A stretch of 64,000 nt of DNA from Escherichia phage Murica. The DNA lies in the sequence record NC_041871.1; one strand, written 5' to 3'. Position numbers and translations under genes: made by a program. Shown piece by piece: positions 1-64,000 of this stretch. How positions within the stretch are numbered: the stretch's first letter is position 1; each line of letters opens with the position of its first letter. A model generated the notes under the pieces. That model ran no database searches and was not told where the DNA came from. It saw nothing but the letters and a program-made list of their open reading frames with translations.

Positions 1-41
1 ATACAAACCCTTATAGTACAGATATTTAAGTTTTTACTGGT

Positions 42-392
42 CTAACCAGTTGTTGACATTCGAATAACTTCTTCTGGTGGCAAAACTTTGGAAAATGTGC
101 ATCTTTTACCTCTCCCTTGTGTGGATGTTTCAACCACTCCTGCACATTCTAAAGTTTTAACGCACGCTGCTGCTTTTGTTTTCTTTATCCCAACATCTGC
201 TGCAATTTTCCTTGTGCTTGGTGTGAAGCGGGAATTTCCTCCAAGCTTATACCAGTTGTGCAGGTAGCAGTATACAATCTTGTCATACAAGTCAAGAACA
301 ACAACCTCCCCAGTTGTGTCATTCAAAACTTTTGACATAGATAGTATTTCAAGGGGGACTTTAAGATATAGCAGCTTATCCCCATCTTTCAT
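42..392 (-). CDS. hypothetical protein
   Basis: 116-aa ORF co-directional with the downstream kinase/phosphatase genes; no recognisable motif. Confidence 0.4.
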   Translation of the reverse strand: MKDGDKLLYLKVPLEILSMSKVLNDTTGEVVVLDLYDKIVYCYLHNWYKLGGNSRFTPSTRKIAADVGIKKTKAAACVKTLECAGVVETSTQGRGKRCTFSKVLPPEEVIRMSTTG

Positions 393-439
393 ATCTCCTG
401 ATTCTCCTTGTGTGGCAATTTTCTTTAAAATAGCAGGGA

Positions 440-994
440 TTACTCCCTGCTGTCAATATCAAAACTCATTGCAATACGGTATGCCTCTTCTAATGGTAAG
501 AGTCTCCCCCACACATCCCAACCGACATCAAGCTGCCTGCCAAACAACTGTTGTGTGGTTCCGTGAGCATGACCGAACAGTTGGACTGATCCGTGAGGCT
601 TTCTGTTCCACTTTGCAAACTGGTAATGGCTCATACAGATCAAATTCTTGTTGTGGCGAAGCTCGTAATAATCTACAACCTCATGACCGAACTCTTTCAT
701 AATTCTGACAGTCGTCCTTGTGTCATGGTTGCCACGAACAAGAATAATATGTCCGTTCAACATATTTAGAATATCTGGAAGTAAGTTGTTGATATTCTTA
801 TCATTAGTGCACGCAATATCTCCCAGGTGGAACACAGTGTCTGCAGGTGACACAACGGAGTTCCACTCGGTGATGATTCCCGCATTCATACTGTCAAGAT
901 TGTGATCATATTGAGATCTGTGTTTTTGACATGAATCAAACTCCATGACCCGCTGGTGGAGAAAGTGCGTATCGCTTGTTACAAAGTATTTCAT
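440..994 (-). CDS. metallophosphoesterase (calcineurin/lambda-phosphatase-like)
   Basis: Ordered motifs SDTHF, HLGDIA, RGNHDT, GHAHG; start placed at in-frame ATG 992-994 (MKYF), a few nt after the kinase stop, instead of ORF-track start 1099. Confidence 0.8.
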   Translation of the reverse strand: MKYFVTSDTHFLHQRVMEFDSCQKHRSQYDHNLDSMNAGIITEWNSVVSPADTVFHLGDIACTNDKNINNLLPDILNMLNGHIILVRGNHDTRTTVRIMKEFGHEVVDYYELRHNKNLICMSHYQFAKWNRKPHGSVQLFGHAHGTTQQLFGRQLDVGWDVWGRLLPLEEAYRIAMSFDIDSRE

Positions 995-1001
995 ACATTC
1001 C

Positions 1002-1412
1002 TCATTTAAGTTTAATGCAGTTTTTAAGCTGGCGTTCCATACGATCCACAACCTTGTCTGGAACATCATGAATGCTTTTATTACCGTGGCGGTTTTCAAC
1101 CACGATTACGGTATAACTATACCCATGACTGATTGCCATGTCAACATATTCCTGCACATGTTTTTCTTTTGTAAACGTATTACTTACCACGATACGGTCG
1201 TATCCCATACGCATCATATCTTCTACGTTATCTTTGCACCATTTTGCTGCGAGTGTTACTTTACTTGCATCCCAGTTGTAATTGCCGTCATCGTCATACC
1301 AAAACATGTCATTCTCAAAATGTGGATACAGACCTTCTAAAGATAGCGCATTTGCCAGTGTTGATTTGCCAGACCCTGGCAGACCACGCACGATATATAG
1401 CATTTTAGACAT
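1002..1412 (-). CDS. P-loop kinase (polynucleotide-kinase-like)
   Basis: Walker A GLPGSGKST near the N-terminus; start ATG 1410-1412 preceded by GGAGG; ORF-track start 1469 lacks an RBS. Confidence 0.65.
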   Translation of the reverse strand: MSKMLYIVRGLPGSGKSTLANALSLEGLYPHFENDMFWYDDDGNYNWDASKVTLAAKWCKDNVEDMMRMGYDRIVVSNTFTKEKHVQEYVDMAISHGYSYTVIVVENRHGNKSIHDVPDKVVDRMERQLKNCIKLK

Positions 1413-1440
1413 AGCAATCCTCCGTTTTAATTTTAATGAT

Positions 1441-1469
1441 AGTATACCTAACTGTTTTGTTAATTTCAA
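1441..1469 (-). promoter_or_regulatory. sigma70-type promoter TTGAAA-17-TATACT for the kinase/phosphatase operon
   Basis: -35 and -10 hexamers with 17-nt spacer read on the minus strand, about 30 nt upstream of the kinase start; divergent from the RNA ligase gene. Confidence 0.55.
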
Positions 1470-1512
1470 GTGTTGACACTAGGTTATTTGTGTGGCAGGA
1501 TAGACTGACAAA

Positions 1513-2448
1513 ATGACAAATGAGGAACGTATGATGAAGTATTTTAATGCAGATGACCTAGTAGACAAAGGTCTTGTAACCAGTCGGTATTATCCAGATC
1601 TTGGATTAAAGATCTATAAATATGCCAGAAAAGTATTCTACAACGATCTGTGGCATTTGTCTCCGCGTTTACTGGAGTGCCGAGGTATTGTTGTTGGCAA
1701 TGAGGGGAATGTTGTGGCATGGCCTTTCACAAAAGTATTCAACTTAGGAGAAAACTCCACCAACCTACCGGACAGTAAACTTGTTACTGCGGTAGAGAAA
1801 AAGAACGGATTCCTCGGTGTGGTATCATCTCATAAAGGTGAACTATTGTTCTCAACAACCGGGTCTCTTGATTCCCCATATTGTAACCTCGCAAAAGAAA
1901 CCATCAGGGAGCAATGTGGTAATTTAGATCTTATCAAGAAGGTTATGGGCAATGAAAACATGACATTCATGTTTGAAATTTGCCACCCTTCAGATCCGCA
2001 TATTGTTCAGGAAGATCATGGCGCATATTTGATAGGTTGCAGATATAATGATTCTGGAATAATGCTACCAGAAGCAGCTTTAGATGGGATTGCCAAATAC
2101 CTTGGTGCAAAACGTCCTCACACTGTGCGTGAAATTCCGTTCAGCTATGCAAAAGAATTAGCTGCAGAAACAAGAGGTGAAGGGTATATGATTCGTAAGC
2201 CTTACTACCCTTATGATCTGCAGCTGAAGATCAAGTCTCCATACTATCTGGCACGGAAGGCAGTAATGAGGGGTAAAGCTTGGAAGATTTGGGATGATGA
2301 TATCTTTAAACGTGTTGACGAAGAGTTTTACGGTATGGTAAAATTTATTCGTAGCAACTATACAGAAGATGTGTGGAATTGCTTATTAGAGCAGGAGCGT
2401 CGTGAGATACTGGACTACTATTTCCACAACGAGGACTATATGCAATGA
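1513..2448 (+). CDS. RNA ligase, Rnl1 (T4 RnlA-like) family
   Basis: Blocks LECRGIVV and KVFNLGEN resemble T4 RnlA as recalled from memory; candidate motif I VEKKNGF (KxNG); alternative start ATG 1531 has a GAGGA RBS. Confidence 0.65.
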   Translation: MTNEERMMKYFNADDLVDKGLVTSRYYPDLGLKIYKYARKVFYNDLWHLSPRLLECRGIVVGNEGNVVAWPFTKVFNLGENSTNLPDSKLVTAVEKKNGFLGVVSSHKGELLFSTTGSLDSPYCNLAKETIREQCGNLDLIKKVMGNENMTFMFEICHPSDPHIVQEDHGAYLIGCRYNDSGIMLPEAALDGIAKYLGAKRPHTVREIPFSYAKELAAETRGEGYMIRKPYYPYDLQLKIKSPYYLARKAVMRGKAWKIWDDDIFKRVDEEFYGMVKFIRSNYTEDVWNCLLEQERREILDYYFHNEDYMQ

Positions 2449-2795
2449 AGAAGTGGATTGTGTGGCTGGATGATTTGAGAGATCCGTCAAATTATGGACT
2501 CCCAGACGCTATTTGGCTGAAGAATTCCTCAGAGTTTATGGATTTTATTAACGATAAGGGAAAGCTCTACAGACGCGTTTCTGAGTGGCATATGGACAAC
2601 GACCTAGGAGAAGTATTCGAAGGATACGATTGCCTATCCATGTTGGAGGAAAAATTTGTATTCGGTAAGCCTCCAGTGATTGACAACGTGAAGATTTTCG
2701 TACATACTTCTAATCCATCGGCAGCTCGTAAATTTATGCTTGCTGCTGACTCATTCAAGAAGTTTGGAATAGAGATTAAACAAAACATCTACTGA
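2445..2795 (+). CDS. hypothetical protein
   Basis: 116-aa ORF overlapping the ligase stop (ATGA); hydrophobic N-terminal strand WIVWLDD; family not identified. Confidence 0.5.
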   Translation: MKKWIVWLDDLRDPSNYGLPDAIWLKNSSEFMDFINDKGKLYRRVSEWHMDNDLGEVFEGYDCLSMLEEKFVFGKPPVIDNVKIFVHTSNPSAARKFMLAADSFKKFGIEIKQNIY

Positions 2796-2803
2796 GGACA
2801 CTT

Positions 2804-3565
2804 ATGCGACGACTGATTATTATCTCCGGTGCTGGTTTGAGCGCTGAATCTGGTATTCCCACTTTCCGATCTGGTAGCACTGCAATGTGGGAGAATTTCA
2901 GCATCGATGAGGTGTGCAACATCCACACCTTTGCCAAGAACTACTATAAGGTGCATGACTTTTACAATGCACGTCGTGTAGCTCTGGGCAGTGTTGATCC
3001 TAACCTTGCACATCTTCGGATCGCTGAGTGGTATTCCCGCTGGTCTGGTCGTGTGATCAACCTTACCACCAATGTAGATGATTTGCTGGAGCGTGCTGGT
3101 GTAAAACATGAAGATATTTTACATGTCCACGGGTATTTGCCTGAAATCACCTACGAAGATGCTGAAGGTAACGATGTAATTAAAAATATCGGATACACGG
3201 AGGTAGATACAGGCAAGTATACCTGGGTTAAGCCTAATGTAGTGTTCTTCGGTGAGGTTGCTCCTAAGTATACAGACATGTATGACCTGTTGACATCTCT
3301 CACAAGCAATGATATGGTGATCCTGGTGGGTTGTTCTAACACAGTTATTAATTTTAACTGGGAATTGTTTCCTGCTACTTGTAAAGGCACAAAACTGCTG
3401 ATTGTAAACAAGTATGACTCGCAGAGTGCAGATGGAAGTGGCATTTCACGTAGCGACCTTTATCAATATGAGGATCGCGGGATCCCTGTATGGTTTAACG
3501 GTGCTGTTGACGCTTTCTCTGATAAAGCATTTATTGAAACTGTAGAAAACTTTATGGAACTTTAA
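2804..3565 (+). CDS. Sir2-family NAD-dependent deacylase/ADP-ribosyltransferase (sirtuin)
   Basis: Sirtuin motifs GAGLSAESGIPTFR, TTNVDDL..HVHG (catalytic His), VFFGE, VGCS, N-x-D; no CxxC zinc module seen. Confidence 0.8.
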   Translation: MRRLIIISGAGLSAESGIPTFRSGSTAMWENFSIDEVCNIHTFAKNYYKVHDFYNARRVALGSVDPNLAHLRIAEWYSRWSGRVINLTTNVDDLLERAGVKHEDILHVHGYLPEITYEDAEGNDVIKNIGYTEVDTGKYTWVKPNVVFFGEVAPKYTDMYDLLTSLTSNDMVILVGCSNTVINFNWELFPATCKGTKLLIVNKYDSQSADGSGISRSDLYQYEDRGIPVWFNGAVDAFSDKAFIETVENFMEL

Positions 3566-3578
3566 AAGGAGACCTTTA

Positions 3579-4292
3579 ATGCTGAATACTAAACTGATCG
3601 ACAACCTGGAAAAACTGTCTCAGCCTGAAAACTACCTTTGGTCTGCCAACTGGGTGGAAAACTGGAACCGTGTGGCAGCTAAAGTGAAAAAATCATACAC
3701 ACCATTCGAATTACAGCTTAGCTTCATTGAGGAAGAGTTCAATGAGGTTTTGGAAGAGCTGGAGAAAGGTGATGGTGGAGATCACCTGTTAAAAGAGGCC
3801 TGCGATCTTCACGTTGTCACAAGTTATGCCGCCTATCTTGTTAATGACAATCACGAAAAGTGGTCAAACCTGTTTGATAATCCACGAGGTCTTAAGTTCA
3901 AGATCGGTGAGTTCTATGATACACTGATCGCTGCGAAAAACACATCCAAGCAAAGAGCGTCAGCTTACCGCTTAGCGGAGTTGTCAACAGCTTTGCTGTT
4001 CCAGCTTCGCGGCGATGTGTGTGGGATGATGCGGAAGGTTCTCAAATCTAATGACAGTAAGTTTGCACGGATCAACCATCTACGGCATTCACACGGTGCC
4101 AGTGCAGATATGCCTGCTGAACAACTCATCGAGTTGGAGATTAAAGATCTTGAGCGTCGTTTTGGTGGTCGCTACGAAGGTTTTGTTGCTAAGGAAGAGT
4201 TCTACAACGGTAATAAAGTTATCATATTCCTTGACAGTAAAGGTAAGATCATGAAGCCTTCGAGCTTCAAGGATGTAACAGAGTATATTTGA
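3579..4292 (+). CDS. MazG-like nucleotide pyrophosphohydrolase domain protein
   Basis: N-terminal EExxE...ExxD pattern (FIEEEFNEVLEEL ... KEACD) typical of MazG/HisE all-alpha NTP pyrophosphatases; C-terminal half unassigned. Confidence 0.45.
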   Translation: MLNTKLIDNLEKLSQPENYLWSANWVENWNRVAAKVKKSYTPFELQLSFIEEEFNEVLEELEKGDGGDHLLKEACDLHVVTSYAAYLVNDNHEKWSNLFDNPRGLKFKIGEFYDTLIAAKNTSKQRASAYRLAELSTALLFQLRGDVCGMMRKVLKSNDSKFARINHLRHSHGASADMPAEQLIELEIKDLERRFGGRYEGFVAKEEFYNGNKVIIFLDSKGKIMKPSSFKDVTEYI

Positions 4293-4298
4293 CAACAT

Positions 4299-4327
4299 AG
4301 CCGGGTAATCCCGGCTTTACTTATTAT
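4299..4327 (+). terminator. intrinsic terminator
   Basis: Hairpin AGCCGGG-taat-CCCGGCT followed by TTTACTTATTAT directly after the 3579-4292 stop. Confidence 0.6.
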
Positions 4328-4354
4328 GGAAAGTATGCAGCGAGGTAGTTAGTT

Positions 4355-4663
4355 ATGTACAAGCATTCCAGAGATCTTGAAAAAGATGCTGTGTTTGGCG
4401 ACCAGATGAAGGAGCTGATCAAACTTATAGGTAGAATGGAAGATAAGTTTGACACTAAAATCTACATCGATAGCAAGATCTTCAACCACAAAATATGGAC
4501 AAATGTGTGTGTTGGGCTACATGGTGATAAAGATATTGTAAATTTGGTTGTAATAAAGTTCATAGTGTGGCAGAATAAGACTATACGTTATTCCGATCCA
4601 CACTTACTTGTTTATCCTATAAAAGACCTACTACAGAAGGAGGACTGCAATGCCGTTATTTAA
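4355..4663 (+). CDS. hypothetical protein
   Basis: 102-aa ORF in co-directional array. Confidence 0.4.
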   Translation: MYKHSRDLEKDAVFGDQMKELIKLIGRMEDKFDTKIYIDSKIFNHKIWTNVCVGLHGDKDIVNLVVIKFIVWQNKTIRYSDPHLLVYPIKDLLQKEDCNAVI

Positions 4664-4919
4664 TCTTGCTAAACCTGTAGAAGCCCACCAGTTTGACGGA
4701 AGCTCTTCATCAGTATCTGATCTGCAACGGTGGATTGATACAGGTGTGTTTACATCGTCACCTGTTCGGACCAGAGATCTTCGTCGCATGTGTGAGCTTG
4801 TCGAGCCTTTTGGTAACCTTGTCTTGTACCAGGGAGATTGGCTAGTTGACTTTATGGGAGACTGGTTGGTAATGAGTAAAGAAGAGATGTTTAAAATTTT
4901 TAAGGAAGAGGCCGAGTAA
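4650..4919 (+). CDS. hypothetical protein
   Basis: 89-aa ORF; start overlaps the upstream gene end, stop overlaps the ligase start. Confidence 0.4.
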   Translation: MPLFNLAKPVEAHQFDGSSSSVSDLQRWIDTGVFTSSPVRTRDLRRMCELVEPFGNLVLYQGDWLVDFMGDWLVMSKEEMFKIFKEEAE

Positions 4920-6202
4920 TGCATCAAATCAAAACAACACTGTACGCACTGAACAAAGATGGCAGCTACCAACAGTGGAAAGTATTCACTGATGGCGAAA
5001 AGGTTATCGTAGAGTTTGGCAAGCTTGACGGTAAATTGCAGTACAAAGAGACGGTATGCACACCTAAGAACGTAGGTCGTGCCAATGAGACTACAGCTGA
5101 GCAACAGGCCGAGCTTGAGGCTATCAGCAAGTGGGAAAAACAAGTCCGTCTGGGGTATGTTGAAAACATGGAAGATTGCGAGCAGGGTGTTGACCTTTTA
5201 CCCATGCTGGTGCATGACTACCTGAAGCGTGGCAAGGCACTTAAATTACCTTGCTGGATCTTGCGTAAGTTAGATGGCCTTCGTCTGCTTGTTGTTTTCC
5301 AAAATGGTGAGCCTAAATTTATTTCCCGTGGTAATAAGTCCTACCCTATTCAAGGAAAGCTTTTAGAGCAACTTCGTTCTTTCCATTCTACCACTGGGAT
5401 TAAACAACTTGATGGGGAACTATACATTCATGGTCTTCCTTTGCAGAAAATAGTGTCTCTTGCTAAACGGTGGCGCACACAGGAAGAGATTCAGGCCGAG
5501 ATCGATAAAGACTATGAGGCAGATAAAAAACGCCGTCATGCCGCAATTAAGGCAGGCTTATCAACATACAAAAACTTCAACAAGGTAGATATTCCTGTCG
5601 ATGTTGAGCCTGTTCGTGATGATTTGCGTTACGGTGGGTACTGTAGCTACGATCTGGAGTATCACATTTTTGATATTCCTAGCGACAAGGTGTGGTGGGA
5701 TCCAGAAACAGAGTCTGGACGCTGCAAGGATCTTATGGATGCAGAGGATACCGTTACCACTCTGATGCTTGATCATATCAAGGTTGTTGACGCAGAGCTT
5801 GCGTACACAGTTGATCATTGCGAAGAATCTGTTGGTATATTCATGTCCGAAGGATATGAAGGTACTATCATGCGTAATTTCTGCGGTAAATACGAGTACG
5901 GTCAGCGAACATCTGAAGCATTGAAATGGAAAAAGTTCAACGACGCAGAGGTGAAAGTTATTGACGTTGAGAAAGATAAGAATGATGAAGGTGTTCTTAT
6001 CTGTGTTGACAAGGAAGGTGTTGTTGTTAAAATGAAGATGAAAGGCACGCACGAGGAGCGTAGCTATGACAGGATGCAGGAAATGATCGGCAAGTTTGTC
6101 ACCTTCAAATACCAAGCAAGGACAGAAGACAACAACTACCAATTCCCTGTCGGTATCTGCGTCCGAAATGTTAACCCAGACACTTGGGAGGTGCTTGAAT
6201 GA
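4919..6202 (+). CDS. DNA ligase
   Basis: Nucleotidyltransferase motif I KLDGLR with the adenylated Lys near residue 118; motif IV EGYEGTIMR and motif V LKWKK; cofactor not resolved. Confidence 0.8.
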   Translation: MHQIKTTLYALNKDGSYQQWKVFTDGEKVIVEFGKLDGKLQYKETVCTPKNVGRANETTAEQQAELEAISKWEKQVRLGYVENMEDCEQGVDLLPMLVHDYLKRGKALKLPCWILRKLDGLRLLVVFQNGEPKFISRGNKSYPIQGKLLEQLRSFHSTTGIKQLDGELYIHGLPLQKIVSLAKRWRTQEEIQAEIDKDYEADKKRRHAAIKAGLSTYKNFNKVDIPVDVEPVRDDLRYGGYCSYDLEYHIFDIPSDKVWWDPETESGRCKDLMDAEDTVTTLMLDHIKVVDAELAYTVDHCEESVGIFMSEGYEGTIMRNFCGKYEYGQRTSEALKWKKFNDAEVKVIDVEKDKNDEGVLICVDKEGVVVKMKMKGTHEERSYDRMQEMIGKFVTFKYQARTEDNNYQFPVGICVRNVNPDTWEVLE

Positions 6203-6325
6203 TGTAGGAAGGTTCAGTAGGTAACGGTAGCCAATTGAATGATGGTTTTCAATCGGCACATACATAACCACACTGTGTAGTGTTGTTGATCGTGTTAGTT
6301 ATGAGTAAACTGGAGAGTATGAAAA

Positions 6326-6796
6326 ATGAAACTTGATAAAAATGTTCAACGAAAAGCTTTCTTGGATATGATCGCATATTCGGAAGGCACAGATAATGGT
6401 AGGCAACCCACTAAGGATCGTGGATACGATGTCATAGTTGGTGGCAAGCTGTTTAGCGATTACAGCAAGCATCCAGGTGTGTACGTTAAGCTAAATGCTA
6501 AACTTACCTCCTCCGCTGCTGGTCGTTACCAGGTTTTGGAGAAGTTTGCTAAACACTACATGGAACAGTTAGGATTGCCAGATTTTGGCCCTGCCAGTCA
6601 GGACAAGATTGCGTTGCAACTGATCCGTGAGTGCAAGGCTCTCGCCGACATTGACGAAGGGCGTATCCACGAGGCTATCCATAAATGCCGTTCCCGCTGG
6701 GCTTCGTTACCTGGTGCTGGATATGGTCAGCATGAACAGAAGATCGAGAAGTTGATCGAGGTGTTTAAAAAGGCAGGCGGTGTTGTCCTTGATTGA
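6326..6796 (+). CDS. endolysin, lambda R-type lytic transglycosylase
   Basis: Near full-length similarity to lambda R as recalled (QRKAFLDM.AySEGTDNGRQ, GYDVIVGG.LF.DYS.HP, GAGRYQ, WASLPGAGYGQ). Confidence 0.9.
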   Translation: MKLDKNVQRKAFLDMIAYSEGTDNGRQPTKDRGYDVIVGGKLFSDYSKHPGVYVKLNAKLTSSAAGRYQVLEKFAKHYMEQLGLPDFGPASQDKIALQLIRECKALADIDEGRIHEAIHKCRSRWASLPGAGYGQHEQKIEKLIEVFKKAGGVVLD

Positions 6797-6799
6797 TCA

Positions 6800-6828
6800 T
6801 TGACATAACCACACGGACGTGGTATTGT
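6800..6828 (+). promoter_or_regulatory. sigma70-type promoter TTGACA-17-TATTGT
   Basis: Consensus -35 with 17-nt spacer upstream of ORF 6860; spacer contains short dyad CCAC-N6-GTGG. Confidence 0.5.
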
Positions 6829-6859
6829 TACCTCATAAAATGTTTAGGAGGGCTTAACC

Positions 6860-7066
6860 ATGAAAGATTTTCTGTTGGCAATTTTGTTCATGGCAGCATG
6901 TCTGGCCTGTGGTGTCGTGTTTGCAGGTGAAACAGCGTATCTTGTCGATGTATATCGGGACAATGGTAAACGTATTTGCCTTTATGAGACAAGTCAAGGT
7001 GAGCTCTACGAGCTTGTGAAACAAGGCGAGGCTGGATCTTGTCCTCGCACCCATTTCTTTGAATGA
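6860..7066 (+). CDS. small secreted protein, possible lipoprotein
   Basis: 68 aa; hydrophobic N-terminus LLAILFMAACLAC with lipobox-like MAAC; directly downstream of the endolysin. Confidence 0.4.
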   Translation: MKDFLLAILFMAACLACGVVFAGETAYLVDVYRDNGKRICLYETSQGELYELVKQGEAGSCPRTHFFE

Positions 7067-7075
7067 GGAGAATAC

Positions 7076-7540
7076 GTGGAAGACGGACGTTTAATGAAGT
7101 CTGAACGCAGGCTTATTGTGCAACTGATCCCAGAAACAGCTTGGTATAATAACCTCCGAAACGCTGTGAAGAAGAGTGAGTGGGATAAGATCCGTAAGAA
7201 GTGCTACAGAGAAGCCAACTACACTTGCGAGGTGTGCGGAGGTAAAGGCAGCAAACATCCAGTTGAGTGTCATGAACTTTACACTTTCGAAGAAGGAGTG
7301 ATCCGGCTTGTCGGACTGATAGCGTTGTGCCCAGATTGTCACACATCGGTGCATCCTGGGTTAGCAAATATCCGTGGAAAGTATGCTCAGGCAGTTAATC
7401 AGTTGGCTAAGGTGAATAAGATCACCAAGGGTATGGCAGAGGCGTATTACCGAGACTGCTTTGCAGAGTGGCGTGAGCTTAGTAAAGTTCCAGAATGGAA
7501 GACTGACTTTTCGTGGATAGAGGGTTACCTTGATGGCTAA
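7076..7540 (+). CDS. zinc-binding protein, possibly HNH-like
   Basis: CEVCGG...HPVECH...LCPDCH cysteine/histidine cluster. Confidence 0.35.
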   Translation: MEDGRLMKSERRLIVQLIPETAWYNNLRNAVKKSEWDKIRKKCYREANYTCEVCGGKGSKHPVECHELYTFEEGVIRLVGLIALCPDCHTSVHPGLANIRGKYAQAVNQLAKVNKITKGMAEAYYRDCFAEWRELSKVPEWKTDFSWIEGYLDG

Positions 7541-7823
7541 GAAACCTGTAAAAGAGAAATTTGATAAGACAGCTTTTGTATTCGATACACCTTTGGACGA
7601 TATCATCAGAGGTATGCAAGCCTTGTATCGGAAGTCTGAATCTGAGCAGCTGTCGGAATCAGAGCTTTACTGGTTAGGTTGGTGGGAGCTTAATCTACCT
7701 AAAGCTGAAAGCTCTGATCTAAAAACCGTTAAAACGTGTGCCCAAGAAAATGCTGCACTTGGAATTTACCACAAAAGAAAAAGATCAACAAAAAGCTCTC
7801 CAAGAAAGACTAAAAAGTCTTGA
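7530..7823 (+). CDS. hypothetical protein
   Basis: 97-aa ORF with basic C-terminus. Confidence 0.35.
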   Translation: MMAKKPVKEKFDKTAFVFDTPLDDIIRGMQALYRKSESEQLSESELYWLGWWELNLPKAESSDLKTVKTCAQENAALGIYHKRKRSTKSSPRKTKKS

Positions 7824-7849
7824 CAAATGAGTCTCTGATCTGATATTAT
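7820..7849 (+). promoter_or_regulatory. sigma70-type promoter TTGACA-18-TATTAT
   Basis: Consensus hexamers; followed by dyad AGTTAA-N7-TTAACT and a GGAGAA RBS before ATG 7883. Confidence 0.6.
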
Positions 7850-7882
7850 CAGTTAACTATTTATTAACTAGGAGAACTAGGT

Positions 7883-8191
7883 ATGCTTAAAATTTTTATT
7901 GTTGAAGATAAAGATATCGTCCAGTTGTATGCAAACGAGAATCACAAAGGTATGATTCTGAAGAAGGCAAAAAACCTTCATGAAAACACAATTCAACCGG
8001 GTGATGTAATTAAGATCTGTGGTTATATGATACCAGACTCCTTGATGAAAATAACCCACCACTGGGGGTCTAATCCGTTCCTTTTTGAAAAGTATTGGGA
8101 TGTTGAGTCACTTATTGCAGAGAGTGATGATGCATTTCATTACAGCATCCAACCATCTTGCAGAATAACTAACAGGAGGGGCTTTGAGTAG
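7883..8191 (+). CDS. hypothetical protein
   Basis: 102-aa ORF downstream of a consensus promoter. Confidence 0.45.
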   Translation: MLKIFIVEDKDIVQLYANENHKGMILKKAKNLHENTIQPGDVIKICGYMIPDSLMKITHHWGSNPFLFEKYWDVESLIAESDDAFHYSIQPSCRITNRRGFE

Positions 8192-9323
8192 AGAATATCC
8201 ACTTATTGAATCTGTAGATTGTCTTGCTGATCTTCTCGAACCTGACGCTATAGTTTATTATGACTTCGACCAGGTTGCATATCAAGCTGCGGCAAGTTGT
8301 GAAAAAAGGACAATTGAGGTAACACACAAAGCCTCCGGACGTAAGAAGATGTTTAAAACACGAACAGAGTTCTGGGGTCGGCAGAAGAACACCGTTGGTG
8401 GTTGGTTAAAAGCTGAGAATACCAACCGTGAAGCCGCATGTAAAAAGTCTGGTAAGGAGTTTATTCCGTGGACACGTGAAGATTTTGATGTCTTGGATAT
8501 ACAAACACCTGACCCTGTAGAGAACTGCTTGCACACAATAAAATGTAAGGCAAATGCAGTTCTTAACTATCTTGGTATTCCGGAAGAGCGATGCGTCGGG
8601 GTGTTGGGAGGCACAGGTAACTTCAGACTAGATCTTCCAATGCCGGAAAGATACAAAGCCAACCGTAACAATACCCTTCGACCACTGCTGCTTGGAGATG
8701 CAAGACAGTATCTCCAAAAGCAGTATAATGCTCAAGTGATCAACGGTATCGAGGCTGACGACTGGTTAGCTATCCAGCAATTTGAAGGTTGGAACCACTA
8801 CCAAAAAACAGGTAAGTTCAACAAGTTTATTATCTCTATTGATAAGGACCAAAGAACACTACCGGGGCTTGTGTTCGATCCTATGCGAAACGATAAGGGA
8901 GATTTTGTAAGGGAAACCCCTATGCTGATCGATAACGGTATGGGGAACATCTTCATGAAGCCTAATGGAGAGGTTGGTGGTTACGGAATGCTGTTCTTCG
9001 GATACCAAATGCTGTGTGGTGACTCTGCTGACAATATCAAGCCGTATCAAGGACTTATCGGTAAAGGTAAGTTCGGGGATGCCTCAGCATTCTACCTGCT
9101 GTCTCAGTGCAGCACTCCAAAAGAGATGTGGGTGGCTATTATTGATCAGTACAAGAAGTGGTTCCCGAAAGGTGTTGTTAAGTATACTGACTTCAATGGT
9201 ATTGATCGTAGAATTTCCGTAGGTCAATGGATGAGTATAATTTTTGACTGTTTGTATATGAAGCGAACATTCAATGATCAAACAAAACTTGTTAACGTTC
9301 TTAGAAATGTTGGAGCAATTTGA
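8184..9323 (+). CDS. flap endonuclease / 5'-3' exonuclease (RNase H-like)
   Basis: Motifs NGIEADDWLA, IISIDKD, LCGDSADNIKPYQGLIGKGK typical of 5'-3' exonuclease/FEN proteins. Confidence 0.8.
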   Translation: MSREYPLIESVDCLADLLEPDAIVYYDFDQVAYQAAASCEKRTIEVTHKASGRKKMFKTRTEFWGRQKNTVGGWLKAENTNREAACKKSGKEFIPWTREDFDVLDIQTPDPVENCLHTIKCKANAVLNYLGIPEERCVGVLGGTGNFRLDLPMPERYKANRNNTLRPLLLGDARQYLQKQYNAQVINGIEADDWLAIQQFEGWNHYQKTGKFNKFIISIDKDQRTLPGLVFDPMRNDKGDFVRETPMLIDNGMGNIFMKPNGEVGGYGMLFFGYQMLCGDSADNIKPYQGLIGKGKFGDASAFYLLSQCSTPKEMWVAIIDQYKKWFPKGVVKYTDFNGIDRRISVGQWMSIIFDCLYMKRTFNDQTKLVNVLRNVGAI

Positions 9324-9646
9324 TGACTAAAAATTCTGTAGATAGTGCAATTATGGAAGCTGTTTTTGAGGATGATCATACAACAGGGACCATTAAAACA
9401 AAAAATACATTTATTGTTGCCACAGGTATGTGGCGGTTGTATGAAGATGACACTATTGCATACATCTTGTATACTGATGATTACGCAGATGATCGTGTAT
9501 GGTCTGCTGTGTTAAAAGAGGATTGTGAGCTGATTGAGGGCGAGCGGCTATGCATGTTTACCAGCGTGGAAACAGACGTTAAGCTTTGCTCTCTTGTGCT
9601 GTTCAAAGACAAAGCTTATTCCCCAGATGAAGAGGAAACAGTATGA
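9320..9646 (+). CDS. hypothetical protein
   Basis: 108-aa acidic ORF overlapping neighbours by 4 nt. Confidence 0.4.
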   Translation: MMTKNSVDSAIMEAVFEDDHTTGTIKTKNTFIVATGMWRLYEDDTIAYILYTDDYADDRVWSAVLKEDCELIEGERLCMFTSVETDVKLCSLVLFKDKAYSPDEEETV

Positions 9647-10272
9647 GAGAAAGACTGCTGTCTATAGATCAGTCTCTTACCCACACAGCCTGCGTTGTAT
9701 GGGACGATGGAAAGCCTGTTCATAAGGTTGTGTTACGAACTCAAAGCTCATCTGCAAAAGAAAAGAAACCAGGGACGGTTTCTTTTGCAACAGCTGCTGA
9801 GCGTATTGACTGGATCTGCAAACAGGTCAGATATTATATCCACACGCACGGAGTTGACACCGTGGTTATGGAAGGGCTTTCCTTTGGATCACGCGGGGAT
9901 GCCACACGTGAACTGGCCGGGTTGTTTTACGGTCTTGAAATTATGCTTTGGGATGCCTTAGCTGATTGTGCAAATGACGGCCTGTTTAAGGTCCACACAG
10001 TGACACCAACAACTGCCAAAAAGTTTGCTCGTAGTCATCTTCCTGAAGAACTTGCTTTTGAGGAGAAGAAAAAGCTTGACAAAAAGACAGGTAAAGAGCA
10101 TACTGTGAAGAAACCTGTTACAATGGATAAAAAGTTGATGGTTAAGGCCTGCGAAGTATCTGAACCTGGGTTCCTAGACGGGATCAATTTGGTACAAGGT
10201 AAGGCCGATCTCGCAGATGCTTATTGGATAGGCAGGGCTCATCTGGAGGGATTATCGCAAAGCGTAAAATAA
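9643..10272 (+). CDS. RuvC-like nuclease (putative Holliday junction resolvase)
   Basis: N-terminal LSIDQSLTHTA, central VVMEGLSFG and C-terminal ADLADAYWIGRAHL fit the RuvC fold pattern. Confidence 0.5.
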   Translation: MRERLLSIDQSLTHTACVVWDDGKPVHKVVLRTQSSSAKEKKPGTVSFATAAERIDWICKQVRYYIHTHGVDTVVMEGLSFGSRGDATRELAGLFYGLEIMLWDALADCANDGLFKVHTVTPTTAKKFARSHLPEELAFEEKKKLDKKTGKEHTVKKPVTMDKKLMVKACEVSEPGFLDGINLVQGKADLADAYWIGRAHLEGLSQSVK

Positions 10273-10829
10273 GAAAGAAAGCTGTCAAAGCCCCAGTTCA
10301 TAACGGGTGGTTAAAAGATTCTAAGGACATAGCCAACTTTCGAAAAGAATTGTCAGAGGAGCAGGATGGTCTTGATCCGATCTTGTGCGAGCCACTTCGT
10401 AAGCCTTGTTTAGATCATGATCATCTGACTGGTCGTTGCAGGGGTGTTTTGTCTCAATGCACTAATACCTTTGAGGGGTATGTGCTTAAATACTGGATGA
10501 AATACTGTAACGAGTATACAGATTGCAGTTTATCAGAGGCGTTGCGCCGGATGGCTGACTATTTGGAGAAAGACTACAGCGACTTCCCACTCCACAAAAA
10601 CTACAGAGATGATATGACAAAGTTCTTGAGGAGATGCTCTAAAGCTACGATTATTGCACGAGCAGAATCAGATCTCAATCTTGTCATTAATCCGGAGTGC
10701 ACCAAGCATGAGGCTATTGAGTTCTACATGCAGGAGTTTATAAAGAAAACTGAGGAGAGAGATTTCTATGGGGATGAAAAAGGTATTCAATCCTTGCGAC
10801 TCAGTCCTGATCAGGATGAAATACCGTAA
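10224..10829 (+). CDS. endonuclease VII-like nuclease
   Basis: CLDHDHLTGRCRGVLSQCTN matches the EndoVII core signature; true start uncertain (overlaps upstream ORF). Confidence 0.6.
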   Translation: MDRQGSSGGIIAKRKIRKKAVKAPVHNGWLKDSKDIANFRKELSEEQDGLDPILCEPLRKPCLDHDHLTGRCRGVLSQCTNTFEGYVLKYWMKYCNEYTDCSLSEALRRMADYLEKDYSDFPLHKNYRDDMTKFLRRCSKATIIARAESDLNLVINPECTKHEAIEFYMQEFIKKTEERDFYGDEKGIQSLRLSPDQDEIP

Positions 10830-10989
10830 CTGGAAAGGTGTTGTTGCAGATCGCTGCGTTACTGAGCCTAATTTATGGTTTGGCTCTACAGAGTATCATA
10901 AAGAAGAGCAGTGGTTGATGCGTGCCTTCGATGTAGACAAGGGCGAATATCGTGACTTCGCTTTAAAAGACATTCTTCAGTTTTACTAA
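10816..10989 (+). CDS. hypothetical protein
   Basis: 57-aa ORF from ATG 10816 overlapping the EndoVII stop. Confidence 0.3.
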   Translation: MKYRNWKGVVADRCVTEPNLWFGSTEYHKEEQWLMRAFDVDKGEYRDFALKDILQFY

Positions 10990-11001
10990 GGAATCTTAAC
11001 G

Positions 11002-11985
11002 ATGATGACAAAGTTAACTCTTGAGCAAATTTTAACACTAAAGCAACAGGGATACACTAATAGACAAATTGCTCGTGAATTTTTAGGCCGTGAGTCACGT
11101 GAGAGCTGGATCCGACTACAGCTTAAACGTGCACAAGATAATATGTCAGAGATTGTAGGAGAAGCAACGGAGCGCTTCCTTGAAGAGCACAAAGGTGCTA
11201 AAGTTTGGGTGTATGATACAGAGACATCCCCAACAAACGGCTGGTTCTTTGGGCACTATAAGACCAACATTCAAACCTGCGGTATTGAAGTTATGCCCTA
11301 TATGCTAACTTTCGCAGGTAAGTGGTTAGACAGCCCTAGTGTGGTTGACTGCGCTCTTCCAGATTACAAAATGTGGGATGAAGATATTCACAATGATCTC
11401 GAATTGATTCAGGATTTGTGGTATTATCTGGATAAATGCGATGTCGCAGTAGCCCACAATTCAGGTTTTGACTGCGGGTGGGCCAACCAACGATTTGCAT
11501 TTCACGGGTTGCCTCCAACAAGCCCTTACAAAGAGGTTGACACCCTTAAAATGATCAAGAAGGCATTCCGTTTGAATGCAAACACTTTGGAGTATGCATG
11601 CAAATACTTCCAACTGGCCCGACAGAAACTGATTGATCACACATTTGAAATGTGGATCAAGTGTGTCCATGGCGATCTTGAGGCATTTAAACAGATGCGA
11701 GAGTATAATGTTGGTGATATCCTGTCTCTGGAAGGACTGTATTTGCTGGCTCGCCCGTTTGCTAAGCAGCACCCAAACATGTCATTGTACTACCAAGACG
11801 AGGAGCCAAAGGTTCGTTGCCCACGCTGTGGTGGAGAACACTTTCACGAGGAAGAAGCTTTGGCATATACTCAGCTGAGTGCATTTAAAACATACCGCTG
11901 TGAAGGTTGTGGATCTGTTGTTCGTGACCGTAACAACATCCGTACCAGAGAAGAAATGAAAAACACCCTGATTCAGATAATCTAA
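11002..11985 (+). CDS. DEDD-family 3'-5' exonuclease with N-terminal HTH and C-terminal zinc ribbon
   Basis: HTH-like LTLKQQGYTNRQIAREF; exo motifs VYDTETSP and AHNSGFD; CPRCGG...CEGCG. Confidence 0.55.
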   Translation: MMTKLTLEQILTLKQQGYTNRQIAREFLGRESRESWIRLQLKRAQDNMSEIVGEATERFLEEHKGAKVWVYDTETSPTNGWFFGHYKTNIQTCGIEVMPYMLTFAGKWLDSPSVVDCALPDYKMWDEDIHNDLELIQDLWYYLDKCDVAVAHNSGFDCGWANQRFAFHGLPPTSPYKEVDTLKMIKKAFRLNANTLEYACKYFQLARQKLIDHTFEMWIKCVHGDLEAFKQMREYNVGDILSLEGLYLLARPFAKQHPNMSLYYQDEEPKVRCPRCGGEHFHEEEALAYTQLSAFKTYRCEGCGSVVRDRNNIRTREEMKNTLIQII

Positions 11986-11993
11986 CAATTATA

Positions 11994-12021
11994 GGGAGGC
12001 TTGCGCCTCCCTTTTCCTTTT
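11994..12021 (+). terminator. intrinsic terminator
   Basis: GGGAGGC-ttgc-GCCTCCC followed by TTTTCCTTTT, 9 nt after the exonuclease stop; lies inside the ORF-track extension of the next gene. Confidence 0.8.
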
Positions 12022-12030
12022 GGAGGCACT

Positions 12031-12849
12031 TTGAGCAAGAAAGAGTCCAACGACAAATATTACACAAACCCTAAGTATGCAGAATATCTTGTTGGTAAAG
12101 TAAAAGACAAGTATGGGAATTGTGCATACGTTGAGCCTTCTGCTGGAAGGGGTTCTTTTTCAAAACTATTTTCAGAGATACTGTCGTACGATCTAGTACC
12201 AGATCCTGAATTTGAAGGACCAACACAGTGCATTCAGGCAAACTTCTTGGAGGTGCATCCTAAGGCAGATGTCTTCATAGGTAACCCACCATTTGGCAAG
12301 AATTCATCTTTAGCTTGCAAATTCTTTAACCATTGTGCATCATTGCTAGAGCTTGGCGGGGCTATAGCCTTCATCTTGCCACGGACATTTGAAAAAATAT
12401 TTTTTGCAAACAAACTGGACATGTCTATGCACCTTGTCTACAGCGAAAGGTGCCCTAAGAACTCGTTTTTACTTAATGGCAAACCTTACGACGTGCCATG
12501 TGTTTTCCAAATTTGGGAGAAAAAGGCGTGCAATAGGGATCCTGTAGAGATTGGAGAGAATAAGTTATTTTCTTTTAGCACACCGGATGACTACGACTTC
12601 TGTGTAAGACGTGTTGGGTATAACGCTGGAAAAGTATTGGGTGATGATGATCCAAAATCTGAAGAATCTACGTATTTCATAAAATCTTTAGTTGACGGTG
12701 TTGACAGAGTGTTTGCTGAATGCTATTCTTCTTTTCAAGAAGAAGCAGGTAAGACTGCTGGAATGAAGAGTATAGGCAAGAAAGAACTACAATACATTTT
12801 GGAGACCTGGTATGATCAAAAGCATAGACTTGACAAAAGAACTTACTGA
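12031..12849 (+). CDS. N6-adenine DNA methyltransferase
   Basis: YYTNP, AdoMet motif VEPSAGRGSF, catalytic NPPF; no in-frame ATG before the motifs, so start assigned to TTG 12031 four nt after GGAGG. Confidence 0.75.
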   Translation: MSKKESNDKYYTNPKYAEYLVGKVKDKYGNCAYVEPSAGRGSFSKLFSEILSYDLVPDPEFEGPTQCIQANFLEVHPKADVFIGNPPFGKNSSLACKFFNHCASLLELGGAIAFILPRTFEKIFFANKLDMSMHLVYSERCPKNSFLLNGKPYDVPCVFQIWEKKACNRDPVEIGENKLFSFSTPDDYDFCVRRVGYNAGKVLGDDDPKSEESTYFIKSLVDGVDRVFAECYSSFQEEAGKTAGMKSIGKKELQYILETWYDQKHRLDKRTY

Positions 12850-13270
12850 TGCAAAAGCTTTTGGTGAGACAGCGGTACAAAGAGGCCAGGCGATGGGACT
12901 GGCACTACCTTTCGTCTTAAAAGAGCACTTTACAGATTTTCAACTTATCAAAGGTGATAAGGGAATGCTTATCCTGGAGCATAAGTTGAGTAAGAAACGC
13001 TACAAAGTTGTTTTTAATTCTAAAGCCCCAACAAAACTTGGATTCAGAACTTACAATCTCAACCCATCCTATACTAAGGGTGTTGGAAGGGTAGAACAAC
13101 AGCATTTCAGCGCTAGAGCTTCTTTAGCTCCTTTGATGCTAAATTTCTCAGGGGTGGCTTTAGGATACCTTGATAAGAAAAGAGTTCTTCATGTCCGTTT
13201 CACAGACTTTGTAACGCTTTTAGCTAACAACGAAGTTGATGAAAAGGGACGTGTAAAAACAAACTTCTAA
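12812..13270 (+). CDS. hypothetical protein
   Basis: 152-aa ORF overlapping the methyltransferase 3' end. Confidence 0.4.
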   Translation: MIKSIDLTKELTDAKAFGETAVQRGQAMGLALPFVLKEHFTDFQLIKGDKGMLILEHKLSKKRYKVVFNSKAPTKLGFRTYNLNPSYTKGVGRVEQQHFSARASLAPLMLNFSGVALGYLDKKRVLHVRFTDFVTLLANNEVDEKGRVKTNF

Positions 13271-13285
13271 TAACGCATAGTATGA

Positions 13286-13489
13286 TTGGAGACTACAATG
13301 ACACTAAAGTTAACAATTCCAGACAGCTTTTCAGAAAACTTTATCCCAGAAATGATGGGTAAGATGCGATCATTGCTTGATCAGATTGAGGAAGCTGTTT
13401 GGGAAGACGATGCTGTAGTGGCTAACGAGCTAGTAGATAAGTGTAAAAGTATTATTGATGCAGTTGAAGAATACCACGGAGGTTTTTGA
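13286..13489 (+). CDS. hypothetical protein
   Basis: 67-aa acidic ORF. Confidence 0.3.
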   Translation: METTMTLKLTIPDSFSENFIPEMMGKMRSLLDQIEEAVWEDDAVVANELVDKCKSIIDAVEEYHGGF

Positions 13490-14103
13490 TGGATATTATT
13501 GTTCTTAACGCCCCACCCAGCAGTGGTAAGGATCACATTGCAGATCTCTTGTTGGAAGCTATTCCTAACTCACACCACCGTGAGGTTAAGGAGATGCTCT
13601 TCAGTGTGGCAATTAAGGCAGCTGGTGTAACTCCTCAACTCTGGAATGCACTTTATGACCGCCACTACAAAGAAGATCCTTGCCCTTTCTTAATGATAGA
13701 CGGCAAGCATGTTTCTCCGCGAGAGTGGATGATCCATTGTAGTGAAAATCTGATTAAACCTATCTTTGGTGAAGATGCTTTCGGTAAGGCCGCAGTCACA
13801 TCCTTGAAGAAAGATTTCCCTAAAGGTAAAGGGGTTGTTGTTTACTCCGATGGTGGATTCAAAGAGGAGCTGGCATGCCTTAGTGAGTACGCATACAGCA
13901 CAGGTGGAGATCTGTTGTTGTTCCGTATTCACCGTGTAGGATATGACTGGGGAAATGATTCCAGAACCTATCTAAGTCTGGAAAAGAACGGAATAAAAGG
14001 GGTTGAGTTTGATGTTGTAAACCCTGAAGGTGCACCTTGGGAGTGTGCATCGGAGATTGTGTGCAAGTATATTGATGCTAAAGAGGCCCAAGAAGAATGT
14101 TAA
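13486..14103 (+). CDS. deoxynucleoside monophosphate kinase-like P-loop protein
   Basis: N-terminal IIVLNAPPSSGKDHIADLL resembles the T4 gp1 dNMP kinase P-loop as recalled. Confidence 0.55.
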   Translation: MMDIIVLNAPPSSGKDHIADLLLEAIPNSHHREVKEMLFSVAIKAAGVTPQLWNALYDRHYKEDPCPFLMIDGKHVSPREWMIHCSENLIKPIFGEDAFGKAAVTSLKKDFPKGKGVVVYSDGGFKEELACLSEYAYSTGGDLLLFRIHRVGYDWGNDSRTYLSLEKNGIKGVEFDVVNPEGAPWECASEIVCKYIDAKEAQEEC

Positions 14104-14690
14104 TCGGAATTGATGTAGATCTGACACTGGTAGATTCAGGAACAGCATGGTGGGAGTGGTTGGAGCGTTTGTATGGTCCAGCCAGTAAGACAGTAGCTAA
14201 ACCTTCTAATGGGCTAATGTATTACGATCTGTCAAAGTATTGGCCTGATCGTCCCAAAGAAAACATCATAGGACCTTTTGATTTCTGGAGTGATCCGTTC
14301 CTCTACGACTTCCTTAAGCCTGAAGAGGGGGCTATTGAGGTTATGAAAGATTTGGTGGCTCGTGGTCACAAGCTTGCATTTATCTCGGTATGCAAGAAAG
14401 GTCACCTTGCATCTAAATCAAGGTTCTTAAAGCGTTGGACCAGTGATTTTATGGATCTGGACGATCACACCCAAGGCCACGGCTTCTACGCCACACATTT
14501 CAAAGGGAATGTGGCTGTAGATGTTATAATTGACGACAGGCATGAATACCTGAACCAATTCGCTTCACGACCTGAAGTTATTAAAATCCTAAAAGATACA
14601 CCTTATGAGCAATTCGAGGAGTTAAAGGTCAGTGTTGACTATACCGCTAATAGCTGGTATAAAATAGGAAAATTTTTAGAAGGTATTTGA
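14097..14690 (+). CDS. HAD-superfamily phosphatase (5'(3')-deoxyribonucleotidase-like)
   Basis: Motif I IGIDVDLTLVD (DxDxT) at the N-terminus and a VIIDD acidic motif. Confidence 0.6.
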   Translation: MLIGIDVDLTLVDSGTAWWEWLERLYGPASKTVAKPSNGLMYYDLSKYWPDRPKENIIGPFDFWSDPFLYDFLKPEEGAIEVMKDLVARGHKLAFISVCKKGHLASKSRFLKRWTSDFMDLDDHTQGHGFYATHFKGNVAVDVIIDDRHEYLNQFASRPEVIKILKDTPYEQFEELKVSVDYTANSWYKIGKFLEGI

Positions 14691-14691
14691 A

Positions 14692-14892
14692 ATGGGCAGA
14701 TGTTCTAAAGGTGGCGATCCTGTAGTCAGATACGGTGACTGGCTAGAGGTGTATGATCTAGGAGGTAAGCTAGTGTATGCCTCCAGGATCACCCAAGACA
14801 TGTGCTCCGATATGTTCAACAGATACCTTGCATTTAAGGCCAACATAAACCCAGACGAAATTTCCAAAATTAAAACAAGGAGAGCTAAATAA
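14692..14892 (+). CDS. hypothetical protein
   Basis: 66-aa ORF. Confidence 0.35.
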   Translation: MGRCSKGGDPVVRYGDWLEVYDLGGKLVYASRITQDMCSDMFNRYLAFKANINPDEISKIKTRRAK

Positions 14893-15875
14893 TGCTAAAA
14901 CTGTGCACTGCAAAGATCATTGCTGACAGCATTTCCGAGAAAGGTAAGCGCATCACCACTTTTGAGCTAGAGTATCCTCGAATTATTCACTCAGAGCTTA
15001 TGACGCACCGAGTGTTCAGCCGAAACGCCATGTCTTCCCGTGCAGTGCCTGTCGGAAAGATGCTGCAACAGATTGTGGAGAATCCGGCAATGCCAGTTCG
15101 CTTCGGTGTAAATAAGCGAGGAATGGAAGATGGTGGGGAACACGATCAAAAGATCCGTGTAGAGTACACTGATATGGAGCTAACTCCGGAAGAGTTTTGG
15201 AAAGAAGCTGCAAAAAACGCCGCTTGGCATGCAGAGAAGTTTGCCCTTGCTGGTTACCATAAGCAAGTATGTAACCGCTTAGTGGAGCCTTTTCAGCGCA
15301 TGAAAACAGTTGTAACAAGCACCGAGTGGAATAATTTTTTCCACCTCCGTTGCTGGCACGATGCGGATCCTACGATTCAGATGTTAGCTAATTGTATGTG
15401 GGAGGCTCTTGTGAATAGCACTCCTGAAATCCTTAAACCGGGTCAATGGCACACTCCATATGTAGAGCACGTTTATTTGGACGGGGAGTTTAACTACGCT
15501 GTACGTGACACAGAAGGAAAGCTCTGCATTCTCGATACTAAAGAAGCTCTGTCTATCAGTGCTAGTTGCTGTGCACAAGTATCTTATCGAAATATTGACA
15601 GCACGTTTGAAAAGGCAGACAGTGTGGCTAAAAAATTGATTGGTGGGGATCGTATTCATGCAAGCCCTTACGAGCACCAGGCAACACCTATGGATCACGA
15701 TAACGCAATGGAACGTTTAAACTACTACCTGTCTTCATGTGAAATCACACAAGACATCAGTACTTGGCAGGAAGGTGTAACCCATCAAGACCGTGATGGT
15801 AAATTCTGGTCTGCCAACTTTTGTGGGTGGGTTCAGCACAGACAACTGCTTAATAACCACTTCGTGAAAGGTTAA
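14892..15875 (+). CDS. ThyX-like flavin-dependent thymidylate synthase homolog
   Basis: THRVFSRNAMSSR fits the ThyX RHR-x7-S signature with Thr at the first Arg; 327 aa is long for ThyX. Confidence 0.5.
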   Translation: MLKLCTAKIIADSISEKGKRITTFELEYPRIIHSELMTHRVFSRNAMSSRAVPVGKMLQQIVENPAMPVRFGVNKRGMEDGGEHDQKIRVEYTDMELTPEEFWKEAAKNAAWHAEKFALAGYHKQVCNRLVEPFQRMKTVVTSTEWNNFFHLRCWHDADPTIQMLANCMWEALVNSTPEILKPGQWHTPYVEHVYLDGEFNYAVRDTEGKLCILDTKEALSISASCCAQVSYRNIDSTFEKADSVAKKLIGGDRIHASPYEHQATPMDHDNAMERLNYYLSSCEITQDISTWQEGVTHQDRDGKFWSANFCGWVQHRQLLNNHFVKG

Positions 15876-15876
15876 T

Positions 15877-15905
15877 CCTATCACAGCGATAGGTAACTTT
15901 TGTGT
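15877..15905 (+). terminator. intrinsic terminator
   Basis: CCTATC-acagc-GATAGG followed by TAACTTTTGTGTT. Confidence 0.65.
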
Positions 15906-15933
15906 TGACTAATAGTATTAGATAATCTATAAT
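15905..15933 (+). promoter_or_regulatory. sigma70-type promoter TTGACT-17-TATAAT
   Basis: Near-perfect consensus; followed by leader hairpin GGCTCAC-N7-GTGAGCC (15937-15957) and GGAGA RBS. Confidence 0.7.
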
Positions 15934-15973
15934 AATGGCTCACTTTGTTGGTGAGCCAGAAATGGAGACAGAT

Positions 15974-16435
15974 ATGAGTAATGTTATGATTCCTAAAAAG
16001 ACATTTATTTCAGTTACTTTGGATTTCCTATCTACCGTTCCCGGGTTTAACGTTCGCACACGAAACGGTCTCCGAGCTGCACTCTTTGCCGTAGGGTTTG
16101 ATTTAAAAAGTATTGATGTTCTTCGTGGAAAAAACGTTCGATGCAAAAATAAGCCAACACATTATCGAAAGGCAGATGTATTTGCTGGTGTCATGCGTGC
16201 AGACTTTAGATACCCGCAAATGTATAACGGTGTAGATATTTTAGATGTGGATAAAGCACCTGGTGAGGCAATGCTTGTTCAAGATCTTCCGTATGATATT
16301 CCTGTAGAGGATCGTGTTAATGTAAGAAAGTATACAAAACAATCTGAAAAGGCTGAAGATATTCATATTGTTGATGAACCTTTCAATTTTGAAGATCTGC
16401 ATCGCCTGGAAAAATTATTCGGTATTGAAAGCTAA
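15974..16435 (+). CDS. hypothetical protein
   Basis: ORF-track start 15935 lies 2 nt after the -10; start moved to ATG 15974 after GGAGA. Confidence 0.45.
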   Translation: MSNVMIPKKTFISVTLDFLSTVPGFNVRTRNGLRAALFAVGFDLKSIDVLRGKNVRCKNKPTHYRKADVFAGVMRADFRYPQMYNGVDILDVDKAPGEAMLVQDLPYDIPVEDRVNVRKYTKQSEKAEDIHIVDEPFNFEDLHRLEKLFGIES

Positions 16436-16445
16436 GGTGGTGAAG

Positions 16446-16676
16446 ATGAGTCATAACTCCAAGTGGAAGGATCTTGGTTTTGCAAGTCGGTCAGAGTATG
16501 TTGGTTGGCTTTGGTTCAACGGCCTGACAAACGATATTAAAATGTATGATGATGTTTATTATGACGAGTATACAGGCAAAATTATAAATATCTCTGTAGA
16601 AGAGGATACCTTTATCCAGCAAGATACTGATACCTGCCTTGATAAATACGTTGATGAAGTGGAGGAAGCAAATTGA
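16446..16676 (+). CDS. hypothetical protein
   Basis: 76-aa ORF from ATG 16446 preceded by AAGGTGG; overlaps the nrdA start. Confidence 0.4.
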   Translation: MSHNSKWKDLGFASRSEYVGWLWFNGLTNDIKMYDDVYYDEYTGKIINISVEEDTFIQQDTDTCLDKYVDEVEEAN

Positions 16677-18988
16677 TCACCAAGGTAATTAAAAGCAACG
16701 GATGTGAAGTGGCATTCGATCCAGAACGTTTAAATAAGGCAGCTATTTTCGGTGACGACGGTAACGGCAATTGGTCACATATTGCACTGGATGCATACAA
16801 ACGACTGTATGATGGATGTACAACCAAAGAAGTTAACCAAGCTATCATAGACTCCTGTGTTAGCCGTAAAGACGAAGCACATTCCCGTATGGCTGGTCGT
16901 GTTCTTATTGGTCAGATTTATAAAGAGGCTTTTGGAGGGTTTACAAAGATCCCTTCCTTACCATCATTTTACAACGACATGGTTGAGAAAGGGTATTGGG
17001 AGGATATGGGATATAGCTTTACCGAGCTAAACACTTTAGACGCTGTTATTGACCACAGTAAAGATCTCGGTTATGGCTATGCAGTCCTTAAACAGTTTCG
17101 CGACAAATACGGGATCAAGGATACTCTTAAAGACACCTTGTTTGAATCTCCCCAGATGATGTTTATGGGGATAGCAATGGCTGTCATGAAGAATATGCCG
17201 AAAGAACGTCGTATCAACGATGTTGTAAAATTATACACTTATCTGTCCGACTTAAAGATCAATGCCCCGACACCGTACTTAAACGGGCTGCGCACAGGTA
17301 AGACAGGGTATGCATCTTGTTGTGTAATAAAAGCTGACGATACAGCAAAATCTATTGGTGTGGCACGTGAAGTTGCGTACACAATGACGGTTAACCAAGC
17401 AGGTATCGGCTACTATTTATCATCAAGATCTGCAGGTGATGGTGTTCGCGGTAACACTATTAAACACATGGGTAAGATTCCATATTATCGAGGTATTGAC
17501 GCTGGGGTTAAGGAGAACAGGCAACAATCACGTGGCGGTTCTGCAACAGTATCATTCCTTGCACTAGACCCGCAGATTGATGAGCTAATCCGCTTGAGAA
17601 ACCCTATGACTGTTGCTTCAAAAAGAATCAACACCATGGACTACTCCATCGGTATTAATAGGTCGTTTATCAACCGTGTGGCTAAGAATTTAGATTGGAT
17701 GCTTGTTTCTTATAAGCACGCTCCTCAACTGCATGAGGGTATCTTCACCATGTCTATGGAGGAGTTTGATGCAGAGGTTGATCGTATTGCTAAAGATGAC
17801 AGTATCCCTAAAACATGGATCCGAGCCAGAGATCTTGCTGTTGAACTGATCACGCAGCGTACTGAGGTGGGAAGGCTGTATGTATACTGGACAGATGAGA
17901 TGAATAGACATACACCTTTTAAAGATGTGATCTATTCAAGTAACCTGTGTGCAGAAATAGCCCTCCCTACAAAAGGCTATTCAGATATGCGTAATATCTT
18001 CAAGTACGATGCTGATGATGGAGAGGTTGCATTGTGCTTCCTGTCATCTCTTGTAGCTGGAAGGGTTACTCCAGAGGAGTATGAGGATGTTGCATACTAC
18101 ACGGTGCTTATGATTGACAATGTTATGGAAATCATGACATATCCGTATGAAAATATGGAAAGCACAGTTAAAAAACGCAGATCCATCGGGGTTGGCCTTA
18201 CCAATGTTGCACATTTTATTGCCAGCCACAAGGTTACTTACGGATCTCCTGAAAGTAAACAGCTTGTTCACGATCTTGCAGAACTTCACAGCTACAGCTT
18301 GCATAAGGCAAGTTTACGGTTGGCAAAAGAGCGTGGTGTCTGCGAGTGGATGCATAAAACAAAATATCCAGAAGGTTGGTTACCAATCGACACCTATAAC
18401 AAAGAGGTCGATAGCGTGGTGAAAGATCCTTCTCTTAAACAGGATTGGGAAGGGTTACGTAAAGAAATTATTGAAAATGGTGGGCTACGTAATAGCGTTC
18501 TTGAAGCATATATGCCTAATGAAAGCTCTTCGCTGGCAACAAACACCACTAACGGGGTTTATCCTGTCCGTGAGCACATTATCTTTAAAAAGTCGCCACA
18601 AGGGCAGGTGCTGTTTATCGTTCCTGACTATGATGAGTTGAAAGAGTATTACACCTCGGCTTGGGACGTTGATACTAACGACATGATCGATATGTATGCT
18701 GTGATTCAAAAATTTACAGGTCAGGCAATCAGCGCGGATTTATACATAGATTACACCAAGTTGAAAGATGGTAAAATTTCAATGAAGGAGCAGCTAGGGT
18801 ACCTTATCCGTGCCACTAAATTCGGGATGAAGACATGGTATTATTTAAACTCCAGGGTTGGTGCTGGTGACTCATTGGCAGAGGAACTTCATGCCAAGAA
18901 ACAGGCTGAAGATGAAACCAGAAAGAACTACCCTTTGATTGCAGATAGTTCGGTTGAAGATCCGTATTGCGAAAGTTGTGCACTATAA
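16673..18988 (+). CDS. nrdA: ribonucleotide reductase class Ia alpha subunit
   Basis: 771 aa; N-terminal ATP cone (VIKSNGCEVAFDPERL), active-site SSNLCAEIALP, C-terminal YCESCAL. Confidence 0.95.
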   Translation: MITKVIKSNGCEVAFDPERLNKAAIFGDDGNGNWSHIALDAYKRLYDGCTTKEVNQAIIDSCVSRKDEAHSRMAGRVLIGQIYKEAFGGFTKIPSLPSFYNDMVEKGYWEDMGYSFTELNTLDAVIDHSKDLGYGYAVLKQFRDKYGIKDTLKDTLFESPQMMFMGIAMAVMKNMPKERRINDVVKLYTYLSDLKINAPTPYLNGLRTGKTGYASCCVIKADDTAKSIGVAREVAYTMTVNQAGIGYYLSSRSAGDGVRGNTIKHMGKIPYYRGIDAGVKENRQQSRGGSATVSFLALDPQIDELIRLRNPMTVASKRINTMDYSIGINRSFINRVAKNLDWMLVSYKHAPQLHEGIFTMSMEEFDAEVDRIAKDDSIPKTWIRARDLAVELITQRTEVGRLYVYWTDEMNRHTPFKDVIYSSNLCAEIALPTKGYSDMRNIFKYDADDGEVALCFLSSLVAGRVTPEEYEDVAYYTVLMIDNVMEIMTYPYENMESTVKKRRSIGVGLTNVAHFIASHKVTYGSPESKQLVHDLAELHSYSLHKASLRLAKERGVCEWMHKTKYPEGWLPIDTYNKEVDSVVKDPSLKQDWEGLRKEIIENGGLRNSVLEAYMPNESSSLATNTTNGVYPVREHIIFKKSPQGQVLFIVPDYDELKEYYTSAWDVDTNDMIDMYAVIQKFTGQAISADLYIDYTKLKDGKISMKEQLGYLIRATKFGMKTWYYLNSRVGAGDSLAEELHAKKQAEDETRKNYPLIADSSVEDPYCESCAL

Positions 18989-18995
18989 TTTTAAA

Positions 18996-19020
18996 GGGGC
19001 TTCGGCCCCATTTTAGAGGT
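18996..19020 (+). terminator. hairpin between nrdA and nrdB, candidate attenuator/partial terminator
   Basis: GGGGC-ttcg-GCCCC followed by ATTTTAG. Confidence 0.45.
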
Positions 19021-19027
19021 TAGAATA

Positions 19028-20116
19028 ATGGCTGTATTTAATGCTGAGAACACCGCTCATAAAACTGGTGACTATCCGCTGTTTCTAGGACAGCAAATGG
19101 GTATGTATGACTCTATCAACAAAAAATATCCACAACTGTTTGAACTATACAAAAAACAAAAAGAGCAAGATTGGGCAGAGGATGAAGTGGATTTGTCGCA
19201 ATCTATTTCAGATTTTGTAACATGCTCCAAGTCAACTTATGACGTGATGGTGCAGACCTTGATGTGGCAATGGGAGGCTGATAGCGTTGCGGCAAGATCG
19301 ATCATCTGCCTCTTTTCACCATTCATCACTAATAGTGAGCTTTTCACTCTATTGATGAAACAGTCAGAGATTGAAGTTCTTCACGCACTAACTTACTCAG
19401 AGATTGTTAGACAATGCCTCCCAAATGCCCGTGAGATTATAGAAGAGATTCAGGAAAACCAAAACGTTCTGAGCAGATCTGGCGTTATTGTCAAATACAT
19501 GCAAGAGCTTGAGGTTATTGGTGCAAAATACCGACTGGATCCTTCTAGTGTTGAAGAAGATATTGTGCGGAAATGCATTCTTAGAGCGCTTTTTGCACTT
19601 TTAGCCCTGGAAAGTATTGAGTTTATTGCAAGTTTTGCATGCACTTTCGCAGTAGCTGAACAGGGTATCTTTGTTCAGGTGGCGCAGCTTGTTCAAAAAA
19701 TCATGCTTGACGAAATGCTGCATTCGAAAGGTGATTTTGCCATCATTGATATCCTGCTTAATGATCCCGCATGGGAGAAAAGCTTCCTTGAGATAAAGGG
19801 GGAGTTAAAAGAGATTCTTGATGAAGTACGAACCAAAGAGTACGGTTGGAGTGACTATATTTTCAGCGAAGGAAGAGCGATTATAGGTCTTAACTCACCG
19901 TTGCTTAAAGAATGGGTTGACTATAACTGCTCACCGATTTATGATTACTACGACATCGACAAAGACTTTGTGCCGCCAACAAAGGACCCGCTACCGTTTA
20001 TGCAGGTGTGGATGAAACCTTCATTGCAACAGACGGCAAACCAAGAAATGTCGAACACTGACTACCGCGTCAACACAACTGTTAATGACGCTGAAGAAGA
20101 AATTTGGGAGTTTTAA
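19028..20116 (+). CDS. nrdB: ribonucleotide reductase class Ia beta subunit
   Basis: 362 aa directly downstream of nrdA; ferritin-like helix pattern with acidic C-terminal tail. Confidence 0.9.
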   Translation: MAVFNAENTAHKTGDYPLFLGQQMGMYDSINKKYPQLFELYKKQKEQDWAEDEVDLSQSISDFVTCSKSTYDVMVQTLMWQWEADSVAARSIICLFSPFITNSELFTLLMKQSEIEVLHALTYSEIVRQCLPNAREIIEEIQENQNVLSRSGVIVKYMQELEVIGAKYRLDPSSVEEDIVRKCILRALFALLALESIEFIASFACTFAVAEQGIFVQVAQLVQKIMLDEMLHSKGDFAIIDILLNDPAWEKSFLEIKGELKEILDEVRTKEYGWSDYIFSEGRAIIGLNSPLLKEWVDYNCSPIYDYYDIDKDFVPPTKDPLPFMQVWMKPSLQQTANQEMSNTDYRVNTTVNDAEEEIWEF

Positions 20117-20119
20117 TAC

Positions 20120-20398
20120 ATGAGCTGTGAAAAATCTTTTTTCTTTATTATTTACGGTAAAGATAACTGCCCACATTGTGTAAGAGCAAAAGAATTTGCA
20201 GTCAGTAAAGGTCTGCCTTTTGTATATAAGACACTTGGCGAGGGTTACACAAAAGAAGAGCTTATTGAGAAGTGCAGTCCAATCGTACCCAGAACGTTGC
20301 CGCAGATCTTCTTAGAAAGCAATCTTGAAAGTGTCCATATAGGCGGTGCCGACGATTTCATCTCTTTTGTTAAGAATGGTTTTGGAGAGAAAAAGTGA
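20120..20398 (+). CDS. glutaredoxin-like redoxin
   Basis: 92 aa with CPHC active-site motif, between nrdB and nrdD. Confidence 0.8.
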   Translation: MSCEKSFFFIIYGKDNCPHCVRAKEFAVSKGLPFVYKTLGEGYTKEELIEKCSPIVPRTLPQIFLESNLESVHIGGADDFISFVKNGFGEKK

Positions 20399-22518
20399 AA
20401 GTTGTAAAACGGGACGGTAGAGAAGAGGTCTATAACGGAATTAAGGTGATCAAGGCGGCAGAGTCCGCCTTACTTGAGTCTGGACATACTGAAGAAGAAG
20501 CTTACCGGATCGCTTGTGCGGTTAATGAAGTTGTTGCTAACAATCTACCAACCGACCAGTGCACAATCTCTGTAAAAAATATCCATATCCTTGTTGAAGA
20601 TGCTCTTATGGATATGGGTTTAAAATGTGCAGCCAGAGAATACATCCAGTATAGACAGACAAGAGATAATAACAGAGAGGCAGGTGGAAAACTGCTTGCA
20701 GATATTAGTGGCTTCTTGGATCGAACTTGTGATGAATTTACAAAAGAAAACGCAAATAAGCCTACCAATCATGTACACACTCATCGTGACCTGCTTGCAG
20801 GCATCCTTAGCAAACACCTTGCATCAACACAGATCCTGCCAGACCGTGTCTCAGAAGAGCACAATAAAGGCTTCATCCATGTGCATGATCTTGACTACTT
20901 GATCAGTCCGTTAACAAACTGTTGTTTGGTAAATTATCCAGATATGTTGGAAAACGGATTCAACATTGGTAACGCCCATGTCAGTAAGCCGAAGTCAATA
21001 GGGGTTGCAACAACAATCCTTAGCCAAATCTCTAGTGCGGTAGCTAGTGCTCAATATGGGGGTCAGACTATGAGCCATATTGATCATTATCTGGCACAGT
21101 ATGCTGAGGCGACTTATGAGAAGAACCTTAAATTTTGCCAGGAACATTGGTTGCCAGATGCTGAGACTGTTGCAATGCAGATGACAGATAAAGACGTATT
21201 TGACAGCATGCAGACTTTACTCTATCAAATCAATACGTTAACTTCTGTCAACGGGCAAACCCCATTCATCACATTAAGTTTAGGTCTGGACACCTCAGTC
21301 TTTGGTAGAATGATTACCAAAAACTACTTGAAAGTCCACAAAATGGGTCTTGGTGAAGAACGTATCACACCTGTGTTCCCTAAAGTGTTGTTCTTCCTAG
21401 AAGAGGGTGTCAACATGAACCCTGGAGATCCTAACTATGATTTGAAACGATTAGCTCTGGAATGCTCTGCAGAGCGGATTTATCCTGACTTTGTTTCTGT
21501 TCCACTAAATCGTAAAGTGACAGGCTCGACAGATGGCAAAGTAACGAGCATGGGTTGCCGGAGTTTTCTTAGCAAATACAGTGACTTGGAAACAGGCGAG
21601 GAGAAATATCTTGGCAGATTTAACTTAGGCGTTGTTAGCCTTAACCTACCAATGATTGCGGCAAAAGCTAAGACGGAAGGTGTTGATTTCTTTGCAGTTC
21701 TTGACGAATACTTGGATCTTGCATACGAGGCTCACCTTGTAAGGGTTAACCGTCTAAAAGGAACAAAGGCAGGGCAGAACCCCATCATGTGGTGTGAAGG
21801 AGCTCTTGCTCGCCTGGATCCTGAAGAGAGTGTTGATAAACTCTTCTATGACGGGTACGCTTCCATCAGTATTGGGTATATTGGTGTGTATGAAACCTGT
21901 CAGATTTTGGGTAGAGAGGGTGACAAGGCTTTAGCTCTTGGAATCCTTCAGCACATGAGAGATGCTTGTGAGCGATACAAGAAGGAAAGTAGACTAGCGT
22001 TTAGCTTGTACGGCACTCCTTCTGAGAGTCTATGCTATAAAGCTGCAACCTGTCTGGATCGTGAATATCCGGAAGTGTTGAAGCACGAGCATGAATATCT
22101 CACCAACAGTTTCCATCAGCCAGTATGGATAAATAGCTCTCCTTTTGATAAGTGGGAGTATGAGGAAGGTTTTGCTATGATCTCCTCTGGTGGCAACATC
22201 GGATACGTAGAGACACCTAACCTGAAAAACAACTTGGATGCTTTAGAGGCTCTTGTTGACTTCGGGTATAAACACATTATGTATTTTGGTATTAACCAAC
22301 CTGTGGATAAATGTCTCAAGTGTGGTTTCTCTGGTGAGTTCAGTGCAACAGCTAAAGGGTTCTGCTGCCCTGCGTGCGGATGCCACGATGAACAATATAT
22401 CTCAGTGATCCGAAGAGTGTCTGGATATCTTTCCAGTCCTAACTCCCGTCCTTACAATAAAGGTAAGCAAGCGGAAGTTATCGAGCGAGTTAAGCACTAC
22501 GGAAGTTGTGGTTGCTGA
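20395..22518 (+). CDS. nrdD: anaerobic ribonucleotide reductase (class III)
   Basis: 707 aa; C-terminal glycyl-radical motif RRVSGY and CxxC zinc cluster. Confidence 0.95.
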   Translation: MKVVKRDGREEVYNGIKVIKAAESALLESGHTEEEAYRIACAVNEVVANNLPTDQCTISVKNIHILVEDALMDMGLKCAAREYIQYRQTRDNNREAGGKLLADISGFLDRTCDEFTKENANKPTNHVHTHRDLLAGILSKHLASTQILPDRVSEEHNKGFIHVHDLDYLISPLTNCCLVNYPDMLENGFNIGNAHVSKPKSIGVATTILSQISSAVASAQYGGQTMSHIDHYLAQYAEATYEKNLKFCQEHWLPDAETVAMQMTDKDVFDSMQTLLYQINTLTSVNGQTPFITLSLGLDTSVFGRMITKNYLKVHKMGLGEERITPVFPKVLFFLEEGVNMNPGDPNYDLKRLALECSAERIYPDFVSVPLNRKVTGSTDGKVTSMGCRSFLSKYSDLETGEEKYLGRFNLGVVSLNLPMIAAKAKTEGVDFFAVLDEYLDLAYEAHLVRVNRLKGTKAGQNPIMWCEGALARLDPEESVDKLFYDGYASISIGYIGVYETCQILGREGDKALALGILQHMRDACERYKKESRLAFSLYGTPSESLCYKAATCLDREYPEVLKHEHEYLTNSFHQPVWINSSPFDKWEYEEGFAMISSGGNIGYVETPNLKNNLDALEALVDFGYKHIMYFGINQPVDKCLKCGFSGEFSATAKGFCCPACGCHDEQYISVIRRVSGYLSSPNSRPYNKGKQAEVIERVKHYGSCGC

Positions 22519-22522
22519 TTCT

Positions 22523-22553
22523 TGACAAAAGCCACAAGGATGTGGCATATTAT
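22523..22553 (+). promoter_or_regulatory. promoter with embedded palindromic operator
   Basis: TTGACA 22523-22528; -10 options CATATT/TATTAT at 17-19 nt; perfect dyad GCCACA-AGGA-TGTGGC (22531-22546) in the spacer. Confidence 0.5.
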
Positions 22554-22581
22554 TGACACACAGTGAGCTAGGAGGTGCAGT

Positions 22582-22698
22582 ATGTCATCAGGTATTTATA
22601 AAATTTGCAAGTGCGGCTGTAGTTGCAATCTTCGTTGGTGCAAGGCACTAGACGATTTTATTTGGCATTGCCCTAAATGTGATGCGGAGTATCTATGA
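22582..22698 (+). CDS. small cysteine-rich zinc-ribbon protein (38 aa)
   Basis: ATG 22582 after GGAGG; CKCGCSC...CPKCD; stop TGA overlaps the nrdG ATG; below ORF-track cutoff. Confidence 0.45.
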   Translation: MSSGIYKICKCGCSCNLRWCKALDDFIWHCPKCDAEYL

Positions 22699-23168
22699 AC
22701 ATTGTCGGATACGCAGAAATATCTTACACCGAAGGGCCAGGTATTAGAACTGCCTTGTGGGTATCTGGGTGCCCACACGCTTGCCCTGGTTGCTTTAATC
22801 AGGCATTTTGGTCAAAAGATAAGGGGAGGGAGTTCACTGAAGAAGACTTGCAAAAAATCTTGTCAGGTTTAGATAACCCGTCTGTGTGCGGTATCTCTCT
22901 GCTGGGTGGAGAACCCTTAGCATACTATAATGAGCCAGATATTATTAGCCTGATGGAGAAAATTAAGGAAAAATTTGGTGACAAGAAAACTATTCTTGTA
23001 TATACTGGGTTCACATTTGACCATATCTCTAGTGATGTTCTTAAACTGGCTGATATCATCATTGACGGTAAGTATGTAAAAGATTTACCAACCAAGAAAC
23101 CGTTCCGAGGCAGTGATAACCAAAGAATGTTTAAAAAAGTATCAGGCGGTTGGGTTCAGGTAGACTAG
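22695..23168 (+). CDS. nrdG: anaerobic RNR activating enzyme (radical SAM)
   Basis: CPHACPGC (CxxxCxxC) motif near the N-terminus; follows nrdD. Confidence 0.9.
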   Translation: MNIVGYAEISYTEGPGIRTALWVSGCPHACPGCFNQAFWSKDKGREFTEEDLQKILSGLDNPSVCGISLLGGEPLAYYNEPDIISLMEKIKEKFGDKKTILVYTGFTFDHISSDVLKLADIIIDGKYVKDLPTKKPFRGSDNQRMFKKVSGGWVQVD

Positions 23169-23171
23169 TTG

Positions 23172-23201
23172 TTGACAAAGCTTTGTTTAGATAGGTATAA
23201 T
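23172..23201 (+). promoter_or_regulatory. sigma70-type promoter TTGACA-18-TATAAT
   Basis: Consensus hexamers followed by GAGGAGG RBS. Confidence 0.65.
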
Positions 23202-23232
23202 TATCGTAAAATGAAAGCAGAGGAGGTGCCAA

Positions 23233-23346
23233 ATGGCTAAAAAAGCCTTGAAGAAGGCGTACAAGAAAGAGATTGCGCTTGAGCTTAAGAAAAAACACAA
23301 GCGTGAAAAGAAACATCATGAAGATGAAGAGGGGGTGCAACAGTGA
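23233..23346 (+). CDS. small lysine-rich protein (37 aa)
   Basis: ATG 23233 after GAGGAGG; MAKKALKKAYKKEIALELKKKHKREKKHHEDEEGVQQ; stop overlaps next start. Confidence 0.4.
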   Translation: MAKKALKKAYKKEIALELKKKHKREKKHHEDEEGVQQ

Positions 23347-23693
23347 CACAAGAACGTATCGATTTGGCTAATAAGTTTGTAGATCTCATTTTGCCACGGT
23401 TAGTTACTCAACATGCAGATGCTATTTCTACTAATCTTGATGGCTTACGCCTAATGCTGAATCGCACAGATGACCCTCGTATTCGGGCTGATTTAGAAGC
23501 CTCTGCCAACAAACTGGAAAAGTTCTTGCAAGTAGACACGCAAGAAGCCTTGCACAAGATTATGGTGGAAGGTTTCTCTAAAGAATTTACCATTAAAGAG
23601 CTTAAGGAGCTGATCCACCAAGAAGAGATGAATATCCGAGTTCAGGCTGTTGCAAGCAGCATGGAAGCGGCTATTGAAAAACTGTTGCAGTAA
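23343..23693 (+). CDS. hypothetical protein
   Basis: 116-aa helical ORF; GTG start per ORF track. Confidence 0.4.
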   Translation: MTQERIDLANKFVDLILPRLVTQHADAISTNLDGLRLMLNRTDDPRIRADLEASANKLEKFLQVDTQEALHKIMVEGFSKEFTIKELKELIHQEEMNIRVQAVASSMEAAIEKLLQ

Positions 23694-23731
23694 AAGTACT
23701 TGGCACATCTCAATCTGAAAGGAGTCCCAAC

Positions 23732-24520
23732 ATGGGTCGAGCTAAAGAAACAAAACGCATGCGTGATGAAGCTAGAGAGGCTCGCAAATCTGATCGCCTG
23801 CGTAAGGCTGCTGAGAAATTTGCTGACGAAAGAGAGCACACCGCTCCAGCTCTCCGACCAATGAATAAGAAGCAGCAAAAGTATCTTGATTATCTAGGGT
23901 CACGTAAGATTATTATTGTAAACGGTGTGTTTGGATCCGGTAAGACATTCATGGCATCTGCATATGCAGGTGATCTTCTGCGTAAGAACGAGATTGATAA
24001 GATTATTGTTGCACGTCCTTACGTTCAGACAGGAAAGACTTCAGGATTTAAACCTGGAAATGCAATGCAGAAACTGTGGCCCTATCTTCGAAGCATGATG
24101 GACACGATTTGTCGTCGTGTTGGCAAAGGTGCTTTTGCCGCAATGCTGGGAGACGGTCAGAACAGCCGTATCGAGATTTGTGAAGTTGAAAGCATTCGTG
24201 GTCGTAGTTTCGATGAGCGATGCTTTGTCCTGATTGACGAGGCACAGCAAACTAACCCTGAAGAAATGTTGTCAATTATCACAAGGATCTCTGATCAAGC
24301 CACCCTTGTAATTATGGGTGATAATAGCCAACGTGACATCCCTGGTAAATCTGGCCTTGCATGGGTGACGGATTTCTTTACTCGTCATCCAGATCCTGAG
24401 GTTGGAATGATCAGCTTTGATAGTCCAGACGATGTCGTTCGTTCCGGGTTGGGTCGTCAGATCGCACTCAATCTTATTGATGATCGTGCAAATCATATTT
24501 GGACCCCTGTTTCCGAGTAA
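23732..24520 (+). CDS. phoH: PhoH-like ATPase
   Basis: Walker A GVFGSGKT and Walker B-like VLIDEAQ in PhoH arrangement. Confidence 0.85.
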   Translation: MGRAKETKRMRDEAREARKSDRLRKAAEKFADEREHTAPALRPMNKKQQKYLDYLGSRKIIIVNGVFGSGKTFMASAYAGDLLRKNEIDKIIVARPYVQTGKTSGFKPGNAMQKLWPYLRSMMDTICRRVGKGAFAAMLGDGQNSRIEICEVESIRGRSFDERCFVLIDEAQQTNPEEMLSIITRISDQATLVIMGDNSQRDIPGKSGLAWVTDFFTRHPDPEVGMISFDSPDDVVRSGLGRQIALNLIDDRANHIWTPVSE

Positions 24521-24564
24521 TACAGAAGGGTGGTTATTCCACCCTTAAATATCTAAAACAGTTG

Positions 24565-24593
24565 TTGACAAATAGGTAAGCTTTAGATATTAT
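24565..24593 (+). promoter_or_regulatory. sigma70-type promoter TTGACA-17-TATTAT
   Basis: Consensus hexamers; flanks resemble the promoter at 23172. Confidence 0.65.
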
Positions 24594-24621
24594 TATCGGA
24601 CAAAACAGAGAGAAGGACAGT

Positions 24622-24933
24622 ATGGCTACAATACAAGAGAAACTGAATAAAATATACTGCCTGTTTGTCTATAACGGCGAGACAATTTTGGCAAATAAGG
24701 GATCCAAGAATGTGTGGACCAAGGACAGCGGTGGTAATATAATTAACTTAGCGTTGCTACGTGAGCGCCGACACAGATTCTTTATCGAGTCTAGAATTAT
24801 TGAAAGCAGCACTTGCTACAGAACAGGCGATAAAGTAATTGTTGACAATGATACGTGGTATGTGGTAGACTGGCAATCATTGAGTTGTGATGCTTCTGAC
24901 AATCGTAAGTATTCCATAGTGATTGCTAAATAA
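24622..24933 (+). CDS. hypothetical protein
   Basis: 103-aa ORF downstream of a consensus promoter. Confidence 0.45.
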   Translation: MATIQEKLNKIYCLFVYNGETILANKGSKNVWTKDSGGNIINLALLRERRHRFFIESRIIESSTCYRTGDKVIVDNDTWYVVDWQSLSCDASDNRKYSIVIAK

Positions 24934-24993
24934 AGGTAAATGTGAATCAGGTTTAAATAAATAGCTTTCAACTTCCAATATTAAGGATTTCTC

Positions 24994-26043
24994 ATGAATT
25001 TAACACCTCGCAGAACCATGGTACACGGCATGAAAGAAAAACAGAACGGTTTCGAACCTATGAGTAATAAAATGTTTGGTATGCCGGGCGGTATCATGGA
25101 AACATACAGCTACCCAACACCTGTTGTTGACCACGTTCTTTATATCGACGATTTGGAAGACTTACAAGATCATATGTCTCGCCTGCAGACGATCCGTATG
25201 GCTCAGCCTGAAGAAAGCATTCGAGTGATCATTAACAGCCCTGGTGGTTGCGTGCACATTGCGATGGCTTATCTGCAGGCATTCCGCGAGTCTCAGGCAA
25301 GCGTTGTTGCACATGCTGAAGGAATGTGCTGCTCTGCGGGAACAATCTTATGGCTGGGTTGCAAAGAACGCACTGTGGCTCCGGACACAGAGTTTATGTT
25401 CCACTACTATCAAGGTGGCACTTATGGTAACGGTGTGAACATGAATACTCAGGTCAGCTACTGGAAAAAACGTTTTGAACGCCTGATTGAAAAATACTAC
25501 GGTGGGGTGCTGACAGAAGATGAGATCGCATCCATCACAGCTGGTGGCGAAGTGTGGTTGGACGGAGAAGAGCTGGCAGCACGCACTGGAGCTATTATTC
25601 TGGATGAAGGCAACATACAACGCATCCAGAACGGACAAAAACCGAAAAAGCTTCTGGCAAAAGGTGATGAAGAAGGCGTGTTAGGTGAAGCAGGTCTCCC
25701 GGAGATTCACCAGTGCACATCTTTAGATGAGTTAGTTCATGCTGTTGAATCTGCAAAAGCGGGTGGTTCGAAAGGTGATGTTCACACTGTGTTCCTGAAT
25801 CTGCAGATGGAAAGTGGCGAGACCGTCAGAATTGCCCTGGGTGAGATTACTTCAGAAGATCTGCAGAGATTCTCTGTCGTTGAACTTCAGGATATTCTGT
25901 CTCAATTGAAGACTACTCTGAACGGCGGTGAAGAGGTTAAGGTGAAAGATAAGACTCGCAAGCGTCTGGTGGACAATATTATTAAAACAGCAAAAGAGCT
26001 CAATGAAAAAATCCTGGGTGCAGGAATTGTCGAAGAAGCTTAA
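24994..26043 (+). CDS. ClpP/S14-like serine peptidase homolog with long C-terminal extension
   Basis: INSPGGCVHIAMA and GMCCSAGTIL resemble ClpP oxyanion and catalytic Ser motifs; 349 aa with about 150 extra C-terminal residues. Confidence 0.5.
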   Translation: MNLTPRRTMVHGMKEKQNGFEPMSNKMFGMPGGIMETYSYPTPVVDHVLYIDDLEDLQDHMSRLQTIRMAQPEESIRVIINSPGGCVHIAMAYLQAFRESQASVVAHAEGMCCSAGTILWLGCKERTVAPDTEFMFHYYQGGTYGNGVNMNTQVSYWKKRFERLIEKYYGGVLTEDEIASITAGGEVWLDGEELAARTGAIILDEGNIQRIQNGQKPKKLLAKGDEEGVLGEAGLPEIHQCTSLDELVHAVESAKAGGSKGDVHTVFLNLQMESGETVRIALGEITSEDLQRFSVVELQDILSQLKTTLNGGEEVKVKDKTRKRLVDNIIKTAKELNEKILGAGIVEEA

Positions 26044-26054
26044 ACATTAATTCT

Positions 26055-26080
26055 AAAGCCCTCTTCGGAGGGCTTTTATG
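26055..26080 (+). terminator. intrinsic terminator
   Basis: AAAGCCCTC-ttcg-GAGGGCTTT followed by TAT. Confidence 0.7.
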
Positions 26081-26094
26081 ATCTGGAGATTTGC

Positions 26095-26628
26095 ATGACT
26101 TGTGCTAGAAAACCTGATGAACAACGTAACGCCTACGATGAGTATGTGACACCGGAGTGGTGTGCAGAAGGGCTGTATGACCTTATTCAGTTCCCAGAAG
26201 ACTGGACCTACTTAGAGCCTTGCAGGAATAGTGCCTCAGGTGTGTTCTACTCCCGTATGCCGTTAGGATCTGCATGGGGAGAAATACAAGAAGGTGTTGA
26301 CTATCTGAATACAGAATACAACCATGTTGACTGTATTATCACCAACCCACCATACAGCCTGGCTCGTGAGTTTGTAGACAAGGCGTTGAAAGATGCTGAC
26401 GTAGTTATTATGCTTTTGCGTCTTAATTTTCTGGAAAGCAAAGCCAGATTTGAATGGTGGCTTGATAATGCACCTACTACTGTGATCACAATATCTAAGC
26501 GTCCATCATTTCAATCAAACGGCAGAACTGACGGGCAAGCATATGCATATTTTGTGTGGGATAAGAAAAACCGTTTAGACTTGCCGCCGTTTATGTGGTT
26601 GGCACCCCCAGAGGTAGACCTGAAATGA
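26095..26628 (+). CDS. small DNA N6-adenine methyltransferase (Dam-like phage type)
   Basis: YVTPEW, EPCRNSASGVF and catalytic ITNPPYS (NPPY) in a 177-aa protein. Confidence 0.7.
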   Translation: MTCARKPDEQRNAYDEYVTPEWCAEGLYDLIQFPEDWTYLEPCRNSASGVFYSRMPLGSAWGEIQEGVDYLNTEYNHVDCIITNPPYSLAREFVDKALKDADVVIMLLRLNFLESKARFEWWLDNAPTTVITISKRPSFQSNGRTDGQAYAYFVWDKKNRLDLPPFMWLAPPEVDLK

Positions 26629-26909
26629 AAATGAGTGCTAAGGACAAATTACACCATCTAGCGCTAAAACGCCCTGTAACGCTCCCTGACGAACTTAACT
26701 CCATTTATGATGCGATTGTAGGGGAGATACAAAATAAAGCGTTAGCAGGCTTTCTGGGGTGCGGATTTTCGATAAATCTACCCTCGCATCTCTCAGATTA
26801 CTTCCCGCACATTGTTGGAGATTTAAGGGCAGGAGGTCTGCAGGTAGATGTTGTTGGCATCTCCCCAGAGAAAAATAATACGGTTGCCTACTTGACAGTA
26901 ACCTGGTAG
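26625..26909 (+). CDS. hypothetical protein
   Basis: ATG 26625 overlapping the methyltransferase stop. Confidence 0.35.
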   Translation: MKMSAKDKLHHLALKRPVTLPDELNSIYDAIVGEIQNKALAGFLGCGFSINLPSHLSDYFPHIVGDLRAGGLQVDVVGISPEKNNTVAYLTVTW

Positions 26910-26945
26910 TTGTGTATTGTTGTTTTCAACAAGAGGGGGTCATTT

Positions 26946-27185
26946 ATGTACAAGTCATTTTCAATCTACTCAAGACAGGCGAAACACTACACAGAGATCC
27001 TGATCACTCAGAAAAAATCTGTGGAAGGTGAGTGGGAATATCACCATAAAATGTTGCGTCCAGACTGGGTTTTTGATAGACTTATTGCTATGATCCCTCT
27101 CGGAGAAGTATACCCTCTGACAGCCCATCGCGATGCTTGGGATTTAATTGATTACATAGATTCATTTAAGGAGCCTAGATTATGA
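26946..27185 (+). CDS. hypothetical protein
   Basis: ATG 26946 after a GGGGG-containing RBS. Confidence 0.35.
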   Translation: MYKSFSIYSRQAKHYTEILITQKKSVEGEWEYHHKMLRPDWVFDRLIAMIPLGEVYPLTAHRDAWDLIDYIDSFKEPRL

Positions 27186-27580
27186 AGATTGAGATTACTA
27201 AAGAAGGTAAGAAAGTGTCCGGCAACTATGCAACAGTAATTCGGGATTTAATGTTTGAAGCCACCAAGATCGGTACATCTAAAGTTGGTCAAACTGTTAG
27301 TGTGAAAAGTAATATCTCCACAGGAGAGAAGGTATTCATTGTGGTCAAAGGGCAGGATCCCGTGGAAGGAACAGTGGGCCGAGGTGGCTACCTGTGCATT
27401 TCTGAAGAGCCGCGTATGTTAGTGGCTGACGCTACTATGGGTGGGAAACGTGTGTGCGAGGCGGATGAGGTAATGATTATCCAACCTGTTGATCCAGATG
27501 ACCCAGCAACTTGGGTGGTAGGAAATGAAATCTTCTCTTTAGAAGAGTTATCCTTCCCAGCACCGCGCTCTGTTCAGTAA
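27182..27580 (+). CDS. small acidic protein, MK-I/V-E/K paralog family (probable)
   Basis: N-terminus MKIEIT; ATGA overlap with upstream gene. Confidence 0.4.
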   Translation: MKIEITKEGKKVSGNYATVIRDLMFEATKIGTSKVGQTVSVKSNISTGEKVFIVVKGQDPVEGTVGRGGYLCISEEPRMLVADATMGGKRVCEADEVMIIQPVDPDDPATWVVGNEIFSLEELSFPAPRSVQ

Positions 27581-27617
27581 TAATTTATCTTACCAGGGAC
27601 GGTAGGTAGGAGGTAGC

Positions 27618-27851
27618 ATGAAAGTTAAATTTCTTACAGATTTAGGGTACCCTTCCTTGGTTGACTGTGTTGGTAAAATTGTGGAAGCAAAACGGCTATC
27701 TGCAAACGAGAATGTTGTCCTGGTTAAAGGGAAGGATTTACTAGCTGCAGGTGCAGAGTCTGGCAGGATCTCTCCTGATTATATGTATTACCTATCTTTA
27801 AGTAATCTGCCAGAGCGAGGCGGTAAAGGCCTTGAAGTTGTGGAGGAGTGA
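27618..27851 (+). CDS. small acidic protein, MKVK paralog family
   Basis: MKVKFL...VGKIVEA...LVKGKDLLAAGAE...LEVVEE aligns with ORFs 31177 and 31394. Confidence 0.5.
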   Translation: MKVKFLTDLGYPSLVDCVGKIVEAKRLSANENVVLVKGKDLLAAGAESGRISPDYMYYLSLSNLPERGGKGLEVVEE

Positions 27852-28381
27852 CAGGTATGCTTCTGATTAACTGGGAAGACCTCTATGGGGACAAAGACCC
27901 TGTTGCGTTTGTTGATCGTAGGTGGAGATACACTGAAGAACAACTGGCGGCAAAAAATTTAACTGCAAAACGCAGAAAGATCATCCAGTGCAAGTACAAA
28001 TACGCACAGTTTGCTGCAAAAGTGTCTCCACAAATCGAGAGCTTTGTGCTTAAATTGTATGACGAGTACCTCAAATTCAAATTGGATTTTGTGCAGGTGT
28101 ACCGTGCACAGGTACGACCAGATACCAACATATGTAGATGGAAGGTTGTTTGTGAAGGTAAAGATTTGCCGCTCAGCTTGACAATTGAGTGGCGTTATGG
28201 GTATCATGAGTGTGGTCTGTATGATATTTGGGATGTCATTGTAGATCCTGCTAAGCATCTGAACACAGAGGAGCTGGAATATATCAATAAGGTTATTCTC
28301 GATATGTTTTTCAGCTACACACATGAAAACTCTGAGAAAGAACGGGATAATTTTCTTGACACCCTCAGCGACCATTTGTAG
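27848..28381 (+). CDS. hypothetical protein
   Basis: 177-aa ORF. Confidence 0.4.
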   Translation: MTGMLLINWEDLYGDKDPVAFVDRRWRYTEEQLAAKNLTAKRRKIIQCKYKYAQFAAKVSPQIESFVLKLYDEYLKFKLDFVQVYRAQVRPDTNICRWKVVCEGKDLPLSLTIEWRYGYHECGLYDIWDVIVDPAKHLNTEELEYINKVILDMFFSYTHENSEKERDNFLDTLSDHL

Positions 28382-28411
28382 TATACAATTTAACCTACAA
28401 AGGGAGGACCA

Positions 28412-28639
28412 ATGAGTATAAATGTTGTGCTAATAGGTTACCTGGTAATGTCCGTTATAACAGCGGTATTCTTGACAGGTGTATGCATCGTGTCCAGACG
28501 AAGGGTGAAGTTTGATGATTTTATCACCATCATCACTGCTGCACCTTTTTGGCCTGTTGTTATCTTCATCGTAATAATGTGCCTAGTTGATTACTACAAG
28601 AATATCAGGAAGGAGAGTAGGGATGGAGACCGCACCTAA
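28412..28639 (+). CDS. small membrane protein with two predicted TM helices
   Basis: Hydrophobic stretches VVLIGYLVMSVITAVFLTGVCIV and IITAAPFWPVVIFIVIMCLV, basic loop and C-terminus; holin-like topology but not next to the endolysin. Confidence 0.45.
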   Translation: MSINVVLIGYLVMSVITAVFLTGVCIVSRRRVKFDDFITIITAAPFWPVVIFIVIMCLVDYYKNIRKESRDGDRT

Positions 28640-28858
28640 AACTATCTATACTGTTCTTAAAGAGATTGCGTTCTACGCAGATCTTAGCCAGGCACCTTTA
28701 TGGGAAAAGAGCATGTATTTAAAATGGTGCGTTAATTTAGGGAGACCTTCCAGTGTTTCAAGCCATGTTTATTGAGATGCTATCTGGGATATTGTTACTA
28801 GTAGCCATCTTAGGTGGTGCAGTTCTGATGTATAACTATCTTGAAAAAGGAGACAGCA

Positions 28859-29044
28859 ATGGTAAAAAATAAATCTTTAGAGCAGGCTGAAAACCTTCTC
28901 CACGAGCTGGTAAAGGAGTGGAAAGTTGAATACTCAGATTTTAATGCACGAGAGGGTGAAGATTATTGGCCTACGGAGCGCTCAGAGGGCGAATGGTATC
29001 AAGATTTTATAGAGTGGTTATATCAGACGTGCGATGAGGGGTGA
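28859..29044 (+). CDS. hypothetical protein
   Basis: ATG 28859 after GGAGA; ORF-track start 28841 is TTG. Confidence 0.35.
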   Translation: MVKNKSLEQAENLLHELVKEWKVEYSDFNAREGEDYWPTERSEGEWYQDFIEWLYQTCDEG

Positions 29045-29511
29045 CGATGTTTGTTAAATATGTAAAAACGTGCCTCAACAGTCTTGGCAGAGAGCATTGG
29101 TACACCTTGCTTGAAAAAGGGGAAATTTTAACAAAATCTGGAAAGATAACTTTGATACCTCTTGATAGTAAAGGTAAAGACCCGTCACGACTTGTTATAG
29201 ATGATTACGTTACAGGTGTGACGTTCGAGGTCTCTGTGGAGAGGTTAATACGCAGAGCTGGCGGCCCTTATGACCGAAGAGAGTATGTTTTCGATTCCGT
29301 TACAGAGATGGGGGAGCATCCGTCTTTAATGTTCAGGATGGTAATCAGAGATATGAGGTCATCTATAGATAGGATCGTAAAGGACATTAAGGAACCTTTT
29401 AGAGTAAAAGTTAAGAAGTTTTTCGATTCTAAGATTAACATACTCGCCGTTGCACTAGGTGTAGTTCAACTTCTGTTAATTTTGCACTATTTTGAACTAC
29501 TATTTAAGTAG
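29041..29511 (+). CDS. hypothetical protein with C-terminal hydrophobic helix
   Basis: 156 aa; C-terminal ILAVALGVVQLLLILHYF. Confidence 0.4.
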   Translation: MTMFVKYVKTCLNSLGREHWYTLLEKGEILTKSGKITLIPLDSKGKDPSRLVIDDYVTGVTFEVSVERLIRRAGGPYDRREYVFDSVTEMGEHPSLMFRMVIRDMRSSIDRIVKDIKEPFRVKVKKFFDSKINILAVALGVVQLLLILHYFELLFK

Positions 29512-29521
29512 TAGTTGAGAT

Positions 29522-29542
29522 ATGGCACAAAGGATGTGCCAT
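29522..29542 (+). promoter_or_regulatory. palindromic operator-like site
   Basis: Perfect dyad ATGGCACA-AAGGA-TGTGCCAT; same architecture as the dyad at 22531-22546. Confidence 0.45.
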
Positions 29543-29573
29543 AGTGAAATAAACTAAGAAAGAGGTAGAGAGA

Positions 29574-29921
29574 ATGCCAAAGATTAAAACGTTATTACTG
29601 TGGGTAGCTGTTTTAGCTTTTATAGGGTACTGGACTTGGGAAACTGAATTAAAAGATATCGGATATACCAGTCTTGAGAGCAAGGCGTGCATTGGCATAA
29701 CCGATGCGTTCAGGCAAAATGCTATGGATCACGAATGTGTTGATGCAGATATAGATGAGAAACTGTCTAAGGACAAAGATTTTTACCATGGGCATGCTTT
29801 ACTTGATAGTGGTGACACTGTAGAGTTCTGGTCGTGGTTTCGTGAAGATGGAACAATAAAAACAGCAGTAAAGATCTCTAACAAAGAGTTAATGCTGTTG
29901 CAGCAAAAGGAGGCTCAATGA
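29574..29921 (+). CDS. hypothetical protein with N-terminal signal-anchor
   Basis: 115 aa; hydrophobic segment LLLWVAVLAFIGYW. Confidence 0.4.
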   Translation: MPKIKTLLLWVAVLAFIGYWTWETELKDIGYTSLESKACIGITDAFRQNAMDHECVDADIDEKLSKDKDFYHGHALLDSGDTVEFWSWFREDGTIKTAVKISNKELMLLQQKEAQ

Positions 29922-30205
29922 TCTGGATATCCTATGCTGATGGCACCATGCTGTATACTGCAGGTACCAGATATGAAGTTCAGGAGAACGATAAAAAATT
30001 TATCGTAAAAACATTTGACAAGGACGACAACCTTTTGCTAGAATTGACTTACAAAGTTGGAGAGGTATCCAATATCCAGTTGGATTGTGGTCATAAAGAT
30101 AATCCACTCAAAAAACCTGGAGTAGGTAAGGCTTCAGAAGAACGTCTGTCTCGTATTGCAGAAAGCGTTTCTCCCCAAAAATCTAAGAAGAGGACTAGAA
30201 AATGA
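29918..30205 (+). CDS. hypothetical protein
   Basis: 95-aa ORF with ATGA overlap. Confidence 0.4.
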   Translation: MIWISYADGTMLYTAGTRYEVQENDKKFIVKTFDKDDNLLLELTYKVGEVSNIQLDCGHKDNPLKKPGVGKASEERLSRIAESVSPQKSKKRTRK

Positions 30206-30396
30206 AAAACTTACGTTTTAACACTTATTACTACAACACATTGAATGATTTGTATTATATTGTTCGAAGTAAAAGTCCTGAAACAGTCCTATTCTGCCGC
30301 GAACCTTTCAAAGGGGAGGAAGTAGAGTCTGAGATGAATGTTAGCCAGATCACCTCTTTGTTGCTCTCAGGCGCAATGGAAGAAGCAATATTCTAA
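30202..30396 (+). CDS. hypothetical protein
   Basis: 64-aa ORF with ATGA overlap. Confidence 0.35.
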   Translation: MKNLRFNTYYYNTLNDLYYIVRSKSPETVLFCREPFKGEEVESEMNVSQITSLLLSGAMEEAIF

Positions 30397-30414
30397 ACCA
30401 GGCAGGAGGGTTTT

Positions 30415-30603
30415 ATGAAGCACTATTGCCTGTCTGGTAGAATGGGTGCAGATTGTGATTGGGTTTTCTTAAAACTTGTCAGCATTCGAGAGTTCATCCC
30501 AGAGGAAGAGCAAGAAAGCGAGCTGATGTCATGGATCAACCATTACGGTAACACTTTTCGGCATGTTAAGGTAGAAGAGTTGCCAAGCGAGGCTGAATTA
30601 TGA
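30415..30603 (+). CDS. hypothetical protein
   Basis: 62-aa ORF after AGGAGGG RBS. Confidence 0.4.
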   Translation: MKHYCLSGRMGADCDWVFLKLVSIREFIPEEEQESELMSWINHYGNTFRHVKVEELPSEAEL

Positions 30604-30896
30604 AACTTTTTGAGTGGTTTAAAAAGTTTAAATATAAAGCTGTAGCCATCGTGCCGTGGTCCATTCAGTGGGTTGATGAAGGTGGTCTACCGATACCTGG
30701 TGACAAAGATACTGGGTACTGGATTATGATGGAGAACGGGTTTGGAAAGCGAAAGTATACGTGCACAAACTCTACTCGATCTGCACTTAATAGAGTGCCC
30801 GGTTACAAACTTATGGTTGTGTGGAAAATGTCAGGCGTGCCTCCAGCCAATGCTCAATTTCTTACTGACAATCCGACCACGGTAGAGGGAGATTGA
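30600..30896 (+). CDS. hypothetical protein
   Basis: 98-aa ORF with ATGA overlap. Confidence 0.4.
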   Translation: MKLFEWFKKFKYKAVAIVPWSIQWVDEGGLPIPGDKDTGYWIMMENGFGKRKYTCTNSTRSALNRVPGYKLMVVWKMSGVPPANAQFLTDNPTTVEGD

Positions 30897-31180
30897 TAAT
30901 GAAAAAGATTAACAGTAGTGAAGTAGAGTTTAAACTTGTCGGAAAAGGCACTTACTGGGAAGTTCGTCAAAAGGTATATTTGTTCGGTCTTATTCCCTAC
31001 TGGTCTAAATTCTACTGGGGAGCTAACGAGTTGGGAAGATATGCCACCAAATCAATGGCACTTATTGGTATAGCAGAGTACATTGCAGCCCGAGACAGGG
31101 TTGGAACCACTTATTACTACACTGCTGACGATATTCGTAACAGTGTTTACGTCCCACAACCACCTGATGGAGACCGTTGA
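30893..31180 (+). CDS. hypothetical protein
   Basis: 95-aa ORF with overlapping start. Confidence 0.4.
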   Translation: MIMKKINSSEVEFKLVGKGTYWEVRQKVYLFGLIPYWSKFYWGANELGRYATKSMALIGIAEYIAARDRVGTTYYYTADDIRNSVYVPQPPDGDR

Positions 31181-31404
31181 TGAAAGTTAAAGTTTTAGAT
31201 TCAAGCTTCTATATTGGTCAGGAGCCTTTAGTAGGAAAAGTGTTTACTGCTGTCCCTAACGAAGATTACCCTGACCTTTTAAAAATAAAAGGAGCAGATC
31301 TTATTGCCGCTGGTGCATCTCAGGAATGCTTTGACAGTCAGTGGACCTATAACTTTGCCCTAGGTGAGGATGTAGAGGTAGTGGAGGACGATCATGAAGG
31401 TTAA
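31177..31404 (+). CDS. small acidic protein, MKVK paralog family
   Basis: MKVKVLDSSFYIGQ..VGKV..IKGADLIAAGA..VEVVED. Confidence 0.5.
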   Translation: MMKVKVLDSSFYIGQEPLVGKVFTAVPNEDYPDLLKIKGADLIAAGASQECFDSQWTYNFALGEDVEVVEDDHEG

Positions 31405-31648
31405 AATTCTTGATTCTAACGTCTACTTGGGGCAATCCTTCCTGAATGGAAAGGTCGTTCCTGCGGTATACTTTGAAGGGTTGCCGTGGGATGATCCTGT
31501 GCGGCAACATCACAATTATGTAGGCCACAACGTGGTGTTTATCTTGGGATCAGACCTGATCACCGCTGGTGCACCTGAATATTATTTCGGGGAAGAGTCC
31601 TACTATGCCTTTGGGGTAGGGTCAGATGCAGATATTGTAGAGCTGTGA
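31394..31648 (+). CDS. small acidic protein, MKVK paralog family
   Basis: MKVKILDSNVYLGQ..NGKV..GSDLITAGA..DIVEL. Confidence 0.5.
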   Translation: MKVKILDSNVYLGQSFLNGKVVPAVYFEGLPWDDPVRQHHNYVGHNVVFILGSDLITAGAPEYYFGEESYYAFGVGSDADIVEL

Positions 31649-31660
31649 TGGGTAACCGTT

Positions 31661-32059
31661 GTGAAAAATAAACTGTTTAAAGTTACAATGAAAATTCGCG
31701 GGGCTTGGAGCGTAAAGCAAGGGCGTATTCCAGAATTTGAGAAAGACTTCTACGTAGTCTCCACCTCTGAGGAGGCTGCATGCTGGCAGGCTGGCTATGC
31801 CTATGCAAGAACCTGGTACGAAGGATACCAGACTGGGGGCTATGACGGAGAAATTATCAGCAAGGGTGTAGAAGAAATTAATGTGTTGACAAGTGAAAAA
31901 GTTTTTGTTATAGTGCATCCAGATTCCAGAGTGAAGCATTACTGGAATGCCAGAACAAAAACTTGGACACCGTTTGCAGATTCTGCTACGCCACTTTTAA
32001 ACCAGAAAGCTCTTGACTCTGCCCCAAGTTATGGGGTTGTTGAAGAAAAGCTAAACTGA
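31661..32059 (+). CDS. hypothetical protein, paralog of ORF 33870
   Basis: Shares KVFVIVHPDSRVKHYWNARTKTWTP with KFVMRHPHSNIAYYWDVLNNEWTP of ORF 33870. Confidence 0.5.
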   Translation: MKNKLFKVTMKIRGAWSVKQGRIPEFEKDFYVVSTSEEAACWQAGYAYARTWYEGYQTGGYDGEIISKGVEEINVLTSEKVFVIVHPDSRVKHYWNARTKTWTPFADSATPLLNQKALDSAPSYGVVEEKLN

Positions 32060-32076
32060 AACAGTGAGGTGTCACC

Positions 32077-32367
32077 ATGATGGATTTAATTCTAAATATT
32101 GATAACGCAGGAGAGTTTAAAGACGATGGTGTAACAAGCATGGACAAACCCTGCTCTGCTAAGGTTGACTCAAAATGGACCTACAAGTTTGACGGAGAGA
32201 TCTTCGCAAATGATGAGAAGGTTGTAGATGCTGCAGCCATTTTAAACGCTCTAGGGTACGACCCTGTGAATTCTTTGATCAAGGATCCTGTTGAGTTTGC
32301 AGAGTATGTTCGAAAAATGGCAGATCTTGCTGTGGATATTTTAAAAACTATCGACAACAAGCTGTAA
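32077..32367 (+). CDS. hypothetical protein
   Basis: 96-aa acidic ORF. Confidence 0.4.
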   Translation: MMDLILNIDNAGEFKDDGVTSMDKPCSAKVDSKWTYKFDGEIFANDEKVVDAAAILNALGYDPVNSLIKDPVEFAEYVRKMADLAVDILKTIDNKL

Positions 32368-32373
32368 AAACTG

Positions 32374-32402
32374 TTGACACAACGCTTCAGATTTAGTATC
32401 AT
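32374..32402 (+). promoter_or_regulatory. sigma70-type promoter TTGACA-17-TATCAT
   Basis: Consensus -35 with 17-nt spacer upstream of ORF 32452. Confidence 0.55.
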
Positions 32403-32451
32403 TGTTTTCAAAGAGAGATAGTTATTCCCTCTTCCTTAAAAGGAACACGTT

Positions 32452-32751
32452 ATGCAAATTGAAATCACTGGCAACAATGTAGAAATCACAGAAGGTATGG
32501 TATCTTTTATTTCCCGCAAAATGTCCAAGCTGGAGCGTTTACATCCCTCTGTTAACTATGCACGTGTGAGTGTAAAAGTTGAAAATGATCACCAGGAAGT
32601 TATGGCGTTCATTTTTGACAATTCTGGAAAAGAAGTTATTGCCAAGGCTAAAGGCAGTGATGCTTACGAGGCAACTGACCGTATGGTAGATGTTGCAGCA
32701 CGTCAGCTGGCTAAATGCGGTGGAAAGAAAGGTAAGGGGAAGGCAAAGTAA
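32452..32751 (+). CDS. small protein, possible MK-I/V-E paralog
   Basis: MQIEITGNNVEIT N-terminus; glycine/lysine-rich C-terminus. Confidence 0.4.
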   Translation: MQIEITGNNVEITEGMVSFISRKMSKLERLHPSVNYARVSVKVENDHQEVMAFIFDNSGKEVIAKAKGSDAYEATDRMVDVAARQLAKCGGKKGKGKAK

Positions 32752-32780
32752 AGATTGACTTTGGAGAATGAGGTGCTACA

Positions 32781-32882
32781 ATGGGTGTGATTAAGAAATT
32801 AGTCCCAAATGTAGAGATTGCATGCTTTGAAATTATGTTTGCAATCGCAGTTGTAGTTAATGTGTTAGGTTACGGCTATTAA
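32781..32882 (+). CDS. small hydrophobic peptide (33 aa)
   Basis: ATG 32781 after GGAG..GAGG; single TM-like segment; below ORF-track cutoff. Confidence 0.3.
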   Translation: MGVIKKLVPNVEIACFEIMFAIAVVVNVLGYGY

Positions 32883-32908
32883 TATCAAATAATTGAGGAG
32901 ACCTCTAA

Positions 32909-33178
32909 ATGAAAATTAAATTATTCCAAACTGAGCTGGCAGACAAAAATTGTGGACTGGTTGAAGGCATGATTGTTGAAGCACAACCAGTGGACTATAT
33001 GAAGGTGGTTCGTGATGCCCTAGGTGAAGGTTTTGATCTGATGGAGCCAGCTCTGCGAGAAGATGTTATCGAGATGGCTAAAAAGCACACACCTGAAGGT
33101 TTGGTGGTGTTTGTTGCACCGGGTAACGGAGAAGAGTTGATTGTAACTCCTGATGTGTATGAGATTGTAGAGGAATAA
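32909..33178 (+). CDS. small acidic protein, MK-I/V-K paralog family
   Basis: MKIKLFQTEL...EIVEE. Confidence 0.45.
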   Translation: MKIKLFQTELADKNCGLVEGMIVEAQPVDYMKVVRDALGEGFDLMEPALREDVIEMAKKHTPEGLVVFVAPGNGEELIVTPDVYEIVEE

Positions 33179-33197
33179 TCCTGCTTGGATTAGCATA

Positions 33198-33228
33198 CTT
33201 CCTCGCTAAGGAAGATTTGTAATTATTT
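33198..33228 (+). terminator. intrinsic terminator-like hairpin
   Basis: CTTCCT-cgcta-AGGAAG followed by ATTTGTAATTATTTG. Confidence 0.5.
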
Positions 33229-33269
33229 GTGGGAAAGGAGTCCCAATCTCTTACCAGAGGTGATACTAT

Positions 33270-33533
33270 ATGATTGTTTATTTTAAAACTTCAGGTGGAT
33301 ACCCTGATTCTCAAAGCTTGATCGGAAAAACGTGCACAGCATACTCACCTCTTGATGAGGAGGTAAGCGATATTTTACGAAATATGTATCGGATTGACCC
33401 CCAAGAAGCCTTTGATCAAAACCTTGTATTTGTCAAGGGCTCAGATATGAAGTCTTTGGGAGCATTCCCTGAAGCAGATGATGATGCCGTTTATTCGTTC
33501 ATGACTCCTTTTGAAGCTATGGTTGTTGGGTGA
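33270..33533 (+). CDS. small acidic protein, paralog family member
   Basis: GYPDSQSLIGKT...VFVKGSDMKSLGA aligns with the MKVK family core. Confidence 0.45.
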   Translation: MIVYFKTSGGYPDSQSLIGKTCTAYSPLDEEVSDILRNMYRIDPQEAFDQNLVFVKGSDMKSLGAFPEADDDAVYSFMTPFEAMVVG

Positions 33534-33537
33534 TAAT

Positions 33538-33870
33538 ATGAAAGTACGCTTTATTGGTGAAACAATTCCTGTGCATCTCCGGTCGCCTGAGGATTCTGCA
33601 GATCTTGCATCTCAAAAGGCGAGAGGTTATGATAAGAAAGTAACCTCAACCGATGTAGTGCTTGAGGCTACTAGTCTACCTGACCCTGCTGCATTCTTTA
33701 ATCATTATGGGTACTATTTCAGCAATCTGATGAATATCGGTGAGCTTGTGTTTATTAGTGGTGGAGAAATTGTTAGCAAGCTTGGCGGCGATCCGGATAT
33801 CTTTCATGAAACCTGTCCTTTTGCATTTGTGGTAGGTTCAGATGTGGAAGTTATTGAGGAGGTGCGGTAA
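33538..33870 (+). CDS. small acidic protein, MKVR paralog family
   Basis: Start moved to ATG 33538 (MKVRFIGE); ends VGSDVEVIEEVR. Confidence 0.45.
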   Translation: MKVRFIGETIPVHLRSPEDSADLASQKARGYDKKVTSTDVVLEATSLPDPAAFFNHYGYYFSNLMNIGELVFISGGEIVSKLGGDPDIFHETCPFAFVVGSDVEVIEEVR

Positions 33871-34265
33871 TGGTAAGCCTATACCGTGTTGAGTATAGCT
33901 CAGATACTGTATACAACGTAAGAAGCAAAGATCGCAGCGACAGAGTGCAAGAAATGTATGTTCTTGCCGACAGTCCGTTATCTGCAGCGTTCAAGGCAGG
34001 GGCTCTTGCATCTCGTTGGAAATTTGAAGGTGGATCTTTCTATGAAGAAACCCTTGAAGATTCTGTTGTTATTTCTTCTGTAGAGGTTTCAGATGACTAC
34101 GAAGGGAAAAAGTTCGTAATGCGGCACCCACACAGCAACATTGCGTACTACTGGGATGTTCTGAACAACGAGTGGACCCCAGATCTTCAGAAGGCTACTG
34201 TGCTAACACCGTTTTTGGCAGATAAGTTCCCACCAGAAGGTAATTTATCCGCACTGTTTCAGTAA
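33870..34265 (+). CDS. hypothetical protein, paralog of ORF 31661
   Basis: Shared HP-S..YW...WTP core with ORF 31661. Confidence 0.5.
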   Translation: MVSLYRVEYSSDTVYNVRSKDRSDRVQEMYVLADSPLSAAFKAGALASRWKFEGGSFYEETLEDSVVISSVEVSDDYEGKKFVMRHPHSNIAYYWDVLNNEWTPDLQKATVLTPFLADKFPPEGNLSALFQ

Positions 34266-34273
34266 TTTTCTTG

Positions 34274-34311
34274 CACACAGGTGTTGACAACGCCAACCCT
34301 GTGTGAAATAA
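34274..34311 (+). promoter_or_regulatory. promoter with -35 hexamer in a hairpin loop
   Basis: Inverted repeat CACACAGG-N16-CCTGTGTG encloses TTGACA (34283-34288); AATAAT 17 nt downstream. Confidence 0.45.
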
Positions 34312-34341
34312 TACCTTCATCTTAACAAGACAGGGGACCGA

Positions 34342-34602
34342 TTGATGAAGATTAAATTGAAAAACCTTGAAACGGCAGAGATTCAGGACGGTGTTGATTT
34401 CCGTTCTAAAGATGGTGACATCTTAGAGGTAAATATTCCAACCTACGAGCTGATTAAAGGTTTTGGCAACGTTCCGGAAGAGGATATTACAGAAATTCTT
34501 ATGATGTTGATTCTTGACGGAACTGTGTTTGTAGGTGAAGGTGAGAACGCTATTGCAATCCCAGGCCATTTTTATGAAGTAGTTGACGAAGAGGTGCTGT
34601 AA
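34342..34602 (+). CDS. small acidic protein, MK-I/V-K paralog family
   Basis: MMKIKLKNLE...YEVVDEEVL. Confidence 0.45.
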   Translation: MMKIKLKNLETAEIQDGVDFRSKDGDILEVNIPTYELIKGFGNVPEEDITEILMMLILDGTVFVGEGENAIAIPGHFYEVVDEEVL

Positions 34603-34953
34603 ATGAAAGTAGAAATTACCGGTTTTGATGTGAATGTGGTTCCGGAAGATATTTTAGCTAAACTTCCAGAAGGTTTTGGTAACGGCGTTGTGGTGGATGC
34701 TGTTCCTCCTACCAAAGACATTCTGCTGCAGTATGGTGTAGCAGAGGAAGATGTCGATAAAGTTCTTACAATGATGGCAATCGATCGTGTTGTCGTTGTT
34801 AAAGGTCTCGATAATTTTGAGAGTGATCCCCTGATTATTCGTGGAGATGACTACAAAATCATCGATAATGAAGGCCAAGAGTTCTATGAACCTTGTGCAG
34901 AAGATATTCTTAACTTATTACTGGAAGCAGGTACCGAAGAGGAGGACGAATAA
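34603..34953 (+). CDS. small acidic protein, MKVE paralog family (probable)
   Basis: MKVEITGFDVNVV; acidic C-terminus. Confidence 0.45.
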   Translation: MKVEITGFDVNVVPEDILAKLPEGFGNGVVVDAVPPTKDILLQYGVAEEDVDKVLTMMAIDRVVVVKGLDNFESDPLIIRGDDYKIIDNEGQEFYEPCAEDILNLLLEAGTEEEDE

Positions 34954-35282
34954 TGAAGATTGACCCGTTACTGAAGGCTCGTGCAGAAAAAGCGTACACC
35001 ATTAAGCTGACCAACCTGGTTCCTACTTGTCATCCAGATGTAGGTTGGCCTGAAGGTCTGGTAGAGGGGACTGTAACAGCTGCATACCTCCCTAACATCA
35101 AATACCTTATGGAAATCTTGGAGCTGGATGAGGAAACGGCAGAAGAGTTCCAGTTGGACATGAAACAAAGTGGGACTCTGGTTATTCACGGGTGGTATAA
35201 TACTAAAGACGCAGAAGACCCTCTTGTAACTTCTAATCTGGCATATGAAATCTTAGGACCTTTGAACCTGGGGGAAGACTAA
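34953..35282 (+). CDS. small acidic protein
   Basis: 109-aa ORF with ATGA overlap; N-terminus MKIDPL. Confidence 0.4.
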   Translation: MKIDPLLKARAEKAYTIKLTNLVPTCHPDVGWPEGLVEGTVTAAYLPNIKYLMEILELDEETAEEFQLDMKQSGTLVIHGWYNTKDAEDPLVTSNLAYEILGPLNLGED

Positions 35283-35569
35283 TGAAAGATCTGGTTAAGA
35301 TTAAGATTAAAGATACCAACGGCGAACTCAGCCATTTTGGAATTAATGATGGTGACGAGCTGATCGCACACCTGCCTACCAAGGAAGTTGTAAGCAAAGC
35401 AGTTGCCGGAGAAGAAGATGCAATGCAGGCTGCAGGTGTGGATGAAAACTATGTAGCCATGTGCATGTGCCGAGACCAGGTTGTTCTGTATAAAGCGTAT
35501 CGACCAAACGGAGCCACGGAGTGGCTTGTATTCCGACCCGAAGGATATGAAATCTTAGAGGCACTATGA
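35282..35569 (+). CDS. small acidic protein
   Basis: 95-aa ORF with ATGA overlap. Confidence 0.4.
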   Translation: MKDLVKIKIKDTNGELSHFGINDGDELIAHLPTKEVVSKAVAGEEDAMQAAGVDENYVAMCMCRDQVVLYKAYRPNGATEWLVFRPEGYEILEAL

Positions 35570-35649
35570 TAAATCTTGCCAAGGTTGCAACGGCACTGTT
35601 AATTATTTGCTGGTCAGTAACCTTAACACTGTGTCTTGTATTTCAGTAA
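35566..35649 (+). CDS. small hydrophobic peptide (27 aa)
   Basis: ATG overlaps upstream stop; MINLAKVATALLIICWSVTLTLCLVFQ; below ORF-track cutoff. Confidence 0.3.
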   Translation: MINLAKVATALLIICWSVTLTLCLVFQ

Positions 35650-35658
35650 GGTGCTTAT

Positions 35659-35922
35659 ATGAACATCCTGATGTGGGTTGTAGCAGTGGCGTTTGTTGCA
35701 TGTTTTTGCTGCTGGGTTGCGGTGAGGATTTCTGTAGCTACCCTTCGGAAGTTGGGGTTCTCAGAGTGGGATATTAATATCCTTTCTTTTCGCAATGAAA
35801 CAATCTCAGCCGCCCTGCTCTGTAAGAAATTCAAGTGGGAACCTTGCGAGGTCATGAACTATCTAAGAACGGGAGATATCCCTGAAAGATTTAAAAAAGT
35901 TCTTGACGACAAGGATAAATGA
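35659..35922 (+). CDS. small membrane protein
   Basis: 87 aa; N-terminal TM segment ILMWVVAVAFVACFCCWVAV. Confidence 0.4.
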   Translation: MNILMWVVAVAFVACFCCWVAVRISVATLRKLGFSEWDINILSFRNETISAALLCKKFKWEPCEVMNYLRTGDIPERFKKVLDDKDK

Positions 35923-36077
35923 TAGTATAGTGACTAACAAGAGGTGAGGAATGACTGATTTTACTGAAGCTTTAATGATGGCCTTGTCTGTTTTAGCGCT
36001 ATCGGTGTGTTTTGGGGCGTTATTCACATCTCTGGTTAAAGTTTTACATACAGTATTATTACCCAAGGAGCGCAGTA

Positions 36078-36329
36078 ATGACGAAGATTGACTTAAATGC
36101 TGGAGACCATGTTGTTGTCAAATGCATCGGAGATTATCTTGGATTCACAATCGGCAATACTTACGAGGCGGTAGTGGCGAAGGTTTACCATGATAAAGTC
36201 CTCAGTCTTGTATTTGACTGCGATGATGATGGGGATGACCGATACGTCTGTGAGGTGCTGGCACGAGACGATAGTGAAGACCAGAAATTCCTGGTTATTG
36301 AACTGAACGGTATTTTTGTAGAACGTTAA
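36078..36329 (+). CDS. small acidic protein
   Basis: ATG 36078 after AAGGAG; ORF-track start 36012 has no RBS. Confidence 0.4.
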   Translation: MTKIDLNAGDHVVVKCIGDYLGFTIGNTYEAVVAKVYHDKVLSLVFDCDDDGDDRYVCEVLARDDSEDQKFLVIELNGIFVER

Positions 36330-36357
36330 TTTAAAACAACATAAGGAGACTCTTACT

Positions 36358-36663
36358 ATGGCTAAATCTAAAGTTGAACTGTTCACCTCTCTTCCTTCTG
36401 ACACTGCAGAGCGTGATCGCCTTCGCAAAACAATCGAAGAACTGGTAGAACTCCAACTTCAGATTAAAGATCTGAAAGATGCCATTAAGGATATCATTCT
36501 CGTTGAGAAGCAGGATCACCTGTATTCTCCTAAATTCATCAAATCTCTGGTGGCTACCGAGTTCGATATTCGCTATGAGGCTGAAAAACGTCGCGCTAAA
36601 ATCGAAGAAGAGGTTGAGCACATGTCTGAGGCAGACATTCTGTTCAAACGCTCTGTAGAATAA
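36358..36663 (+). CDS. coiled-coil protein
   Basis: 101 aa, charged heptad-like pattern; strong AAGGAGA RBS and terminator immediately downstream. Confidence 0.5.
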   Translation: MAKSKVELFTSLPSDTAERDRLRKTIEELVELQLQIKDLKDAIKDIILVEKQDHLYSPKFIKSLVATEFDIRYEAEKRRAKIEEEVEHMSEADILFKRSVE

Positions 36664-36672
36664 TGACAAAGA

Positions 36673-36697
36673 GAGGGGCTTGGGCCCCTCTTTTTAC
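36673..36697 (+). terminator. intrinsic terminator
   Basis: GAGGGGC-ttgg-GCCCCTC followed by TTTTTACT. Confidence 0.8.
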
Positions 36698-36718
36698 TAT
36701 CTATGAAGGAGATTTGAG

Positions 36719-37045
36719 ATGGGTATACCAATCACTGTAAAAGAATTGAATGAGCGTGATGCAGGCGGTCTATGGCCTGCACGAAAAATCCGCTGCGTCT
36801 ATATGAAAGAGAATCTTGAACATCTTGATCAACAGATCAAGGTCGGTGATATTTTTGAGGTCTTCTATTCCAATCGTCGTAACTGGGAAACCATTCAACC
36901 TTCTGGTTTTGTTCTTGCCAAACTTGACACTGGAGAAGTGATTATCCCTGGGTTGGATATTGTCTTCGAAATTATCCAGGAGTGGGATCCGGATAAGATT
37001 AGATACGAAGAGTTATTCGGTAAAGGTATTATCAAACCTGTGTGA
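36719..37045 (+). CDS. hypothetical protein
   Basis: 108-aa ORF. Confidence 0.4.
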   Translation: MGIPITVKELNERDAGGLWPARKIRCVYMKENLEHLDQQIKVGDIFEVFYSNRRNWETIQPSGFVLAKLDTGEVIIPGLDIVFEIIQEWDPDKIRYEELFGKGIIKPV

Positions 37046-37353
37046 GGTGGATTATGTCTACAAAGGCGGCTAAATACTCCTACATGCCATCAACCTCTGC
37101 AGAGGTAGACTTTAGTTTCGATGTGTTTCCACTGTTTGAGGTGGTTCTGGCATACCCAACAATACTATCTACTCCTGAATCACTTGTACCTGTTAAGTTG
37201 CAGAACGCTATGCATTCTATGCACTACAACAATAAATGTAGGCACAGATGGTGTCAGGACGAGGAAAAAGATTTGGATAGTTTGAGGGATTTTGACAGTC
37301 ACCTTTTGACACCTTTCAGCTACTCCAACCTTGATAAGCCCTCATGGGTATAG
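37042..37353 (+). CDS. hypothetical protein
   Basis: 103-aa ORF with overlapping start. Confidence 0.4.
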   Translation: MRWIMSTKAAKYSYMPSTSAEVDFSFDVFPLFEVVLAYPTILSTPESLVPVKLQNAMHSMHYNNKCRHRWCQDEEKDLDSLRDFDSHLLTPFSYSNLDKPSWV

Positions 37354-37377
37354 CAAAATATCAAATTTAAGACACCT

Positions 37378-37405
37378 AGGACGCTCTGTGGCGTCCTTTT
37401 CTTTA
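37378..37405 (+). terminator. intrinsic terminator
   Basis: AGGACGC-tctgtg-GCGTCCT followed by TTTCTTTATCT. Confidence 0.75.
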
Positions 37406-37566
37406 TCTGGTGCACGATTGCATACCTTGGACAGATAATCTCGTTACAGAGCGTTTAAGAGCTTTCTACAAACAAGTCTCTCTTTCGAGCGTAGCGAGAA
37501 CGCACGTCCGTTTTGACCAAAATCACCATACGCTCGGATTTTAACCAAACCCTCGCGGCGTTGCTG

Positions 37567-37595
37567 TTGACACATTACCGCTCCCGTGATAGTAT
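37567..37595 (+). promoter_or_regulatory. sigma70-type promoter TTGACA-17-TAGTAT
   Basis: Consensus -35 with 17-nt spacer upstream of the small ORF at 37616. Confidence 0.55.
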
Positions 37596-37615
37596 CCACA
37601 CACAGTTTGGAGAAT

Positions 37616-37717
37616 ATGGAATACACAATGAGAACATTGTCTGAAGTTTTAGTGGTGATCCTGATGATCATTACTTCCATAGCGGCTGTTGCCGGAATAC
37701 TCACGGGTGGAACATGA
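37616..37717 (+). CDS. small hydrophobic peptide (about 30 aa)
   Basis: Single TM-like segment LVVILMIITSIAAVAGIL; stop overlaps ATG of ORF 37714; start ambiguous (37616 or 37628). Confidence 0.3.
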   Translation: MEYTMRTLSEVLVVILMIITSIAAVAGILTGGT

Positions 37718-37926
37718 TCAACACACATGCACCTGAAGAGACATCCAAAGGAGTGACCATATGTCCCTTGGCTGAGCCAGTTAGAGAGGAAAACTTAGAT
37801 TCTGAGGACTCTTCATCTTCGTCCCAGACAGATCCTGAGGCTGATGACCTGACGTGGGAGGACATCGTAGATATCTGGTTCTCTATTATGCCTGAGCACG
37901 AAGAGTTCAGAGGTGGTAGACTATGA
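37714..37926 (+). CDS. small acidic protein
   Basis: 70 aa, serine/acidic-rich. Confidence 0.4.
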   Translation: MINTHAPEETSKGVTICPLAEPVREENLDSEDSSSSSQTDPEADDLTWEDIVDIWFSIMPEHEEFRGGRL

Positions 37927-38046
37927 AGCACCGAGCCCACACAGGTTCCTCATGCTAAAGCATGGCCTGAAGAGGCAAACGTGTATAATTCCTGTGCATT
38001 GTGACGTATAAAACCCGTTCACACTCTCATTTCCAGAGGAGATTTT

Positions 38047-38262
38047 ATGAAGATAGAAATATTTGGTGGAGCTGACAACACTCGTGGCCTGATTTACCTG
38101 GAATTCGATGAATCATACCTGCCAGAGGTGTTAAATATAGACTCTGTTGCTGAGGCTTTGGGAGTAAACCCTAAAGAACTCCACTCTTGTGCTGAGATCG
38201 ATGGTTGGGAAGAGACCATGAACATTGATTTCAGTGAAGTAGAGGATGAACCGCTGGACTGA
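38047..38262 (+). CDS. small acidic protein, MKIE paralog family (probable)
   Basis: MKIEIFGGADNTRGLIYLEF; last plus-strand gene before the non-coding gap. Confidence 0.45.
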   Translation: MKIEIFGGADNTRGLIYLEFDESYLPEVLNIDSVAEALGVNPKELHSCAEIDGWEETMNIDFSEVEDEPLD

Positions 38263-39739
38263 CACACAATTAGCTGCCCGGCTAAAGTGCTGGAGCACCT
38301 ACAATACATCTTTCAACTAAATTTCCCACCACCACAATCACTTACCTTCCACACATGACTGTTTGCTTGTTTAGTGAGCAGTCATGCCTTGACATTCTTG
38401 CCTATCCTGATAAAATTAAGTTCTTCTCTTTTCTTTTACCGAGTAATTCGGGTTTTCTGTTCTCTTCGGTTTGAAGGGGTATGGAGATACACCTGAGTGA
38501 ACATGGTGAACAACCGAACATTTGGCTATGGCATTAGCATGGCGAAGCGGACGGGTGACGAAAGAGGGGCCGGAGGACACCAGTCACTGCCATATGATAT
38601 ATGGGTGATAACCTGAAGAGTCTGAATAAGTGTTTAAGTACCAGTCAGAGGAAAAGGTGAATGGTAGCCGAAGGGGGAGGGGGGTTTCTTGTATCTTTAA
38701 TTTGTATATTATGTATACACTCGTAAACCAATCTCATCTGAATCTGTTTACCACACAAAGTAGATAGGGACAAATATCACCTATTAAACTTGAATTATTT
38801 ATAGAAAATACCACAACACCACTTAAGTCTTTGATTTTACACACAAATCCTACAGATATTCAACCTCTATATTTAACATATTCATAACATATTCCATACT
38901 CTACCTGTCTGATCAATTTACCCAACCACATCCTCCATATTTTCCCTGTCTGTACCACCCCTGCCCCGCCGGGAGTCCCGTCATATCTGGCTTTCCAGCA
39001 AATATCACACCCACAAATATCATTGCCTGAAGAGGGTTTCATCCCATAGTACATGCCTTACCTGAAGAGCGCTTCATACACCACGTAAATTTTTTAATTT
39101 ACCCCCCCTCCCCGCCGCCGGAGTGGTCGGCTTTTCCCACACAGGCCTGAAGAGTCAGCCAGAAATATCTGAACAGGTCCAGTTATACCACGATTTTGAC
39201 CTGACCGACAGGAGTGCTGCCAGGCGGACGGAATGGGAATACTTCTCATTCTTATAATAATTCTCAAATATCGAGGCAGTGAGGCAAATTAATAGGTGAG
39301 GCCGTTCACACAGTGGCACAACATTTGCAATCTATTTTGTGAGGGTGAATGAGAATACCTATCATTGTGAGAACTGTTATCATTACGGGCAATTTAACAT
39401 AATACCCATTATGCGCACCACTGGCGATCCATACAGGGATTGATAACATGAGTTACAGTTTACGCATATAACAATCATATTTCTTACTATTTGTGTGGGA
39501 TATAGTTAGCAGCCGATAGATTAGATATTGACCTGTGGACTTCCAACCGTCTAGACGTCTAAACGCCCACACAACAAGGATTATACATACATTACTGAAT
39601 GTAAACAGGGCCGCAAAAATGCTACCATACCAGATTGTAAATTTTTCATGCAGCACTTGACAAAGAGGAGAAAAACTTGTCTGACACAATATGACATACT
39701 GGGCACATTAAACACACTTTAGACTTAATTGACATGCCT

Positions 39740-39862
39740 GACTGTTTACGCTGTCACTATTCACGCTATTACTATTCACTCCCTTTACTGTTCACGCTCT
39801 TACTGTTTACATGCTTAATGGTTTACATGACCAATAGTTTACATAGCTAACTATTTACATGG
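39740..39862. repeat. array of eight tandem 15-17-bp iterons
   Basis: Head-to-tail units ending TT(T/C)AC(G/A/T) with 15-16-bp period (e.g. ctgtcactattcacg, ctattactattcact, ctcttactgtttacatg, ccaatagtttacatag). Confidence 0.75.
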
Positions 39863-39871
39863 AAATGATAA

Positions 39872-40153
39872 GCCATGCCATTCGTTTGCATGATAACTAT
39901 TAGCAAGTTAATAATCTTTCGCTGGCTATGCCAGGTGACCTTTGGTCACCCCTTCGGGTGTTTCTATGACATAATATAAAAGCAGGGCAACTATTAGAAG
40001 ATCTATAGTTGCCTTGCTTGTTATGTCATGATTAACTAAATACAAGGCAACTATGATCTGATTAATAGTTTGCAAACAAACTATCACGGGGGGTGATGGT
40101 TACTGCTTTTATATTATGTCGCGACTCCGTCGCGCCATGCCATTCGTTTGCAT
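39872..40153. repeat. 262-bp dyad-rich element bounded by exact 20-bp direct repeats
   Basis: GCCATGCCATTCGTTTGCAT at 39872-39891 and 40134-40153; internal inverted repeats GGTGACC-ttt-GGTCACC, GGCAACTAT..ATAGTTGCC, GACATAATATAAAAGCA / TGCTTTTATATTATGTC. Confidence 0.75.
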
Positions 40154-40765
40154 AGTTGCCTTATTGTTACAGATAAAATAATTGTATTGTTAATTATTTC
40201 TTATCTTTCTCTTAGTCATCTAATGATTCCAGTCAGTATAGTAATGTACAGTAAACATTAGACGACTAAAGATTTATATGCTTATAATAACTTACAGTGA
40301 CAATTTCGGACTGTTTACGAAAAATGTTGACACCTGAGCCGATTTATGTTATGCAGTTTACACGAATAATTATTTTATGCAGGTATTGACTATTCCGTTA
40401 TTCTATGGTCGGAATAAATACTTAGCAGTCTATAGAATGGTGACGCTACGTGAATTCTGGAATTTAGTGGCTATAGTTATACCCGATTTTTCACGTAGAA
40501 CACGCTTTTGTGGTTATGTAAGTGTATGACTTATAAAGATTTTTAGTTGTTGACAAGACACTGAAGATATGCATCAGGTTAAATTTTGTGCAATAGCTGC
40601 ATTACGTGCAATTTTGGAAGGAAAAACGTGTAAAAATGGCCCTGCTACCACACAATGAAAGATTATGCAATAGCTATTTTATATGTATGTTTGTACAGTG
40701 TGTGGGATTGATGGCTAGTCAATTATTCCACTTGCCAGGTGGGGACGTTTGTGGTAGGAGAAATA

Positions 40766-40798
40766 CAGACAAAAAGAAAGGGGCCTTTTAAAGCCCCT
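40766..40798 (-). terminator. intrinsic terminator for minus-strand gene 40817-41236
   Basis: Minus strand: AGGGGC-N8-GCCCCT followed by TTCTTTTTGTC. Confidence 0.7.
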
Positions 40799-40816
40799 GA
40801 TAGTTTAGTTAAGAAA

Positions 40817-41236
40817 TTATAATGATTCGTATATTTCATAGATTCGATTTGCCAGGTCGTTACGGTAGCGGAATTTTTCCTCACGTTTGATCATCAGATC
40901 TTTAAAGCCATATTCTTTAAGCACTTCATTAACTTTATGGCGGCATACCTTCATATTATCCTGTGCGTCACCAATAAACTTGTTGCTATGGTGCATGGCT
41001 TTAATTTCTTCTTCCAGGACCAGGGCAACTATGCGGACCGGATCAAGCTGATAGGCGGTAACATCAATGCGGCATTGTAAACGGCTTTTTACGTCTGCCA
41101 CCGGATATACTGCAACCTCTTCCCCGTCAACATTGACAATAATTAGTTTACCATCGATTTCGAATCCTTTCGCCGCCGGACCGTGACAAAAAGCGTTATC
41201 AAAGCTATATGCCGGATTATTAGATTTAATGTTCAT
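40817..41236 (-). CDS. hypothetical protein
   Basis: 139-aa ORF with promoter upstream and terminator downstream. Confidence 0.5.
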   Translation of the reverse strand: MNIKSNNPAYSFDNAFCHGPAAKGFEIDGKLIIVNVDGEEVAVYPVADVKSRLQCRIDVTAYQLDPVRIVALVLEEEIKAMHHSNKFIGDAQDNMKVCRHKVNEVLKEYGFKDLMIKREEKFRYRNDLANRIYEIYESL

Positions 41237-41285
41237 GGTGTTTTTACCTCTTAGTTAATTTTCTTACAACTTCCCTTCAAAAAAG

Positions 41286-41314
41286 AATATAGCAAAACTG
41301 CCGATCCTTGTCAA
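41286..41314 (-). promoter_or_regulatory. sigma70-type promoter TTGACA-17-TATATT (minus strand)
   Basis: Consensus hexamers upstream of gene 40817-41236. Confidence 0.6.
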
Positions 41315-41381
41315 CCAAGGATAGCATAATTTTTATGTGATCAAGGGGCTTTATTGCCCCCTGATCGTGCAACTTGTTGTA

Positions 41382-41645
41382 TTATTTGTTACTCATCCAG
41401 TTTTCCCAGGCTGCCTGATAATCTGCCTCACTGCGGCGGATCTCTTCTTGCTCTTCAAGTCGGATCTCTTCTTCCAGGTACCCCAAGATATCGGCTTTCT
41501 TGGTCTGGCGTAACATCCAATCATCTTTTTTACGGGTAAAGATCTTATATGCTTTCTCGCAAACCTCTTTTTTGCTACCTTTTTGGACTTCAAGAACTTT
41601 GTAGGCCATGTACTGAACTAGTTTAAGCTGATCAAGACGTTTCAT
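41382..41645 (-). CDS. hypothetical protein
   Basis: 87-aa charged ORF. Confidence 0.4.
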   Translation of the reverse strand: MKRLDQLKLVQYMAYKVLEVQKGSKKEVCEKAYKIFTRKKDDWMLRQTKKADILGYLEEEIRLEEQEEIRRSEADYQAAWENWMSNK

Positions 41646-41705
41646 GATGTTTACCTCTTTGTGTGGTTCTGATTAGTGGGCCTCCCGGCCCGTGTCATTA
41701 TCTTA

Positions 41706-41978
41706 TTACTTACGGCGGCAGAATTCAAGCGTTTTTAATTGATAATCTTCCTCAGCCTGGAGTACAACCGCCTCGATCATTTCGTTGGCATTGTTGAAGC
41801 CATACCCTTTAGCGAACTCGTCCGCACCACCTTCGTGATCATGTTCTGCGTTCATCGCTTCCACAAAATGGAATTCCAAATTGTTGAGGTAGGGGCTTGA
41901 TGTGCCGTCTTCTTTTTCGATGAGATCCCAAATAGCATTAAAACGTGATTCGACTTCTTGATTAATCCAGCTTGACAT
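41706..41978 (-). CDS. hypothetical protein
   Basis: 90-aa acidic ORF with AAGAGAGGAAAA RBS. Confidence 0.45.
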   Translation of the reverse strand: MSSWINQEVESRFNAIWDLIEKEDGTSSPYLNNLEFHFVEAMNAEHDHEGGADEFAKGYGFNNANEMIEAVVLQAEEDYQLKTLEFCRRK

Positions 41979-42032
41979 AGTGTTTTCCTCTCTTCTGGTT
42001 GTTGTGTGGGCACCTTTGCCCCTTCAAGATAA

Positions 42033-42061
42033 ATGTTACCCCACCCCATGGCAGATGTCAA
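42033..42061 (-). promoter_or_regulatory. sigma70-type promoter TTGACA-17-TAACAT (minus strand)
   Basis: Upstream of gene 41706-41978; second candidate TTGACT-17-TATTCT at 42138-42166. Confidence 0.5.
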
Positions 42062-42196
42062 CGGTTTTTATAGTTCTTATATGACAGGCAGGCCTGGTGA
42101 TTGTCTCCCCCTGTTCCCAAGTGCCGCCCGTTTAATAAGAATAGCAAAAGGGGCCGAACAAGTCAACCCCAAAATCAGTACCAAAACACTTTTTAT

Positions 42197-42508
42197 TTAT
42201 ACGGTCCGGTCATTGGCCTTTGTCCAGGACCTGGCGATCCGTTTCCCAGTCACCTGGAACGGAGACTGCATTGTGTGTAATGAATCCAGCGTAAGGGAGG
42301 ACCGTTTACGGCGTATCTTCAGGATCGCCAATGTATTGTCCATCTCACGGCCAGGTCCTGGGCGGTATGGAGTGCCTCCAGCGTTAAGGTTGATGATCTC
42401 ATGTATTGAGATCCGGCGTTGTTTTGCTTCCGCATCTTTGAAGATAGCCAGCGGTGGCGCTATACGTTGCCGATACCAATCTAAAACGGTTGGCGTAATA
42501 GCGATCAT
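42197..42508 (-). CDS. hypothetical basic protein
   Basis: 103 aa; start overlaps upstream stop. Confidence 0.4.
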   Translation of the reverse strand: MIAITPTVLDWYRQRIAPPLAIFKDAEAKQRRISIHEIINLNAGGTPYRPGPGREMDNTLAILKIRRKRSSLTLDSLHTMQSPFQVTGKRIARSWTKANDRTV

Positions 42509-42696
42509 ATTTTACCCCCTATGTAGTCAGGTCGGTTTTTCTCTGTCATGCGCTTTAGCAATTCGTGCATGTTACTTATAGCTTGTAGTGTATCCTCTTC
42601 CAGGCTTGAATCAACATAATCAGGATCGTCTATGACCTTTCTATGATTATGATAACGCAGTACCGCCAATACCTTTCTAACTTGTTCAGTATTCAT
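42505..42696 (-). CDS. hypothetical protein
   Basis: 63-aa ORF. Confidence 0.35.
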   Translation of the reverse strand: MNTEQVRKVLAVLRYHNHRKVIDDPDYVDSSLEEDTLQAISNMHELLKRMTEKNRPDYIGGKI

Positions 42697-42712
42697 TTTA
42701 CATCTCCCTTAC

Positions 42713-43003
42713 TTATTGTTGGCGGTTTACGTAAGCTTTACCGTTTACCGTCATCGGCAAATCTTCCAGGTCTGGATCTTCCTTAAGGTCGCGAGCAAGT
42801 TCACCGCACCGGATACCCTCGAATCCGTAGTACTCTGTTGTACCGTCATTAAAAGTTTTAGTGGCAAGGCATAAGCGATAAGTAACCCCGATTCGATTGA
42901 CGGCATGAATATCCGTTAGATTAACCTCTTTTGCCAGCTCATTAGCCATTGCAGGCGCACTAAGTCCAACAACCAGGGCAACCACTGCGATCATCTTTTT
43001 CAT
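42713..43003 (-). CDS. secreted (periplasmic) small protein
   Basis: N-terminal signal peptide MKKMIAVVALVVGLSAPAMA with AxA cleavage site; two Cys in mature part. Confidence 0.5.
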   Translation of the reverse strand: MKKMIAVVALVVGLSAPAMANELAKEVNLTDIHAVNRIGVTYRLCLATKTFNDGTTEYYGFEGIRCGELARDLKEDPDLEDLPMTVNGKAYVNRQQ

Positions 43004-43094
43004 TGTGCCTATCCTCTTTCTGCTACGTTTAAGGCGGCGGTAACCGCCTGTTTATGATTTGTTGGTTAATTTTCGGGTATCGGTATAAATTAAA

Positions 43095-43310
43095 CTATGC
43101 GGTACGCTCAACTATAACAACGGTTTGGGGGATCTCCCCTTCCACCACTAGTAAGGCCTTTTTCTGCGTGATAGATATCTTTACCCGTTGCAGCGTGGCG
43201 GTGAAGTCTTTCATTTCGTCACGCGGTGTTTTAGTGCAGTACCAGATCTCAGGCTTGCCGATCTGTAAGTTGCGTAAAAATTCTGTTTTGCCCGTTTTGT
43301 TAGTGATCAT
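43095..43310 (-). CDS. hypothetical protein
   Basis: 71-aa ORF. Confidence 0.35.
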   Translation of the reverse strand: MITNKTGKTEFLRNLQIGKPEIWYCTKTPRDEMKDFTATLQRVKISITQKKALLVVEGEIPQTVVIVERTA

Positions 43311-43501
43311 TTGCCAACCTCACCCGATACCGTTGGAAGACAAGATCATATTAGACATGGTTGCAATCAGGCCAATACCCAGGGCAATAATCAAGATCGC
43401 TGCATCGATTAATTTCTGTTTCATGGTGTTTATTCTCTTCTGTTAGTAACCTTATTCATGGGGCCGCTACCACAGCCCCAGGGTAAGGCGGCTATGTGCT
43501 T

Positions 43502-43747
43502 TTAGTGTTTCATTCCAACCATCGCGGCACGGATCGCCGTAGTGCTGTACTTGAAGCCGTCCGGGGTCTTATCTTGTCCGGTTAGCTCCAGAAAAAGCAT
43601 CATATCCCGCGCCGCATCATTACGATTAGCATTAGCGTTAATAAAGCCTTGGGCCAACCGGTACAATGACTCATCGTTATTAATCCAAAGGCTTACATTC
43701 CAATGAGTTTTGTTTTTGTAACCGTTATAACCTTTATTGCTTTTCAT
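43502..43747 (-). CDS. hypothetical protein
   Basis: 81-aa ORF. Confidence 0.4.
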   Translation of the reverse strand: MKSNKGYNGYKNKTHWNVSLWINNDESLYRLAQGFINANANRNDAARDMMLFLELTGQDKTPDGFKYSTTAIRAAMVGMKH

Positions 43748-43839
43748 GGTGTTTACCTCTTCTTTGTTCCGGGGTGGCGGATCATTCTACCACCTTATGT
43801 ATTATGCTTTGTTAGATGGTTGTTTGTTGTCAAACTATT

Positions 43840-44019
43840 TTAACGATAATCATCGTACGCTTTATTAACCTGGCGAATATAACATTCAAAAGCTAGATCA
43901 ATAGATTCATATTCACGGATATACTCACCATAGGAAACCACATACATTTCTATAGCTTCCTCATATGCGAGGAGAATAGAATCTAAGCCTACGATCTCGG
44001 TCTTTGCAATAATAGCCAT
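43840..44019 (-). CDS. small acidic protein (59 aa)
   Basis: ATG 44017-44019 after GAGGATAAAAATC; downstream of promoter 44071-44098; below ORF-track cutoff. Confidence 0.35.
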   Translation of the reverse strand: MAIIAKTEIVGLDSILLAYEEAIEMYVVSYGEYIREYESIDLAFECYIRQVNKAYDDYR

Positions 44020-44070
44020 GATTTTTATCCTCTTTGTGGTTGGTGGGGCTTGTTGCTCCCTTTGATTTAT

Positions 44071-44098
44071 ATATTACAGTTTTATATGGTCATGTCAA
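44071..44098 (-). promoter_or_regulatory. sigma70-type promoter TTGACA-16-TAATAT (minus strand)
   Basis: Consensus -35; adjacent to A10T5 homopolymer tract 44107-44121. Confidence 0.5.
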
Positions 44099-44104
44099 CT
44101 ATTT

Positions 44105-44332
44105 TCAAAAAAAAAATTTTTCTGCTGTGATATTCTTCCCGGTAGGGTTCGCTACTTTCAAAATTTTATCATGCACTGGACGCCCAAAAGAATAAGCGCC
44201 GTACACAGTAAACCAATAATCGCCGTCAGGTTGTACTATTACCGCCGCATATGGTACGCCTTTTTCGTTTTTGCTGACAAAATAGATCACATTGCCATTA
44301 ATAGCCTCAGCGCGTTTAATTTGTTCCATCAT
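44105..44332 (-). CDS. hypothetical protein
   Basis: 75-aa ORF. Confidence 0.4.
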   Translation of the reverse strand: MMEQIKRAEAINGNVIYFVSKNEKGVPYAAVIVQPDGDYWFTVYGAYSFGRPVHDKILKVANPTGKNITAEKFFF

Positions 44333-44386
44333 GATGATTTACCTCTCTTTATTTTCATAATTGGGGCCTTTTCGGCCCCGCCAGGT

Positions 44387-44671
44387 TTATTTATTGATAG
44401 CGTGCAGCGGGAAAGCTACGCCAGGTTGATAAATAACCTTTACAACCTCATCAGGACAAAAGAAGTTGCAGAACTCACCGCAGTAGGCCTCATCCTCTTT
44501 CAACTCTTCATTAACATACTCAAAAAAGTAGTCGATGCTTGGATAATCCTGGCCGGGATTATAGTCAACCATCGTTAATAATAACTCTTGATCATTCCGT
44601 AGGATATGCATACCCGCTTTTAAGTATTTTGCTTCCATTTCTACTACATCGCCAGCGGTAACAATAGCCAT
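44387..44671 (-). CDS. hypothetical protein
   Basis: 94-aa acidic ORF. Confidence 0.4.
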   Translation of the reverse strand: MAIVTAGDVVEMEAKYLKAGMHILRNDQELLLTMVDYNPGQDYPSIDYFFEYVNEELKEDEAYCGEFCNFFCPDEVVKVIYQPGVAFPLHAINK

Positions 44672-44873
44672 GATTTTAACTCCTATCTATCTGGTCAATG
44701 ATTGGGGGCCTCCCCCCTCGACAACTCTTATTATCCATATTGTCGGGAATGATGCAAGTACTTCTTTAAAAATTTTTTAAGCGCCTTAGGGCCGTTGTAA
44801 CGTCAAAACAATAAAGGCTATGCGATTGCATAGCCTGCTAGTGTTTAGGTCGCTGTAGGCCCTGCCTGGGGCC

Positions 44874-45224
44874 TTATTTTGCATTCTTGCCTGTATTGCC
44901 GCCACGGTACCAGCGTTTGCGGTGAAAATGGTAATAATCCCCCTCGGCATTAAACATCAGATGATTTTCAATAACCAGCTTACGAAGGTGGGCCGGATCT
45001 TGTTCCATTCTTGCCAGATTCCGGCGGCTGTTACGTAAACGGATAAATTCCATATTCAGGCCGTTGATTGCAGCATGGATGTTAAAGTAACCACCTTTGA
45101 GACGTTCACGCATGGCGTTAAGCTCAACACAATATACAGATTTCTCACAAATCAAGGTATTAGCTAGGGCGCGGACCTGGGCAAGGGGGTTAAGCTCATT
45201 AAGGTAATATAATTTAACTTTCAT
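44874..45224 (-). CDS. hypothetical basic protein
   Basis: 116-aa ORF. Confidence 0.4.
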   Translation of the reverse strand: MKVKLYYLNELNPLAQVRALANTLICEKSVYCVELNAMRERLKGGYFNIHAAINGLNMEFIRLRNSRRNLARMEQDPAHLRKLVIENHLMFNAEGDYYHFHRKRWYRGGNTGKNAK

Positions 45225-45241
45225 AAAATCACCTGTTGAAA

Positions 45242-45550
45242 TTAGTTTGAGAAAACATCGTTCACAATAGCGATCACAATGCCGCTCACCTTGTCACGGT
45301 CAACAATGCACAAATCACCATAGATCATGTGGTAGTCTGGATGATCTTTCACAGAATAGTCAATAAGTGTTTTCTTGTCATCCAGCTTCGTAACTTCCAT
45401 TCTCATAACGATATGAGAATCATCAAAGGCATTATTCCGAAAAGTCATAGCCTGACCGCCAGGGCACCCAGTGATCTCCACTTCCACACCATCTACGATC
45501 TGACCATCAAAGAAATAAAGATTATTAGCCTGGATAAACATGTCTATCAC
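45242..45550 (-). CDS. hypothetical protein
   Basis: 102-aa ORF with AAGGAG RBS, downstream of 45-bp element copy 1. Confidence 0.45.
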   Translation of the reverse strand: MIDMFIQANNLYFFDGQIVDGVEVEITGCPGGQAMTFRNNAFDDSHIVMRMEVTKLDDKKTLIDYSVKDHPDYHMIYGDLCIVDRDKVSGIVIAIVNDVFSN

Positions 45551-45587
45551 TCCTTGTTAACTGCGTGGTATTTTAACAGGGTTTAAA

Positions 45588-45632
45588 TTTACTTTATTGA
45601 TGGCCCTGGAGTCAAGGCCATCTAAAAATAAA
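45588..45632 (-). promoter_or_regulatory. conserved 45-bp promoter/hairpin element, copy 1
   Basis: Minus strand TTATTTTTA-GATGGCC-ttgactccag-GGCCATC-AATAAAGTAAAT; TTGACT in the loop, 18-nt spacer, TAAATT. Confidence 0.55.
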
Positions 45633-45634
45633 TT

Positions 45635-45835
45635 TTACAGGCCTACAATCTCTTTGATTCGTTTAACCGCTGCCTCAGCGCCTTGGGGGTAAAAATTATG
45701 GTAACCAATCACGCGAGTGATACTAATCGCCGTTTGATGATCTTCATAGTCGCCCTTGAAGATTTCTTGACCGTCAATCAGCACGGCAATTTTTTCTTCT
45801 TTTTTGAAGTTAATAACGCGGATATTGTTGCTCAT
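45635..45835 (-). CDS. hypothetical protein
   Basis: 66-aa ORF with AGGAG RBS. Confidence 0.45.
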   Translation of the reverse strand: MSNNIRVINFKKEEKIAVLIDGQEIFKGDYEDHQTAISITRVIGYHNFYPQGAEAAVKRIKEIVGL

Positions 45836-45978
45836 TTTGTTTCTCCTTTCTGGTTTTTGTGGTGGTGGGGATTAGCTCCCCCCGTTGATTGTTATTATCC
45901 ACATTCCGGACCGGATTGCAACACCCCGGAAGAAAATTTTTTTTTTTTTTAAAGATAGGCCCCCATGATCGGGGGCCG

Positions 45979-46098
45979 TTATCAGTTACTTACAGCGATA
46001 AAATACATCCCTACGCCTAACAATATTTCAAGGGCGATGATCTCAAGCCATACCATAGCACGGCGCGCCTTATCGGTGCGGGGCTTATCCTTGGTTGT
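45979..46098 (-). CDS. small hydrophobic peptide (39 aa)
   Basis: ATG after GGGAGGGGG; single TM-like segment; followed by hairpin GGCCCCC-atcat-GGGGGCC; below ORF-track cutoff. Confidence 0.3.
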
Positions 46099-46121
46099 CA
46101 TCGTCTCCCCCTTCCCTCCTG

Positions 46122-46343
46122 TTAGCAGTTACGTGGTTTGCAATGGCCCCCAGGAGTATTATCACCACGCACATTGCAAGAAAAATTATCTCTGTCGTTG
46201 TTCGATCCATTGTTATAAAATTCCTCAAGATCAGGCCTGAAAATAAAGCGTTCGTTATTGAATCCGTCACGCCAGGCGGCTGGCTTCAAATCTTCACTAA
46301 AGGGATTAATTAACGTGGCATTATTTAAACGGTTGGCCCACAT
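46122..46343 (-). CDS. hypothetical protein
   Basis: 74 aa from internal ATG; competes with an overlapping out-of-frame TM ORF (46085-46210). Confidence 0.3.
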   Translation of the reverse strand: MWANRLNNATLINPFSEDLKPAAWRDGFNNERFIFRPDLEEFYNNGSNNDRDNFSCNVRGDNTPGGHCKPRNC

Positions 46344-46692
46344 ATTTTCTATTCCTCTCAAATAGGCGATCCGCCTCAGTTAAACATATCTCATGGGCTT
46401 GATCTCTGGTTTTAGCCTCATCAAAAACCTGTTGTGCCAGGCTGCAGCGTAGGGAGACTGGAAGATCACTATAATAGGCGTTGACAAACGTTTGAGCGTC
46501 GTACAGGTCTGAAAATACTTTACCCTTTCTATTATTCCCCTTGTCAACAATTGCAAGGATAACCAATACAATAGTTGCGACTACCCCCAGGAAAATAGAT
46601 ATAATAAACCATAAAAAGGCGGATCTTCCCATCTTGCCAGCGATCCAGGCGTTAAACAAGGCAACCAATACAGCCAAAATAATAAATTCCAT
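46321..46692 (-). CDS. membrane protein with two predicted TM helices
   Basis: Start moved to ATG 46692 after AAAAGAGG; FIILAVLVALFNAWIAG and AFLWFIISIFLGVVATIVLVILAIV. Confidence 0.5.
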   Translation of the reverse strand: MEFIILAVLVALFNAWIAGKMGRSAFLWFIISIFLGVVATIVLVILAIVDKGNNRKGKVFSDLYDAQTFVNAYYSDLPVSLRCSLAQQVFDEAKTRDQAHEICLTEADRLFERNRKYVGQPFK

Positions 46693-46756
46693 TCTATGTA
46701 CCTCTTTTACAGTTCTGATTAACAATAAGGCGGCAAATATGCCGCCTGTTACCTGA

Positions 46757-47137
46757 TTAAAAATTATCGCCGTAAATCTTTCCGCTTTCTACCCATACCA
46801 CCACGCGAGGCATACTATCCCACACGTCTTGTTTTAGATTGAGCGCGTGCAATTCTTCGGTGGTGCTCATACCGGGCACGGGCTGATTGTATACTGCAAA
46901 ACGACCGCCTGCATAATCATAGGCCAGGGTTAAATCACACTGGATCATCTTTTTGATCATGGCATTAAGCATGGCGTTAGCCGCATATTGATCACGTTTT
47001 AAAGGCAACTCTTTGATTAGTTTGCGATAGTTTTCGATATGGTCGCACACTGTTTCACGTGGAAGATCTTTCATATCCTCGCGAAAGGTAACCAGGTTAA
47101 ACATAACGGTGTCAATGGCTTTAGTGGTGCTTTTCAT
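46757..47137 (-). CDS. hypothetical protein
   Basis: 126-aa ORF. Confidence 0.45.
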   Translation of the reverse strand: MKSTTKAIDTVMFNLVTFREDMKDLPRETVCDHIENYRKLIKELPLKRDQYAANAMLNAMIKKMIQCDLTLAYDYAGGRFAVYNQPVPGMSTTEELHALNLKQDVWDSMPRVVVWVESGKIYGDNF

Positions 47138-47225
47138 GATGTTTTCCTCTTTGTTTTGTGTGGGGCAAACGTCTTGCCCCTTGAGTTTTAATATAGCAGG
47201 TTTTTAGGTTATTGCAACACTTTAT

Positions 47226-47849
47226 TTATGAAAAAGTCATCTCGCCATATTCATCCACATCAAACCGCCAATCATTGGCCTCGATAAGGCCGATCAGGTT
47301 TTCGGTAGTAAATTGTTCAAGATAAGCTTGCTCCAGGTCTACGTAAACCTTGCGGGATAGCTCCCGTACCGTCTCGGTGATCAGCTCTTCCAGCTCTTCA
47401 ACTTTGTCCTCTTGCTTGGTGGTCAGGTCTAGCCAATTAGTATCGATGCACCCTCCTATTGTGTTTTCGTGGTGATAATGGCTAAACGGGATACGTTCAA
47501 CACTGGCTGATAGTTCGCCATCGTGCATTGTGCCGAACAAGTGACGAATTGATCGGAACTTGGTCAGGGCCTTTACTTTACGCAAGAATTTTTCTAAATC
47601 CACGTTTTCCGCACTGATTGACGCGCCGTCACCCTGGCACCAAAAGCCTGACCAATGTACTTCGGTATCTTCAAGGCCATACTCTGGAAAAACATATTCT
47701 TTATAGTATTCAATTACACTTTCTGCAAAAAAGTTATCCCCGCTGTGTTCTTCTCTTTCGCGTACCATTTCAATGGCTTTTTCTTTTTGTTCGTCGGTCA
47801 GCACGTCGAAAGATAAATTGTAACCTGTGGTAATGTTAACGGTGGTCAT
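47226..47849 (-). CDS. hypothetical acidic protein
   Basis: 207-aa ORF downstream of promoter 47908-47935 and a leader hairpin. Confidence 0.5.
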   Translation of the reverse strand: MTTVNITTGYNLSFDVLTDEQKEKAIEMVREREEHSGDNFFAESVIEYYKEYVFPEYGLEDTEVHWSGFWCQGDGASISAENVDLEKFLRKVKALTKFRSIRHLFGTMHDGELSASVERIPFSHYHHENTIGGCIDTNWLDLTTKQEDKVEELEELITETVRELSRKVYVDLEQAYLEQFTTENLIGLIEANDWRFDVDEYGEMTFS

Positions 47850-47877
47850 GATATTTTCTCCTGTTTTCTTTGTTAGT

Positions 47878-47896
47878 GGCGGGAAGTTTTCCCGCC
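47878..47896 (-). promoter_or_regulatory. conserved 5'-leader hairpin
   Basis: GGCGGGAA-N3-TTCCCGCC between the -10 and the RBS of gene 47226-47849; near-identical at 50390-50408. Confidence 0.5.
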
Positions 47897-47907
47897 TATG
47901 TTTTTTA

Positions 47908-47935
47908 ATTATACTTATTGAGATTTACTTGTCAA
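47908..47935 (-). promoter_or_regulatory. sigma70-type promoter TTGACA-16-TATAAT (minus strand)
   Basis: Consensus hexamers. Confidence 0.65.
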
Positions 47936-48185
47936 CACTATTTTTTAAATTATTGTGGCGCAAAATGTTTAAAATCTTCTCAACGTCATCAACACGGCGG
48001 CAATTTTTAAACGCTACCAATTGCCCCATGATTTTAATCACTGGGCGGCCTTGCCAGTGCCCCTGAAGAAAGCGCGCCTTGACTTTATCGGTGGAACTAT
48101 CACGCCACCAAATAGCCTTGTTGTTGCAGTAGTAAAAATTATTCAGGATAACATCAACTTTATCAAAATTTTTTAATTTACGCAT
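47925..48185 (-). CDS. hypothetical protein
   Basis: 86-aa ORF; stop lies within the downstream promoter. Confidence 0.4.
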   Translation of the reverse strand: MRKLKNFDKVDVILNNFYYCNNKAIWWRDSSTDKVKARFLQGHWQGRPVIKIMGQLVAFKNCRRVDDVEKILNILRHNNLKNSVDK

Positions 48186-48363
48186 GGCGTTTACTCCTTT
48201 CTCTCTTTGATGTGGTTAGTATAGCTAACCTGTTGACGATGTCGATGATATTTTTAACGCCACAAAACGGCCCTGGGCGATGTTTTCAGGTTAAAGGGGG
48301 CGATTGCATAGGTGGGGGCCTTTTTGGCACTTATAGGGCCAACCAGGGGCGCTATTCGTAGGA

Positions 48364-48395
48364 TAGAAATAAAAAGCCCCGCACAATGGCGGGGC
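48364..48395 (-). terminator. intrinsic terminator (minus strand)
   Basis: Minus strand GCCCCGC-N6-GCGGGGC followed by TTTTTATTTC, just after the stop of gene 48404-48601. Confidence 0.75.
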
Positions 48396-48403
48396 GTTGG
48401 TTG

Positions 48404-48601
48404 TTATTTGTCTTTATGGCGGTATCGTTCTGCCTGTCGTTCACGTTCCAAAAGCAGGCCCGGTAATTTGCGATCATAGTGATTCCTCCAGATCTTCCCG
48501 AACCTTTTCGGCTTATTCAGTTTATTGTTACGCTGGCGGCGTTCCGGCAGCTCTTCGGAATCGTGGGGGCGCTTTACAATTTTTTCGAAATTAATTTTCA
48601 T
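48404..48601 (-). CDS. hypothetical basic protein
   Basis: 65-aa Arg/Lys-rich ORF. Confidence 0.4.
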   Translation of the reverse strand: MKINFEKIVKRPHDSEELPERRQRNNKLNKPKRFGKIWRNHYDRKLPGLLLERERQAERYRHKDK

Positions 48602-48945
48602 AAATTTCCCCCTTTACTGATTTCAATATTTGCCTGAATCGCCCGGATACGCCGTTTTATAACCTCCTGATCCTTGCAATCATATCCCCAAAAGTCTACG
48701 ATCTTTGCGCCTCCGGCCTTTAGGCGGTATAGTGTTTCTTGCATCTTGTAAGCTGGGATCGGTCGCGGTGTTACCTGGTCGCCTCTCTCATCTTTGTACT
48801 TGATTATGTAGTCTTCGTTGTCGTTGAATACCCAAAATGGGTATTCTGTGAGCGCGTTGCTATCTTTTTCGTTTTTAGATTGGATCTTGTTTACAATTAA
48901 AGCCGTAGCAATAGCGCCAATAATAAAACTAGCCCCGCTGATCAT
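48598..48945 (-). CDS. hypothetical protein with N-terminal TM segment
   Basis: ISGASFIIGAIATALIV N-terminus. Confidence 0.45.
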   Translation of the reverse strand: MISGASFIIGAIATALIVNKIQSKNEKDSNALTEYPFWVFNDNEDYIIKYKDERGDQVTPRPIPAYKMQETLYRLKAGGAKIVDFWGYDCKDQEVIKRRIRAIQANIEISKGGNL

Positions 48946-49019
48946 GTACTTTCTCCTTTCATGGTGTTAATAAATTATCTTTATAGATGGCCCTGCAGCC
49001 AGGACCACCGAAAAAATAA

Positions 49020-49265
49020 CTATTTCACAATGCCTACAAAACAGATCCCGCCTTCACCTATATAAGCAATATCGGTCACTTTGTAGTTGGTCAAGATCTG
49101 TTTATTCAGATCATTAATAAAATCGGTCATTGCGTTGGTGTAGTTGTCTTCCGTATCTAAGGCATAATCCCAGGTGTAAACCTTTTTACGTCCGAAGCCT
49201 TTTACCATGATACGGGCGCTTTTGGTGTTGGTAGGGGCATAATATTTGGTGATTAGTGCTGCCAT
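49020..49265 (-). CDS. hypothetical protein
   Basis: 81-aa ORF with TAGGAG RBS, downstream of element copy 2. Confidence 0.45.
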   Translation of the reverse strand: MAALITKYYAPTNTKSARIMVKGFGRKKVYTWDYALDTEDNYTNAMTDFINDLNKQILTNYKVTDIAYIGEGGICFVGIVK

Positions 49266-49306
49266 GGTTTTAACTCCTATGCATTAGTTCAGTGTTAACA
49301 GTATAA

Positions 49307-49352
49307 AGTTTACTTTATTGATGGCCCTGGAGTCAAGGCCATCTAAAAATAA
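49307..49352 (-). promoter_or_regulatory. conserved 45-bp promoter/hairpin element, copy 2
   Basis: Identical core to copies 1 and 3; TTGACT-18-TAAACT on the minus strand. Confidence 0.55.
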
Positions 49353-49354
49353 TC

Positions 49355-49696
49355 TTACTCGTTTTCTTCCAGCTCCGCAAGCTCTTCTTTTGCTTCTTCC
49401 AACTCTGTCTGCAATTCCTGGTATTCTTCATCGTCCTCAATATCCAGGCTGTCGATGTAGTCGCTAAATCCGCAGCGGTAAGCGATAGGATCTAGCTCCT
49501 TGAGGATACGCGACGGAAGAAAAGAAATGTTTCCGATCATAATTTCGCCGTAGATCTCGTCCAACCATTCATCATAGTTTTCGTCGTACTTGTCCTCGTC
49601 GATTTCAAAGTTATCGATCTTGTCCTCAAGGTCTGCGATCTGTTTTTTCAGTGCGGCAACCTGAATAGCTTTTTCTGCGGCGGTCATAGTAGTCAT
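49355..49696 (-). CDS. acidic coiled-coil protein
   Basis: 113 aa, very acidic; AAAAGGAGAAAAA RBS. Confidence 0.45.
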   Translation of the reverse strand: MTTMTAAEKAIQVAALKKQIADLEDKIDNFEIDEDKYDENYDEWLDEIYGEIMIGNISFLPSRILKELDPIAYRCGFSDYIDSLDIEDDEEYQELQTELEEAKEELAELEENE

Positions 49697-49747
49697 GGTG
49701 TTTTTCTCCTTTTGTGTGTTCTGGGAAGTTTTCCCGTTTATGTGTTT

Positions 49748-49775
49748 AGTATACTGATCTAAGTTAGCTTGTCAA
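49748..49775 (-). promoter_or_regulatory. sigma70-type promoter TTGACA-16-TATACT (minus strand)
   Basis: Consensus hexamers upstream of gene 49355-49696; leader hairpin variant CTGGGAAGTTTTCCCG at 49721-49736. Confidence 0.6.
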
Positions 49776-49895
49776 TTAAAAGTTTAAGAAAAATTTTGCG
49801 ACACTGTTGGCGCTACCCATCAACATTTGCGCCAGGATGTAACCAATGATGCAAACGATAATAGTTACCTTTGTGTGCTGGCGTGTAGTACTCAT
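49776..49895 (-). CDS. small hydrophobic peptide (39 aa)
   Basis: ATG 49893-49895 after AAAGGGGGC; TM-like segment; stop abuts the -35 of the next promoter; below ORF-track cutoff. Confidence 0.35.
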   Translation of the reverse strand: MSTTRQHTKVTIIVCIIGYILAQMLMGSANSVAKFFLNF

Positions 49896-49927
49896 CTTCA
49901 AGCCCCCTTTTTAGCTTAACTGGGATT

Positions 49928-49973
49928 AGTTTACTTTATTGATGGCCCTGGAGTCAAGGCCATCTAAAAATAA
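49928..49973 (-). promoter_or_regulatory. conserved 45-bp promoter/hairpin element, copy 3
   Basis: Same core as copies 1 and 2; immediately after the stop of gene 49976-50371. Confidence 0.55.
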
Positions 49974-49975
49974 AC

Positions 49976-50371
49976 TTAGTAAGTTTTCAGTACTTTCCCG
50001 TCCAGTCTGTCAAGCTGGATCTCGATAGCTGCAGAAAACCTATTATAAACCACATCGCCCATGGAGTCCAGCCAATCTATGACGTTATACACCTGCTCTT
50101 TATTCTTGCAAGTCCGGATCCGTTTCATTACGTAAGACGGATCAATATTAGTGCTCTCGTTGTTGTGGTCATGCGCCTGGCCTGCTGCATTAGTTATAGA
50201 TTTTACAACCACCTGAAAGGGCTTTAAGGTGCCTTTTGCGTTCATCTCACGCGCTTTTGCGGCGCGGTTGTTATATGTTACACAACGGCGGCAAATGTTG
50301 ACCAAATGCATATCAATAATTTTTTCATCGTTTGCCAGTTCGTTCATGATGCGGCGTACGTTCTTATTCAT
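49976..50371 (-). CDS. hypothetical protein
   Basis: 131-aa ORF with promoter and leader hairpin upstream. Confidence 0.45.
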   Translation of the reverse strand: MNKNVRRIMNELANDEKIIDMHLVNICRRCVTYNNRAAKAREMNAKGTLKPFQVVVKSITNAAGQAHDHNNESTNIDPSYVMKRIRTCKNKEQVYNVIDWLDSMGDVVYNRFSAAIEIQLDRLDGKVLKTY

Positions 50372-50389
50372 GATCTTTTTCCTTTGTGT

Positions 50390-50408
50390 TGGCGGGAAAC
50401 ATTCCCGC
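50390..50408 (-). promoter_or_regulatory. conserved 5'-leader hairpin
   Basis: GGCGGGAA-aca-TTCCCGCC between promoter and RBS of gene 49976-50371. Confidence 0.5.
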
Positions 50409-50418
50409 CTTTTGTGCC

Positions 50419-50446
50419 TAGTTTACTTGAATTTTGCAGCGTGTCA
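50419..50446 (-). promoter_or_regulatory. sigma70-type promoter TTGACA-16-TAAACT (minus strand)
   Basis: Consensus -35. Confidence 0.55.
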
Positions 50447-50453
50447 ATGATTT

Positions 50454-50852
50454 TTATTCGTGGGCGCATGTTACAATGTGCTTTTTATAGCCTAGATGAT
50501 CAGCAAGTGCCGACAAAAACTCTTCTTCATAGATCCAGCCGTTGGCAGTGATCCCCATAGCATTTAATGCGCTCTCAAGTGCTGCGTTAGCTTTATCATA
50601 ACCGTATCCGCTGGCCTTGCCGCCAGTATAACCGTACTTATTGTTCTTGCTGTCGTGCATCCAAAAGACGCAATAATGAGTATTACCGCTGGAGGCGGCA
50701 TAATACCGGATCTCAGCTACTTCGTGCAAATTATTGTCATCGTCCAGGCCCACCAGATTATAAGCCTTATAAAATCCACGATCACGGCGGCAGTTCTTGA
50801 CATCAGAAAAAGAAAAGTCCGCATTATCAAAATTAAAGGTGGTGGTTTTCAT
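50454..50852 (-). CDS. hypothetical protein
   Basis: 132-aa ORF. Confidence 0.45.
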   Translation of the reverse strand: MKTTTFNFDNADFSFSDVKNCRRDRGFYKAYNLVGLDDDNNLHEVAEIRYYAASSGNTHYCVFWMHDSKNNKYGYTGGKASGYGYDKANAALESALNAMGITANGWIYEEEFLSALADHLGYKKHIVTCAHE

Positions 50853-50916
50853 GATTTTATCCTCTTAGTGTCTTTTGTGCTTTTAGTGTATTTGGTGTCG
50901 TACTATATGTCAATAC

Positions 50917-51114
50917 TTATTTTTTATTAAACCAGTGGTTGATCTGGCCTTTTGTCAGGGCGCAACGATTAAGCTGTTGCCGGGTATAGCTCTGACCACG
51001 ACGGAATTTATAAAGGCCTTGCCCGTTGTTGATGGTTACATCCACCCGGCAAATCACTTGATCCGTGACCACCTGGCGAGTGTTGCGACGTACTTTGATT
51101 CCGTAGGCGTTCAT
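50917..51114 (-). CDS. hypothetical basic protein
   Basis: 65-aa ORF with AAAGAGGATAAAAAATC RBS; TTGACA-containing promoter-like sequence upstream. Confidence 0.4.
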   Translation of the reverse strand: MNAYGIKVRRNTRQVVTDQVICRVDVTINNGQGLYKFRRGQSYTRQQLNRCALTKGQINHWFNKK

Positions 51115-51458
51115 GATTTTTTATCCTCTTTGTTAATTAGTGCGGTGTTGTTCACCTTGCGATAATAAGAATAACAAGAACTGCCCGAGCTGTCAACCAT
51201 TATGTAAAATTATTTTTTTGGGTAGAATTCTCCAGCCGCCACCCCTGCCAGGTTTGCAAGCTTTCACTCTCCCACCTGGTCAGTTAGGTCCTGCTAGGGC
51301 TGGCCCCGCCAGGTTGCAGCAGTTGACGCACTATGTTAGAAAAATTTTTTGAAAAGTGTTGACAACGGCCCCACCAGGTGGCACAATATACCTATCGAAA
51401 GGACGGCAGGCACCGGTGACGGGGGAGACAACCACTGGGGATGGGCGCTGCATAAAAT

Positions 51459-51477
51459 GAGAACGGTTATCATTATC
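51459..51477. promoter_or_regulatory. Fur-box-like AT-rich palindrome, site 1
   Basis: GAGAACGGTTATCATTATC; 11-nt TTATCATTATC identical to one arm of the Fur box consensus GATAATGATAATCATTATC. Confidence 0.4.
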
Positions 51478-51502
51478 ATTTAAAAATTTATGCAAAAAAT
51501 CC

Positions 51503-51533
51503 TTGCTTTCTTTGTCCTGTGTGATACTATAAT
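51503..51533 (+). promoter_or_regulatory. candidate promoter inside non-coding island
   Basis: TTGCTT-16-TGaTACTAT (extended -10) overlapping TATAAT at 51528-51533; no ORF downstream. Confidence 0.35.
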
Positions 51534-51594
51534 AACAAGCCGGGGCAACAGGGGCCGGGAGACAATCACCGGGCCTGCCCGTTATTCTGCAAAC

Positions 51595-51613
51595 GAGAAT
51601 GATTATCATTCAA
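51595..51613. promoter_or_regulatory. Fur-box-like AT-rich palindrome, site 2
   Basis: GAGAATGATTATCATTCAA; 13-nt AATGATTATCATT identical to the Fur box consensus core. Confidence 0.4.
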
Positions 51614-52215
51614 AATTCTAAATGAGAACTCCTCGCATTTAATAAATTTAATTAGCACGCTAATTACACTCCGTAACAATTTACTATAAAATAGTATCCA
51701 CTAAAATATTCCCATATAGAAATTTTAAAAATCCATTTCTGAAAACGAAAAATCGATTTCGTCCCTAAAAATTTCAGGCCTAGATCCGGAACGATTTCCA
51801 GAAAATCCGATTCAGAAAACGAAAAACAGATCGAGTACTGAGAAATTTATCGAGAAAAATTTTCAGAAAATCCAAGCCCTGAAATGAAAAGTAGATCGAG
51901 TACCTGGAAAGCTGCACCGCAACTTCAAGATAGTGGTTAGATTGTTACCATAGAAGGTCAAGGGTAAGTGGAGGAAGTTCTAGTAGAGGGAGGTTAGCAT
52001 GTGTGGGAAATCTATAATGGTGGCCTGGAATATGGTGCAAACGATAGGATGAGTTATTCAGCTTGTCGCGCCTACTCTGAAAAATCCATTTTAGTTTTCG
52101 ATCCATTTTCTGATTTTCTAAGAATTTTAAAATATCCGGCCCGGTGAAATATCAAAAGGAGGAAATCCATTTTAGAAATCCTCCTTATACTTGATATGCC
52201 AGGAATTTTCAAGTA

Positions 52216-52545
52216 TCAGCTGTCTTTGTTTTTAGGTTTGTACATGCGCAGAGGTATGGTCTTTGTAACATTCCATTTCCTCAACCCTTCCCAGCTCCAG
52301 TTGTGGGCGTGATACCCGGTTATGCATGCACTGCTGGCGTGATCATAAGCATAAGAGAACGCTATGTGCACCAGGTGGGGCCAGTCCTTCCACGGCTGTG
52401 GACCGTAAGCCTTTCTCCAACACCGACACAAACTAATTGTCTCAAGAATAGGGAGAATAACAATTCCATATACCACCACCAGAATGGTCAGTGCAATGAT
52501 TGTCAGGAAGACATACCCTGCAGTTGAAATGATGATCTCTGTCAT
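52216..52545 (-). CDS. membrane protein
   Basis: N-terminal hydrophobic segments IIISTAGYVFLTIIALTILVVVYGIVILPIL. Confidence 0.45.
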   Translation of the reverse strand: MTEIIISTAGYVFLTIIALTILVVVYGIVILPILETISLCRCWRKAYGPQPWKDWPHLVHIAFSYAYDHASSACITGYHAHNWSWEGLRKWNVTKTIPLRMYKPKNKDS

Positions 52546-52745
52546 TTGTCGTCCCCTTTCTTACGAATATAGATGTGAGAGCCTGCCTGTATATAAATTT
52601 CTCGACCATCCTCTGCAAAGATATGAAATACACGATCACCTTCGTACTCGATACGAGATATCTTCATAATGGTCTTTCCACCTGGGATACGGATCTCGTC
52701 CCCCACAGCGATGTTCCATGCAGATTTAAGCTTAAACATCTGCAC
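52542..52745 (-). CDS. hypothetical protein
   Basis: 67-aa ORF with overlapping start. Confidence 0.4.
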   Translation of the reverse strand: MQMFKLKSAWNIAVGDEIRIPGGKTIMKISRIEYEGDRVFHIFAEDGREIYIQAGSHIYIRKKGDDK

Positions 52746-52977
52746 CCTCCTTTGGGAACTTGAACTCTGGCATAGCCATATACGCTACAACAGGGTTGTG
52801 ATCAAAGTAGAACTGACCGTTAATTATCCCGGTTTTGTCCACATAGTTACCAGATCCTGCAAGAACAACCTCGCAAGCTCCGAAATCCACATTGCCATCC
52901 TCATCAGCCATGGCTACGATATACTTTCCAAGAGGCATGTTTTTAACGCCGTCTACAAATGTCCACTCTGTGTTCAT
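52732..52977 (-). CDS. hypothetical protein
   Basis: 81-aa ORF. Confidence 0.4.
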   Translation of the reverse strand: MNTEWTFVDGVKNMPLGKYIVAMADEDGNVDFGACEVVLAGSGNYVDKTGIINGQFYFDHNPVVAYMAMPEFKFPKEGADV

Positions 52978-52986
52978 ACTTTACCC

Positions 52987-53319
52987 TTAAGGTAGCCAGT
53001 AAACAATCTCACCTTTCAGCTTCATATCGTTTCCAACATAAATTTCCCAGCCATCCATCTTAGCAACTGTAGGCCCAAAGTCATCCGCACCCCTTACCTC
53101 TTTCCAGGCTCCGTAGTCAGGTTGCCAGATATAGAATCCACCTTCTTTGTCCCATGCTCCGTACACTACGTTTAACAAGTTTCCCATTGCAACAATGGTG
53201 GGCCGTGGGAATAATACATCTACAGATGCGCCACAATTTCGGGTATCTTTTAAGTTGCAATCCCAAAAGATGTCTGCCAGTGTGGCGGCGATAGCTTTAC
53301 GTCTTTCCAAAGTTACCAT
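52987..53319 (-). CDS. hypothetical protein
   Basis: 110-aa ORF. Confidence 0.4.
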   Translation of the reverse strand: MVTLERRKAIAATLADIFWDCNLKDTRNCGASVDVLFPRPTIVAMGNLLNVVYGAWDKEGGFYIWQPDYGAWKEVRGADDFGPTVAKMDGWEIYVGNDMKLKGEIVYWLP

Positions 53320-53329
53320 GGCACGATAC

Positions 53330-53521
53330 TCACTTGTTGTTAAGAAGTTCTAAAACTTTCTGTTTTACTTTATCAAGATCTGTTGATTCAAAAACTGTGC
53401 GATATCCCCAACTTTGCCCGTAGGAGTGACTGCAATCCCCGTAGCACCATTGCTCAATTTGATAGTATTCAAGGAAGGGGTGCTGTCTAACTATGATACC
53501 ATCCCGGTTAAAAATTACCAT
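53330..53521 (-). CDS. hypothetical protein
   Basis: 63-aa ORF. Confidence 0.35.
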   Translation of the reverse strand: MVIFNRDGIIVRQHPFLEYYQIEQWCYGDCSHSYGQSWGYRTVFESTDLDKVKQKVLELLNNK

Positions 53522-53584
53522 AATACATCACTCTCTGTTAGTTTATGCATATATTATACACTGCAGTTTTCAGATGTCAATCTT

Positions 53585-53836
53585 TTACAGGTTACTCCAG
53601 TATAATCGGCATTTACATTTTGGGCAATGAGGTTCTTTTATGTAATAACCATCAGTCTTTGGAACACTTTTTGGTGCAGTTTTAAGATTGTACCTGGTAA
53701 AACATCGGAAGCAGGTTACCTCTCCCACCTGTTGATCGTTGATCCACTCACCAGAGTAAAGCTCTTTCTTGTTTCTCATAATTCTCTCCCAAATCCTCTG
53801 CAATCTTATACCAAAATCTCCAGCCAGAAAGCACAC
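53585..53836 (-). CDS. zinc-ribbon protein
   Basis: CFRC...CPKCKC cysteine pairs. Confidence 0.4.
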   Translation of the reverse strand: MCFLAGDFGIRLQRIWERIMRNKKELYSGEWINDQQVGEVTCFRCFTRYNLKTAPKSVPKTDGYYIKEPHCPKCKCRLYWSNL

Positions 53837-54031
53837 GGGAACACCTTGAGGATTGAATATTTACTTGGCTCGGAAGTTCTTTTTCCGTATGGTAGGTAGA
53901 AATACCCCCCCTGCAGATTCGAATATAGCTCCTTCGGTTGTATCTACCACAGCAAGAATTAAGATTTTAGTCTCCACAGTGCTCTCCTCTCTTAGTTGTT
54001 GTGGAAACTATATCACCTCAGAAGATGGTCG

Positions 54032-54490
54032 TCAACACTTTTTGTACTCTACTACAACCACATCAATATCTGTGGTTGCAAGATTAATTACATCTTCTAC
54101 ATGTTCCCACTTTAGACCGCCAATACCGCATCCAATTTTAGGAATGTAGAACGGCAATGACACACCTTTGAATACCTCGTTGACTCGCTCAAAACCTTTC
54201 ATTATTGAGAAGTATTCAGCATTGGGCCCTGGGTAGAACTGGGTATACAGGTTGATTCCATATACGACCCTGTTCTTGGCAAAATGCTCCCAACAAGAAA
54301 ACATACCCAGCTTGTCCAGATTACCATAGGCAGTCTCTTTGTCGGCTGCCAGTGCTTGAGGGAACTCACGGGCAATATCTTTCGCTATGCCTGCACCCAT
54401 TGTATGAAAGCAGTTACAACCGTGGATCAGGTGACCAGCACCGCTCTTAAAAAGGGAGATTAAATCTCCCGCTACAGTATCAATAATCAC
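54032..54490 (-). CDS. macrodomain protein, TARG1/OARD1-like (ADP-ribose removing)
   Basis: LIHGCNCFHTMGAGIAKDI and IPKIGCGIGGLKWEHVEDVI resemble TARG1 blocks as recalled from memory. Confidence 0.65.
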   Translation of the reverse strand: MIIDTVAGDLISLFKSGAGHLIHGCNCFHTMGAGIAKDIAREFPQALAADKETAYGNLDKLGMFSCWEHFAKNRVVYGINLYTQFYPGPNAEYFSIMKGFERVNEVFKGVSLPFYIPKIGCGIGGLKWEHVEDVINLATTDIDVVVVEYKKC

Positions 54491-54905
54491 GGTATGTCAG
54501 CTCCTCTTCCGCAATTTCAAAAAACTCATCCCAACCTTGTGGCATATTTGAGTTGCCGAAGTGGCTTTCATAGTAAAGGTTCTCACCACTTGGGAGATAG
54601 AAATCTGTTACCTCGTAGAATCCACAATCGTCGCACTCGCCTTCTTCAAACTTGGCCTCAACCTTAATACCTAGGAAGGTGAAAAGTTTATGGATATCTT
54701 CAGTTTCGAACTCCCAGTAGATATTGTTTTCCGCATCGGTGTAGAACTGGATCAGCAGACCATTATCCAGTTTACCAAAATATTCTGTGAAGTAACTACC
54801 TTCCCAGAAATCTTTATGACAAATAATATCCATGCGCTTGCCCATGATAAAGGTGTGGGCGTTTTGGGCATCGTCACGAATCAGTTTTGGCATTTCATAG
54901 ATCAT
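54480..54905 (-). CDS. hypothetical acidic protein
   Basis: 141-aa ORF overlapping the macrodomain gene start. Confidence 0.4.
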   Translation of the reverse strand: MIYEMPKLIRDDAQNAHTFIMGKRMDIICHKDFWEGSYFTEYFGKLDNGLLIQFYTDAENNIYWEFETEDIHKLFTFLGIKVEAKFEEGECDDCGFYEVTDFYLPSGENLYYESHFGNSNMPQGWDEFFEIAEEELTYRDY

Positions 54906-54973
54906 CTTAGTTCTCCGGGTTCAACAGGTGGTGGTGCTACAGGAAGATCATAAAACATAGCTATCACAGTCTC

Positions 54974-55171
54974 TTACACAGGAATTGCTTCAAACAGGCC
55001 GTTATCTATACCGTCCTTCAGATAGAGATTATATTCTATGTCGGTATCTGTATAAAGGGCAGCATCCAGCATTCTATCTGTGAGTCCATCCATTGGGTGG
55101 AGAAACCACCACCCACGCCAGTCAAAGTAACAGCCTGGTGCATCTTCTCTTACACGGATTCGATAAATCAT
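54974..55171 (-). CDS. hypothetical protein
   Basis: 65-aa ORF. Confidence 0.35.
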   Translation of the reverse strand: MIYRIRVREDAPGCYFDWRGWWFLHPMDGLTDRMLDAALYTDTDIEYNLYLKDGIDNGLFEAIPV

Positions 55172-55267
55172 GGGCAGTGGCCTCCTGTTAGTTATACATC
55201 CCAGTTTTCTTCGTTCATCACGTCCTCCCGTTCTATGAAGTTATAATTGCACACCTTTCCACCTGTG

Positions 55268-55684
55268 TCAACAGAAAACTTCAACAAACTCTTCCACAGT
55301 TTTAATGTCGTGGGAAAAAGGTTTACGGCTATAACGGGCAATAGCACTATCAACCACCGCCCGGTACTCCAAATCTTCAGAATATTTCATGAAGCATTGC
55401 AGCGTCTCTGGGCAGATAGCTAAATAGCTCCACCACCCTTCTTCAGATTGGTAGTCGAATCCCATACTTTCCAACCATGAAGCATATACTCCTGCACCCT
55501 CAAGCCAGTGAGTATTTTCATCCAGAAACTTGTTAATAGACATGTGAGCTTCTAAGCATTTATCCAGCTCTTTTCCGTTAACCAGCCACGCACTGACCGT
55601 GGCGCATCCAAGGTCTACAGATTGAGTTGACAGGTTGTATTGGTCATAGTTCTCAGGTTTAACAATGATATCTTCTAATGTCAT
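55268..55684 (-). CDS. hypothetical protein
   Basis: 138-aa acidic ORF. Confidence 0.4.
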   Translation of the reverse strand: MTLEDIIVKPENYDQYNLSTQSVDLGCATVSAWLVNGKELDKCLEAHMSINKFLDENTHWLEGAGVYASWLESMGFDYQSEEGWWSYLAICPETLQCFMKYSEDLEYRAVVDSAIARYSRKPFSHDIKTVEEFVEVFC

Positions 55685-55746
55685 TTTTTAGATCTCCTTA
55701 TACAAAAATGCCCCACCCTTTCAGGCAGGGCTATGTTAACTAAATG

Positions 55747-56973
55747 TTAAAATGGGATGTCATCATCAAAGACGTACTGTGCTGGATTCTGATCCATTGG
55801 GTCATCTTCCGCATCATTTACAGGAGGAGCGTCTACAGTGTTTTGCTGTGGAGCTGCTTCCTGTTTGGCAGCCTGAGGTTCTTGATGGTCAGTGGACTCA
55901 GCACCGTTCTTGATCCAATCGTACAACGGCTCAGCTAGATTAGTCAAGACATCTTTTGCTTCTGCAGTAATTGCCACTGCAAAATCATCAACTTTCGTTT
56001 TCTTGTCAATACGGCGACAAGCGTTCAACACCGCATTACCGACACTGGCACCTACTTCATCTTCAGTTCGGTTGGTGGCTTGAGCATACTCTTTCTTAAG
56101 CTCAATGGTGACTACGTGCAGTGTTTTAGCCACGCCCAGTGGGTCGTCTACCTTAAACCCGCGATCCAGGATGATCTGCAACGCATTGATGCTATGCCCC
56201 GTTTCCACACCGATAGGGTCGTAAGAGGATTTACGCTTGCCACCAGAGCCTTGAGTGCCGTTCTCTGCCTTAGGAGGATAGGCCTTGAAACCACTGATAA
56301 TGTTTCCGGTGTCTTTGTCAACAATGGCTGCAACACGACCACCTACCACCAGGTCTTTAAGCTGCTCATCAGTTACAACCATAGCACCTTCGCCAATCTT
56401 GTGGTCATTAACAGTAACCACGTTGCCAACAATCTGAGTCACATCACCATAGATGCGTAAAACGTCCTGATTGGCATTCTGCTGAGGTTTCTGCTTCTGG
56501 CCTTGTGATTGTGCACCTTGTTGCTGTTTTTGCTGCTGAGTCGCTGCTGGAGCCTCTCCTGCACCCAGCTTGACCATCTTAGCCAGTGAGCCTTTGTAAT
56601 AGGTCTTACCGTTATGCTCGTTTGCCTTCAAAGGAATATTTACGATCCATCCCGGCGTTACGGTTTCCCACTTGTCATCAATTTTAACAGAGACAGAGTC
56701 TTGATGACCAGGTTTAAGCAGCTTATCACCCATGCTGATCCAAACTTCTTCACCACCTTGAAGCAGGTTATCAGAGGAATCCAGTTCAGAAATCAGTAAA
56801 GAGATGGTGTGGCTGGATTCAATTTTCTTACCTTGCCACACAGTGGTTTTAATACCTGTTGTAGGATCAGCACCTTTGATAGGCTTGATGCTGACACGTT
56901 TAATCATGCCGTGAGCCAGTAAAACAGTTTCACGCGGATTCATCGGGTTAGCGAATTGTTGAATAACGCTCAT
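55747..56973 (-). CDS. ssb: single-stranded DNA-binding protein with host-type acidic tail
   Basis: C-terminus DDDIPF identical to the enterobacterial SSB tip; Gln-rich linker; extra central domain (408 aa). Confidence 0.6.
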   Translation of the reverse strand: MSVIQQFANPMNPRETVLLAHGMIKRVSIKPIKGADPTTGIKTTVWQGKKIESSHTISLLISELDSSDNLLQGGEEVWISMGDKLLKPGHQDSVSVKIDDKWETVTPGWIVNIPLKANEHNGKTYYKGSLAKMVKLGAGEAPAATQQQKQQQGAQSQGQKQKPQQNANQDVLRIYGDVTQIVGNVVTVNDHKIGEGAMVVTDEQLKDLVVGGRVAAIVDKDTGNIISGFKAYPPKAENGTQGSGGKRKSSYDPIGVETGHSINALQIILDRGFKVDDPLGVAKTLHVVTIELKKEYAQATNRTEDEVGASVGNAVLNACRRIDKKTKVDDFAVAITAEAKDVLTNLAEPLYDWIKNGAESTDHQEPQAAKQEAAPQQNTVDAPPVNDAEDDPMDQNPAQYVFDDDIPF

Positions 56974-57338
56974 TATTTGTCTCCTTGTTCTTCGTTAGTG
57001 TTTGCCGTGTGTGCAAACCCTGCTTGAATTAATTTGTCCTGAACTTGAGCCAACAGCCCCATTGCAAAACTTGTGGTCCCAGAGAGGGCCATCAGCATAT
57101 CTCGTTGTTGAGCTACCCAACCTAAGGCATAGTCCAAACGACGATATTTTTCTTCTTCACGCAGAGCTTGAAATAATTGTTCAGCCTCTGGTTGTTGTGT
57201 GAGCTCCTGAAGTCTTCCCATGAAAGAAGAAAGCACTAGTAGAAGAGACACTTGATCTTTACTTAACCCTAAGAAAAATTCTTGAGGTTGTTCTTGCTCG
57301 TTCATCGCAACCGACGCTTGATCGTTCATTTGTTCCAT
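56973..57338 (-). CDS. hypothetical protein
   Basis: 121-aa ORF; start overlaps the SSB gene. Confidence 0.4.
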   Translation of the reverse strand: MEQMNDQASVAMNEQEQPQEFFLGLSKDQVSLLLVLSSFMGRLQELTQQPEAEQLFQALREEEKYRRLDYALGWVAQQRDMLMALSGTTSFAMGLLAQVQDKLIQAGFAHTANTNEEQGDK

Positions 57339-57421
57339 TATGGAATCTCCGATTTTATTTGAACAACATAGAAGGAGACACTATTTTAGCATCCCCTTCT
57401 GCAAATTACAATAGGTATTTG

Positions 57422-57667
57422 TTAGCCAATCACTTCGAAAGTTCCCCAATTCCCGTCCAGCAGGCAGGTGATCGGATCCCCATCGTCGTCAAAGATTTCA
57501 AAGTTTTCAGCATCCAGGATGTGGCCCTCGAACACAATACTTTCGTCGCCACCACCAGAAATAACAGCGTATTCCTTACCTTGAGTCAAGTTTTGACACC
57601 CTTTGCCACCAAAACCTACTTCAACACAACGTACTTTCTGTCCTGCGCGAGCAACTACTTCAGTCAT
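57422..57667 (-). CDS. hypothetical protein
   Basis: 81-aa Gly-rich ORF. Confidence 0.4.
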   Translation of the reverse strand: MTEVVARAGQKVRCVEVGFGGKGCQNLTQGKEYAVISGGGDESIVFEGHILDAENFEIFDDDGDPITCLLDGNWGTFEVIG

Positions 57668-57684
57668 CTTAAGGTCTCCTGATA

Positions 57685-58005
57685 TTAATCGTCAAGTTCA
57701 AAATAGATTTTAACAGCTTCATCAAAGATTGGAATCCCAATGTTGTTGATAAGCTGCCAAACTACCATATCTTTACCTGGATCTGGGAGAATGTCAACCT
57801 TTCTCCATGCGCTGTATATCCAGTTCGGACCACCTTCTGCACTAACTGGCAGATTTTCACCAGCCTCCTGCAGATACTTATACAGCAAAAGATATTCTGG
57901 ATACTCTAGAACACTGTCCTCTGTAGTATATAGCAGTTCACGGTATACTTTTAAGAACCCTGCTGGGGTAATGTTTTCAGTCTTCATTTGCCGCTTCTCC
58001 TGCAT
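57685..58005 (-). CDS. hypothetical protein
   Basis: 106-aa ORF. Confidence 0.4.
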   Translation of the reverse strand: MQEKRQMKTENITPAGFLKVYRELLYTTEDSVLEYPEYLLLYKYLQEAGENLPVSAEGGPNWIYSAWRKVDILPDPGKDMVVWQLINNIGIPIFDEAVKIYFELDD

Positions 58006-58369
58006 TCATCAGGTCTGCCATAGCGTCACCTACGAAGAGAACAACCACATCGTTGACAGCGTCAGCATCATCTTTATTGACGTTGCTGAATTTAGGACAC
58101 ACCGCAATGATCATATAGACACCGTTACCAACCTGAACTGTCCGTGTGGTGCACATCATGGCGGTATTTGTGCCTTCTTTGAAGGCGAAGCCTTGAAGAC
58201 GCTCCTCTAAAGTGTTACCGGTAGATTTCAGAAGCGCCAGCTCGTCCAAGGCATAGATGATATCTCCGGAAGTTAGTGTTGCCTTTCCATCAGACACCAT
58301 AATAACTCCATCAGCACCGTCAAGCTTAGAGGCTTCAAAGATATCAATATCCCAAATATTTTTCATCAC
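57977..58369 (-). CDS. hypothetical protein
   Basis: 130-aa ORF. Confidence 0.4.
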   Translation of the reverse strand: MMKNIWDIDIFEASKLDGADGVIMVSDGKATLTSGDIIYALDELALLKSTGNTLEERLQGFAFKEGTNTAMMCTTRTVQVGNGVYMIIAVCPKFSNVNKDDADAVNDVVVLFVGDAMADLMNAGEAANED

Positions 58370-58686
58370 GCTTCCTCGTCGTCTAAAGAGTTGAAGATTT
58401 CACCGAAGTATTCTAAGACTTCTAGCTCCCGTGTGGTGCAGAAAACACAGTCACCGTTGTCATCCTCGATAACGGCCTCTTTACCCAGCACATCTACTTC
58501 AAGTTTATCGTTCAACAGGACAGCCCCTGTGTAAACTTTGTCGGCTGTGCAGTCCCGAAAAGCAGAGTCTTTCTCCAGATAGTCTGGCTTAACCTTGGCT
58601 TTAATTCGTTGGTATTGTTTGGTCATTGCTGTGGTCCCCTTTCGTTTTGATAGGGCCATTATATTAGGCTCCATCACTGTTGTCAA
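58366..58686 (-). CDS. hypothetical protein, tandem paralog of ORF 58690
   Basis: Shares SAFRDCTADKVYTGA and DNGDCVFCTTRE blocks with the adjacent ORF. Confidence 0.45.
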   Translation of the reverse strand: MTTVMEPNIMALSKRKGTTAMTKQYQRIKAKVKPDYLEKDSAFRDCTADKVYTGAVLLNDKLEVDVLGKEAVIEDDNGDCVFCTTRELEVLEYFGEIFNSLDDEEA

Positions 58687-58689
58687 GTA

Positions 58690-58944
58690 TTAATGTTCAG
58701 GTTTTACAAAAACTACTTCATTAACAGTGCACCAGACAGAGTCTCCTTCATCATCTTTAAAGGTAAGGCACTGTGCTGAGTTTTCCAGCTCATCGATCTC
58801 TTCTTGTGATAAAGGGGCCCCTTCTTCCAGGAGGGCTTTTACCAGAGGGTTCTCACAAAACTCTGCTTCATAAATTGCACCGACTGTGCAATCTTTAAAA
58901 GCTCGGTCATTTGCAACGCATTCTGACTTCAAAGTAATTTTCAT
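58690..58944 (-). CDS. hypothetical protein, tandem paralog of ORF 58366
   Basis: RAFKDCTVGAIYEA and DEGDSVWCTVNE blocks. Confidence 0.45.
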   Translation of the reverse strand: MKITLKSECVANDRAFKDCTVGAIYEAEFCENPLVKALLEEGAPLSQEEIDELENSAQCLTFKDDEGDSVWCTVNEVVFVKPEH

Positions 58945-59020
58945 CTTAGCAGTCTCCTTAGTTATTTAAAAATCAACACTCTGTTTGTGCGAAGCATCTT
59001 ATATCTAATCTTACTTCTTG

Positions 59021-59419
59021 TCAATGGCTATTTTCAATCAGCCACACAGGGTCTAGGTAAATTTGTTGGCGTGTTGCCCAATGACAAACTTCATTGTACA
59101 TCTGAATCTCTTTGTCAGTCAGTTCACGAATAGGCTCATCTATACCCTCATTTTTGTGGTAATCCCAGTCGGCATCGATTTCCCACAACCATGACTTGTT
59201 GTCACCACGCTTACGCACACAGAAGTCACCGGGACGGCCTGCCAATGCATTTAAGAACTCGTTCTCCGCTCGCTCCTGAAGAATACTAAGGAGCAAAACG
59301 TTGGAGCATGACCGTAAAATATGCTTCAGCTCACAATCATCAATCTCAACTTCAATACGTTGTTTGACTGTGTGGGTACCTTTTACTAACATCCTACCTC
59401 CTCTAAACGAACTCTGCAA
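59021..59419 (-). CDS. hypothetical protein
   Basis: 132-aa ORF. Confidence 0.4.
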   Translation of the reverse strand: MQSSFRGGRMLVKGTHTVKQRIEVEIDDCELKHILRSCSNVLLLSILQERAENEFLNALAGRPGDFCVRKRGDNKSWLWEIDADWDYHKNEGIDEPIRELTDKEIQMYNEVCHWATRQQIYLDPVWLIENSH

Positions 59420-59597
59420 GAGTTGTGTTGTTCACTGCACCGCAGTAAATGGAGTATCCCAGCCCATTAGAGTGCAGAAACCACGGCGTGCCGAAATTAT
59501 CTTTCACGTAGACATCACCGTTGTTTGTAAAGGGCCAATATTCTTCCCCAAGGGTAAAATACCTATTCATACCTTCAGCAAGATACTTTACTTTCAT
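59403..59597 (-). CDS. hypothetical protein
   Basis: 64-aa ORF. Confidence 0.35.
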   Translation of the reverse strand: MKVKYLAEGMNRYFTLGEEYWPFTNNGDVYVKDNFGTPWFLHSNGLGYSIYCGAVNNTTLAEFV

Positions 59598-59821
59598 AGG
59601 TCCTCTTCAACAACTACAAACTTGGCAAGCAAAGTGGTTCCGTAGATATGATACTCACCGTTTGCCAGGTGAGAGATATACCAGGCAACCCCTTCCTCGT
59701 CTTTAATCATTTTGTTTGCACGAGCTTTATCGTAATAAACCTCGTAGGTCTTTCCTTCTTTAAAGAAGGACAGGTCTGTCATCTTTTCTTCTACAAAAGT
59801 AGCTTTAACCAAAGTTGTCAT
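59594..59821 (-). CDS. hypothetical protein
   Basis: 75-aa ORF. Confidence 0.4.
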   Translation of the reverse strand: MTTLVKATFVEEKMTDLSFFKEGKTYEVYYDKARANKMIKDEEGVAWYISHLANGEYHIYGTTLLAKFVVVEEDL

Positions 59822-60192
59822 TGATCGGTCTCCTTCTTGTTAAGTCTGAATACTGCAATAATAGCATTCCCAAGGTGCAGTGTCAAATCATTTCCAAGAT
59901 ACCACAACATTCCACGGTCATCTTTAATGAAAGGGTAACAATCTGGTGCCTTCCAGACATTGTACACTTTCCCAACCTGAAAGAAATCAGGCCCTGTTGG
60001 GATTTTGGTGCCAGGCCACACTTGAGATACCTGAACACACTCCACCTGCATAATAACAGGGATAGTCATAGATGTAAATGTTTTTGTTGGTTCTACTACC
60101 ATAAAAATCCCCTCTTTGCTCAACAGCACCTCCCTGTGCTGATAGTTTACATTAGTGACAATCACCCCAGTTCCGACCACACAAGTATTCAC
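59818..60192 (-). CDS. hypothetical protein
   Basis: 124-aa ORF directly downstream of the polymerase gene. Confidence 0.4.
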   Translation of the reverse strand: MNTCVVGTGVIVTNVNYQHREVLLSKEGIFMVVEPTKTFTSMTIPVIMQVECVQVSQVWPGTKIPTGPDFFQVGKVYNVWKAPDCYPFIKDDRGMLWYLGNDLTLHLGNAIIAVFRLNKKETDQ

Positions 60193-62929
60193 CTGTGATC
60201 TGGAATGGAACGCCCATCATTTTAGAAGCTTGCCAGAAGCAATGCACCACCATTTCACCCACAGGGCTCCAGATAAGTTCAAGCTTTCCGTCATCGTTCA
60301 GGATAGGATCGTACACCGTGTTTCCGTCTCTGTCAACCACTTCGTTTCCGTTTTCATCCTTGCGTGCCTTTTTGTACTTATGACCGTCAAACACATGAAG
60401 TTTGGCCTCCTGCTCTGCCTTAAATGCTTCCAATTCTTCAATTGTGTCGAAGGTGTACACAGTCTTATACTTAGGCGTGTCAGGGACCTGAAGTTGGTAC
60501 TCATCATGGTAATAAATAATACGACGAACACCTTCATCGTACCACCCACGCTTCACCATTTGGTGGTGCATGAGTATCCCAACTAAGTCACACAACGATG
60601 CACCACCATTTTGTTGGTATGCATTAAGTAAAGAGTGTTTAGATCGGGTCCAGATAGCATGACCATCAAAAGAGTAGATAAACTTCTTACCCGTTGCTTC
60701 CCAGAATTTCTCCAGATCCTCTTTACGCCCTTTAAGACCAGGGTTGGCATCCCAAAGCGCATCGATTACCCTTTGCCCCAACTCTGGGGAGATATCCAGC
60801 ATGTCTGCAACTTTATCTTTTTGTGCCCCATACATAACCCCGTACGTGATAGGTTTACCGTCGTTACGAGACACCTCTCTACCTGCTACTTTCGTATATG
60901 CCTCAGCATTGTTTTGGTGGGCATCCCCGTTACTTACAACATCGTAATACAGGCCGTTGTCGAACTCAAAGGCACCCCAAGCCCCGATAAGCTGCTCTAA
61001 GTTGGACCCGTCAATACCGATCTCAAAGTATCCTGGAGGAACACCCCACAGACTGCGCATCTCTTTACCCATAACCACTTTAGGAGATGGTTTAGGCATG
61101 TTTGCACAAATACTGTGTTTCTGTCGGGAAGTGTTTGTTAATCCAGAACTTTTAGCAGGAAGCTTATGGTCAATCTTCAAACGTGGGTGATTAAGAAGAC
61201 CAGTATCAACCTTATCCTCCTTGATTGGATCAAGGACCGATCTGCGGTTTCGCAATGATAACCACAAGACAATATCTTTAGCCATCTCTCCGTTCAATTT
61301 TTCAAGATTTGGGCATAGGTGTCCAAACGTATCTTTCAGCTGCGGAGAAGTAATAAGTGCTCTGGCTTTTCTACGTATTTTCCCGAATACTTCCTTTTTA
61401 ATCCTTTCGGAGTTAGGAAAGCTTCGGAACTTGTGCACGGTTGTCTGAAACTTAGCATCAGTTTTGTTCCAGAAGTTGATAATCAGGTCACAATACTCTG
61501 ACTCTAAAAGCTCGTCCATGTATGCATATACTCGTGCATCAACATCTGCATCAGGTAGAGCTTTCTTCTTGCTGTCTTTAGTTACATCCTTAGTTCTCCA
61601 CATTGTCGGAAGCCAACCAGCACTGATCAGGTATCGCTTAATGTCGTCCTGATTGCTGATTTTCATAGGTATCTTGCAGTCCGGCATTCGCTTCTGCTGT
61701 AGATCACTTATTGCCTGATCCATCAGCTCTTTAGGTAAAGGTTGTGGTGTGGAAGTGCCCTTAATATAGCCTCTCAAGAAATCAGCCATCTTATCAGGGT
61801 CTTTGCAGCCCATCTCTTCACACCATTTTATCCCCATCTTGCTGACATCTCCTGTGGAGGTAAATGCTCGCTTAGGCGGGGCTTTGAACTCCAAAGCACT
61901 CATGTCCACAGGATAGCCAAGCTTATCTTTTAACCATTTCCAACCATTGTTGGAGATTGTCCCATCTTGGTTAAACGGCTTTTCAGGGAACTTGGGCCGC
62001 TGAGACATTGACAGCTCTTTTAAAGGAAGTTGAGGTTCAACACGATCAGCGATTTCTTTCATCCACGCATCGCAACGGTCACGTAAAGCAATAGCTCCAT
62101 CTATGTCGAAGTATACACCCTGACGGGCCTGCAGCTCCATCAGGAAGTGCTGCAGCATGCCTCGGCGTAATGCGTTCTTCCAGGTGATTTTCTTGAACCC
62201 TTTCGGCTTCTCTTTGGCTGGATCGTACATAAAGTTCTGCATGTCAGATTTGCCGTAGAATACACCTTTTGATTCCGCTACCAGCTCTTTCCAGAGCAGC
62301 TCCTGGATGATAACGTCCTCGAATACACGATCCACATACTTCCACAACGGAAGATCGCGCCAGTCATCAATTTGAACTTTCTGGTTACCAAGGGCGTAGC
62401 CCCATGCCATAAGGCCGTGAGGACCAACAGGCTGCATTTTCTTAGTAACCGGGTTGAATACAGAGTCCGGACAACCTTTTGGTAAAGGGCGATCAGGCCA
62501 CAAGATTCTGCTCATCGCCAACGTATCAAACAGGTTAACCTGGTGGTCGTTGATAGTCCCCATGCATTTAGGATCACGGAACATATCAAAATGAATACCG
62601 GATAATCTTTCCATCAGCATAAAGTCATAACTGTAGCAGTTATGGCAGTTCAAAGCTGTTGGTGACCAGTCGGAATTGCCTGTAAGCCAACCTTCCAACT
62701 CCGAAAAATCTGCTATGCGAACTTCAAAATCTTTATGAAGAGTTTTCTTTGCCAGAATAAAGTTCTTAGCCTTCTCTATATCCTCTTCGGAGTAGTGTGT
62801 GCGGTCATTTAGAGGAAGGAACAGCATAAAACGGTTCTTATTCAGCTCTTTAAACAGGCCGCAGTGATAATAAAGATCTGGATCTTCCAGCAAACCGGAT
62901 GACTCAAAGTCGAACGACCACATGCTCAT
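60152..62929 (-). CDS. DNA polymerase, family A, with 3'-5' proofreading exonuclease
   Basis: 925 aa; exo motif SFDFESSG near N-terminus; motif B RNDGKPITYGVMYGA; motif C YYHDEYQ. Confidence 0.9.
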   Translation of the reverse strand: MSMWSFDFESSGLLEDPDLYYHCGLFKELNKNRFMLFLPLNDRTHYSEEDIEKAKNFILAKKTLHKDFEVRIADFSELEGWLTGNSDWSPTALNCHNCYSYDFMLMERLSGIHFDMFRDPKCMGTINDHQVNLFDTLAMSRILWPDRPLPKGCPDSVFNPVTKKMQPVGPHGLMAWGYALGNQKVQIDDWRDLPLWKYVDRVFEDVIIQELLWKELVAESKGVFYGKSDMQNFMYDPAKEKPKGFKKITWKNALRRGMLQHFLMELQARQGVYFDIDGAIALRDRCDAWMKEIADRVEPQLPLKELSMSQRPKFPEKPFNQDGTISNNGWKWLKDKLGYPVDMSALEFKAPPKRAFTSTGDVSKMGIKWCEEMGCKDPDKMADFLRGYIKGTSTPQPLPKELMDQAISDLQQKRMPDCKIPMKISNQDDIKRYLISAGWLPTMWRTKDVTKDSKKKALPDADVDARVYAYMDELLESEYCDLIINFWNKTDAKFQTTVHKFRSFPNSERIKKEVFGKIRRKARALITSPQLKDTFGHLCPNLEKLNGEMAKDIVLWLSLRNRRSVLDPIKEDKVDTGLLNHPRLKIDHKLPAKSSGLTNTSRQKHSICANMPKPSPKVVMGKEMRSLWGVPPGYFEIGIDGSNLEQLIGAWGAFEFDNGLYYDVVSNGDAHQNNAEAYTKVAGREVSRNDGKPITYGVMYGAQKDKVADMLDISPELGQRVIDALWDANPGLKGRKEDLEKFWEATGKKFIYSFDGHAIWTRSKHSLLNAYQQNGGASLCDLVGILMHHQMVKRGWYDEGVRRIIYYHDEYQLQVPDTPKYKTVYTFDTIEELEAFKAEQEAKLHVFDGHKYKKARKDENGNEVVDRDGNTVYDPILNDDGKLELIWSPVGEMVVHCFWQASKMMGVPFQITGEYLCGRNWGDCH

Positions 62930-62987
62930 ATACAGTTCTCCTTAAAGGGGAGGCGGTTGTACTACCCCTCCCACTCTTTGTTAAACA

Positions 62988-64000
62988 TTAAAAAGGTGTT
63001 TCATCATCCTCAAAACCAGGGACCGGATCAGAGGATGGATCATCGTATTGGAGGTCTTCCTGCGTGTCAATAGGCTTGACAGTGGGTGTTACAACCTTAT
63101 CAGCCACAACCTTGCCCATAGGTGTTTCTACAACTGCATGCTCCTGATCCTCAAACATAGCCTGAGGTCTCCAAACAACCTCCCCACCTTCTCCGTCTGT
63201 AAACATCTGCATTTCTTTGTCCCAGTACCAATTACTGGCATCATGGAACTTACCTGTATGCGGATCCATAACTAAAGTGTCAGCAATACCTAAAGTTTTT
63301 GCTGGACGGTTTTTAAGACCTACCAGACGGACACGTCCACGAGAACGATCCACCATTTCTTCGGCCTCGACACCTATGACTACCCAACTCAACTGTTCAA
63401 GCCCAGCCGATCCTCGCAAATTCTCTTTTCGCACAGGATACCAGAAAGGTAATGGGTTACCATCCTTGTCCTTAGGGGGCACAATCTCTGTACGTTTGAG
63501 GTGAGCGATCACCAAGATAAACACGTTAAACTGCTTACAAAACGCAGCCAGTTGGGTCATAGCCATGTCCAGTTCTTTTCGCTCATCCTTAACATTAAGC
63601 CCTGAAATTACCATGGACAGGTGATCCAGCACAATATAACGACAATGGTACAGGCAAACCATTTGCTTAAGCTTGGTAATCAACTCGTCCACTGGAATAG
63701 ACCCGAAATGTTTGAACACTTTGATTTTTCCAGCTTTTGCCCATGATTGGTGAATCTCTGCGTGTTCTTGATCAGTTAAAAACTGGCTAGGATCTTCAAC
63801 AAACTCTTTAACATCAAACCCTAACTGGTTTGCATACAAGGAGTTAATTGCTTCCTCTGGGTCCTCCTCAAGATGAATCATGCATAGACGATCATCCTCT
63901 TCATAGTCATCGGCCTTCGGGCATGTCGGGTCCATTAGGTATCTTGCAATACAGTGTTCCAGTTTTTTAGCCACGGTTGTTTTACCGCCGCCTGATGGAC
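62988..64000 (-). CDS. DnaB-like replicative helicase, partial (N-terminus beyond window end)
   Basis: Reading frame continues upstream of ATG 63974 through Walker A SGGGKTT to the window edge; Walker B IVLDHLS; acidic C-terminus ending DDETPF. Confidence 0.75.
   Translation of the reverse strand, partial: PSGGGKTTVAKKLEHCIARYLMDPTCPKADDYEEDDRLCMIHLEEDPEEAINSLYANQLGFDVKEFVEDPSQFLTDQEHAEIHQSWAKAGKIKVFKHFGSIPVDELITKLKQMVCLYHCRYIVLDHLSMVISGLNVKDERKELDMAMTQLAAFCKQFNVFILVIAHLKRTEIVPPKDKDGNPLPFWYPVRKENLRGSAGLEQLSWVVIGVEAEEMVDRSRGRVRLVGLKNRPAKTLGIADTLVMDPHTGKFHDASNWYWDKEMQMFTDGEGGEVVWRPQAMFEDQEHAVVETPMGKVVADKVVTPTVKPIDTQEDLQYDDPSSDPVPGFEDDETPF

Follow-up and report, generated by a model that had tools for sequence, protein, structure and literature searches.

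In the genome of Escherichia phage Murica (NC_041871.1), of which we analyzed one stretch of 64,000 nt (the window), a gene for a predicted N6-adenine methyltransferase starts at a TTG codon that lies directly behind an intrinsic terminator. Our comparisons show the position of this start codon, that the preceding hairpin has been maintained, that a promoter would not fit between the two and that the protein has a methyltransferase fold. From this layout, we infer that termination at the hairpin is partial and that levels of the methyltransferase protein are low. Low, read-through-dependent expression is a plausible reading of the sequence, and we consider it rather likely that partial termination at the hairpin combines with a weak TTG behind a strong GGAGG to give a low enzyme dose.

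The methyltransferase gene and its start codon

By its sequence, the window belongs to an rV5-like Vequintavirus genome. In searches with a 3-kb query, the region shared 99.8% identity with Escherichia phage vB_EcoM-Pr121LW and 97.6% with rV5, and every one of the 119 phage records that matched was a Vequintavirus. Sequence comparison also identifies the methyltransferase gene (12031–12849, plus strand; 272 aa, TTG start, TGA stop) as the orthologue of rV5 gp096/ORF100, which has the same TTG start (rV5 position 77289) and the same hairpin, apart from the base of the stem, which is A in the window and G in rV5. Upstream lies the gene for a DnaQ-like 3′-5′ exonuclease with a C-terminal zinc ribbon (rV5 gp095/ORF99; 11002–11985, plus strand), which ends with TAA at 11983–11985. 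The downstream gene, gp097 (12812–13270, plus strand; phrog_9938, of unknown function), overlaps the 3′ end of the methyltransferase gene by 38 nt and also accompanies the methyltransferase in a metagenomic homologue (contig L097).

Parts of this arrangement are on record. A 272-aa CDS has been deposited from the TTG equivalent to 12031 in rV5, LL12, and Pr121LW, and the LL12 record also annotates its ribosome-binding site. The rV5 paper lists the hairpin adjoining the methyltransferase gene as rho-independent terminator t099 (77251–77279, −15.3 kcal/mol) and the hairpin before a second methyltransferase gene as terminator t122 (Kropinski et al. 2013; PMC3606486, Table S4). These features are listed there without a regulatory conclusion from their juxtaposition (PMC3606486). 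The TTG start and the terminator are both already published annotation, and it is the regulatory reading that is absent from the rV5 paper. Among the 119 matching records, ~20 GenBank entries carry the name 'Campylobacter phage' (MG0656xx; unannotated, with C. jejuni given as the host). At 97–98% identity to positions 11000–14000 of the window, they look like mislabelled or contaminant assemblies.

Mechanical translation of the methyltransferase frame yields an ORF at 12001–12849 that opens with a TTG inside the hairpin loop, and the first ten codons of this ORF are the hairpin and its tail. The original prediction was that this extension is only the terminator hairpin and that translation starts instead at TTG 12031, with GGAGG 4 nt before it and no in-frame ATG ahead of the catalytic motifs. 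Each part of this prediction held. The Shine-Dalgarno sequence GGAGG occupies 12022–12026 (plus strand), 4 nt before TTG 12031, and was unchanged in 9/9 aligned relatives. No Met codon occurs in this frame before residue 131, which is past both motif I (residues 35–43) and NPPF (residues 85–88). In alignments of 30 and of 111 homologues (37–47% mean column identity), the N-termini, typically MSKK..LDQYYT or, more broadly, 'MSKK..D(Q/K)YYT', aligned exactly to TTG 12031, in agreement with the deposited rV5, LL12, and Pr121LW CDSs. TTG recurs among homologues that are 46–54% identical and is the sole possible start in those of Phapecoctavirus (54% identical protein) and Klebsiella phage 05F01 (52%), as well as in the uncultivated viral contigs L006 and L010. 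Moreover, the loop sequence GCAA replaces TTGC in ~13/119 Vequintavirus records, including JES2013 and DrSchubert, which abolishes TTG 12001. This comparative evidence settles the start: translation almost certainly begins at TTG 12031, and the in-frame stretch from 12001 is a non-coding hairpin.

There is next to no chance that translation begins at the upstream TTG 12001 to give the 282-aa protein proposed by some automatic gene callers, since, although the frame is open from 12001 and a metagenomic cluster representative (P0004) has been called with the 10-residue extension, the codon lies in the hairpin loop, the sole purine run before it (GGGAGG) ends 1 nt upstream and is buried in the stem, the extension is not covered by homologue N-termini, and the codon is missing from the ~13 genomes with the GCAA loop.

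The weakness of TTG as a start codon is partly offset by GGAGG, a strong ribosome-binding site. We rejected the idea that TTG is universal in this methyltransferase family, as three homologues that are 48–50% identical (P0012, P0016, and P0022) use ATG and another (P0014) uses GTG. Giant-virus-like members of the family likewise combine an ATG start with a longer N-terminus. The family reaches contigs binned as giant-virus genomes (L018–L083, many of them IMG/VR GVMAG), at 35–38% identity, and in these members the longer N-terminus (..GLKRNTIDKYYT) that follows the ATG is conserved.

Because of its TTG start, the gene is misannotated in public records. In the record for VB-EcoM-WM (PQ014731), the methyltransferase is truncated, being annotated only from an internal Met, and is accompanied by a spurious antisense ORF; in the record for Klebsiella phage 05F01 (LC483177) it is split in two. 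Among the features listed for YP-6 (OQ376695), there is no plus-strand CDS at the TTG and a minus-strand CDS lies further in. The practical value of identifying the start is thus in annotation, as the TTG causes real errors in public records (truncation, splitting, and the 10-residue extension). Start assignments also differ elsewhere in these genomes. The endonuclease VII gene (window 10224–10829) is annotated from ATT 10251 in rV5 and from TTG 10224 in LL12 and Pr121LW, and the corresponding stretch of the rV5 RefSeq record has 3 ATT and 2 CTG starts among 114 CDS; these ATT and CTG starts may be annotation choices rather than biology.

Family and substrate of the protein

The protein carries motif X (DKYYT, 12052–12066, residue 8), motif I (EPSAGRGSF, 12133–12159, residues 35–43), and motif IV (NPPF, 12283–12294, residues 85–88), all encoded on the plus strand. 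Across 111 homologues, D8, T12, E35, P36, G39, G41, F43, and N85–F88 were invariant. Searches of Pfam, NCBIfam, and PDB sequences with the single protein returned nothing at threshold: the best Pfam match was Eco57I (E 0.011; 16.3 bits versus a cut-off of 25.3), and NCBIfam gave none. The protein falls in PHROG 5172, which is labelled 'unknown function'. Precomputed matches to PF26055 (Mtase_EDM2) exist for many homologues, and a local Pfam scan gave no PF26055 match for the window protein or for P0008, P0012, and P0034.

Family placement came only from a homologue profile and from structure comparison. Against solved structures, the profile of 111 homologues matched Ta1320 (8e-5), M.TaqI (0.036), and METTL5 (0.14). 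The AlphaFold (AF2) model of the protein (pLDDT 94.3, pTM 0.89) consists of a class I Rossmann fold and a C-terminal target-recognition domain. The longest structure alignments, which cover 224–252 of the 272 residues and include the C-terminal domain, were all with DNA adenine methyltransferases that have target-recognition domains, namely M.BseCI, MmeI, CamA, and M.TaqI, while the catalytic core alone was closest to METTL5-type RNA enzymes. Motifs and predicted fold support assignment of the protein as a small gamma-class (TaqI-like) N6-adenine DNA methyltransferase, in line with the N6-adenine methyltransferase originally predicted, and we infer that DNA is the substrate and adenine-N6 the target atom. 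The protein differs from characteristic members of that class. Its sequence is 15–20% identical to those of M.TaqI, M.BseCI, CamA, and the methylase module of MmeI; it has 272 aa, compared to 380–750 for these gamma-class enzymes; and it scores below the Pfam DNA-methylase threshold, with some homologues carrying PF26055 Mtase_EDM2 instead.

These comparisons also bear on whether the protein could instead methylate adenine-N6 in host or phage RNA (rRNA or tRNA), as an enzyme of the METTL5/TrmN type. The best PDB profile match was Ta1320, METTL5 was also listed, some sources name homologues 'predicted RNA methylase', and no Pfam model of a DNA methyltransferase scored above threshold. However, the matches to Ta1320 and METTL5 span only ~150 residues of the catalytic core, while the alignments that extend over most of the protein are with DNA enzymes. 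In addition, the protein is laid out like gamma-class DNA enzymes, with motifs in the order X-I-IV and then a C-terminal recognition domain, and the neighboring genes are for DNA replication and nucleotide metabolism. We consider an RNA-modifying enzyme very unlikely.

The hairpin and its transcriptional setting

The terminator hairpin, AGGGAGGC-TTGC-GCCTCCCT (t099; stem 11993–12000/12005–12012, plus strand), has 8 pairs, 6 of them G-C, and begins 7 nt past the exonuclease TAA. It is followed by an interrupted T-tract, TTTCCTTTT (12013–12021, plus strand), which together with T12012 reads TTTTCCTTTT, that is, four U, CC, and four U. The hairpin folds at −15.7 kcal/mol, compared to a shuffle mean of −6.9 (z −3.94), and 0/200 shuffles were as stable. 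Together with the tract of 8 T in 10, it qualifies as a terminator by standard criteria, and ARNold called it as one. Since a simple terminator scan was not enriched over shuffles in positions 1–20000 (15 found versus 14.0 expected) and missed t122 because it extended the stem into the T-tract, we relied on folding z-scores and on the published ARNold list. We rejected a regulated leader attenuator, as the sole rival pairing, of the 3′ arm (GCCUCC) with GGAGGC at the ribosome site, folds at only −10.8 kcal/mol (z −0.14), like shuffled sequence.

Comparison with relatives revealed that the hairpin has been kept. The 76-nt hairpin region was present in 119/119 Vequintavirus records with at least 89.6% identity, and a pyrimidine tract follows the hairpin in all relatives, where it reads TTTTCATTTT or ATTTTTCTTTT. 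Three metagenomic homologues (L096–L098; 83–86% protein identity) keep the hairpin, the pyrimidine tract, GGAGG, and TTG in register, and their sequence upstream of the hairpin is unrelated to the window. In L097, the stem is GGGAGAT/ATCTCCC, in which both partners of two pairs have changed (−12.1 kcal/mol, z −3.7); the stem of L096 has one mismatch, and that of L098 is degraded. Over six sequences, a sample too small for statistics, 91.7% of cells pair, compared to 52–69% when the partners are slid by 1–3 columns. In JES2013, typing phage 4, DrSchubert, and others, the loop TTGC is flipped to its reverse complement GCAA, a GNRA loop, and the stem is identical. On sequence evidence, this polymorphism is a flip of the hairpin by inversion at the DNA level. 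The compensatory stem changes, the loop flip that spares the stem, and retention of the hairpin in a different upstream context indicate that it is under maintenance, and the compensatory changes, which come from only 6–9 sequences, appear to indicate selection for pairing.

The ~800 nt upstream of the methyltransferase gene in L097 (positions 1–830; the homologue is 86% identical) contain promoter-like TTGACA sequences. This segment has no ORF longer than 54 aa, and an Rfam scan of it gave no match.

The gap from the T-tract to the methyltransferase start is only 9 nt, too short for a promoter to fit, so transcription must read through the hairpin. The nearest strong upstream sigma-70-like promoter, rV5 P93, is at 7820–7849 (plus strand; 11/12 consensus matches) and is presumed to be the source of the transcripts that reach the hairpin. 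The rV5 list has no promoter between P93 and P105 (window ~14625) (PMC3606486). The genes that lie behind the hairpin before P105 are those for the methyltransferase, gp097, gp098, a dNMP kinase homologue, and a 5′-nucleotidase (to ~14690). Unless the candidate promoter described next is active, at least the four genes beyond the methyltransferase gene also need read-through, so that termination at the hairpin cannot be tight and would affect more than the methyltransferase. The original prediction that the methyltransferase is expressed at a low, read-through-dependent level is thus supported with respect to read-through, given the lack of space for a promoter; the low level is plausible, and specificity for the methyltransferase is weakened by the at least four further genes. 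Within the methyltransferase gene itself, a candidate sigma-70-like site (TTGACA-17-TATTCT with an extended −10 TG; 12701–12729, plus strand) lies 83 nt before the gp097 start, and it is possible that this site is an independent promoter for gp097 onward that would free the downstream genes from read-through.

The four published plus-strand terminators of the transcription unit (window 11994, 18996, 26058, and ~36671) are all 9–23 nt before the next start; in a compact genome, terminators are expected to sit this close to the gene that follows. A ribosome that terminates close to a hairpin can hinder formation of that hairpin. Since only 7 nt lie between the exonuclease stop codon and the stem, and CC interrupts the T-tract, termination at t099 is possibly inefficient. 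Together with the need of the downstream genes for read-through, the interrupted tract and the nearby stop codon limit the strength of the terminator. Our literature searches found nothing relevant on transcriptomes or methylomes of rV5-like phages or on the combination of terminator, TTG, and methyltransferase; the proteomics published for rV5 covers virions only (PMC3606486).

Enzyme dose and the other methyltransferase genes

In the mechanism that we favor, RNA polymerase from upstream sigma-70 promoters would have to cross the intrinsic terminator at 11993–12021, and a fraction of transcripts would probably stop at the hairpin, 9 nt before the start codon. Transcripts that read through would be translated from the weak TTG behind GGAGG. 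Termination and the weak start would together hold a catalytic, potentially harmful enzyme at a low level. There is a precedent for such an arrangement in the E. coli rpsU-dnaG-rpoD operon, in which an internal terminator and poor initiation signals precede dnaG, whose product is needed in small amounts. The window gene resembles dnaG in having an operon-internal terminator directly before a gene whose product would be required at a low dose, together with poor initiation signals. It differs in that the weakness is confined to the start codon, which lies behind a strong Shine-Dalgarno sequence, and in that termination is here predicted.

Several observations count against such damping of expression. 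Some homologues start at ATG or GTG, the Phapecoctavirus gene has the TTG without a terminator, LTH01 and a Seunavirus, which have no methyltransferase there, also carry a hairpin behind the exonuclease gene, and the strength of GGAGG partly offsets the TTG. Vequintavirinae have been reported to be exceptionally sensitive to restriction systems (PMC8594841). This sensitivity fits weak or narrow methylation and is compatible with a low dose, but is not specific to it.

Relatives that lack either the exonuclease gene or the methyltransferase gene allow one to ask to which of the two the hairpin belongs. In the Vequintavirinae TH18 and LTH01, the methyltransferase, gp097, and gp098 genes are missing and the exonuclease gene is followed directly by that for the dNMP kinase homologue. 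By comparison of these genomes, the methyltransferase/gp097/gp098 block (window 12031–13489) is a presence/absence indel with its left edge at the terminator. LTH01 has a strong terminator after the exonuclease gene, AACCGCCC-TTCG-GGGCGGTT-T8, which is a different hairpin, and a Seunavirus without the methyltransferase has GGGC-TTCG-GCCC there, while TH18 has no hairpin at this position. Conversely, in L096–L098, a t099-type hairpin stays with the methyltransferase gene and the exonuclease gene is absent, and in Phapecoctavirus homologues the TTG is kept and the terminator is absent. The evidence as to ownership is therefore mixed, and a role at a cassette boundary and a regulatory role are both possible.

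One alternative to a low enzyme dose is that the hairpin serves mainly as transcript punctuation with little effect on methyltransferase dosage, such that only the TTG tunes expression. The hairpin would then shield the exonuclease message at its 3′ end or, after processing, the downstream message at its 5′ end, and the U-rich tract could be a landing site for the ribosome (protein S1). Similar hairpins do occur between gene pairs with no obvious need for damping, such as those for ribonucleotide reductase (RNR) alpha and beta (18996–19014), and the hairpins located behind the exonuclease gene in LTH01 and a Seunavirus, the interrupted T-tract, and the essential nucleotide-metabolism genes downstream all fit this explanation. 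However, t099 has the hairpin and T content of a terminator and was called by ARNold, the block remains with the methyltransferase where the upstream gene differs, and three of the four methyltransferase genes lie behind such hairpins. We regard both punctuation and its end-protecting form as unlikely.

A second alternative is that the hairpin marks the boundary of a mobile cassette made up of the hairpin, the methyltransferase gene, and gp097, and that the link between methyltransferase genes and terminators reflects where acquired genes are tolerated or recombine rather than regulation. The absence of the methyltransferase/gp097/gp098 block from TH18 and LTH01 is as expected for a cassette, the sequence that L096–L098 share with the window starts just a few bases ahead of the hairpin, and the loop flip shows that, as DNA, the palindrome undergoes recombination. 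On the other hand, a cassette is compatible with a regulatory role as well, the Phapecoctavirus copy lacks the hairpin yet keeps the TTG, and the compensatory stem changes (6–9 sequences) point to selection for pairing rather than hitch-hiking. Both the boundary role and the recombinational explanation of the link strike us as decidedly improbable, and we retain low, read-through-dependent dosage as the favored reading.

The remaining methyltransferase genes of the phage show related arrangements. The original prediction described a second NPPY methyltransferase at 26095–26628 with its own upstream terminator. This gene (plus strand; 177 aa, ATG start; rV5 gp118/ORF123; phrog_799) indeed encodes TNPPYS; as the first enzyme has NPPF, however, it is not a second instance of NPPY. 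Its terminator was also confirmed: t122, GCCCTC-TTCG-GAGGGC-TTTTAT (26058–26079, plus strand; −14.7 kcal/mol, z −3.95), lies 15 nt before the start codon. In rV5, there are four methyltransferase genes, of which three (ORF100, ORF123, and ORF231) follow predicted terminators and two start at TTG. ORF231 (Dcm-like), the leader of which is outside the window (rV5 NC_011041 132376–132479, minus strand), has the predicted promoter P231, terminator t232 (GGCCCTGCCC-GAAA-GGGTGGGGC-TTTTT), AGGAGA, and a TTG 18 nt past the terminator. It has no ATG before motif I; apart from the TTG, the one start codon in frame is a GTG located within the stem. This promoter-terminator-TTG layout was conserved in 114 records. 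ORF231 thus shares with the window gene a G+C-rich terminator, a T-tract, a Shine-Dalgarno sequence, a TTG, and the lack of an early ATG, but it belongs to an unrelated methyltransferase class, is on the other strand, and has a predicted promoter just upstream of its terminator. Finding three of four methyltransferase genes behind terminators has p ~0.002 (20 predicted terminators, ~238 genes; post hoc), and finding two of four with a TTG start has p ~0.004 (TTG accounts for 3/114 annotated rV5 starts; post hoc). As these are hypergeometric/binomial values calculated post hoc on predicted features, the pattern across the rV5 methyltransferase genes is suggestive.

One tentative extension, which we think doubtful, is that the methyltransferase genes of rV5-like phages share a dedicated damping module, consisting of terminator hairpin, pyrimidine tract, strong Shine-Dalgarno sequence, and TTG, that travels as a cassette. 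Such a module might control the timing of methylation, for instance if read-through were coupled to translation of the gene upstream or to a phage antitermination function. If so, it would help to explain the restriction sensitivity of phages that have four methyltransferases. The recurrence of the layout at an unrelated methyltransferase gene would, if confirmed, inform how rV5-like phages dose DNA methylation. Partial termination and a weak start codon, stacked on an enzyme needed in small amounts, would be a clean natural example of combined dampers. The arrangement is real and already annotated, and the regulatory idea is reasonable and of a known kind, opening no new type of system; the TTG-after-terminator layout is probably a tidy but ordinary form of gene regulation that keeps enzyme levels low.

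Upstream of ORF235, the fourth rV5 methyltransferase gene, which starts at ATG, there is a 7-pair hairpin (GGGGAGG-CACT-CCTCCCC; region 134962–135039 of rV5, minus strand) without a T-tract.

Follow-up and report, generated by a model that had tools for sequence, protein, structure and literature searches.

Introduction

CsrA is encoded by E. coli and other Enterobacterales (PMC7652899). In its SELEX consensus, RUACARGGAUGU, the ACA and the GGA are 100% conserved, the GU is nearly so, and the GGA is displayed in a hairpin loop (PMC4347634, PMC7652899). The selected loops are mostly hexaloops closed by AC/GU, and the high-affinity targets of RsmE present an ANGGAN hexaloop (PMC4347634, PMC5694010, PMC7652899); extra loop bases can reduce RsmE affinity (PMC7652899). 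Moreover, one CsrA dimer can bridge two GGAs that lie 10-63 nt apart, with an optimum above 18 nt, the second GGA site being optional (PMC7652899). Other described elements with a dyad or stem-loop are the nut sites of phage lambda (boxB/N), the PeSLs described for T4-like phages (PMC4122927), and the MerR-type promoters, which carry a dyad in a spacer of 19-20 bp.

Here we analysed two perfect dyads in a 64,000-nucleotide stretch of DNA (the window) from an rV5-like coliphage (Vequintavirus). A preliminary description had presented them as recurrent promoter elements, one before nrdG and one before an ORF at 29574, and had suggested a dimeric regulator.

Two hairpins between genes

Both dyads were found where they had been placed, GCCACA-AGGA-TGTGGC at 22531-22546 and ATGGCACA-AAGGA-TGTGCCAT at 29522-29542, the latter within a perfect dyad that extends over 29521-29543. 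Read as RNA from the plus strand, the first is an exact GCCACA-AGGA-UGUGGC hairpin (hairpin 1, 22531..22546; GGA at 22538-22540), with a predicted folding energy of -9.3 kcal/mol (z = -3.5), and it can alternatively be read as a 5-bp stem, GCCAC/GUGGC, carrying the hexaloop AAGGAU (ANGGAN). The second, also on the plus strand, is UAUGGCACA-AAGGA-UGUGCCAUA at its full extent (hairpin 2, 29521..29543; GGA at 29532-29534; -12.5 kcal/mol, z = -4.3); its core, GGCACA-AAGGA-UGUGCC (29524-29540), is conserved throughout the genus, and the outer UAU/AUA pairs occur in the window's clade only. Between the arms lie 4 nt at site 1 but 5 nt at site 2, the stems differ by a double change at pair 2 (C-G to G-C), and the predicted minimum-energy structures place the GGA in the loop at both sites. 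Dinucleotide shuffles gave 0.04 near-matches expected by chance for site 1 and 0.00 for site 2. The view that both dyads belong to one family, in which the AAGGA centre matters, was borne out.

The complete genome of the close relative HeinrichReichert (136.9 kb) contains exactly two copies of CACA(A)AGGATGTG, which are the window's two sites, and the genome-wide motif check therefore did not sustain the description of these dyads as recurrent within the genome. Both sites clearly exceed chance, with cores that are maintained throughout the genus amid varying flanks. The arms occur a third time in the window, as GCCACA-GGTA-TGTGGC (9419..9434, plus strand), inside a coding ORF where they form the codons A-T-G-M-W and lack the GGA. 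As this copy is coding and its perfect symmetry has been lost in a diverged relative (GCTACA) through a synonymous change, it is most likely due to chance, and we rejected it as a third member of the system.

Hairpin 1 is situated in the nrdD-to-nrdG intercistronic RNA, as the stop codon of nrdD (20395..22518, plus strand) lies 12 nt 5' of it. The next gene is a 38-aa Cys-rich, zinc-ribbon-like ORF (22582..22698, plus strand; bas58_0182 in HeinrichReichert), for which a Pfam search returned no family. Its Shine-Dalgarno sequence, AGGAGG (22570..22575, plus strand), contains a GGA at 22571-22573, 33 nt past that of hairpin 1, and its stop codon overlaps the start (ATGA) of nrdG (22695..23168, plus strand), which encodes the anaerobic ribonucleotide reductase activase and is probably translationally coupled to the small ORF. 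At site 2, the upstream gene is a homologue of rV5 gp128 (29041..29511, plus strand), annotated as a virion structural or membrane protein, whose stop lies 9 nt before hairpin 2 and 12 nt before the conserved core. A 115-aa ORF (29574..29921, plus strand), also without a family in a Pfam search, has its start codon 33 nt past the core; there is no GGA in its Shine-Dalgarno region (AAGAGG) and no U tract after the stem. Both hairpins are therefore on the coding strand, in untranslated RNA, 9-12 nt after a stop codon and 33-35 nt before a start codon.

The promoter context proposed for the two dyads holds at site 1 at most. There, a candidate sigma-70 promoter (22522..22551, plus strand) does enclose hairpin 1 in its spacer, as had been described, with TTGACA, 18 nt, CATATT and an extended -10 (TGTGG); it scores 10 of 12 matches plus the TG, both hexamers are invariant among aligned relatives, and TATTAT offers an alternative -10 at 20 nt from TTGACA. 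This candidate is absent from the 33 promoters listed for rV5. In phage SophiaRose, a GIY-YIG gene has been inserted and the candidate -10 replaced, with hairpin 1 retained. A transcript from this promoter would begin 3' of hairpin 1; should the promoter be active, the hairpin would be carried only by mRNA reading through from nrdD, a point against regulation by CsrA. At site 2, the candidate -35, TTGAGA, is confined to the window's clade, and other vequintaviruses have unrelated sequence in its place.

Conservation and distribution

Alignment of nine genomes at site 2 revealed no variable column among the 17 of the core, as against 27 of 54 in the flanks, and at site 1 a single column of 16 varied in eight aligned vequintavirus genomes, by a C-to-U change that retains a U-G pair. 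These alignments indicate that both hairpins are under strong purifying selection, in stem and loop alike. In other genera of the Vequintavirinae the hairpin is found between the tail-tube and chaperone genes, preceding the tail-assembly chaperone gene in Mydovirus, Seunavirus, Avunavirus and Certrevirus, with no evident promoter hexamers at this position after a late structural gene. These leaders show the variants GCCACA-AGGA-, GCCACA-UGGA-, GCCAC-AUGGAC- and GUCACA-GGGA-UGUGAC, in which the GGA never changes, A, U or G may freely precede it, and the changes in the stem are compensatory. The same leaders carry a second conserved GGA after the hairpin, and their Shine-Dalgarno sequence is itself held in an AGGA-loop hairpin with compensatory changes. 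Counting over 14 hairpins, 89% of cells were paired, a value reached by none of 500 shuffles; pair 4-18 was GC in seven, CG in five, and UA and UG in one each.

Exact patterns were searched in IMG/VR and counted by flank family when a stop codon on the same strand preceded them by no more than 40 nt. Just past a stop, the AGGA hairpin had the sense orientation in 34 phage flank families and the antisense orientation in 4 (11 vs 2 for the exact 16-mer plus 23 vs 2 for an independent 14-mer), whereas loop-scrambled controls gave 6 vs 5 (1+5 sense, 0+5 antisense). The invariance of the ACA/UGU core in the IMG/VR and bacterial matches is partly by construction, exact patterns having been searched. 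Hosts bearing CsrA could be assigned for the Enterobacterales phages only, and were suggested for two other families through distant protein relatives.

The exact hairpin also occurs in the genome of a Microbulbifer (a gammaproteobacterium), twice and 71 nt apart, in a triple repeat whose RNA holds 16 GGA in 410 nt. Among Rfam families it matches CsrB/RsmB best (26.5 bits, E = 2.4e-5), although this score does not reach the gathering threshold; in the window, no Rfam family matched at its gathering score. CsrB/RsmB sponge sRNAs (RF00018) are made of the same kind of GGA-loop hairpin, and the Microbulbifer candidate repeats an exact 16-nt copy; these RNAs differ from the phage in arraying about 18 sites in a dedicated sRNA, where the phage has two isolated hairpins in coding transcripts.

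Probable binding by host CsrA

Of the 12 positions of the SELEX consensus, site 1 agrees at 10, among them ACA, R = A, GGA and UGU: it reads CC-ACA-A-GGA-UGU, that is AC-AAGGAU-GU, and site 2 is identical plus one A. The ACA-(A)AGGA-UGU that both present, with GGA in the loop, corresponds to the hairpin optimal for recognition by CsrA/RsmA. From this match in sequence and structure, on which the assignment is based, we consider it likely that both hairpins are bound, in the polycistronic phage mRNA, by the CsrA of the host, a homodimeric global regulator that binds RNA; binding as well as the sign of the regulation is what we infer. No CsrA homologue encoded by the phage was detected by tblastn, and the known hosts, E. 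coli and other Enterobacterales, encode the protein. Host CsrA would bind the hairpins with high affinity. At site 1 the dimer would use its other RNA-binding face to contact the Shine-Dalgarno GGA 33 nt downstream, a distance within the bridging range, and bound CsrA would thereby impede the loading of ribosomes at the 38-aa ORF and at the coupled nrdG. This mechanism is modelled on the E. coli glgC leader, which likewise combines a hairpin with a Shine-Dalgarno site. At site 2, as no second GGA is present in the Shine-Dalgarno region, the hairpin may work alone, either by tethering or titrating CsrA or by altering RNA stability.

The phage hairpins resemble known high-affinity CsrA/RsmA sites in having the GGA in the loop of a short hairpin, with ACA/UGU flanks and AC/GU closing an A-N-GGA-N loop, and in lying on the sense strand of an untranslated leader. 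They differ in location, since the known sites are in chromosomal 5' UTRs or sponge sRNAs whereas the phage hairpins, as candidate sites, are in the intercistronic RNA of a lytic phage. Three further differences count against binding by CsrA, namely the longer stems (5-9 bp, compared with mostly 4 bp or fewer in the SELEX hairpins), the extra loop base of site 2, whose loop region has 7 nt rather than 6, and the lack of a GGA in the Shine-Dalgarno region after site 2.

The nut sites of lambda offer a further parallel, with two near-identical short hairpins per genome, purine-rich loops of 4-5 nt, copies differing by one loop base, and a location in early or middle transcripts where they are read as RNA. 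The phage studied here, however, has neither a boxA nor an N-like gene, and its loop sequence is unrelated. As the hairpin also occurs in unrelated phages and in bacteria, a host factor is indicated rather than a phage-specific antiterminator.

More tentatively, and with slightly more doubt than confidence, we propose that these hairpins belong to a widespread class of phage cis-elements, through which lytic phages of Gammaproteobacteria would carry CsrA/RsmA decoys, in the form of near-optimal hairpins, in some of their intercistronic leaders; the literature that we searched contains no description of such a class. If this is true, decoy hairpins precede nrdG and a block of small ORFs in the vequintaviruses, and the chaperone gene in other genera, and occur in dozens of uncultured lineages as well; they would make the translation of certain genes depend on the Csr state of the host, or tether and titrate CsrA during infection, and the element would predate the split of the Vequintavirinae genera.

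Alternative explanations

The hairpins might instead be generic 3'-end structures of the upstream genes, serving as weak terminators, attenuators or exonuclease barriers with no sequence-specific partner and shared by common descent, but we regard this as unlikely. Site 1 did scan as terminator-like, with six pairs, four of them G-C, and five T in the 8 nt past the stem (tail AUAUUAUU); in addition, U-rich tracts follow many of the IMG/VR copies, the Mydovirus and Seunavirus hairpin follows the tail-tube gene, at a position taken by a canonical terminator in rV5-like phages, and in one large phage family a control hairpin with a GAGA loop likewise serves as a terminator. Nevertheless, terminators need no particular loop, yet the GGA is invariant across genera while the stems covary, and the orientation bias of 34 to 4 falls to 6 to 5 with the control loop. 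Site 2 lacks a U tract, the stems are short (6 bp, -9 kcal/mol), the listed rV5 terminators have stronger stems than either site, and same-strand genes continue directly downstream. Since many of the IMG/VR copies precede U-rich tracts, a terminator or 3'-end role may exist alongside the proposed one of CsrA.

The sequence AAGGA is complementary to the anti-Shine-Dalgarno sequence, and the loop could accordingly mimic a Shine-Dalgarno sequence, pairing with 16S rRNA at its 3' end; terminating or standby ribosomes would be retained between the genes, and initiation at the following gene would be favoured or impeded. The constant position of the element, on the sense strand between a stop and the next start, would suit such a role, as would the true Shine-Dalgarno sequence that other genera present in a similar AGGA-loop hairpin. 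We find this improbable, because the free base before the GGA weakens pairing with rRNA and fits ANGGAN, the conserved closing bases, AC/GU, follow from the CsrA consensus and not from rRNA pairing, and a CsrB-like RNA, which is non-coding, contains this hairpin as a repeat.

A DNA operator in line with the preliminary description, at which a dimeric regulator of phage or host origin would bind the palindromes in two promoter spacers and either repress or, on long spacers, activate in the manner of MerR, is unlikely to apply, and we give it only a slim chance. The dyads are perfect, with arms of 6-9 bp, and site 1 recalls MerR-type promoters in that its dyad is approximately centred in a spacer of 18-20 bp, between the conserved TTGACA and either CATATT or TATTAT, with good hexamers. 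An extended -10 is also suggested at either site by the right arm, TGTG(G/C), and the CATA next to it, the distance of 28-30 nt from the candidate -10 to the start codon is like that of listed rV5 promoters, and the phage encodes a small winged-helix protein (42-392, minus strand) with borderline matches to HTH_36/DUF6945. However, no gene of the MerR family was found, dyads are not generally in excess among the 26 of the 33 listed rV5 promoters that were derived by MEME, and the genome holds only two sites, a result that the preliminary description had itself named as part of the case against its proposal. The spacing of the half-sites is not constant (4 vs 5 bp), and promoter hexamers are conserved at site 1 only, the -35 of site 2 being unconserved. 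SophiaRose keeps the dyad with the -10 gone, and other genera carry the sequence away from any evident promoter hexamers, after late structural genes. The most conserved part is the asymmetric centre, always oriented with transcription, while the outer arm pairs covary, and the sense-strand bias across phage lineages is something that a symmetric DNA-binding dimer would not need. A set of promoters with sites for one regulator is thus not what these data describe; as the hairpins match the consensus of CsrA, an RNA-binding homodimer, the supposed regulator is probably dimeric, but it would act on RNA after transcription and not on DNA.

Finally, a PeSL-type cassette of promoter and stem-loop that marks or mediates recombination of modules, and is conserved through horizontal exchange, is highly improbable as the explanation, since PeSLs are terminator stem-loops upstream of a strong sigma-70 promoter with non-specific loops, present in many variable copies per genome, in hyperplastic regions, as against two fixed-loop copies here, of which hairpin 1 lies within the candidate spacer with its loop sequence as the conserved part, and since recombination leaves unexplained the invariant GGA, the free preceding base, the compensatory stem changes across genera and the copies in a bacterial multi-GGA RNA. 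As a secondary property, a link to module exchange is compatible with binding by CsrA. As in PeSLs, where a stem-loop and a sigma-70-like promoter stand at the boundaries of variable modules, insertions adjoin the hairpin: both window sites lie in regions of variable small ORFs, the SophiaRose homing-endonuclease gene has its insertion point precisely at the 3' edge of hairpin 1, several other phages have insertions at the same point, and two IMG/VR loci (L040 and L056) have a common gene before the hairpin and different genes after it.

Two hairpins in intercistronic gaps of the Murica genome

In a database comparison, the 12 kb around the dyads shared 99% identity with Escherichia phages HeinrichReichert and slur16, and 98-99% with many further rV5-like phages (genus Vequintavirus, subfamily Vequintavirinae). 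Gene annotation was transferred from slur16, HeinrichReichert and rV5, and describes a + strand block from approximately 2 to 37 kb of the window, with nucleotide-metabolism genes and many small genes. Both dyads are present on the + strand where the preliminary description had placed them, namely GCCACAAGGATGTGGC at 22531-22546 (site 1) and ATGGCACAAAGGATGTGCCAT at 29522-29542 (site 2, within a perfect dyad at 29521-29543), with 0.04 and 0.00 near-matches, respectively, expected from shuffles. The stop codon of nrdD (22518) precedes site 1 by 12 nt, and site 1 in turn precedes an ORF for a Cys-rich product of 38 aa (22582-22698) by 35 nt. Site 2 lies 9 nt 3' of the stop codon of the gp128 homologue (29511), and its conserved core ends 33 nt 5' of ORF 29574. 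Between the sites, the second stem pair shows a double change (C-G to G-C), and the loops differ by one base. Both form stable predicted hairpins, of -9.3 kcal/mol (z = -3.5) for site 1 and -12.5 kcal/mol (z = -4.3) for site 2. An Rfam scan of the window returned no match at gathering scores.

The dyads had also been described as recurrent, which was not borne out within the genome: searching the window and the complete HeinrichReichert genome for CACA-N2..8-TGTG, half-sites, AGGATGTG and TGTG.CATA yielded two sites only. In the whole HeinrichReichert genome, CACA(A)AGGATGTG occurs at these two places alone, and looser half-site patterns add none. A third dyad at 9419 (loop GGTA) was rejected as a family member, as it lies inside an ORF, over the codons Ala-Thr-Gly-Met-Trp; its perfect symmetry is lost in a diverged relative through a synonymous GCC-to-GCT change, and it was treated as chance. 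Mini-ORFs starting from the ATG within the right arm were likewise discarded, their frames differing between sites and between relatives. Regarding the 38-aa ORF between nrdD and nrdG, its product has the Cys pattern CxC...CxC...C...CxxC, its stop overlaps the nrdG start, and it is kept across the genus without belonging to a Pfam family. rV5 and DrSchubert have extra small ORFs between nrdD and nrdG, indicating that the region is plastic.

Promoter context and insertions

The proposed location of the dyads at promoters stood for site 1 at most. There, a promoter scan detected TTGACA at 22522 and, after a spacer of 18 nt, a CATATT with TG in front of it, both hexamers being invariant in eight aligned genomes. 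At site 2, TTGAGA is confined to the window's clade, with unrelated sequence (TGTGCAACAA, TGTATAATAG and others) in other vequintaviruses. The list of 33 rV5 promoters includes neither site, and no transcript start-site data for any vequintavirus were found in the literature searched. If functional, the site 1 promoter would yield transcripts lacking the hairpin. Dyads as a general rule of rV5 promoters were rejected on the 26 MEME-derived promoters out of the 33 listed, where the summed longest arm was 110 versus 107.3 in shuffles (149 of 500 as high); the folding energy of these 26 was mildly lower than that of shuffles (7 of 200 as low). The boxes of CRP, FNR, NrdR, MarA/SoxS (marbox) and sigma-54 (-24/-12) mismatch the dyads in spacing or orientation, these comparisons being leads only.

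Two further promoter-like arrangements were observed in the window. At 4287-4330, TTGACA is followed after 4 nt by a G+C-rich, terminator-like hairpin (AGCCGGG-TAAT-CCCGGCT), and then by TTTACT and TATTAT; good hexamers are thus 27 nt apart, in a layout like that of site 1 with an unrelated hairpin. At 34274-34305, the homologue of rV5 promoter P150 lies within inverted repeats of 8 bp (CACACAGG...CCTGTGTG), which cover the -35 and reach up to the -10, and the intergenic region has a predicted fold of -21.6 kcal/mol. In addition, the minus strand at 42-392 encodes a 116-aa protein with borderline winged-helix scores (DUF6945, 27.4 bits for a cut-off of 28; HTH_36, 24.5 for 25), annotated as a putative transcriptional regulator in HeinrichReichert; no link between this protein and the dyads was found.

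Comparison of vequintaviruses revealed an insertion point 3' of hairpin 1 (window 22547-22570; SophiaRose locus L011, 2668-3930). SophiaRose carries an inserted GIY-YIG endonuclease gene immediately 3' of TGTGGCA, where it replaces the candidate -10 and leaves TTGACA and the hairpin in place. The insert measures 1.16 kb, and in the Shine-Dalgarno sequence of the nuclease gene, AAGAGGA, the GGA follows that of the hairpin by about 37 nt. Insertions directly 3' of hairpin 1 are also found in CM1, A141, VB-EcoM-WM, naswa, PMBT16 and O157 typing phage 14.

The dyads as candidate CsrA-binding hairpins

CsrA is a homodimeric protein and a central post-transcriptional regulator in Gammaproteobacteria. 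Its SELEX consensus is RUACARGGAUGU, and in its sites GGA is found in a hairpin loop, mostly of six bases, closed by pairing of an upstream AC with a downstream GU; RsmE makes contact with a hexaloop, ANGGAN (PMC4347634; PMC5694010; PMC7652899). Site 1 reads AC-AAGGAU-GU within GCCAC...GUGGC, and site 2 is identical plus one A. The evidence best supports a reading of the dyads as elements that act as RNA, in which the intercistronic leaders of the phage mRNA would carry near-optimal candidate CsrA hairpins. Compared with the SELEX hairpins, the phage stems are longer than typical, and site 2 has one loop base more than the CsrA hexaloop. As no CsrA homologue was found in the phage, the partner would be host CsrA, whose homodimer would bind the predicted hairpins in the intercistronic mRNA.

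A single CsrA dimer is able to span two sites at distances of 10-63 nt, the optimum being above 18 nt (PMC7652899), and the paradigm is the glgC leader, where a high-affinity hairpin tethers CsrA, which then reaches the Shine-Dalgarno sequence (PMC4347634; PMC5694010; PMC7652899). At site 1, the hairpin GGA (22538-22540) is 33 nt from the GGA of the Shine-Dalgarno AGGAGG (22571-22573). This geometry, like that of glgC, suggests repression, by which the small ORF and the coupled nrdG would be kept down. As site 2 has no second GGA, its effect could instead be CsrA tethering, CsrA titration or altered RNA stability. CsrA-type hairpins as such are of an already known kind; no description of conserved intercistronic ones in lytic phages was found in the literature searched. 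A genome-wide CRISPRi screen reported that csrA knock-down confers a broad fitness advantage with several phages present (PMC7553319).

Conservation and covariation in Vequintavirinae

In nine genomes, none of the 17 core columns of site 2 is variable, versus 27 of 54 flanking intergenic columns. At site 1, one of 16 core columns varies: EPFV3 has GTCACA for GCCACA, which retains a U-G pair in the + strand RNA. phi92-like phages have no hairpin at the nrdD/nrdG locus, where the two genes overlap, and KpS8, Mydo and GAP31 have none after the gp128 homologue, the next gene following directly.

The 16-mer was also present in contigs of about 146 kb that correspond to Mydovirus genomes (e.g., Raoultella phage Ro1), in the gap that separates the tail-tube and tail-assembly-chaperone genes, and the homologous region was retrieved from further genera. 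The hairpin is GCCACA-AGGA-TGTGGC in Mydovirus and, identically, in two uncultured phages (L028, L034), GCCACA-TGGA-TGTGGC in Avunavirus, GCCAC-ATGGAC-GTGGC in Seunavirus (PVP-SE1, EC152) and GTCACA-GGGA-TGTGAC in Certrevirus CB7, the latter with a compensatory C-G to U-A change. GGA is invariant throughout, while the preceding base is A, U or G, as ANGGAN allows. The outer helix CGUGN...N'CACG covaries too, all leaders of these genera have a second A-N-GGA motif about 24 nt downstream, and the chaperone Shine-Dalgarno sequence lies in an AGGA-loop hairpin of its own, with ACGC/GCGU or, by compensatory changes, ACAC/GUGU. At this locus, rV5-like phages lack the hairpin and carry promoter P051 together with an ordinary terminator. 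Across 14 hairpins, 89% of cells were paired (0 of 500 shuffles as high) and four pairs had changed on both sides; since the search pattern had fixed the inner core in six of the 14 rows, the evidence comes from the outer pairs and the homology-derived rows only. In four other Vequintavirinae genera (L366-L369 and L063: PVP-SE1, 19-1-2, CB7, EC152, Ro1), the chaperone leader has three conserved GGA and two covarying helices, and by its sequence looks like a multi-site CsrA-type leader.

Strand specificity in uncultured phages and bacterial copies

Scanning IMG/VR for the exact 16-mer returned 64 stretches from many unrelated viral contigs, mostly in short gaps, with a stop codon directly upstream and, 16-52 nt downstream, a ribosome-binding site and ATG. 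Matches were grouped into families by flank similarity and tested for position (hairpin outside long ORFs, with the stop of an ORF of 60 codons or more at most 40 nt upstream); an independent 14-mer (GCACAAGGATGTGC) and GAGA-loop controls were put through the same test. The real 16-mer gave 11 sense-only and 2 antisense-only families, and the real 14-mer 23 and 2, versus 1 and 0 for the control 16-mer and 5 and 5 for the control 14-mer, showing strand specificity for the element. The mRNA strand is the one with AGGA, and this specificity depends on the loop sequence. In one uncultured family, several contigs carry extra copies of the core ACAAGGATGT with differing outer stems (GC/GC, ATGC/GCAT). 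As to identity and host of the hairpin-bearing families, four queries had no DNA or protein match. Two other queries had distant matches, the first solely to phages of Gammaproteobacteria; for the second, gammaproteobacterial phages were among the best matches, and Rhodobacter and Rhizobium phages were the most numerous.

In the IMG/VR pair L040/L056, the gene upstream of the hairpin is nearly identical and the downstream genes are different, placing the hairpin at a module junction. Given this pair and the insertion adjoining hairpin 1, a recombination role like that of the promoter plus stem-loop (PeSL) cassettes of T4-like phages may be real as a side effect, but it leaves the sequence constraints unaccounted for. 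Many phage copies have U-rich tails, which suggest a coexisting terminator or 3'-end role. As a full account, a generic terminator or stabiliser leaves the loop invariance unexplained.

In bacterial genomes, at least 120 stretches were found; among the 118 classified matches listed, those far enough from the locus end, 96 lie within long ORFs, as by chance, and 22 are non-coding. A Microbulbifer genome (MAG NZ_JBOFOC010000010.1, L448 2399-2647) has two exact copies 71 nt apart, in a non-coding unit with a three-fold repeat, 16 GGA in 410 nt and a terminator at its end. The best Rfam match of this unit, to CsrB/RsmB, scored 26.5 bits (E = 2.4e-5, in a small search) and fell short of the gathering score, 71; the unit probably represents a sponge sRNA of the Csr/Rsm type, so far undescribed, in Cellvibrionales. 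Several other gammaproteobacterial non-coding matches have more GGA motifs close by. Three Pseudomonas species also have the exact 16-nt hairpin, some 3.2 kb downstream from the ribosomal S15 leader, a position estimated from that of the leader to be just after pnp; the copy in L383 is non-coding, that in L382 is too near the locus end for classification, and that in L398 is absent from the non-coding list.

A hairpin that merely mimics a Shine-Dalgarno sequence does not explain all features, as it leaves unaccounted for the free base before GGA, the conserved AC/GU and the copies in non-coding multi-GGA RNA. The DNA operator for a dimeric regulator put forward in the preliminary description is disfavoured by several features: the copy number is two, the spacing varies, the centre is asymmetric yet conserved, one strand is preferred, site 2 has an unconserved -35, and copies occur away from promoters. 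For binding by CsrA, the comparative pattern (invariant GGA, free preceding base, covarying stems, sense-strand bias) makes the hairpins a stronger candidate than a bare motif match, and one that is directly testable. If they bind CsrA, they would offer a concrete cis-acting handle on how lytic phages read or manipulate the host Csr state, and annotation pipelines could flag them as conserved non-coding elements.

Other observations

At 38260-40755, where the direction of transcription switches, approximately 2.5 kb of the window have no annotated genes, corresponding to the "non-coding" box of the rV5 paper. The region is rich in repeats, both direct and inverted ones of the GGCAACTAT type as well as two perfect ones, of which one is inverted and 18 nt long (39968/40103) and the other direct and 20 nt long (39872/40134), and could be a replication origin or a regulatory region. 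Finally, about 20 GenBank records (MG0656xx) named "Campylobacter phage", with Campylobacter jejuni as host, are 98-100% identical to E. coli rV5-like phages in the region of the dyads; probably the labels are wrong or lysates were mixed.

Follow-up and report, generated by a model that had tools for sequence, protein, structure and literature searches.

The closest described counterparts of the small protein analysed here are proteins deposited from phage genomes under two different names, 'ribonucleotide reductase' (for example YP_009031017.1, ORF107 of phage FFH2) and 'hypothetical protein' (for example QOC57324.1 of phage bov10K2). Both have the same 38 amino acids as the open reading frame (ORF) studied here, occupy the same slot between nrdD and nrdG and belong to the same family. 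The family is catalogued as PHROG 20137, a 38-position profile labelled 'ribonucleotide reductase', a label that equals the RefSeq product name of the small ORF in phages FFH2 and V18. The paper on the rV5 genome lists only gp109-112 and gp117 as ribonucleotide reductase (RNR) subunits, and no study or functional test of the small ORF was found in that paper or in a search of the literature.

Among known folds, the zinc ribbons of Rpb9/TFIIS, the Nudix N-terminal ribbon, eL43/L37ae and ZifS resemble the peptide in having two knuckles approximately 18 residues apart and the three-stranded sheet that is predicted, at low confidence, for it. They differ in the first knuckle, which in the 38-residue form of the peptide is CxC and not CxxC, and a canonical zinc ribbon is without the three extra invariant cysteines of the phage protein (CxCxCxC-x4-C). 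Rubredoxins are likewise small and Cys-rich, with a CPxC knuckle that follows acidic and aromatic residues; however, the peptide is shorter, has another knuckle spacing and has no conserved Gly after the knuckles.

The small ORF and its annotation

The window, i.e., the whole stretch of DNA that was analysed, comprises 64,000 nucleotides of Escherichia phage Murica (NC_041871.1), an rV5-like E. coli myophage (Vequintavirus), in which the region under study is 99.8% identical to that of bov10K2, EmilHeitz and others. The features of the locus are as follows.

20395..22518, + strand: nrdD, class III (anaerobic) ribonucleotide reductase, intact, 707 aa (Pfam NRDD, E=8.8e-160; Gly_radical; ATP-cone)
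22522..22551, + strand: candidate sigma-70-like promoter TTGACA-18-CATATT with TG before the -10 element (consensus scan, 10/12 matches)
22531..22546, + strand: 6-bp hairpin GCCACA-AGGA-TGTGGC in the spacer between nrdD and the small ORF, inside the spacer of the candidate promoter
22570..22575, + strand: Shine-Dalgarno sequence (SD) AGGAGG of the small ORF, 6 bases 5' of its ATG (from the sequence)
22582..22698, + strand: small ORF, 38 aa, seven Cys, PHROG 20137 (sequence and ORF list)
22686..22689, + strand: SD GGAG for nrdG, within the codons GCG GAG and 5 bases 5' of the nrdG ATG
22695..22698, + strand: ATGA overlap of the small-ORF TGA (22696-22698) with the nrdG ATG (22695-22697), from the sequence
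22695..23168, + strand: nrdG, radical-SAM activase of NrdD, 157 aa, CxxxCxxC (Pfam Fer4_12, E=6e-42; Radical_SAM; PHROG 626)

The small ORF translates to MSSGIYKICKCGCSCNLRWCKALDDFIWHCPKCDAEYL. Six cysteines had been counted in the initial annotation, but the peptide has seven (C9, C11, C13, C15, C20, C30 and C33), arranged as C-x-C-x-C-x-C-x4-C-x9-C-P-x-C, in addition to His29. The same annotation had correctly placed an ATG with GGAGG between nrdD and nrdG and an overlap of its stop codon with the nrdG start. The final codons of the ORF (GCG GAG TAT CTA TGA) abut nrdG, and in this way the ORF also provides the downstream gene with its SD and ATGA overlap. Its own SD is found at similar spacing in all 10 homologous loci inspected, even where the upstream sequence is unrelated.

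The peptide aligns with PHROG 20137 from end to end (residues 1-38 on profile positions 1-38; E=4.7e-30), a 54-residue variant matches the same profile with E=7.8e-21, and copies that are 100% identical to the small ORF are present in many records. The description of the ORF as unannotated thus fails for the family, which already has a PHROG and deposited proteins, while applying to individual records: that of phage Gotham omits the ORF, and the original rV5 record has a wrong-frame ORF114 drawn across it. The small ORF is hence inconsistently annotated rather than new.

Conservation and coding status

A tblastn search matched the small ORF in 120 phage records, and at E<=10 the matches to the peptide were limited to rV5-like (Vequintavirus) records and the podovirus vB_EcoP_ACG-C91. 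Protein searches, for which the query was the peptide plus 2 extra upstream codons, yielded further variants of 41, 53 and 54 aa from metagenome phage contigs of 130-140 kb. The 41- to 54-aa variants carry a Lys/Glu-rich N-terminal extension and have CKDC or CKHC as the first knuckle. The seven cysteines and the reading frame are invariant across the homologues found, well beyond what chance would give; His29 is variable and is replaced by Tyr in some copies. Conservation of the frame in related phages had been proposed beforehand as a check on the ORF, and the frame, the seven cysteines and the SD are all kept in the homologues found.

Over a core of 28 codons, eight distinct DNA sequences give a pS of 0.63 and a pN of 0.058 in the sense frame, i.e., a pN/pS of 0.09, as compared to 0.22-2.6 in the other five frames. 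Pairwise pN/pS values range from 0.05 to 0.15 with synonymous sites close to saturation, and third codon positions account for 19 of the 31 variable columns. Between the window and cousin phages the core of the small ORF is 84-88% identical, whereas NrdG is 48-54% and PhoH 49% identical, so that the constraint on the peptide is unusually tight. Judged from its conservation and this substitution pattern, the small ORF is a genuine protein-coding gene under purifying selection. Alternative frames, including rV5 ORF114 and a 60-aa antisense ORF, were rejected, as they are interrupted by stops in relatives or have a pN/pS of at least 0.22 against 0.09.

A profile search against 1.84 billion representative proteins detected neither distant relatives nor larger proteins containing the domain; its matches were the family's own clusters (P0008 and P0010), a fusion (P0012) and a spurious repeat protein (P0011). 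No chromosomal copy of the small ORF was found in the complete genomes of E. coli, and the sole E. coli 'plasmid' match (CP057073.1, 137.5 kb) is a complete Vequintavirus genome. Around 18 records named 'Campylobacter phage' (MG065635, MG065646 and others) are likewise essentially Vequintavirus sequences, and the 'Campylobacter phage' and 'plasmid' names likely reflect mislabelling or carry-over.

Two aberrant forms of the ORF were also observed. In phage vB_Eco_Alma (P0002), the C-terminus is frameshifted (…CDARVLISIRG…, 61 aa), with the seven cysteines kept and the conserved AEYL end lost. In a metagenome contig (ERZ22666087; locus L016, 652-840), a 62-aa ORF joins residues 1-20 of the peptide to the C-terminal part of ORF116, a gene of rV5-type genomes described below. 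The two parts meet at a GGTGC microhomology, with loss of the second knuckle; the fusion arose either as a deletion in nature or as a chimera of the assembly.

Position relative to nrdD and nrdG

All of the approximately 117 Vequintavirus records, as well as cousin metagenome phages, have the small ORF between nrdD and nrdG. The link of the ORF to nrdG is less uniform. Using a 91-nt probe across the junction (coverage >=80%), we found the coupled ATGA junction of the window in 84 phage records, a number equal to that of the records with an NrdG at least 80% identical to that of the window, and metagenome loci L005-L009 also have an ATGA coupled junction. In 33 other records, including that of rV5, the small ORF is free-standing and ends in a TAA stop, which is separated by ~150 nt from the 78-aa ORF116; it is ORF116 that overlaps nrdG there, and this nrdG is 52% identical. 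The small ORF is uncoupled from nrdG in the metagenome cousin L015 as well. In Phapecoctavirus UP17 and Seunavirus EspYZU08, nrdD overlaps nrdG by 4 bases and the small ORF is absent. The overlap by nrdD in the latter two phages and by ORF116 in rV5 suggests that nrdG tends to overlap whichever ORF precedes it.

From these comparisons, the small ORF is restricted to one lineage among the nrdDG-carrying phages, and its tie to nrdG is a weak one, a loose and lineage-specific arrangement. The translational coupling proposed in the initial annotation is likely in the window, in view of the overlap and the internal SD, but does not extend to the 33 of ~117 records and to L015, where the ORF is uncoupled. 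In the window lineage, nrdG initiation would depend, at least in part, on ribosomes finishing the small ORF.

The candidate promoter at 22522-22551 is located directly past the nrdD stop and 5' of the small ORF. Its sequence is the same in FFH2, rV5 and locus L010 and is kept in Vequintavirus, and the record of phage Gotham has a promoter at the equivalent place, as predicted by PhagePromoter. Based on this candidate, the small ORF and nrdG can presumably be transcribed together. The hairpin within the promoter spacer is possibly an mRNA 3'-end or stability element. Locus L015 has a hairpin in which the loop is unchanged and the stem differs by compensatory changes (GAGCACA-AGGA-TGTGCTC), and is missing the TTGACA, and L005 and L006 have different hairpins at this position. 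A scan of 22300-23000 against Rfam returned no RNA family.

Several neighbouring features were noted. The stop codon of a glutaredoxin-like gene (window 20120-20398, 92 aa, CPHC) overlaps the nrdD start codon (GTG, 20395), and nrdD too is thus apparently coupled to the gene upstream of it. Directly 3' of nrdG, at window 23172-23201, lies a perfect sigma-70 consensus (TTGACA-18-TATAAT), and it is followed by a 37-aa Lys/Glu-rich ORF (23233-23346) that starts MAKKALKKAYKK and whose end overlaps the GTG of the next ORF; this promoter and ORF correspond to rV5 promoter P118 and ORF118. In the rV5-type genomes, the Cys-rich ORF is separated from nrdG by two additional small ORFs (L013, 3133-3237 and 3269-3505), and the window is without both. 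These are ORF115, which is Lys-rich, 34 aa long and conserved in the cousin contig L015 (5142-5246), and ORF116, which belongs to PHROG 3249 (mislabelled 'minor capsid protein') and is the one coupled to nrdG.

The window, rV5 and Gotham all have an intact nrdD gene (707 aa). In FFH2 and bov10K2, which are very close relatives, and in cousin contigs the gene is in two to three pieces, with an HNH endonuclease gene and other ORFs intervening; the comparison covers the window (20395-22518) and loci L001, L002, L006 and L015. In phage A51.2, nrdD and the small ORF are separated by the insertion of a gene with a T5orf172 domain. The region from nrdD to the small ORF is a hot spot for insertions of the homing type.

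A copy in a podovirus without RNR genes

The one copy found outside the myophages and their metagenome cousins is that of vB_EcoP_ACG-C91, an SP6-like podovirus (Vectrevirus), which encodes a 36-aa protein 77% identical to that of the window (L004, 3998-4108). Neither the GenBank nor the RefSeq record of the phage annotates this copy. It is located between a nucleotide kinase gene and a DNA-ligase-like gene and has the arrangement GGAG-N5-ATGA before the ligase. The DNA similarity between the window and ACG-C91 spans only the stretch from the ATG to the ATGA, and the differences within it are mostly synonymous. A tblastn search for NrdD, NrdG and NrdB in ACG-C91 gave no match.

In other Vectrevirus phages, the slot between the kinase and the ligase is occupied by unrelated and interchangeable small ORFs. 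In phage K1E it holds a 38-aa ORF with a CPNC-x18-CHSC zinc ribbon (L017, 699-815) and in vB_EcoP_B a Cys-free ORF of 57 aa (L018, 699-872). The slot ORFs of K1E, vB_EcoP_B and ACG-C91 each overlap the start of the ligase gene by 4 bases, and two of the Vectrevirus slot ORFs are mutually unrelated Cys-knuckle peptides. The K1E protein is similar to the small ORF in size, in its CxxC-x18-CxxC spacing, in occupying the slot of the ACG-C91 copy and in its 4-nt downstream overlap; it differs in having four cysteines instead of seven. As a homologue it was rejected, given an hhalign probability of 34% over 9 columns and no similarity detected outside the CPxC knuckle.

The confinement of the similarity to the stretch from ATG to ATGA, together with the presence of unrelated ORFs in the same slot elsewhere, suggests that the small ORF travels as a movable single-gene cassette, landing at variable sites among genes of DNA metabolism.

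Predicted fold and metal binding

The two knuckles, C9/C11 (CxC; in the variants of 41 to 54 aa, CKDC or CKHC) and C30/C33 (CPxC), are 18 residues apart and invariant, and between them could provide four ligands for a metal. Profile searches with the 38-aa protein found no Pfam family at E<=1 and no significant zinc-ribbon match in NCBIfam, where L37ae appears only at E=0.14-4.7. A profile search against the PDB gave only local matches with E>=2, to zinc-ribbon proteins (LysW, and the 'IWHCPKC' stretch of eL43). An AF2 model built on a shallow alignment has strands at residues 16-20, 25-30 and 35-37 and is of low confidence (mean pLDDT 64.6, pTM 0.35); the best Foldseek matches to it are zinc ribbons (Rpb9, the Nudix N-terminal ribbon and ZifS), all non-significant (E>=1.3).

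The zinc ribbon named in the initial annotation is thus in keeping with the two knuckles and the low-confidence sheet, but is not corroborated by a Pfam or NCBIfam profile or by the Foldseek scores. Based on the cysteine spacing (CxC/CxxC, 18 residues, CPxC), a zinc-ribbon-like, metal-stabilised mini-domain is the most likely fold, plausible but unproven. The three further invariant cysteines could form a second metal site.

Two other assignments were considered and rejected. The stretch ...DDFIWHCPKC... has what we take to be a loose resemblance to the CPxC knuckle of rubredoxin. Membership in that family is contradicted by the lack of a Pfam match and by the motifs themselves, which are CKC-G and CPKC-D as against CxxCG...CPxCG. 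The window peptide does not match the Lar-type restriction alleviation proteins either (PF14354 and TIGR03655); weak sub-threshold Lar matches arise only from the unrelated K1E slot protein.

Functional interpretation

We consider it somewhat more probable than otherwise that the small ORF is a mobile accessory gene for a metal-stabilised, stand-alone binding mini-protein, the target of which is not specifically the NrdG of the phage. The 38-residue Cys-rich peptide most likely folds around zinc and is probably a stand-alone binding module, possibly for a host target. Its gene would be a mobile accessory cassette that has its own SD and, in Vequintavirus, also a candidate sigma-70-like promoter. 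The cassette lies between nrdD and nrdG, genes that overlap directly in the sister genera. In the window lineage it would, in addition, couple the translation of nrdG through the SD and ATGA overlap that it provides, a role presumably taken by nrdD in Phapecoctavirus and Seunavirus and by ORF116 in rV5. Speaking against this explanation are the lack of a zinc-ribbon match in Pfam and NCBIfam, the low AF2 confidence and weak Foldseek scores, and two further observations: every myovirus copy is found between nrdD and nrdG, which fits a role in ribonucleotide reduction no less than plain synteny, and the host of ACG-C91 has its own NrdDG, which leaves room for an RNR-directed function.

A more specific version of this explanation, and not a contradiction of it, is that the peptide is an effector of host takeover or anti-defence, small, stabilised by Zn and Lar-like in kind, that inhibits a defence system or a conserved protein of E. 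coli, with its proximity to nrdG being incidental. The exchange of the gene between unrelated E. coli phages, a myovirus and a podovirus, as a precise single-gene unit is consistent with such a function, as are the promoter-like site of its own that it has among early or middle genes, the variable Vectrevirus slot that holds alternative small ORFs and its absence from E. coli chromosomes. A core far more conserved than the adjacent enzymes would also be expected of a protein facing an invariant host target. However, the peptide has no sequence match to Lar or to any other known anti-defence family, and in this narrower form the proposal is unlikely.

Rather less likely is the function that the initial annotation had suggested for the peptide, that of an accessory factor dedicated to the anaerobic RNR. 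Such a factor might donate electrons (from a rubredoxin-like or Fe-S centre), deliver metal to NrdG as a chaperone or modulate the activation of NrdD, and coupling would keep it in a fixed ratio with nrdG. The position between nrdD and nrdG in ~117 Vequintavirus records and the cousin metagenome phages, the ATGA overlap with nrdG in the window and 84 records, the seven invariant cysteines, which suit a metal or redox centre, and the CPxC stretch, which presumably is loosely rubredoxin-like, would all be accommodated by this function. The comparative data do not support it. Phapecoctavirus and Seunavirus lack the ORF and have nrdD directly overlapping nrdG; in 33 records, that of rV5 among them, and in L015 the ORF is not coupled to nrdG; and in ACG-C91 a copy under selection persists without RNR genes and is coupled to a DNA ligase instead. 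No rubredoxin or other Pfam family matches the peptide, and the NrdD and NrdG of the window are both full-length with all of their own motifs present, those of NrdD including a C-terminal Cys4 zinc site and the glycyl-radical motif. The 'ribonucleotide reductase' label, for its part, equals a RefSeq product name for which the literature yielded no functional test.

In a variant that we regard as very unlikely, the peptide would hold a redox-active metal centre (a rubredoxin-like Fe or a small Fe-S cluster) and feed electrons or metal to NrdG, that of the phage in Vequintavirus and that of the host in ACG-C91. If this were true, the activation of class III RNR in infected cells would involve a third component, the peptide, that had gone unrecognised before.

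Least credible of all is that the ORF is only a leader whose translation delivers ribosomes to nrdG and whose peptide is functionless, for although the nrdG SD within its last codons, the stop/start overlap and the overlap of nrdG by the preceding ORF elsewhere (nrdD in UP17 and EspYZU08, ORF116 in rV5) are as such a leader would have them, the amino acids are under purifying selection (pN/pS 0.09) with seven invariant cysteines, the ORF is intact in rV5 and L015, where nothing is coupled to it, and a second phage family has acquired it as a unit by transfer.

Implications

The direct value of these observations is modest, and they raise no new question on anaerobic ribonucleotide reduction. 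They do call for a correction of the annotation, as the gene is left out or drawn in the wrong frame in rV5 and several relatives, goes unannotated in ACG-C91 and is labelled 'ribonucleotide reductase' in PHROGs and RefSeq with no functional test located. Of wider relevance to the biology of these phages is that a very small protein, with a core much more conserved than the surrounding enzymes, appears to move between unrelated coliphages as an exact single-gene unit. Such high core conservation combined with single-gene mobility is a pattern often seen in effectors whose host target is invariant, which makes the mobile mini-protein that we favour a reasonable candidate for knockout or pull-down experiments.

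Follow-up and report, generated by a model that had tools for sequence, protein, structure and literature searches.

A putative non-structural ClpP-fold serine peptidase encoded among the replication genes of rV5-like phages

Introduction

In bacterial ClpP, gating of the pore and contact with ClpX or ClpA are functions of the N-terminal axial loop and helix A, and the C-terminus comes out on the apical face, the docking site of the unfoldase. ClpP-like proteases are also encoded by phages, and in the IMG/VR sample analyzed here their genes split into two classes by genomic context. In the prohead class, the gene lies in the head module, as in locus L027 (terminase-protease-portal) and locus L071 (portal, protease/scaffold fusion, major capsid protein). 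These ClpP-related head maturation proteases (NF045542; phrog_94, phrog_1684, and phrog_133) are encoded between the terminase or portal gene and the major capsid protein gene, and some of them, such as that of L071, carry C-terminal extensions that act as a scaffold. In the other class, the gene lies in a replication module, as in L052 (primase-protease-DnaB) and L085 (RNR-PhoH-...-protease). ClpP-like genes outside head modules occur in numerous large virulent phages, some of which are therapeutic candidates (such as rV5-like phages, Pakpunavirus, and ICP1); these genes are routinely labelled "ATP-dependent Clp protease subunit."

The closest described protein is gp122 of phage rV5, which has 349 aa and was named "ClpP (ATP-dependent) protease subunit" (Kropinski et al., 2013, Table S3; PMC3606486). 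The published records of rV5 gp122 and of its orthologue slur16 gp160 give a homology-based name alone, and no analysis of function, structure or domains was found for either. Moreover, a functional study of phage ClpP-like proteases, or of their essentiality, was not found in the literature searched, which comprised the rV5, phi92, and LL12 papers and work on ICP1 ClpP, phage-encoded ClpP, ClpP-like anti-defence, CRISPRi-ART, and phage Tn-seq preprints. Such enzymes may serve in host takeover, in the turnover of early phage proteins or in counter-defence.

Here we describe the orthologue in Escherichia phage Murica. The DNA analyzed is a 64-kb stretch, referred to below as the window, and all positions are counted from its first base. 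The features of the locus are consistent with an active, non-structural ClpP-fold serine peptidase that is not the head protease, a reading in which we place moderate confidence.

Results and Discussion

Identity of the Gene

The reading frame at 24994-26043 on the plus strand is a genuine gene of 349 codons for amino acids, with an ATG start and an AAGGA Shine-Dalgarno-like motif 5' of the start. It comes from an rV5-like Vequintavirus. Over bases 23700-27200, the identity to Escherichia phage slur16 and to many relatives is 99.3%, and the window as a whole covers 98.4-136.9 kb plus 0-26.6 kb of slur16. The protein has the length of slur16 gp160 ("ATP-dependent protease"), with which it shares 99.7% identity. 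Thus, the gene is the same as that of rV5 gp122, slur16 gp160, and the other Vequintavirinae orthologues, with shared neighbours, promoter and terminator and no material difference. The profile of phrog_5410 ("ATP-dependent protease"), which represents the long form of Vequintavirinae, was matched over its full length (E = 4.9e-155, aa 24-345 against profile positions 4-322 of 323). This match and the published record indicate that the reading frame is no chance feature. Gene and annotation have been public since 2013, and the window adds nothing beyond the deposited records. The features of the locus are listed in Table 1.

Table 1. Positions of the ClpP-like gene, its parts and its neighbours in the window.
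Feature	Position	Strand	Basis
PhoH-like ATPase gene, conserved upstream neighbour	23732..24520	+	Pfam, PHROG; linkage in other phages
Sigma70-type promoter TTGACA-N17-TATTAT, 11/12 consensus positions, same as published rV5 P121	24565..24593	+	Scan, sequence, Kropinski 2013 Table S4
Small ORF gp121, 103 aa, phrog_5456, predicted co-transcribed	24622..24933	+	ORF, PHROG
ClpP-like protease gene, rV5 gp122 / slur16 gp160 family, phrog_5410	24994..26043	+	ORF, Pfam, PHROG, sequence identity, published annotation
N-terminal region, aa 1-44, predicted disordered; variable over the first ~20 aa, with a conserved FG..PG....YSYP motif	24994..25125	+	pLDDT about 50; alignments
ClpP-fold peptidase domain (model), aa 45-215, with long handle helix 147-169 and conserved Gly-rich loop YYQGGTYGNG	25126..25638	+	Model, Foldseek, Pfam, alignments
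Ser114 codon, predicted nucleophile, CCSAG motif	25333..25335	+	Invariant in 72-sequence alignment; aligns with ClpP catalytic Ser
His137 codon, predicted general base, MFHYY	25402..25404	+	Invariant in 72-sequence alignment; aligns with ClpP catalytic His
Glu186 codon (GGEVW), position of ClpP catalytic Asp	25549..25551	+	Alignments to solved ClpPs
Flexible, poorly conserved linker, aa 216-243 (~28 aa)	25639..25722	+	pLDDT 48-53; length and sequence vary in alignment
Family-specific C-terminal domain, aa 244-345: helix, beta-hairpin, short helix, helix-loop-helix	25723..26028	+	Models; conservation
Intrinsic terminator GCCCTC-TTCG-GAGGGC then TTTTAT, same as published rV5 t122	26058..26079	+	Sequence, Kropinski 2013 Table S4
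DNA methyltransferase-like gene, conserved downstream neighbour, context only	26095..26628	+	Pfam, PHROG

Domain Organization and Catalytic Residues

A monomer model of the protein was built with AlphaFold2 on 72 homologues and reached a mean pLDDT of 84. The pLDDT was above 90 for aa 45-215 and 85-98 over most of aa 244-345, and a separate model of the C-terminal part alone gave the same secondary structure as the full-length model. When the first domain was compared with the PDB by Foldseek, the matches were ClpP chains only (TM 0.66-0.74, 155-174 aligned columns), and with this number of columns the long handle helix lies within the match. The Pfam family CLP_protease (PF00574) matched aa 59-168 with 47.7 bits against a gathering score of 20.2. 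According to the model, residues 45-215 have the ClpP fold, in line with the ClpP-like motifs that an earlier note on this DNA had reported for the N-terminal part. The same note had described the C-terminal half as an acidic extension of about 150 residues with no ClpP counterpart. The missing counterpart was borne out, and residues 216-349 (about 135-145 aa) had no Pfam match either. The acidic character was overstated: with a pI of 5.3 and a net charge of -5, the extension is no more than mildly acidic, and the protease domain exceeds it in this respect (pI 4.7, net charge -12). Nor is it uniform, since a disordered linker is followed by a folded domain of ~100 aa.

Ser114 and His137 were invariant among the 72 sequences, the identity of which was as low as 17%. 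The third position of the triad was variable: Glu was found in the protein studied here, phiTE, Pakpunavirus, and KIL1, Asp in ICP1, the T5-like phage My1, and the environmental relatives sampled, and Gln in Barbavirus and several Vequintavirinae genera. Of the triad residues, for which the earlier note had proposed an alignment check, Ser and His are thus present, and the Asp position is taken by Glu186, a conservative replacement. The oxyanion and Gly-rich motifs were also conserved in the family alignment. The presence of Gln in many close relatives indicates that the catalytic chemistry may differ within the family, and it would suit a catalytically dead ClpP-fold protein that serves as a binding or assembly scaffold. 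Such a scaffold is very unlikely here, however, in view of the two invariant residues, the Glu of this protein, and the retained oxyanion and Gly-rich motifs.

Comparison With Bacterial ClpP

The phage protein shares with bacterial ClpP (E. coli ClpP; MEROPS S14; TIGR00493) the fold and the handle helix (TM about 0.74), has Ser and His in register with it, and carries an acidic residue at the Asp position. These similarities, together with the Pfam score above the gathering threshold, would be expected of a canonical ClpP subunit that docks host ClpX or ClpA, or mixes into host ClpP rings, and so redirects host ATP-dependent proteolysis. The differences are considerable, however. The identity to bacterial ClpPs is about 20%, and the ClpP equivalog model TIGR00493 gave 33.2 bits, compared to the NCBI curated cut-off of 308.6. 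While bacterial ClpP has the axial loop, helix A, and an Asp, the phage protein has Glu and an additional linker with a C-terminal domain of ~100 aa. Neither the model nor the alignment gave a counterpart of the pore-gating, unfoldase-contacting axial loop and helix A within aa 1-44; the first element of secondary structure is the strand 46-51, and the stretch that aligns to helix A holds two prolines. The short homologues have only about 10 residues ahead of the first strand. Moreover, the bulky C-terminal domain would occupy the face on which the unfoldase docks. In a screen of the Keio collection with the V5-like phage LL12, clpX, clpA, clpP, and lon were not required (PMC7229145), which is weak evidence, since the phage may not need its own protease gene under laboratory conditions. 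On balance, we consider a canonical ClpP subunit quite unlikely. The label "ATP-dependent ClpP" of the rV5 gp122 family rests on name transfer alone and is not justified.

Relation to Head Maturation Proteases

In the complete genome of slur16, the head module is located at 85-94 kb on the strand opposite to the ClpP-like gene. It encodes the terminase, the portal (Portal_Mu), a 139-aa protein, a 325-aa acidic protein, a decoration protein, and a major capsid protein of the lambda-E type. The 139-aa protein, which sits in the usual slot of the protease, matches Pfam Peptidase_S78_2/XkdF (E = 9e-18) and phrog_3017 "head maturation protease" (E = 7e-14), and its annotation as "DNA methyltransferase" is a mislabel. 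A solved relative of this XkdF-type protein was not found, and its role as a protease is a prediction. On the slur16 map, this candidate is the nearest one of the head module to the ClpP-like gene, from which it is separated by 33.8 kb, and the window itself contains no head genes.

These positions agree with the earlier note, which had placed the gene far from any head genes and had argued against a role as a prohead protease. In the complete genome, too, the gene is outside the structural module, and its neighbours are PhoH, anaerobic RNR and methyltransferase genes. The terminator that the note had assigned to the gene was found as the strong hairpin GCCCTCTTCGGAGGGCTTTTAT at 26058-26079, 15 nt past the stop codon. 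Judged by its motif, the predicted promoter of the gene is of the sigma70 type, and the motif of the published rV5 late promoters differs from that of P121 (Kropinski 2013, Table S4; PMC3606486). Furthermore, gp122 was not among the 19 proteins identified by mass spectrometry of the rV5 virion (Kropinski 2013; PMC3606486), a shallow set in which several proteins were represented by only two weak peptides.

The homologues in other phages have similar surroundings. In ICP1, phiTE, Pakpunavirus, Flaumdravirus KIL1, Barbavirus, and the T5-like phage My1, the gene lies among genes for PhoH, ribonucleotide reductase, ligase, dCMP deaminase or dNMP kinase. In all six sampled lineages, the homologue thus falls within a region of replication, nucleotide metabolism or early genes, and environmental contigs such as L052 and L085 also have it in replication modules. 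The ClpP-like gene at 24994-26043 belongs to the replication-module class. Among these homologues, the short non-structural proteases of Pakpunavirus, KIL1, Barbavirus, and My1 (phrog_1827) have a homologous protease domain (E = 3e-40 to phrog_1827). Like the long ICP1 protein, they retain Ser and His, the third residue being D, E or Q, and their genes are found in regions of the same kind, often just after PhoH. Most of them are 180-250 aa long and lack the C-terminal domain.

A head maturation protease or scaffold encoded outside the head module has nevertheless to be considered, with the linker-borne C-terminal domain as a capsid-targeting or scaffolding element, comparable to the ClpP-type protease-scaffold fusions. 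The best curated match of the protein was NF045542 ("head maturation protease, ClpP-related"), so that the protease domain is closer by sequence to phage head maturation proteases, with which it shares the fold family, than to cellular ClpP. Several "head maturation protease" PHROGs also matched, phrog_1684 as far as residue 256, and ClpP-type prohead proteases with a C-terminal scaffold extension do exist, such as the 527-aa protein of L071. In addition, the XkdF-type protein is short and only a predicted protease. But the score for NF045542 was 60.4 bits, half of the cut-off of 120, while the head-module protease of L027 scored 110.6. The distance and strand relative to the head module, the occupied protease slot, the promoter that is not of the late type, the virion protein list, and the position of all sampled homologues of large virulent phages in replication or early regions also speak against it, and we judge a role in head maturation unlikely. 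The location among replication genes instead of head genes indicates that the protein is probably not the capsid maturation protease.

The C-Terminal Domain

The C-terminal domain was kept in about 100 long-form proteins of 300-380 aa, nearly all of them encoded on contigs of 120-150 kb. It contains a conserved block (F293, E297, L298, R322, and L325), and the linker ahead of it is variable. Relatives outside this family were sought in several ways. No Pfam match was obtained for the domain, and the best sequence-profile match in the PDB had E = 0.018, with none convincing. A search of 1.84 billion representative proteins returned family members only, apart from two ORFs (P0121 and P0122), which were rejected as spurious because they are long low-complexity repeats that inflated the scores. 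A helix-extension-helix motif of the SAP/HeH/Rho_N type was not supported at significant level, with Pfam HeH matching 1 of 25 members at E = 0.08 and the SAP protein 2rno at E = 0.17. The ICP1 protein, which has 326 aa, also bears an extension, but this had no detectable similarity to the C-terminal part of the protein studied here, and homology between the two was rejected. The C-terminal domain is thus restricted to the rV5 gp122 family. An internal start that would give a separate scaffold-like product, as in lambda C/Nu3, was also dismissed: M271, the only nearby in-frame Met, was not conserved beyond the rV5 clade.

Transcription Unit and Proposed Role

From the predicted motifs, gp121 and the ClpP-like gene form a two-gene unit that is bounded by its own promoter (24565-24593) and terminator. 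In 14 of the 16 long-form IMG/VR loci, a gp121 homologue immediately precedes the protease gene, and gp121 is weakly similar to phiTE_142. This small protein is a candidate partner, adaptor, inhibitor or substrate of the protease.

Under the reading as an active non-structural peptidase, the enzyme would be made together with gp121 from a host-type sigma70 promoter in the replication and nucleotide-metabolism block. Conservation of the handle helix and of the Gly-rich loop suggests that it may assemble into ClpP-like rings with enclosed active sites; these features are compatible with rings but no proof of them. Since the N-terminus for gating and docking is missing, it is probably no canonical subunit dependent on ClpX or ClpA, and may act without ATP or with another partner instead. 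If its C-terminus emerged on the apical face as in ClpP, each ring would bear seven tethered C-terminal domains around its axial pore. There, they would most likely serve as a module that recruits substrates or partners, and they would get in the way of host ClpX or ClpA. The earlier note had suggested a host-directed or regulatory protease. In the infected cell, such an enzyme would be likely to degrade selected proteins of the host or of the early phage program, although any specific target is far less likely than the general non-structural reading.

Linkage With PhoH and Downstream Neighbours

A PhoH-like ATPase gene was found upstream of the protease gene on the same strand in the window and, at a distance of 0.4-2.0 kb, in all 16 Vequintavirinae-like IMG/VR loci. 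In Barbavirus and Flaumdravirus KIL1, PhoH is immediately adjacent upstream, and the annotated ORFs overlap in KIL1. The distance between the two genes is 0.9 kb in ICP1 and 3.4 kb in phiTE, and in Alteromonas phage V22 the published gene order places PhoH upstream, the pair being CDS-146 and CDS-147 (PMC7289586). PhoH was also upstream in 12 of 64 distant environmental loci. All of these numbers are raw counts. Where linked, it was never downstream of the protease or on the opposite strand, and the linkage falls in two separate clusters of the protease family tree. A comment on this linkage was not found in the literature searched.

The recurrent order in these phages and its presence in two tree clusters would be explained if the peptidase and the upstream PhoH-like P-loop ATPase, possibly with gp121, formed a phage-specific module for ATP-dependent degradation or for RNA/protein remodelling. 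The ClpP-like peptidase and the PhoH-like ATPase would then be a conserved functional pair of phages, in which gp121 and the C-terminal domain would provide specificity. Synteny is the sole basis of this proposal, and PhoH linkage was absent from Pakpunavirus, My1, and the jumbo phage BONAISHI. In the window, phoH is set apart from the gp121-protease unit by a hairpin and a separate promoter, and co-transcription is thus not obligatory. PhoH-family proteins are not known as unfoldases, which also weighs against the coupling. Moreover, both genes are common in the nucleotide-metabolism modules of large virulent phages, and much of the linkage could reflect descent from a common module. Both the coupled module and the functional pair are therefore doubtful. 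A true pair would give phage PhoH, which is very widespread and of unknown function, its first concrete biochemical partner, and the linkage is a cheap lead on two poorly understood phage gene families together.

On the other side of the protease gene, the methyltransferase-like gene was conserved downstream in 15 of the 16 long-form loci and in phiTE, and the order in Barbavirus was the same.

A PhoH-Like Gene Accompanies the Protease Gene

A gene on the 5' side of the ClpP-like protease gene encodes a PhoH-like ATPase, and the same arrangement, with both genes on one strand, was recurrent across many unrelated phage lineages. The loci of protease homologues that share it, together with the other features discussed here, are collected in the table. 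In KIL1 and Barbavirus, the PhoH-like gene directly adjoins the protease gene, and an identical order has been reported for Alteromonas phage V22 (CDS-146/147; PMC7289586). No comment on this linkage was found in the literature searched.

A hairpin lies between phoH and P121, the published sigma70-type promoter of rV5 that precedes gp121 and the protease gene. Only a weak T tract comes after this element, which is absent from the published list of rV5 terminators. This hairpin may partially insulate phoH from the gp121-protease unit.

Coordinates of the features discussed (L numbers denote slur16 stretches or loci of protease homologues)
Feature	Location	Strand	Remarks
nrdD, anaerobic ribonucleotide reductase	window 20395-22518		single 707-aa ORF
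PhoH-like ATPase gene	window 23732-24520	same as protease gene	upstream of protease gene (24994-26043)
Hairpin GGGTGG-TTATT-CCACCC	window 24528-24544		directly past PhoH stop codon, ahead of P121
PhoH-protease linkage	L004, L006, L008-L025, L047, L056, L065-L070, L084-L087
slur16 gp150, "virion structural protein"	L001:29230-29694		~4 kb downstream of protease gene
slur16 gp118 / rV5 gp63, 139 aa	L003:39947-40366	-	outside window

Annotation of Two slur16 Proteins

The slur16 gp118 gene, placed between the portal gene and a scaffold-like gene, carries the RefSeq label "DNA methyltransferase". In profile searches its product matched Pfam Peptidase_S78_2, the family of XkdF-type phage serine proteases, at E=9e-18, and also phrog_3017, "head maturation protease". 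The methyltransferase label is probably a misannotation with phrog_1530 as its source.

rV5 gp133, which was equated with early-region slur16 gp150 via gene order and size only, is listed among the predominant virion proteins in the text of the rV5 paper (Kropinski et al., 2013). The virion status of this protein looks doubtful, because its mass spectrometric support is limited to a pair of weak peptides, including a match of just 5 residues (LLLIL).

Comparison With Database Records

Nineteen unannotated GenBank records titled "Campylobacter phage" (e.g., MG065635 and MG065653) matched window 23700-27200, a stretch of rV5-like E. coli phage sequence, with identities of 98.6-99.3% among the matches listed, and the host given for most of them is Campylobacter jejuni. 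The sequence matches suggest mislabelled hosts or contaminating coliphages in the submission.

Window 37582-37707 (126 nt) aligned twice with the linear slur16 record, once at its very end and once at its very start. The window thus crosses the arbitrary ends of that record uninterrupted, and the record contains a short duplicated overlap. The slur16 copy of nrdD is split by an insertion of ~797 bp (slur16 119642-120438; window site 21254/21255), which encodes an HNH endonuclease. This difference between near-identical phages resembles a polymorphism of a mobile intron or homing endonuclease.
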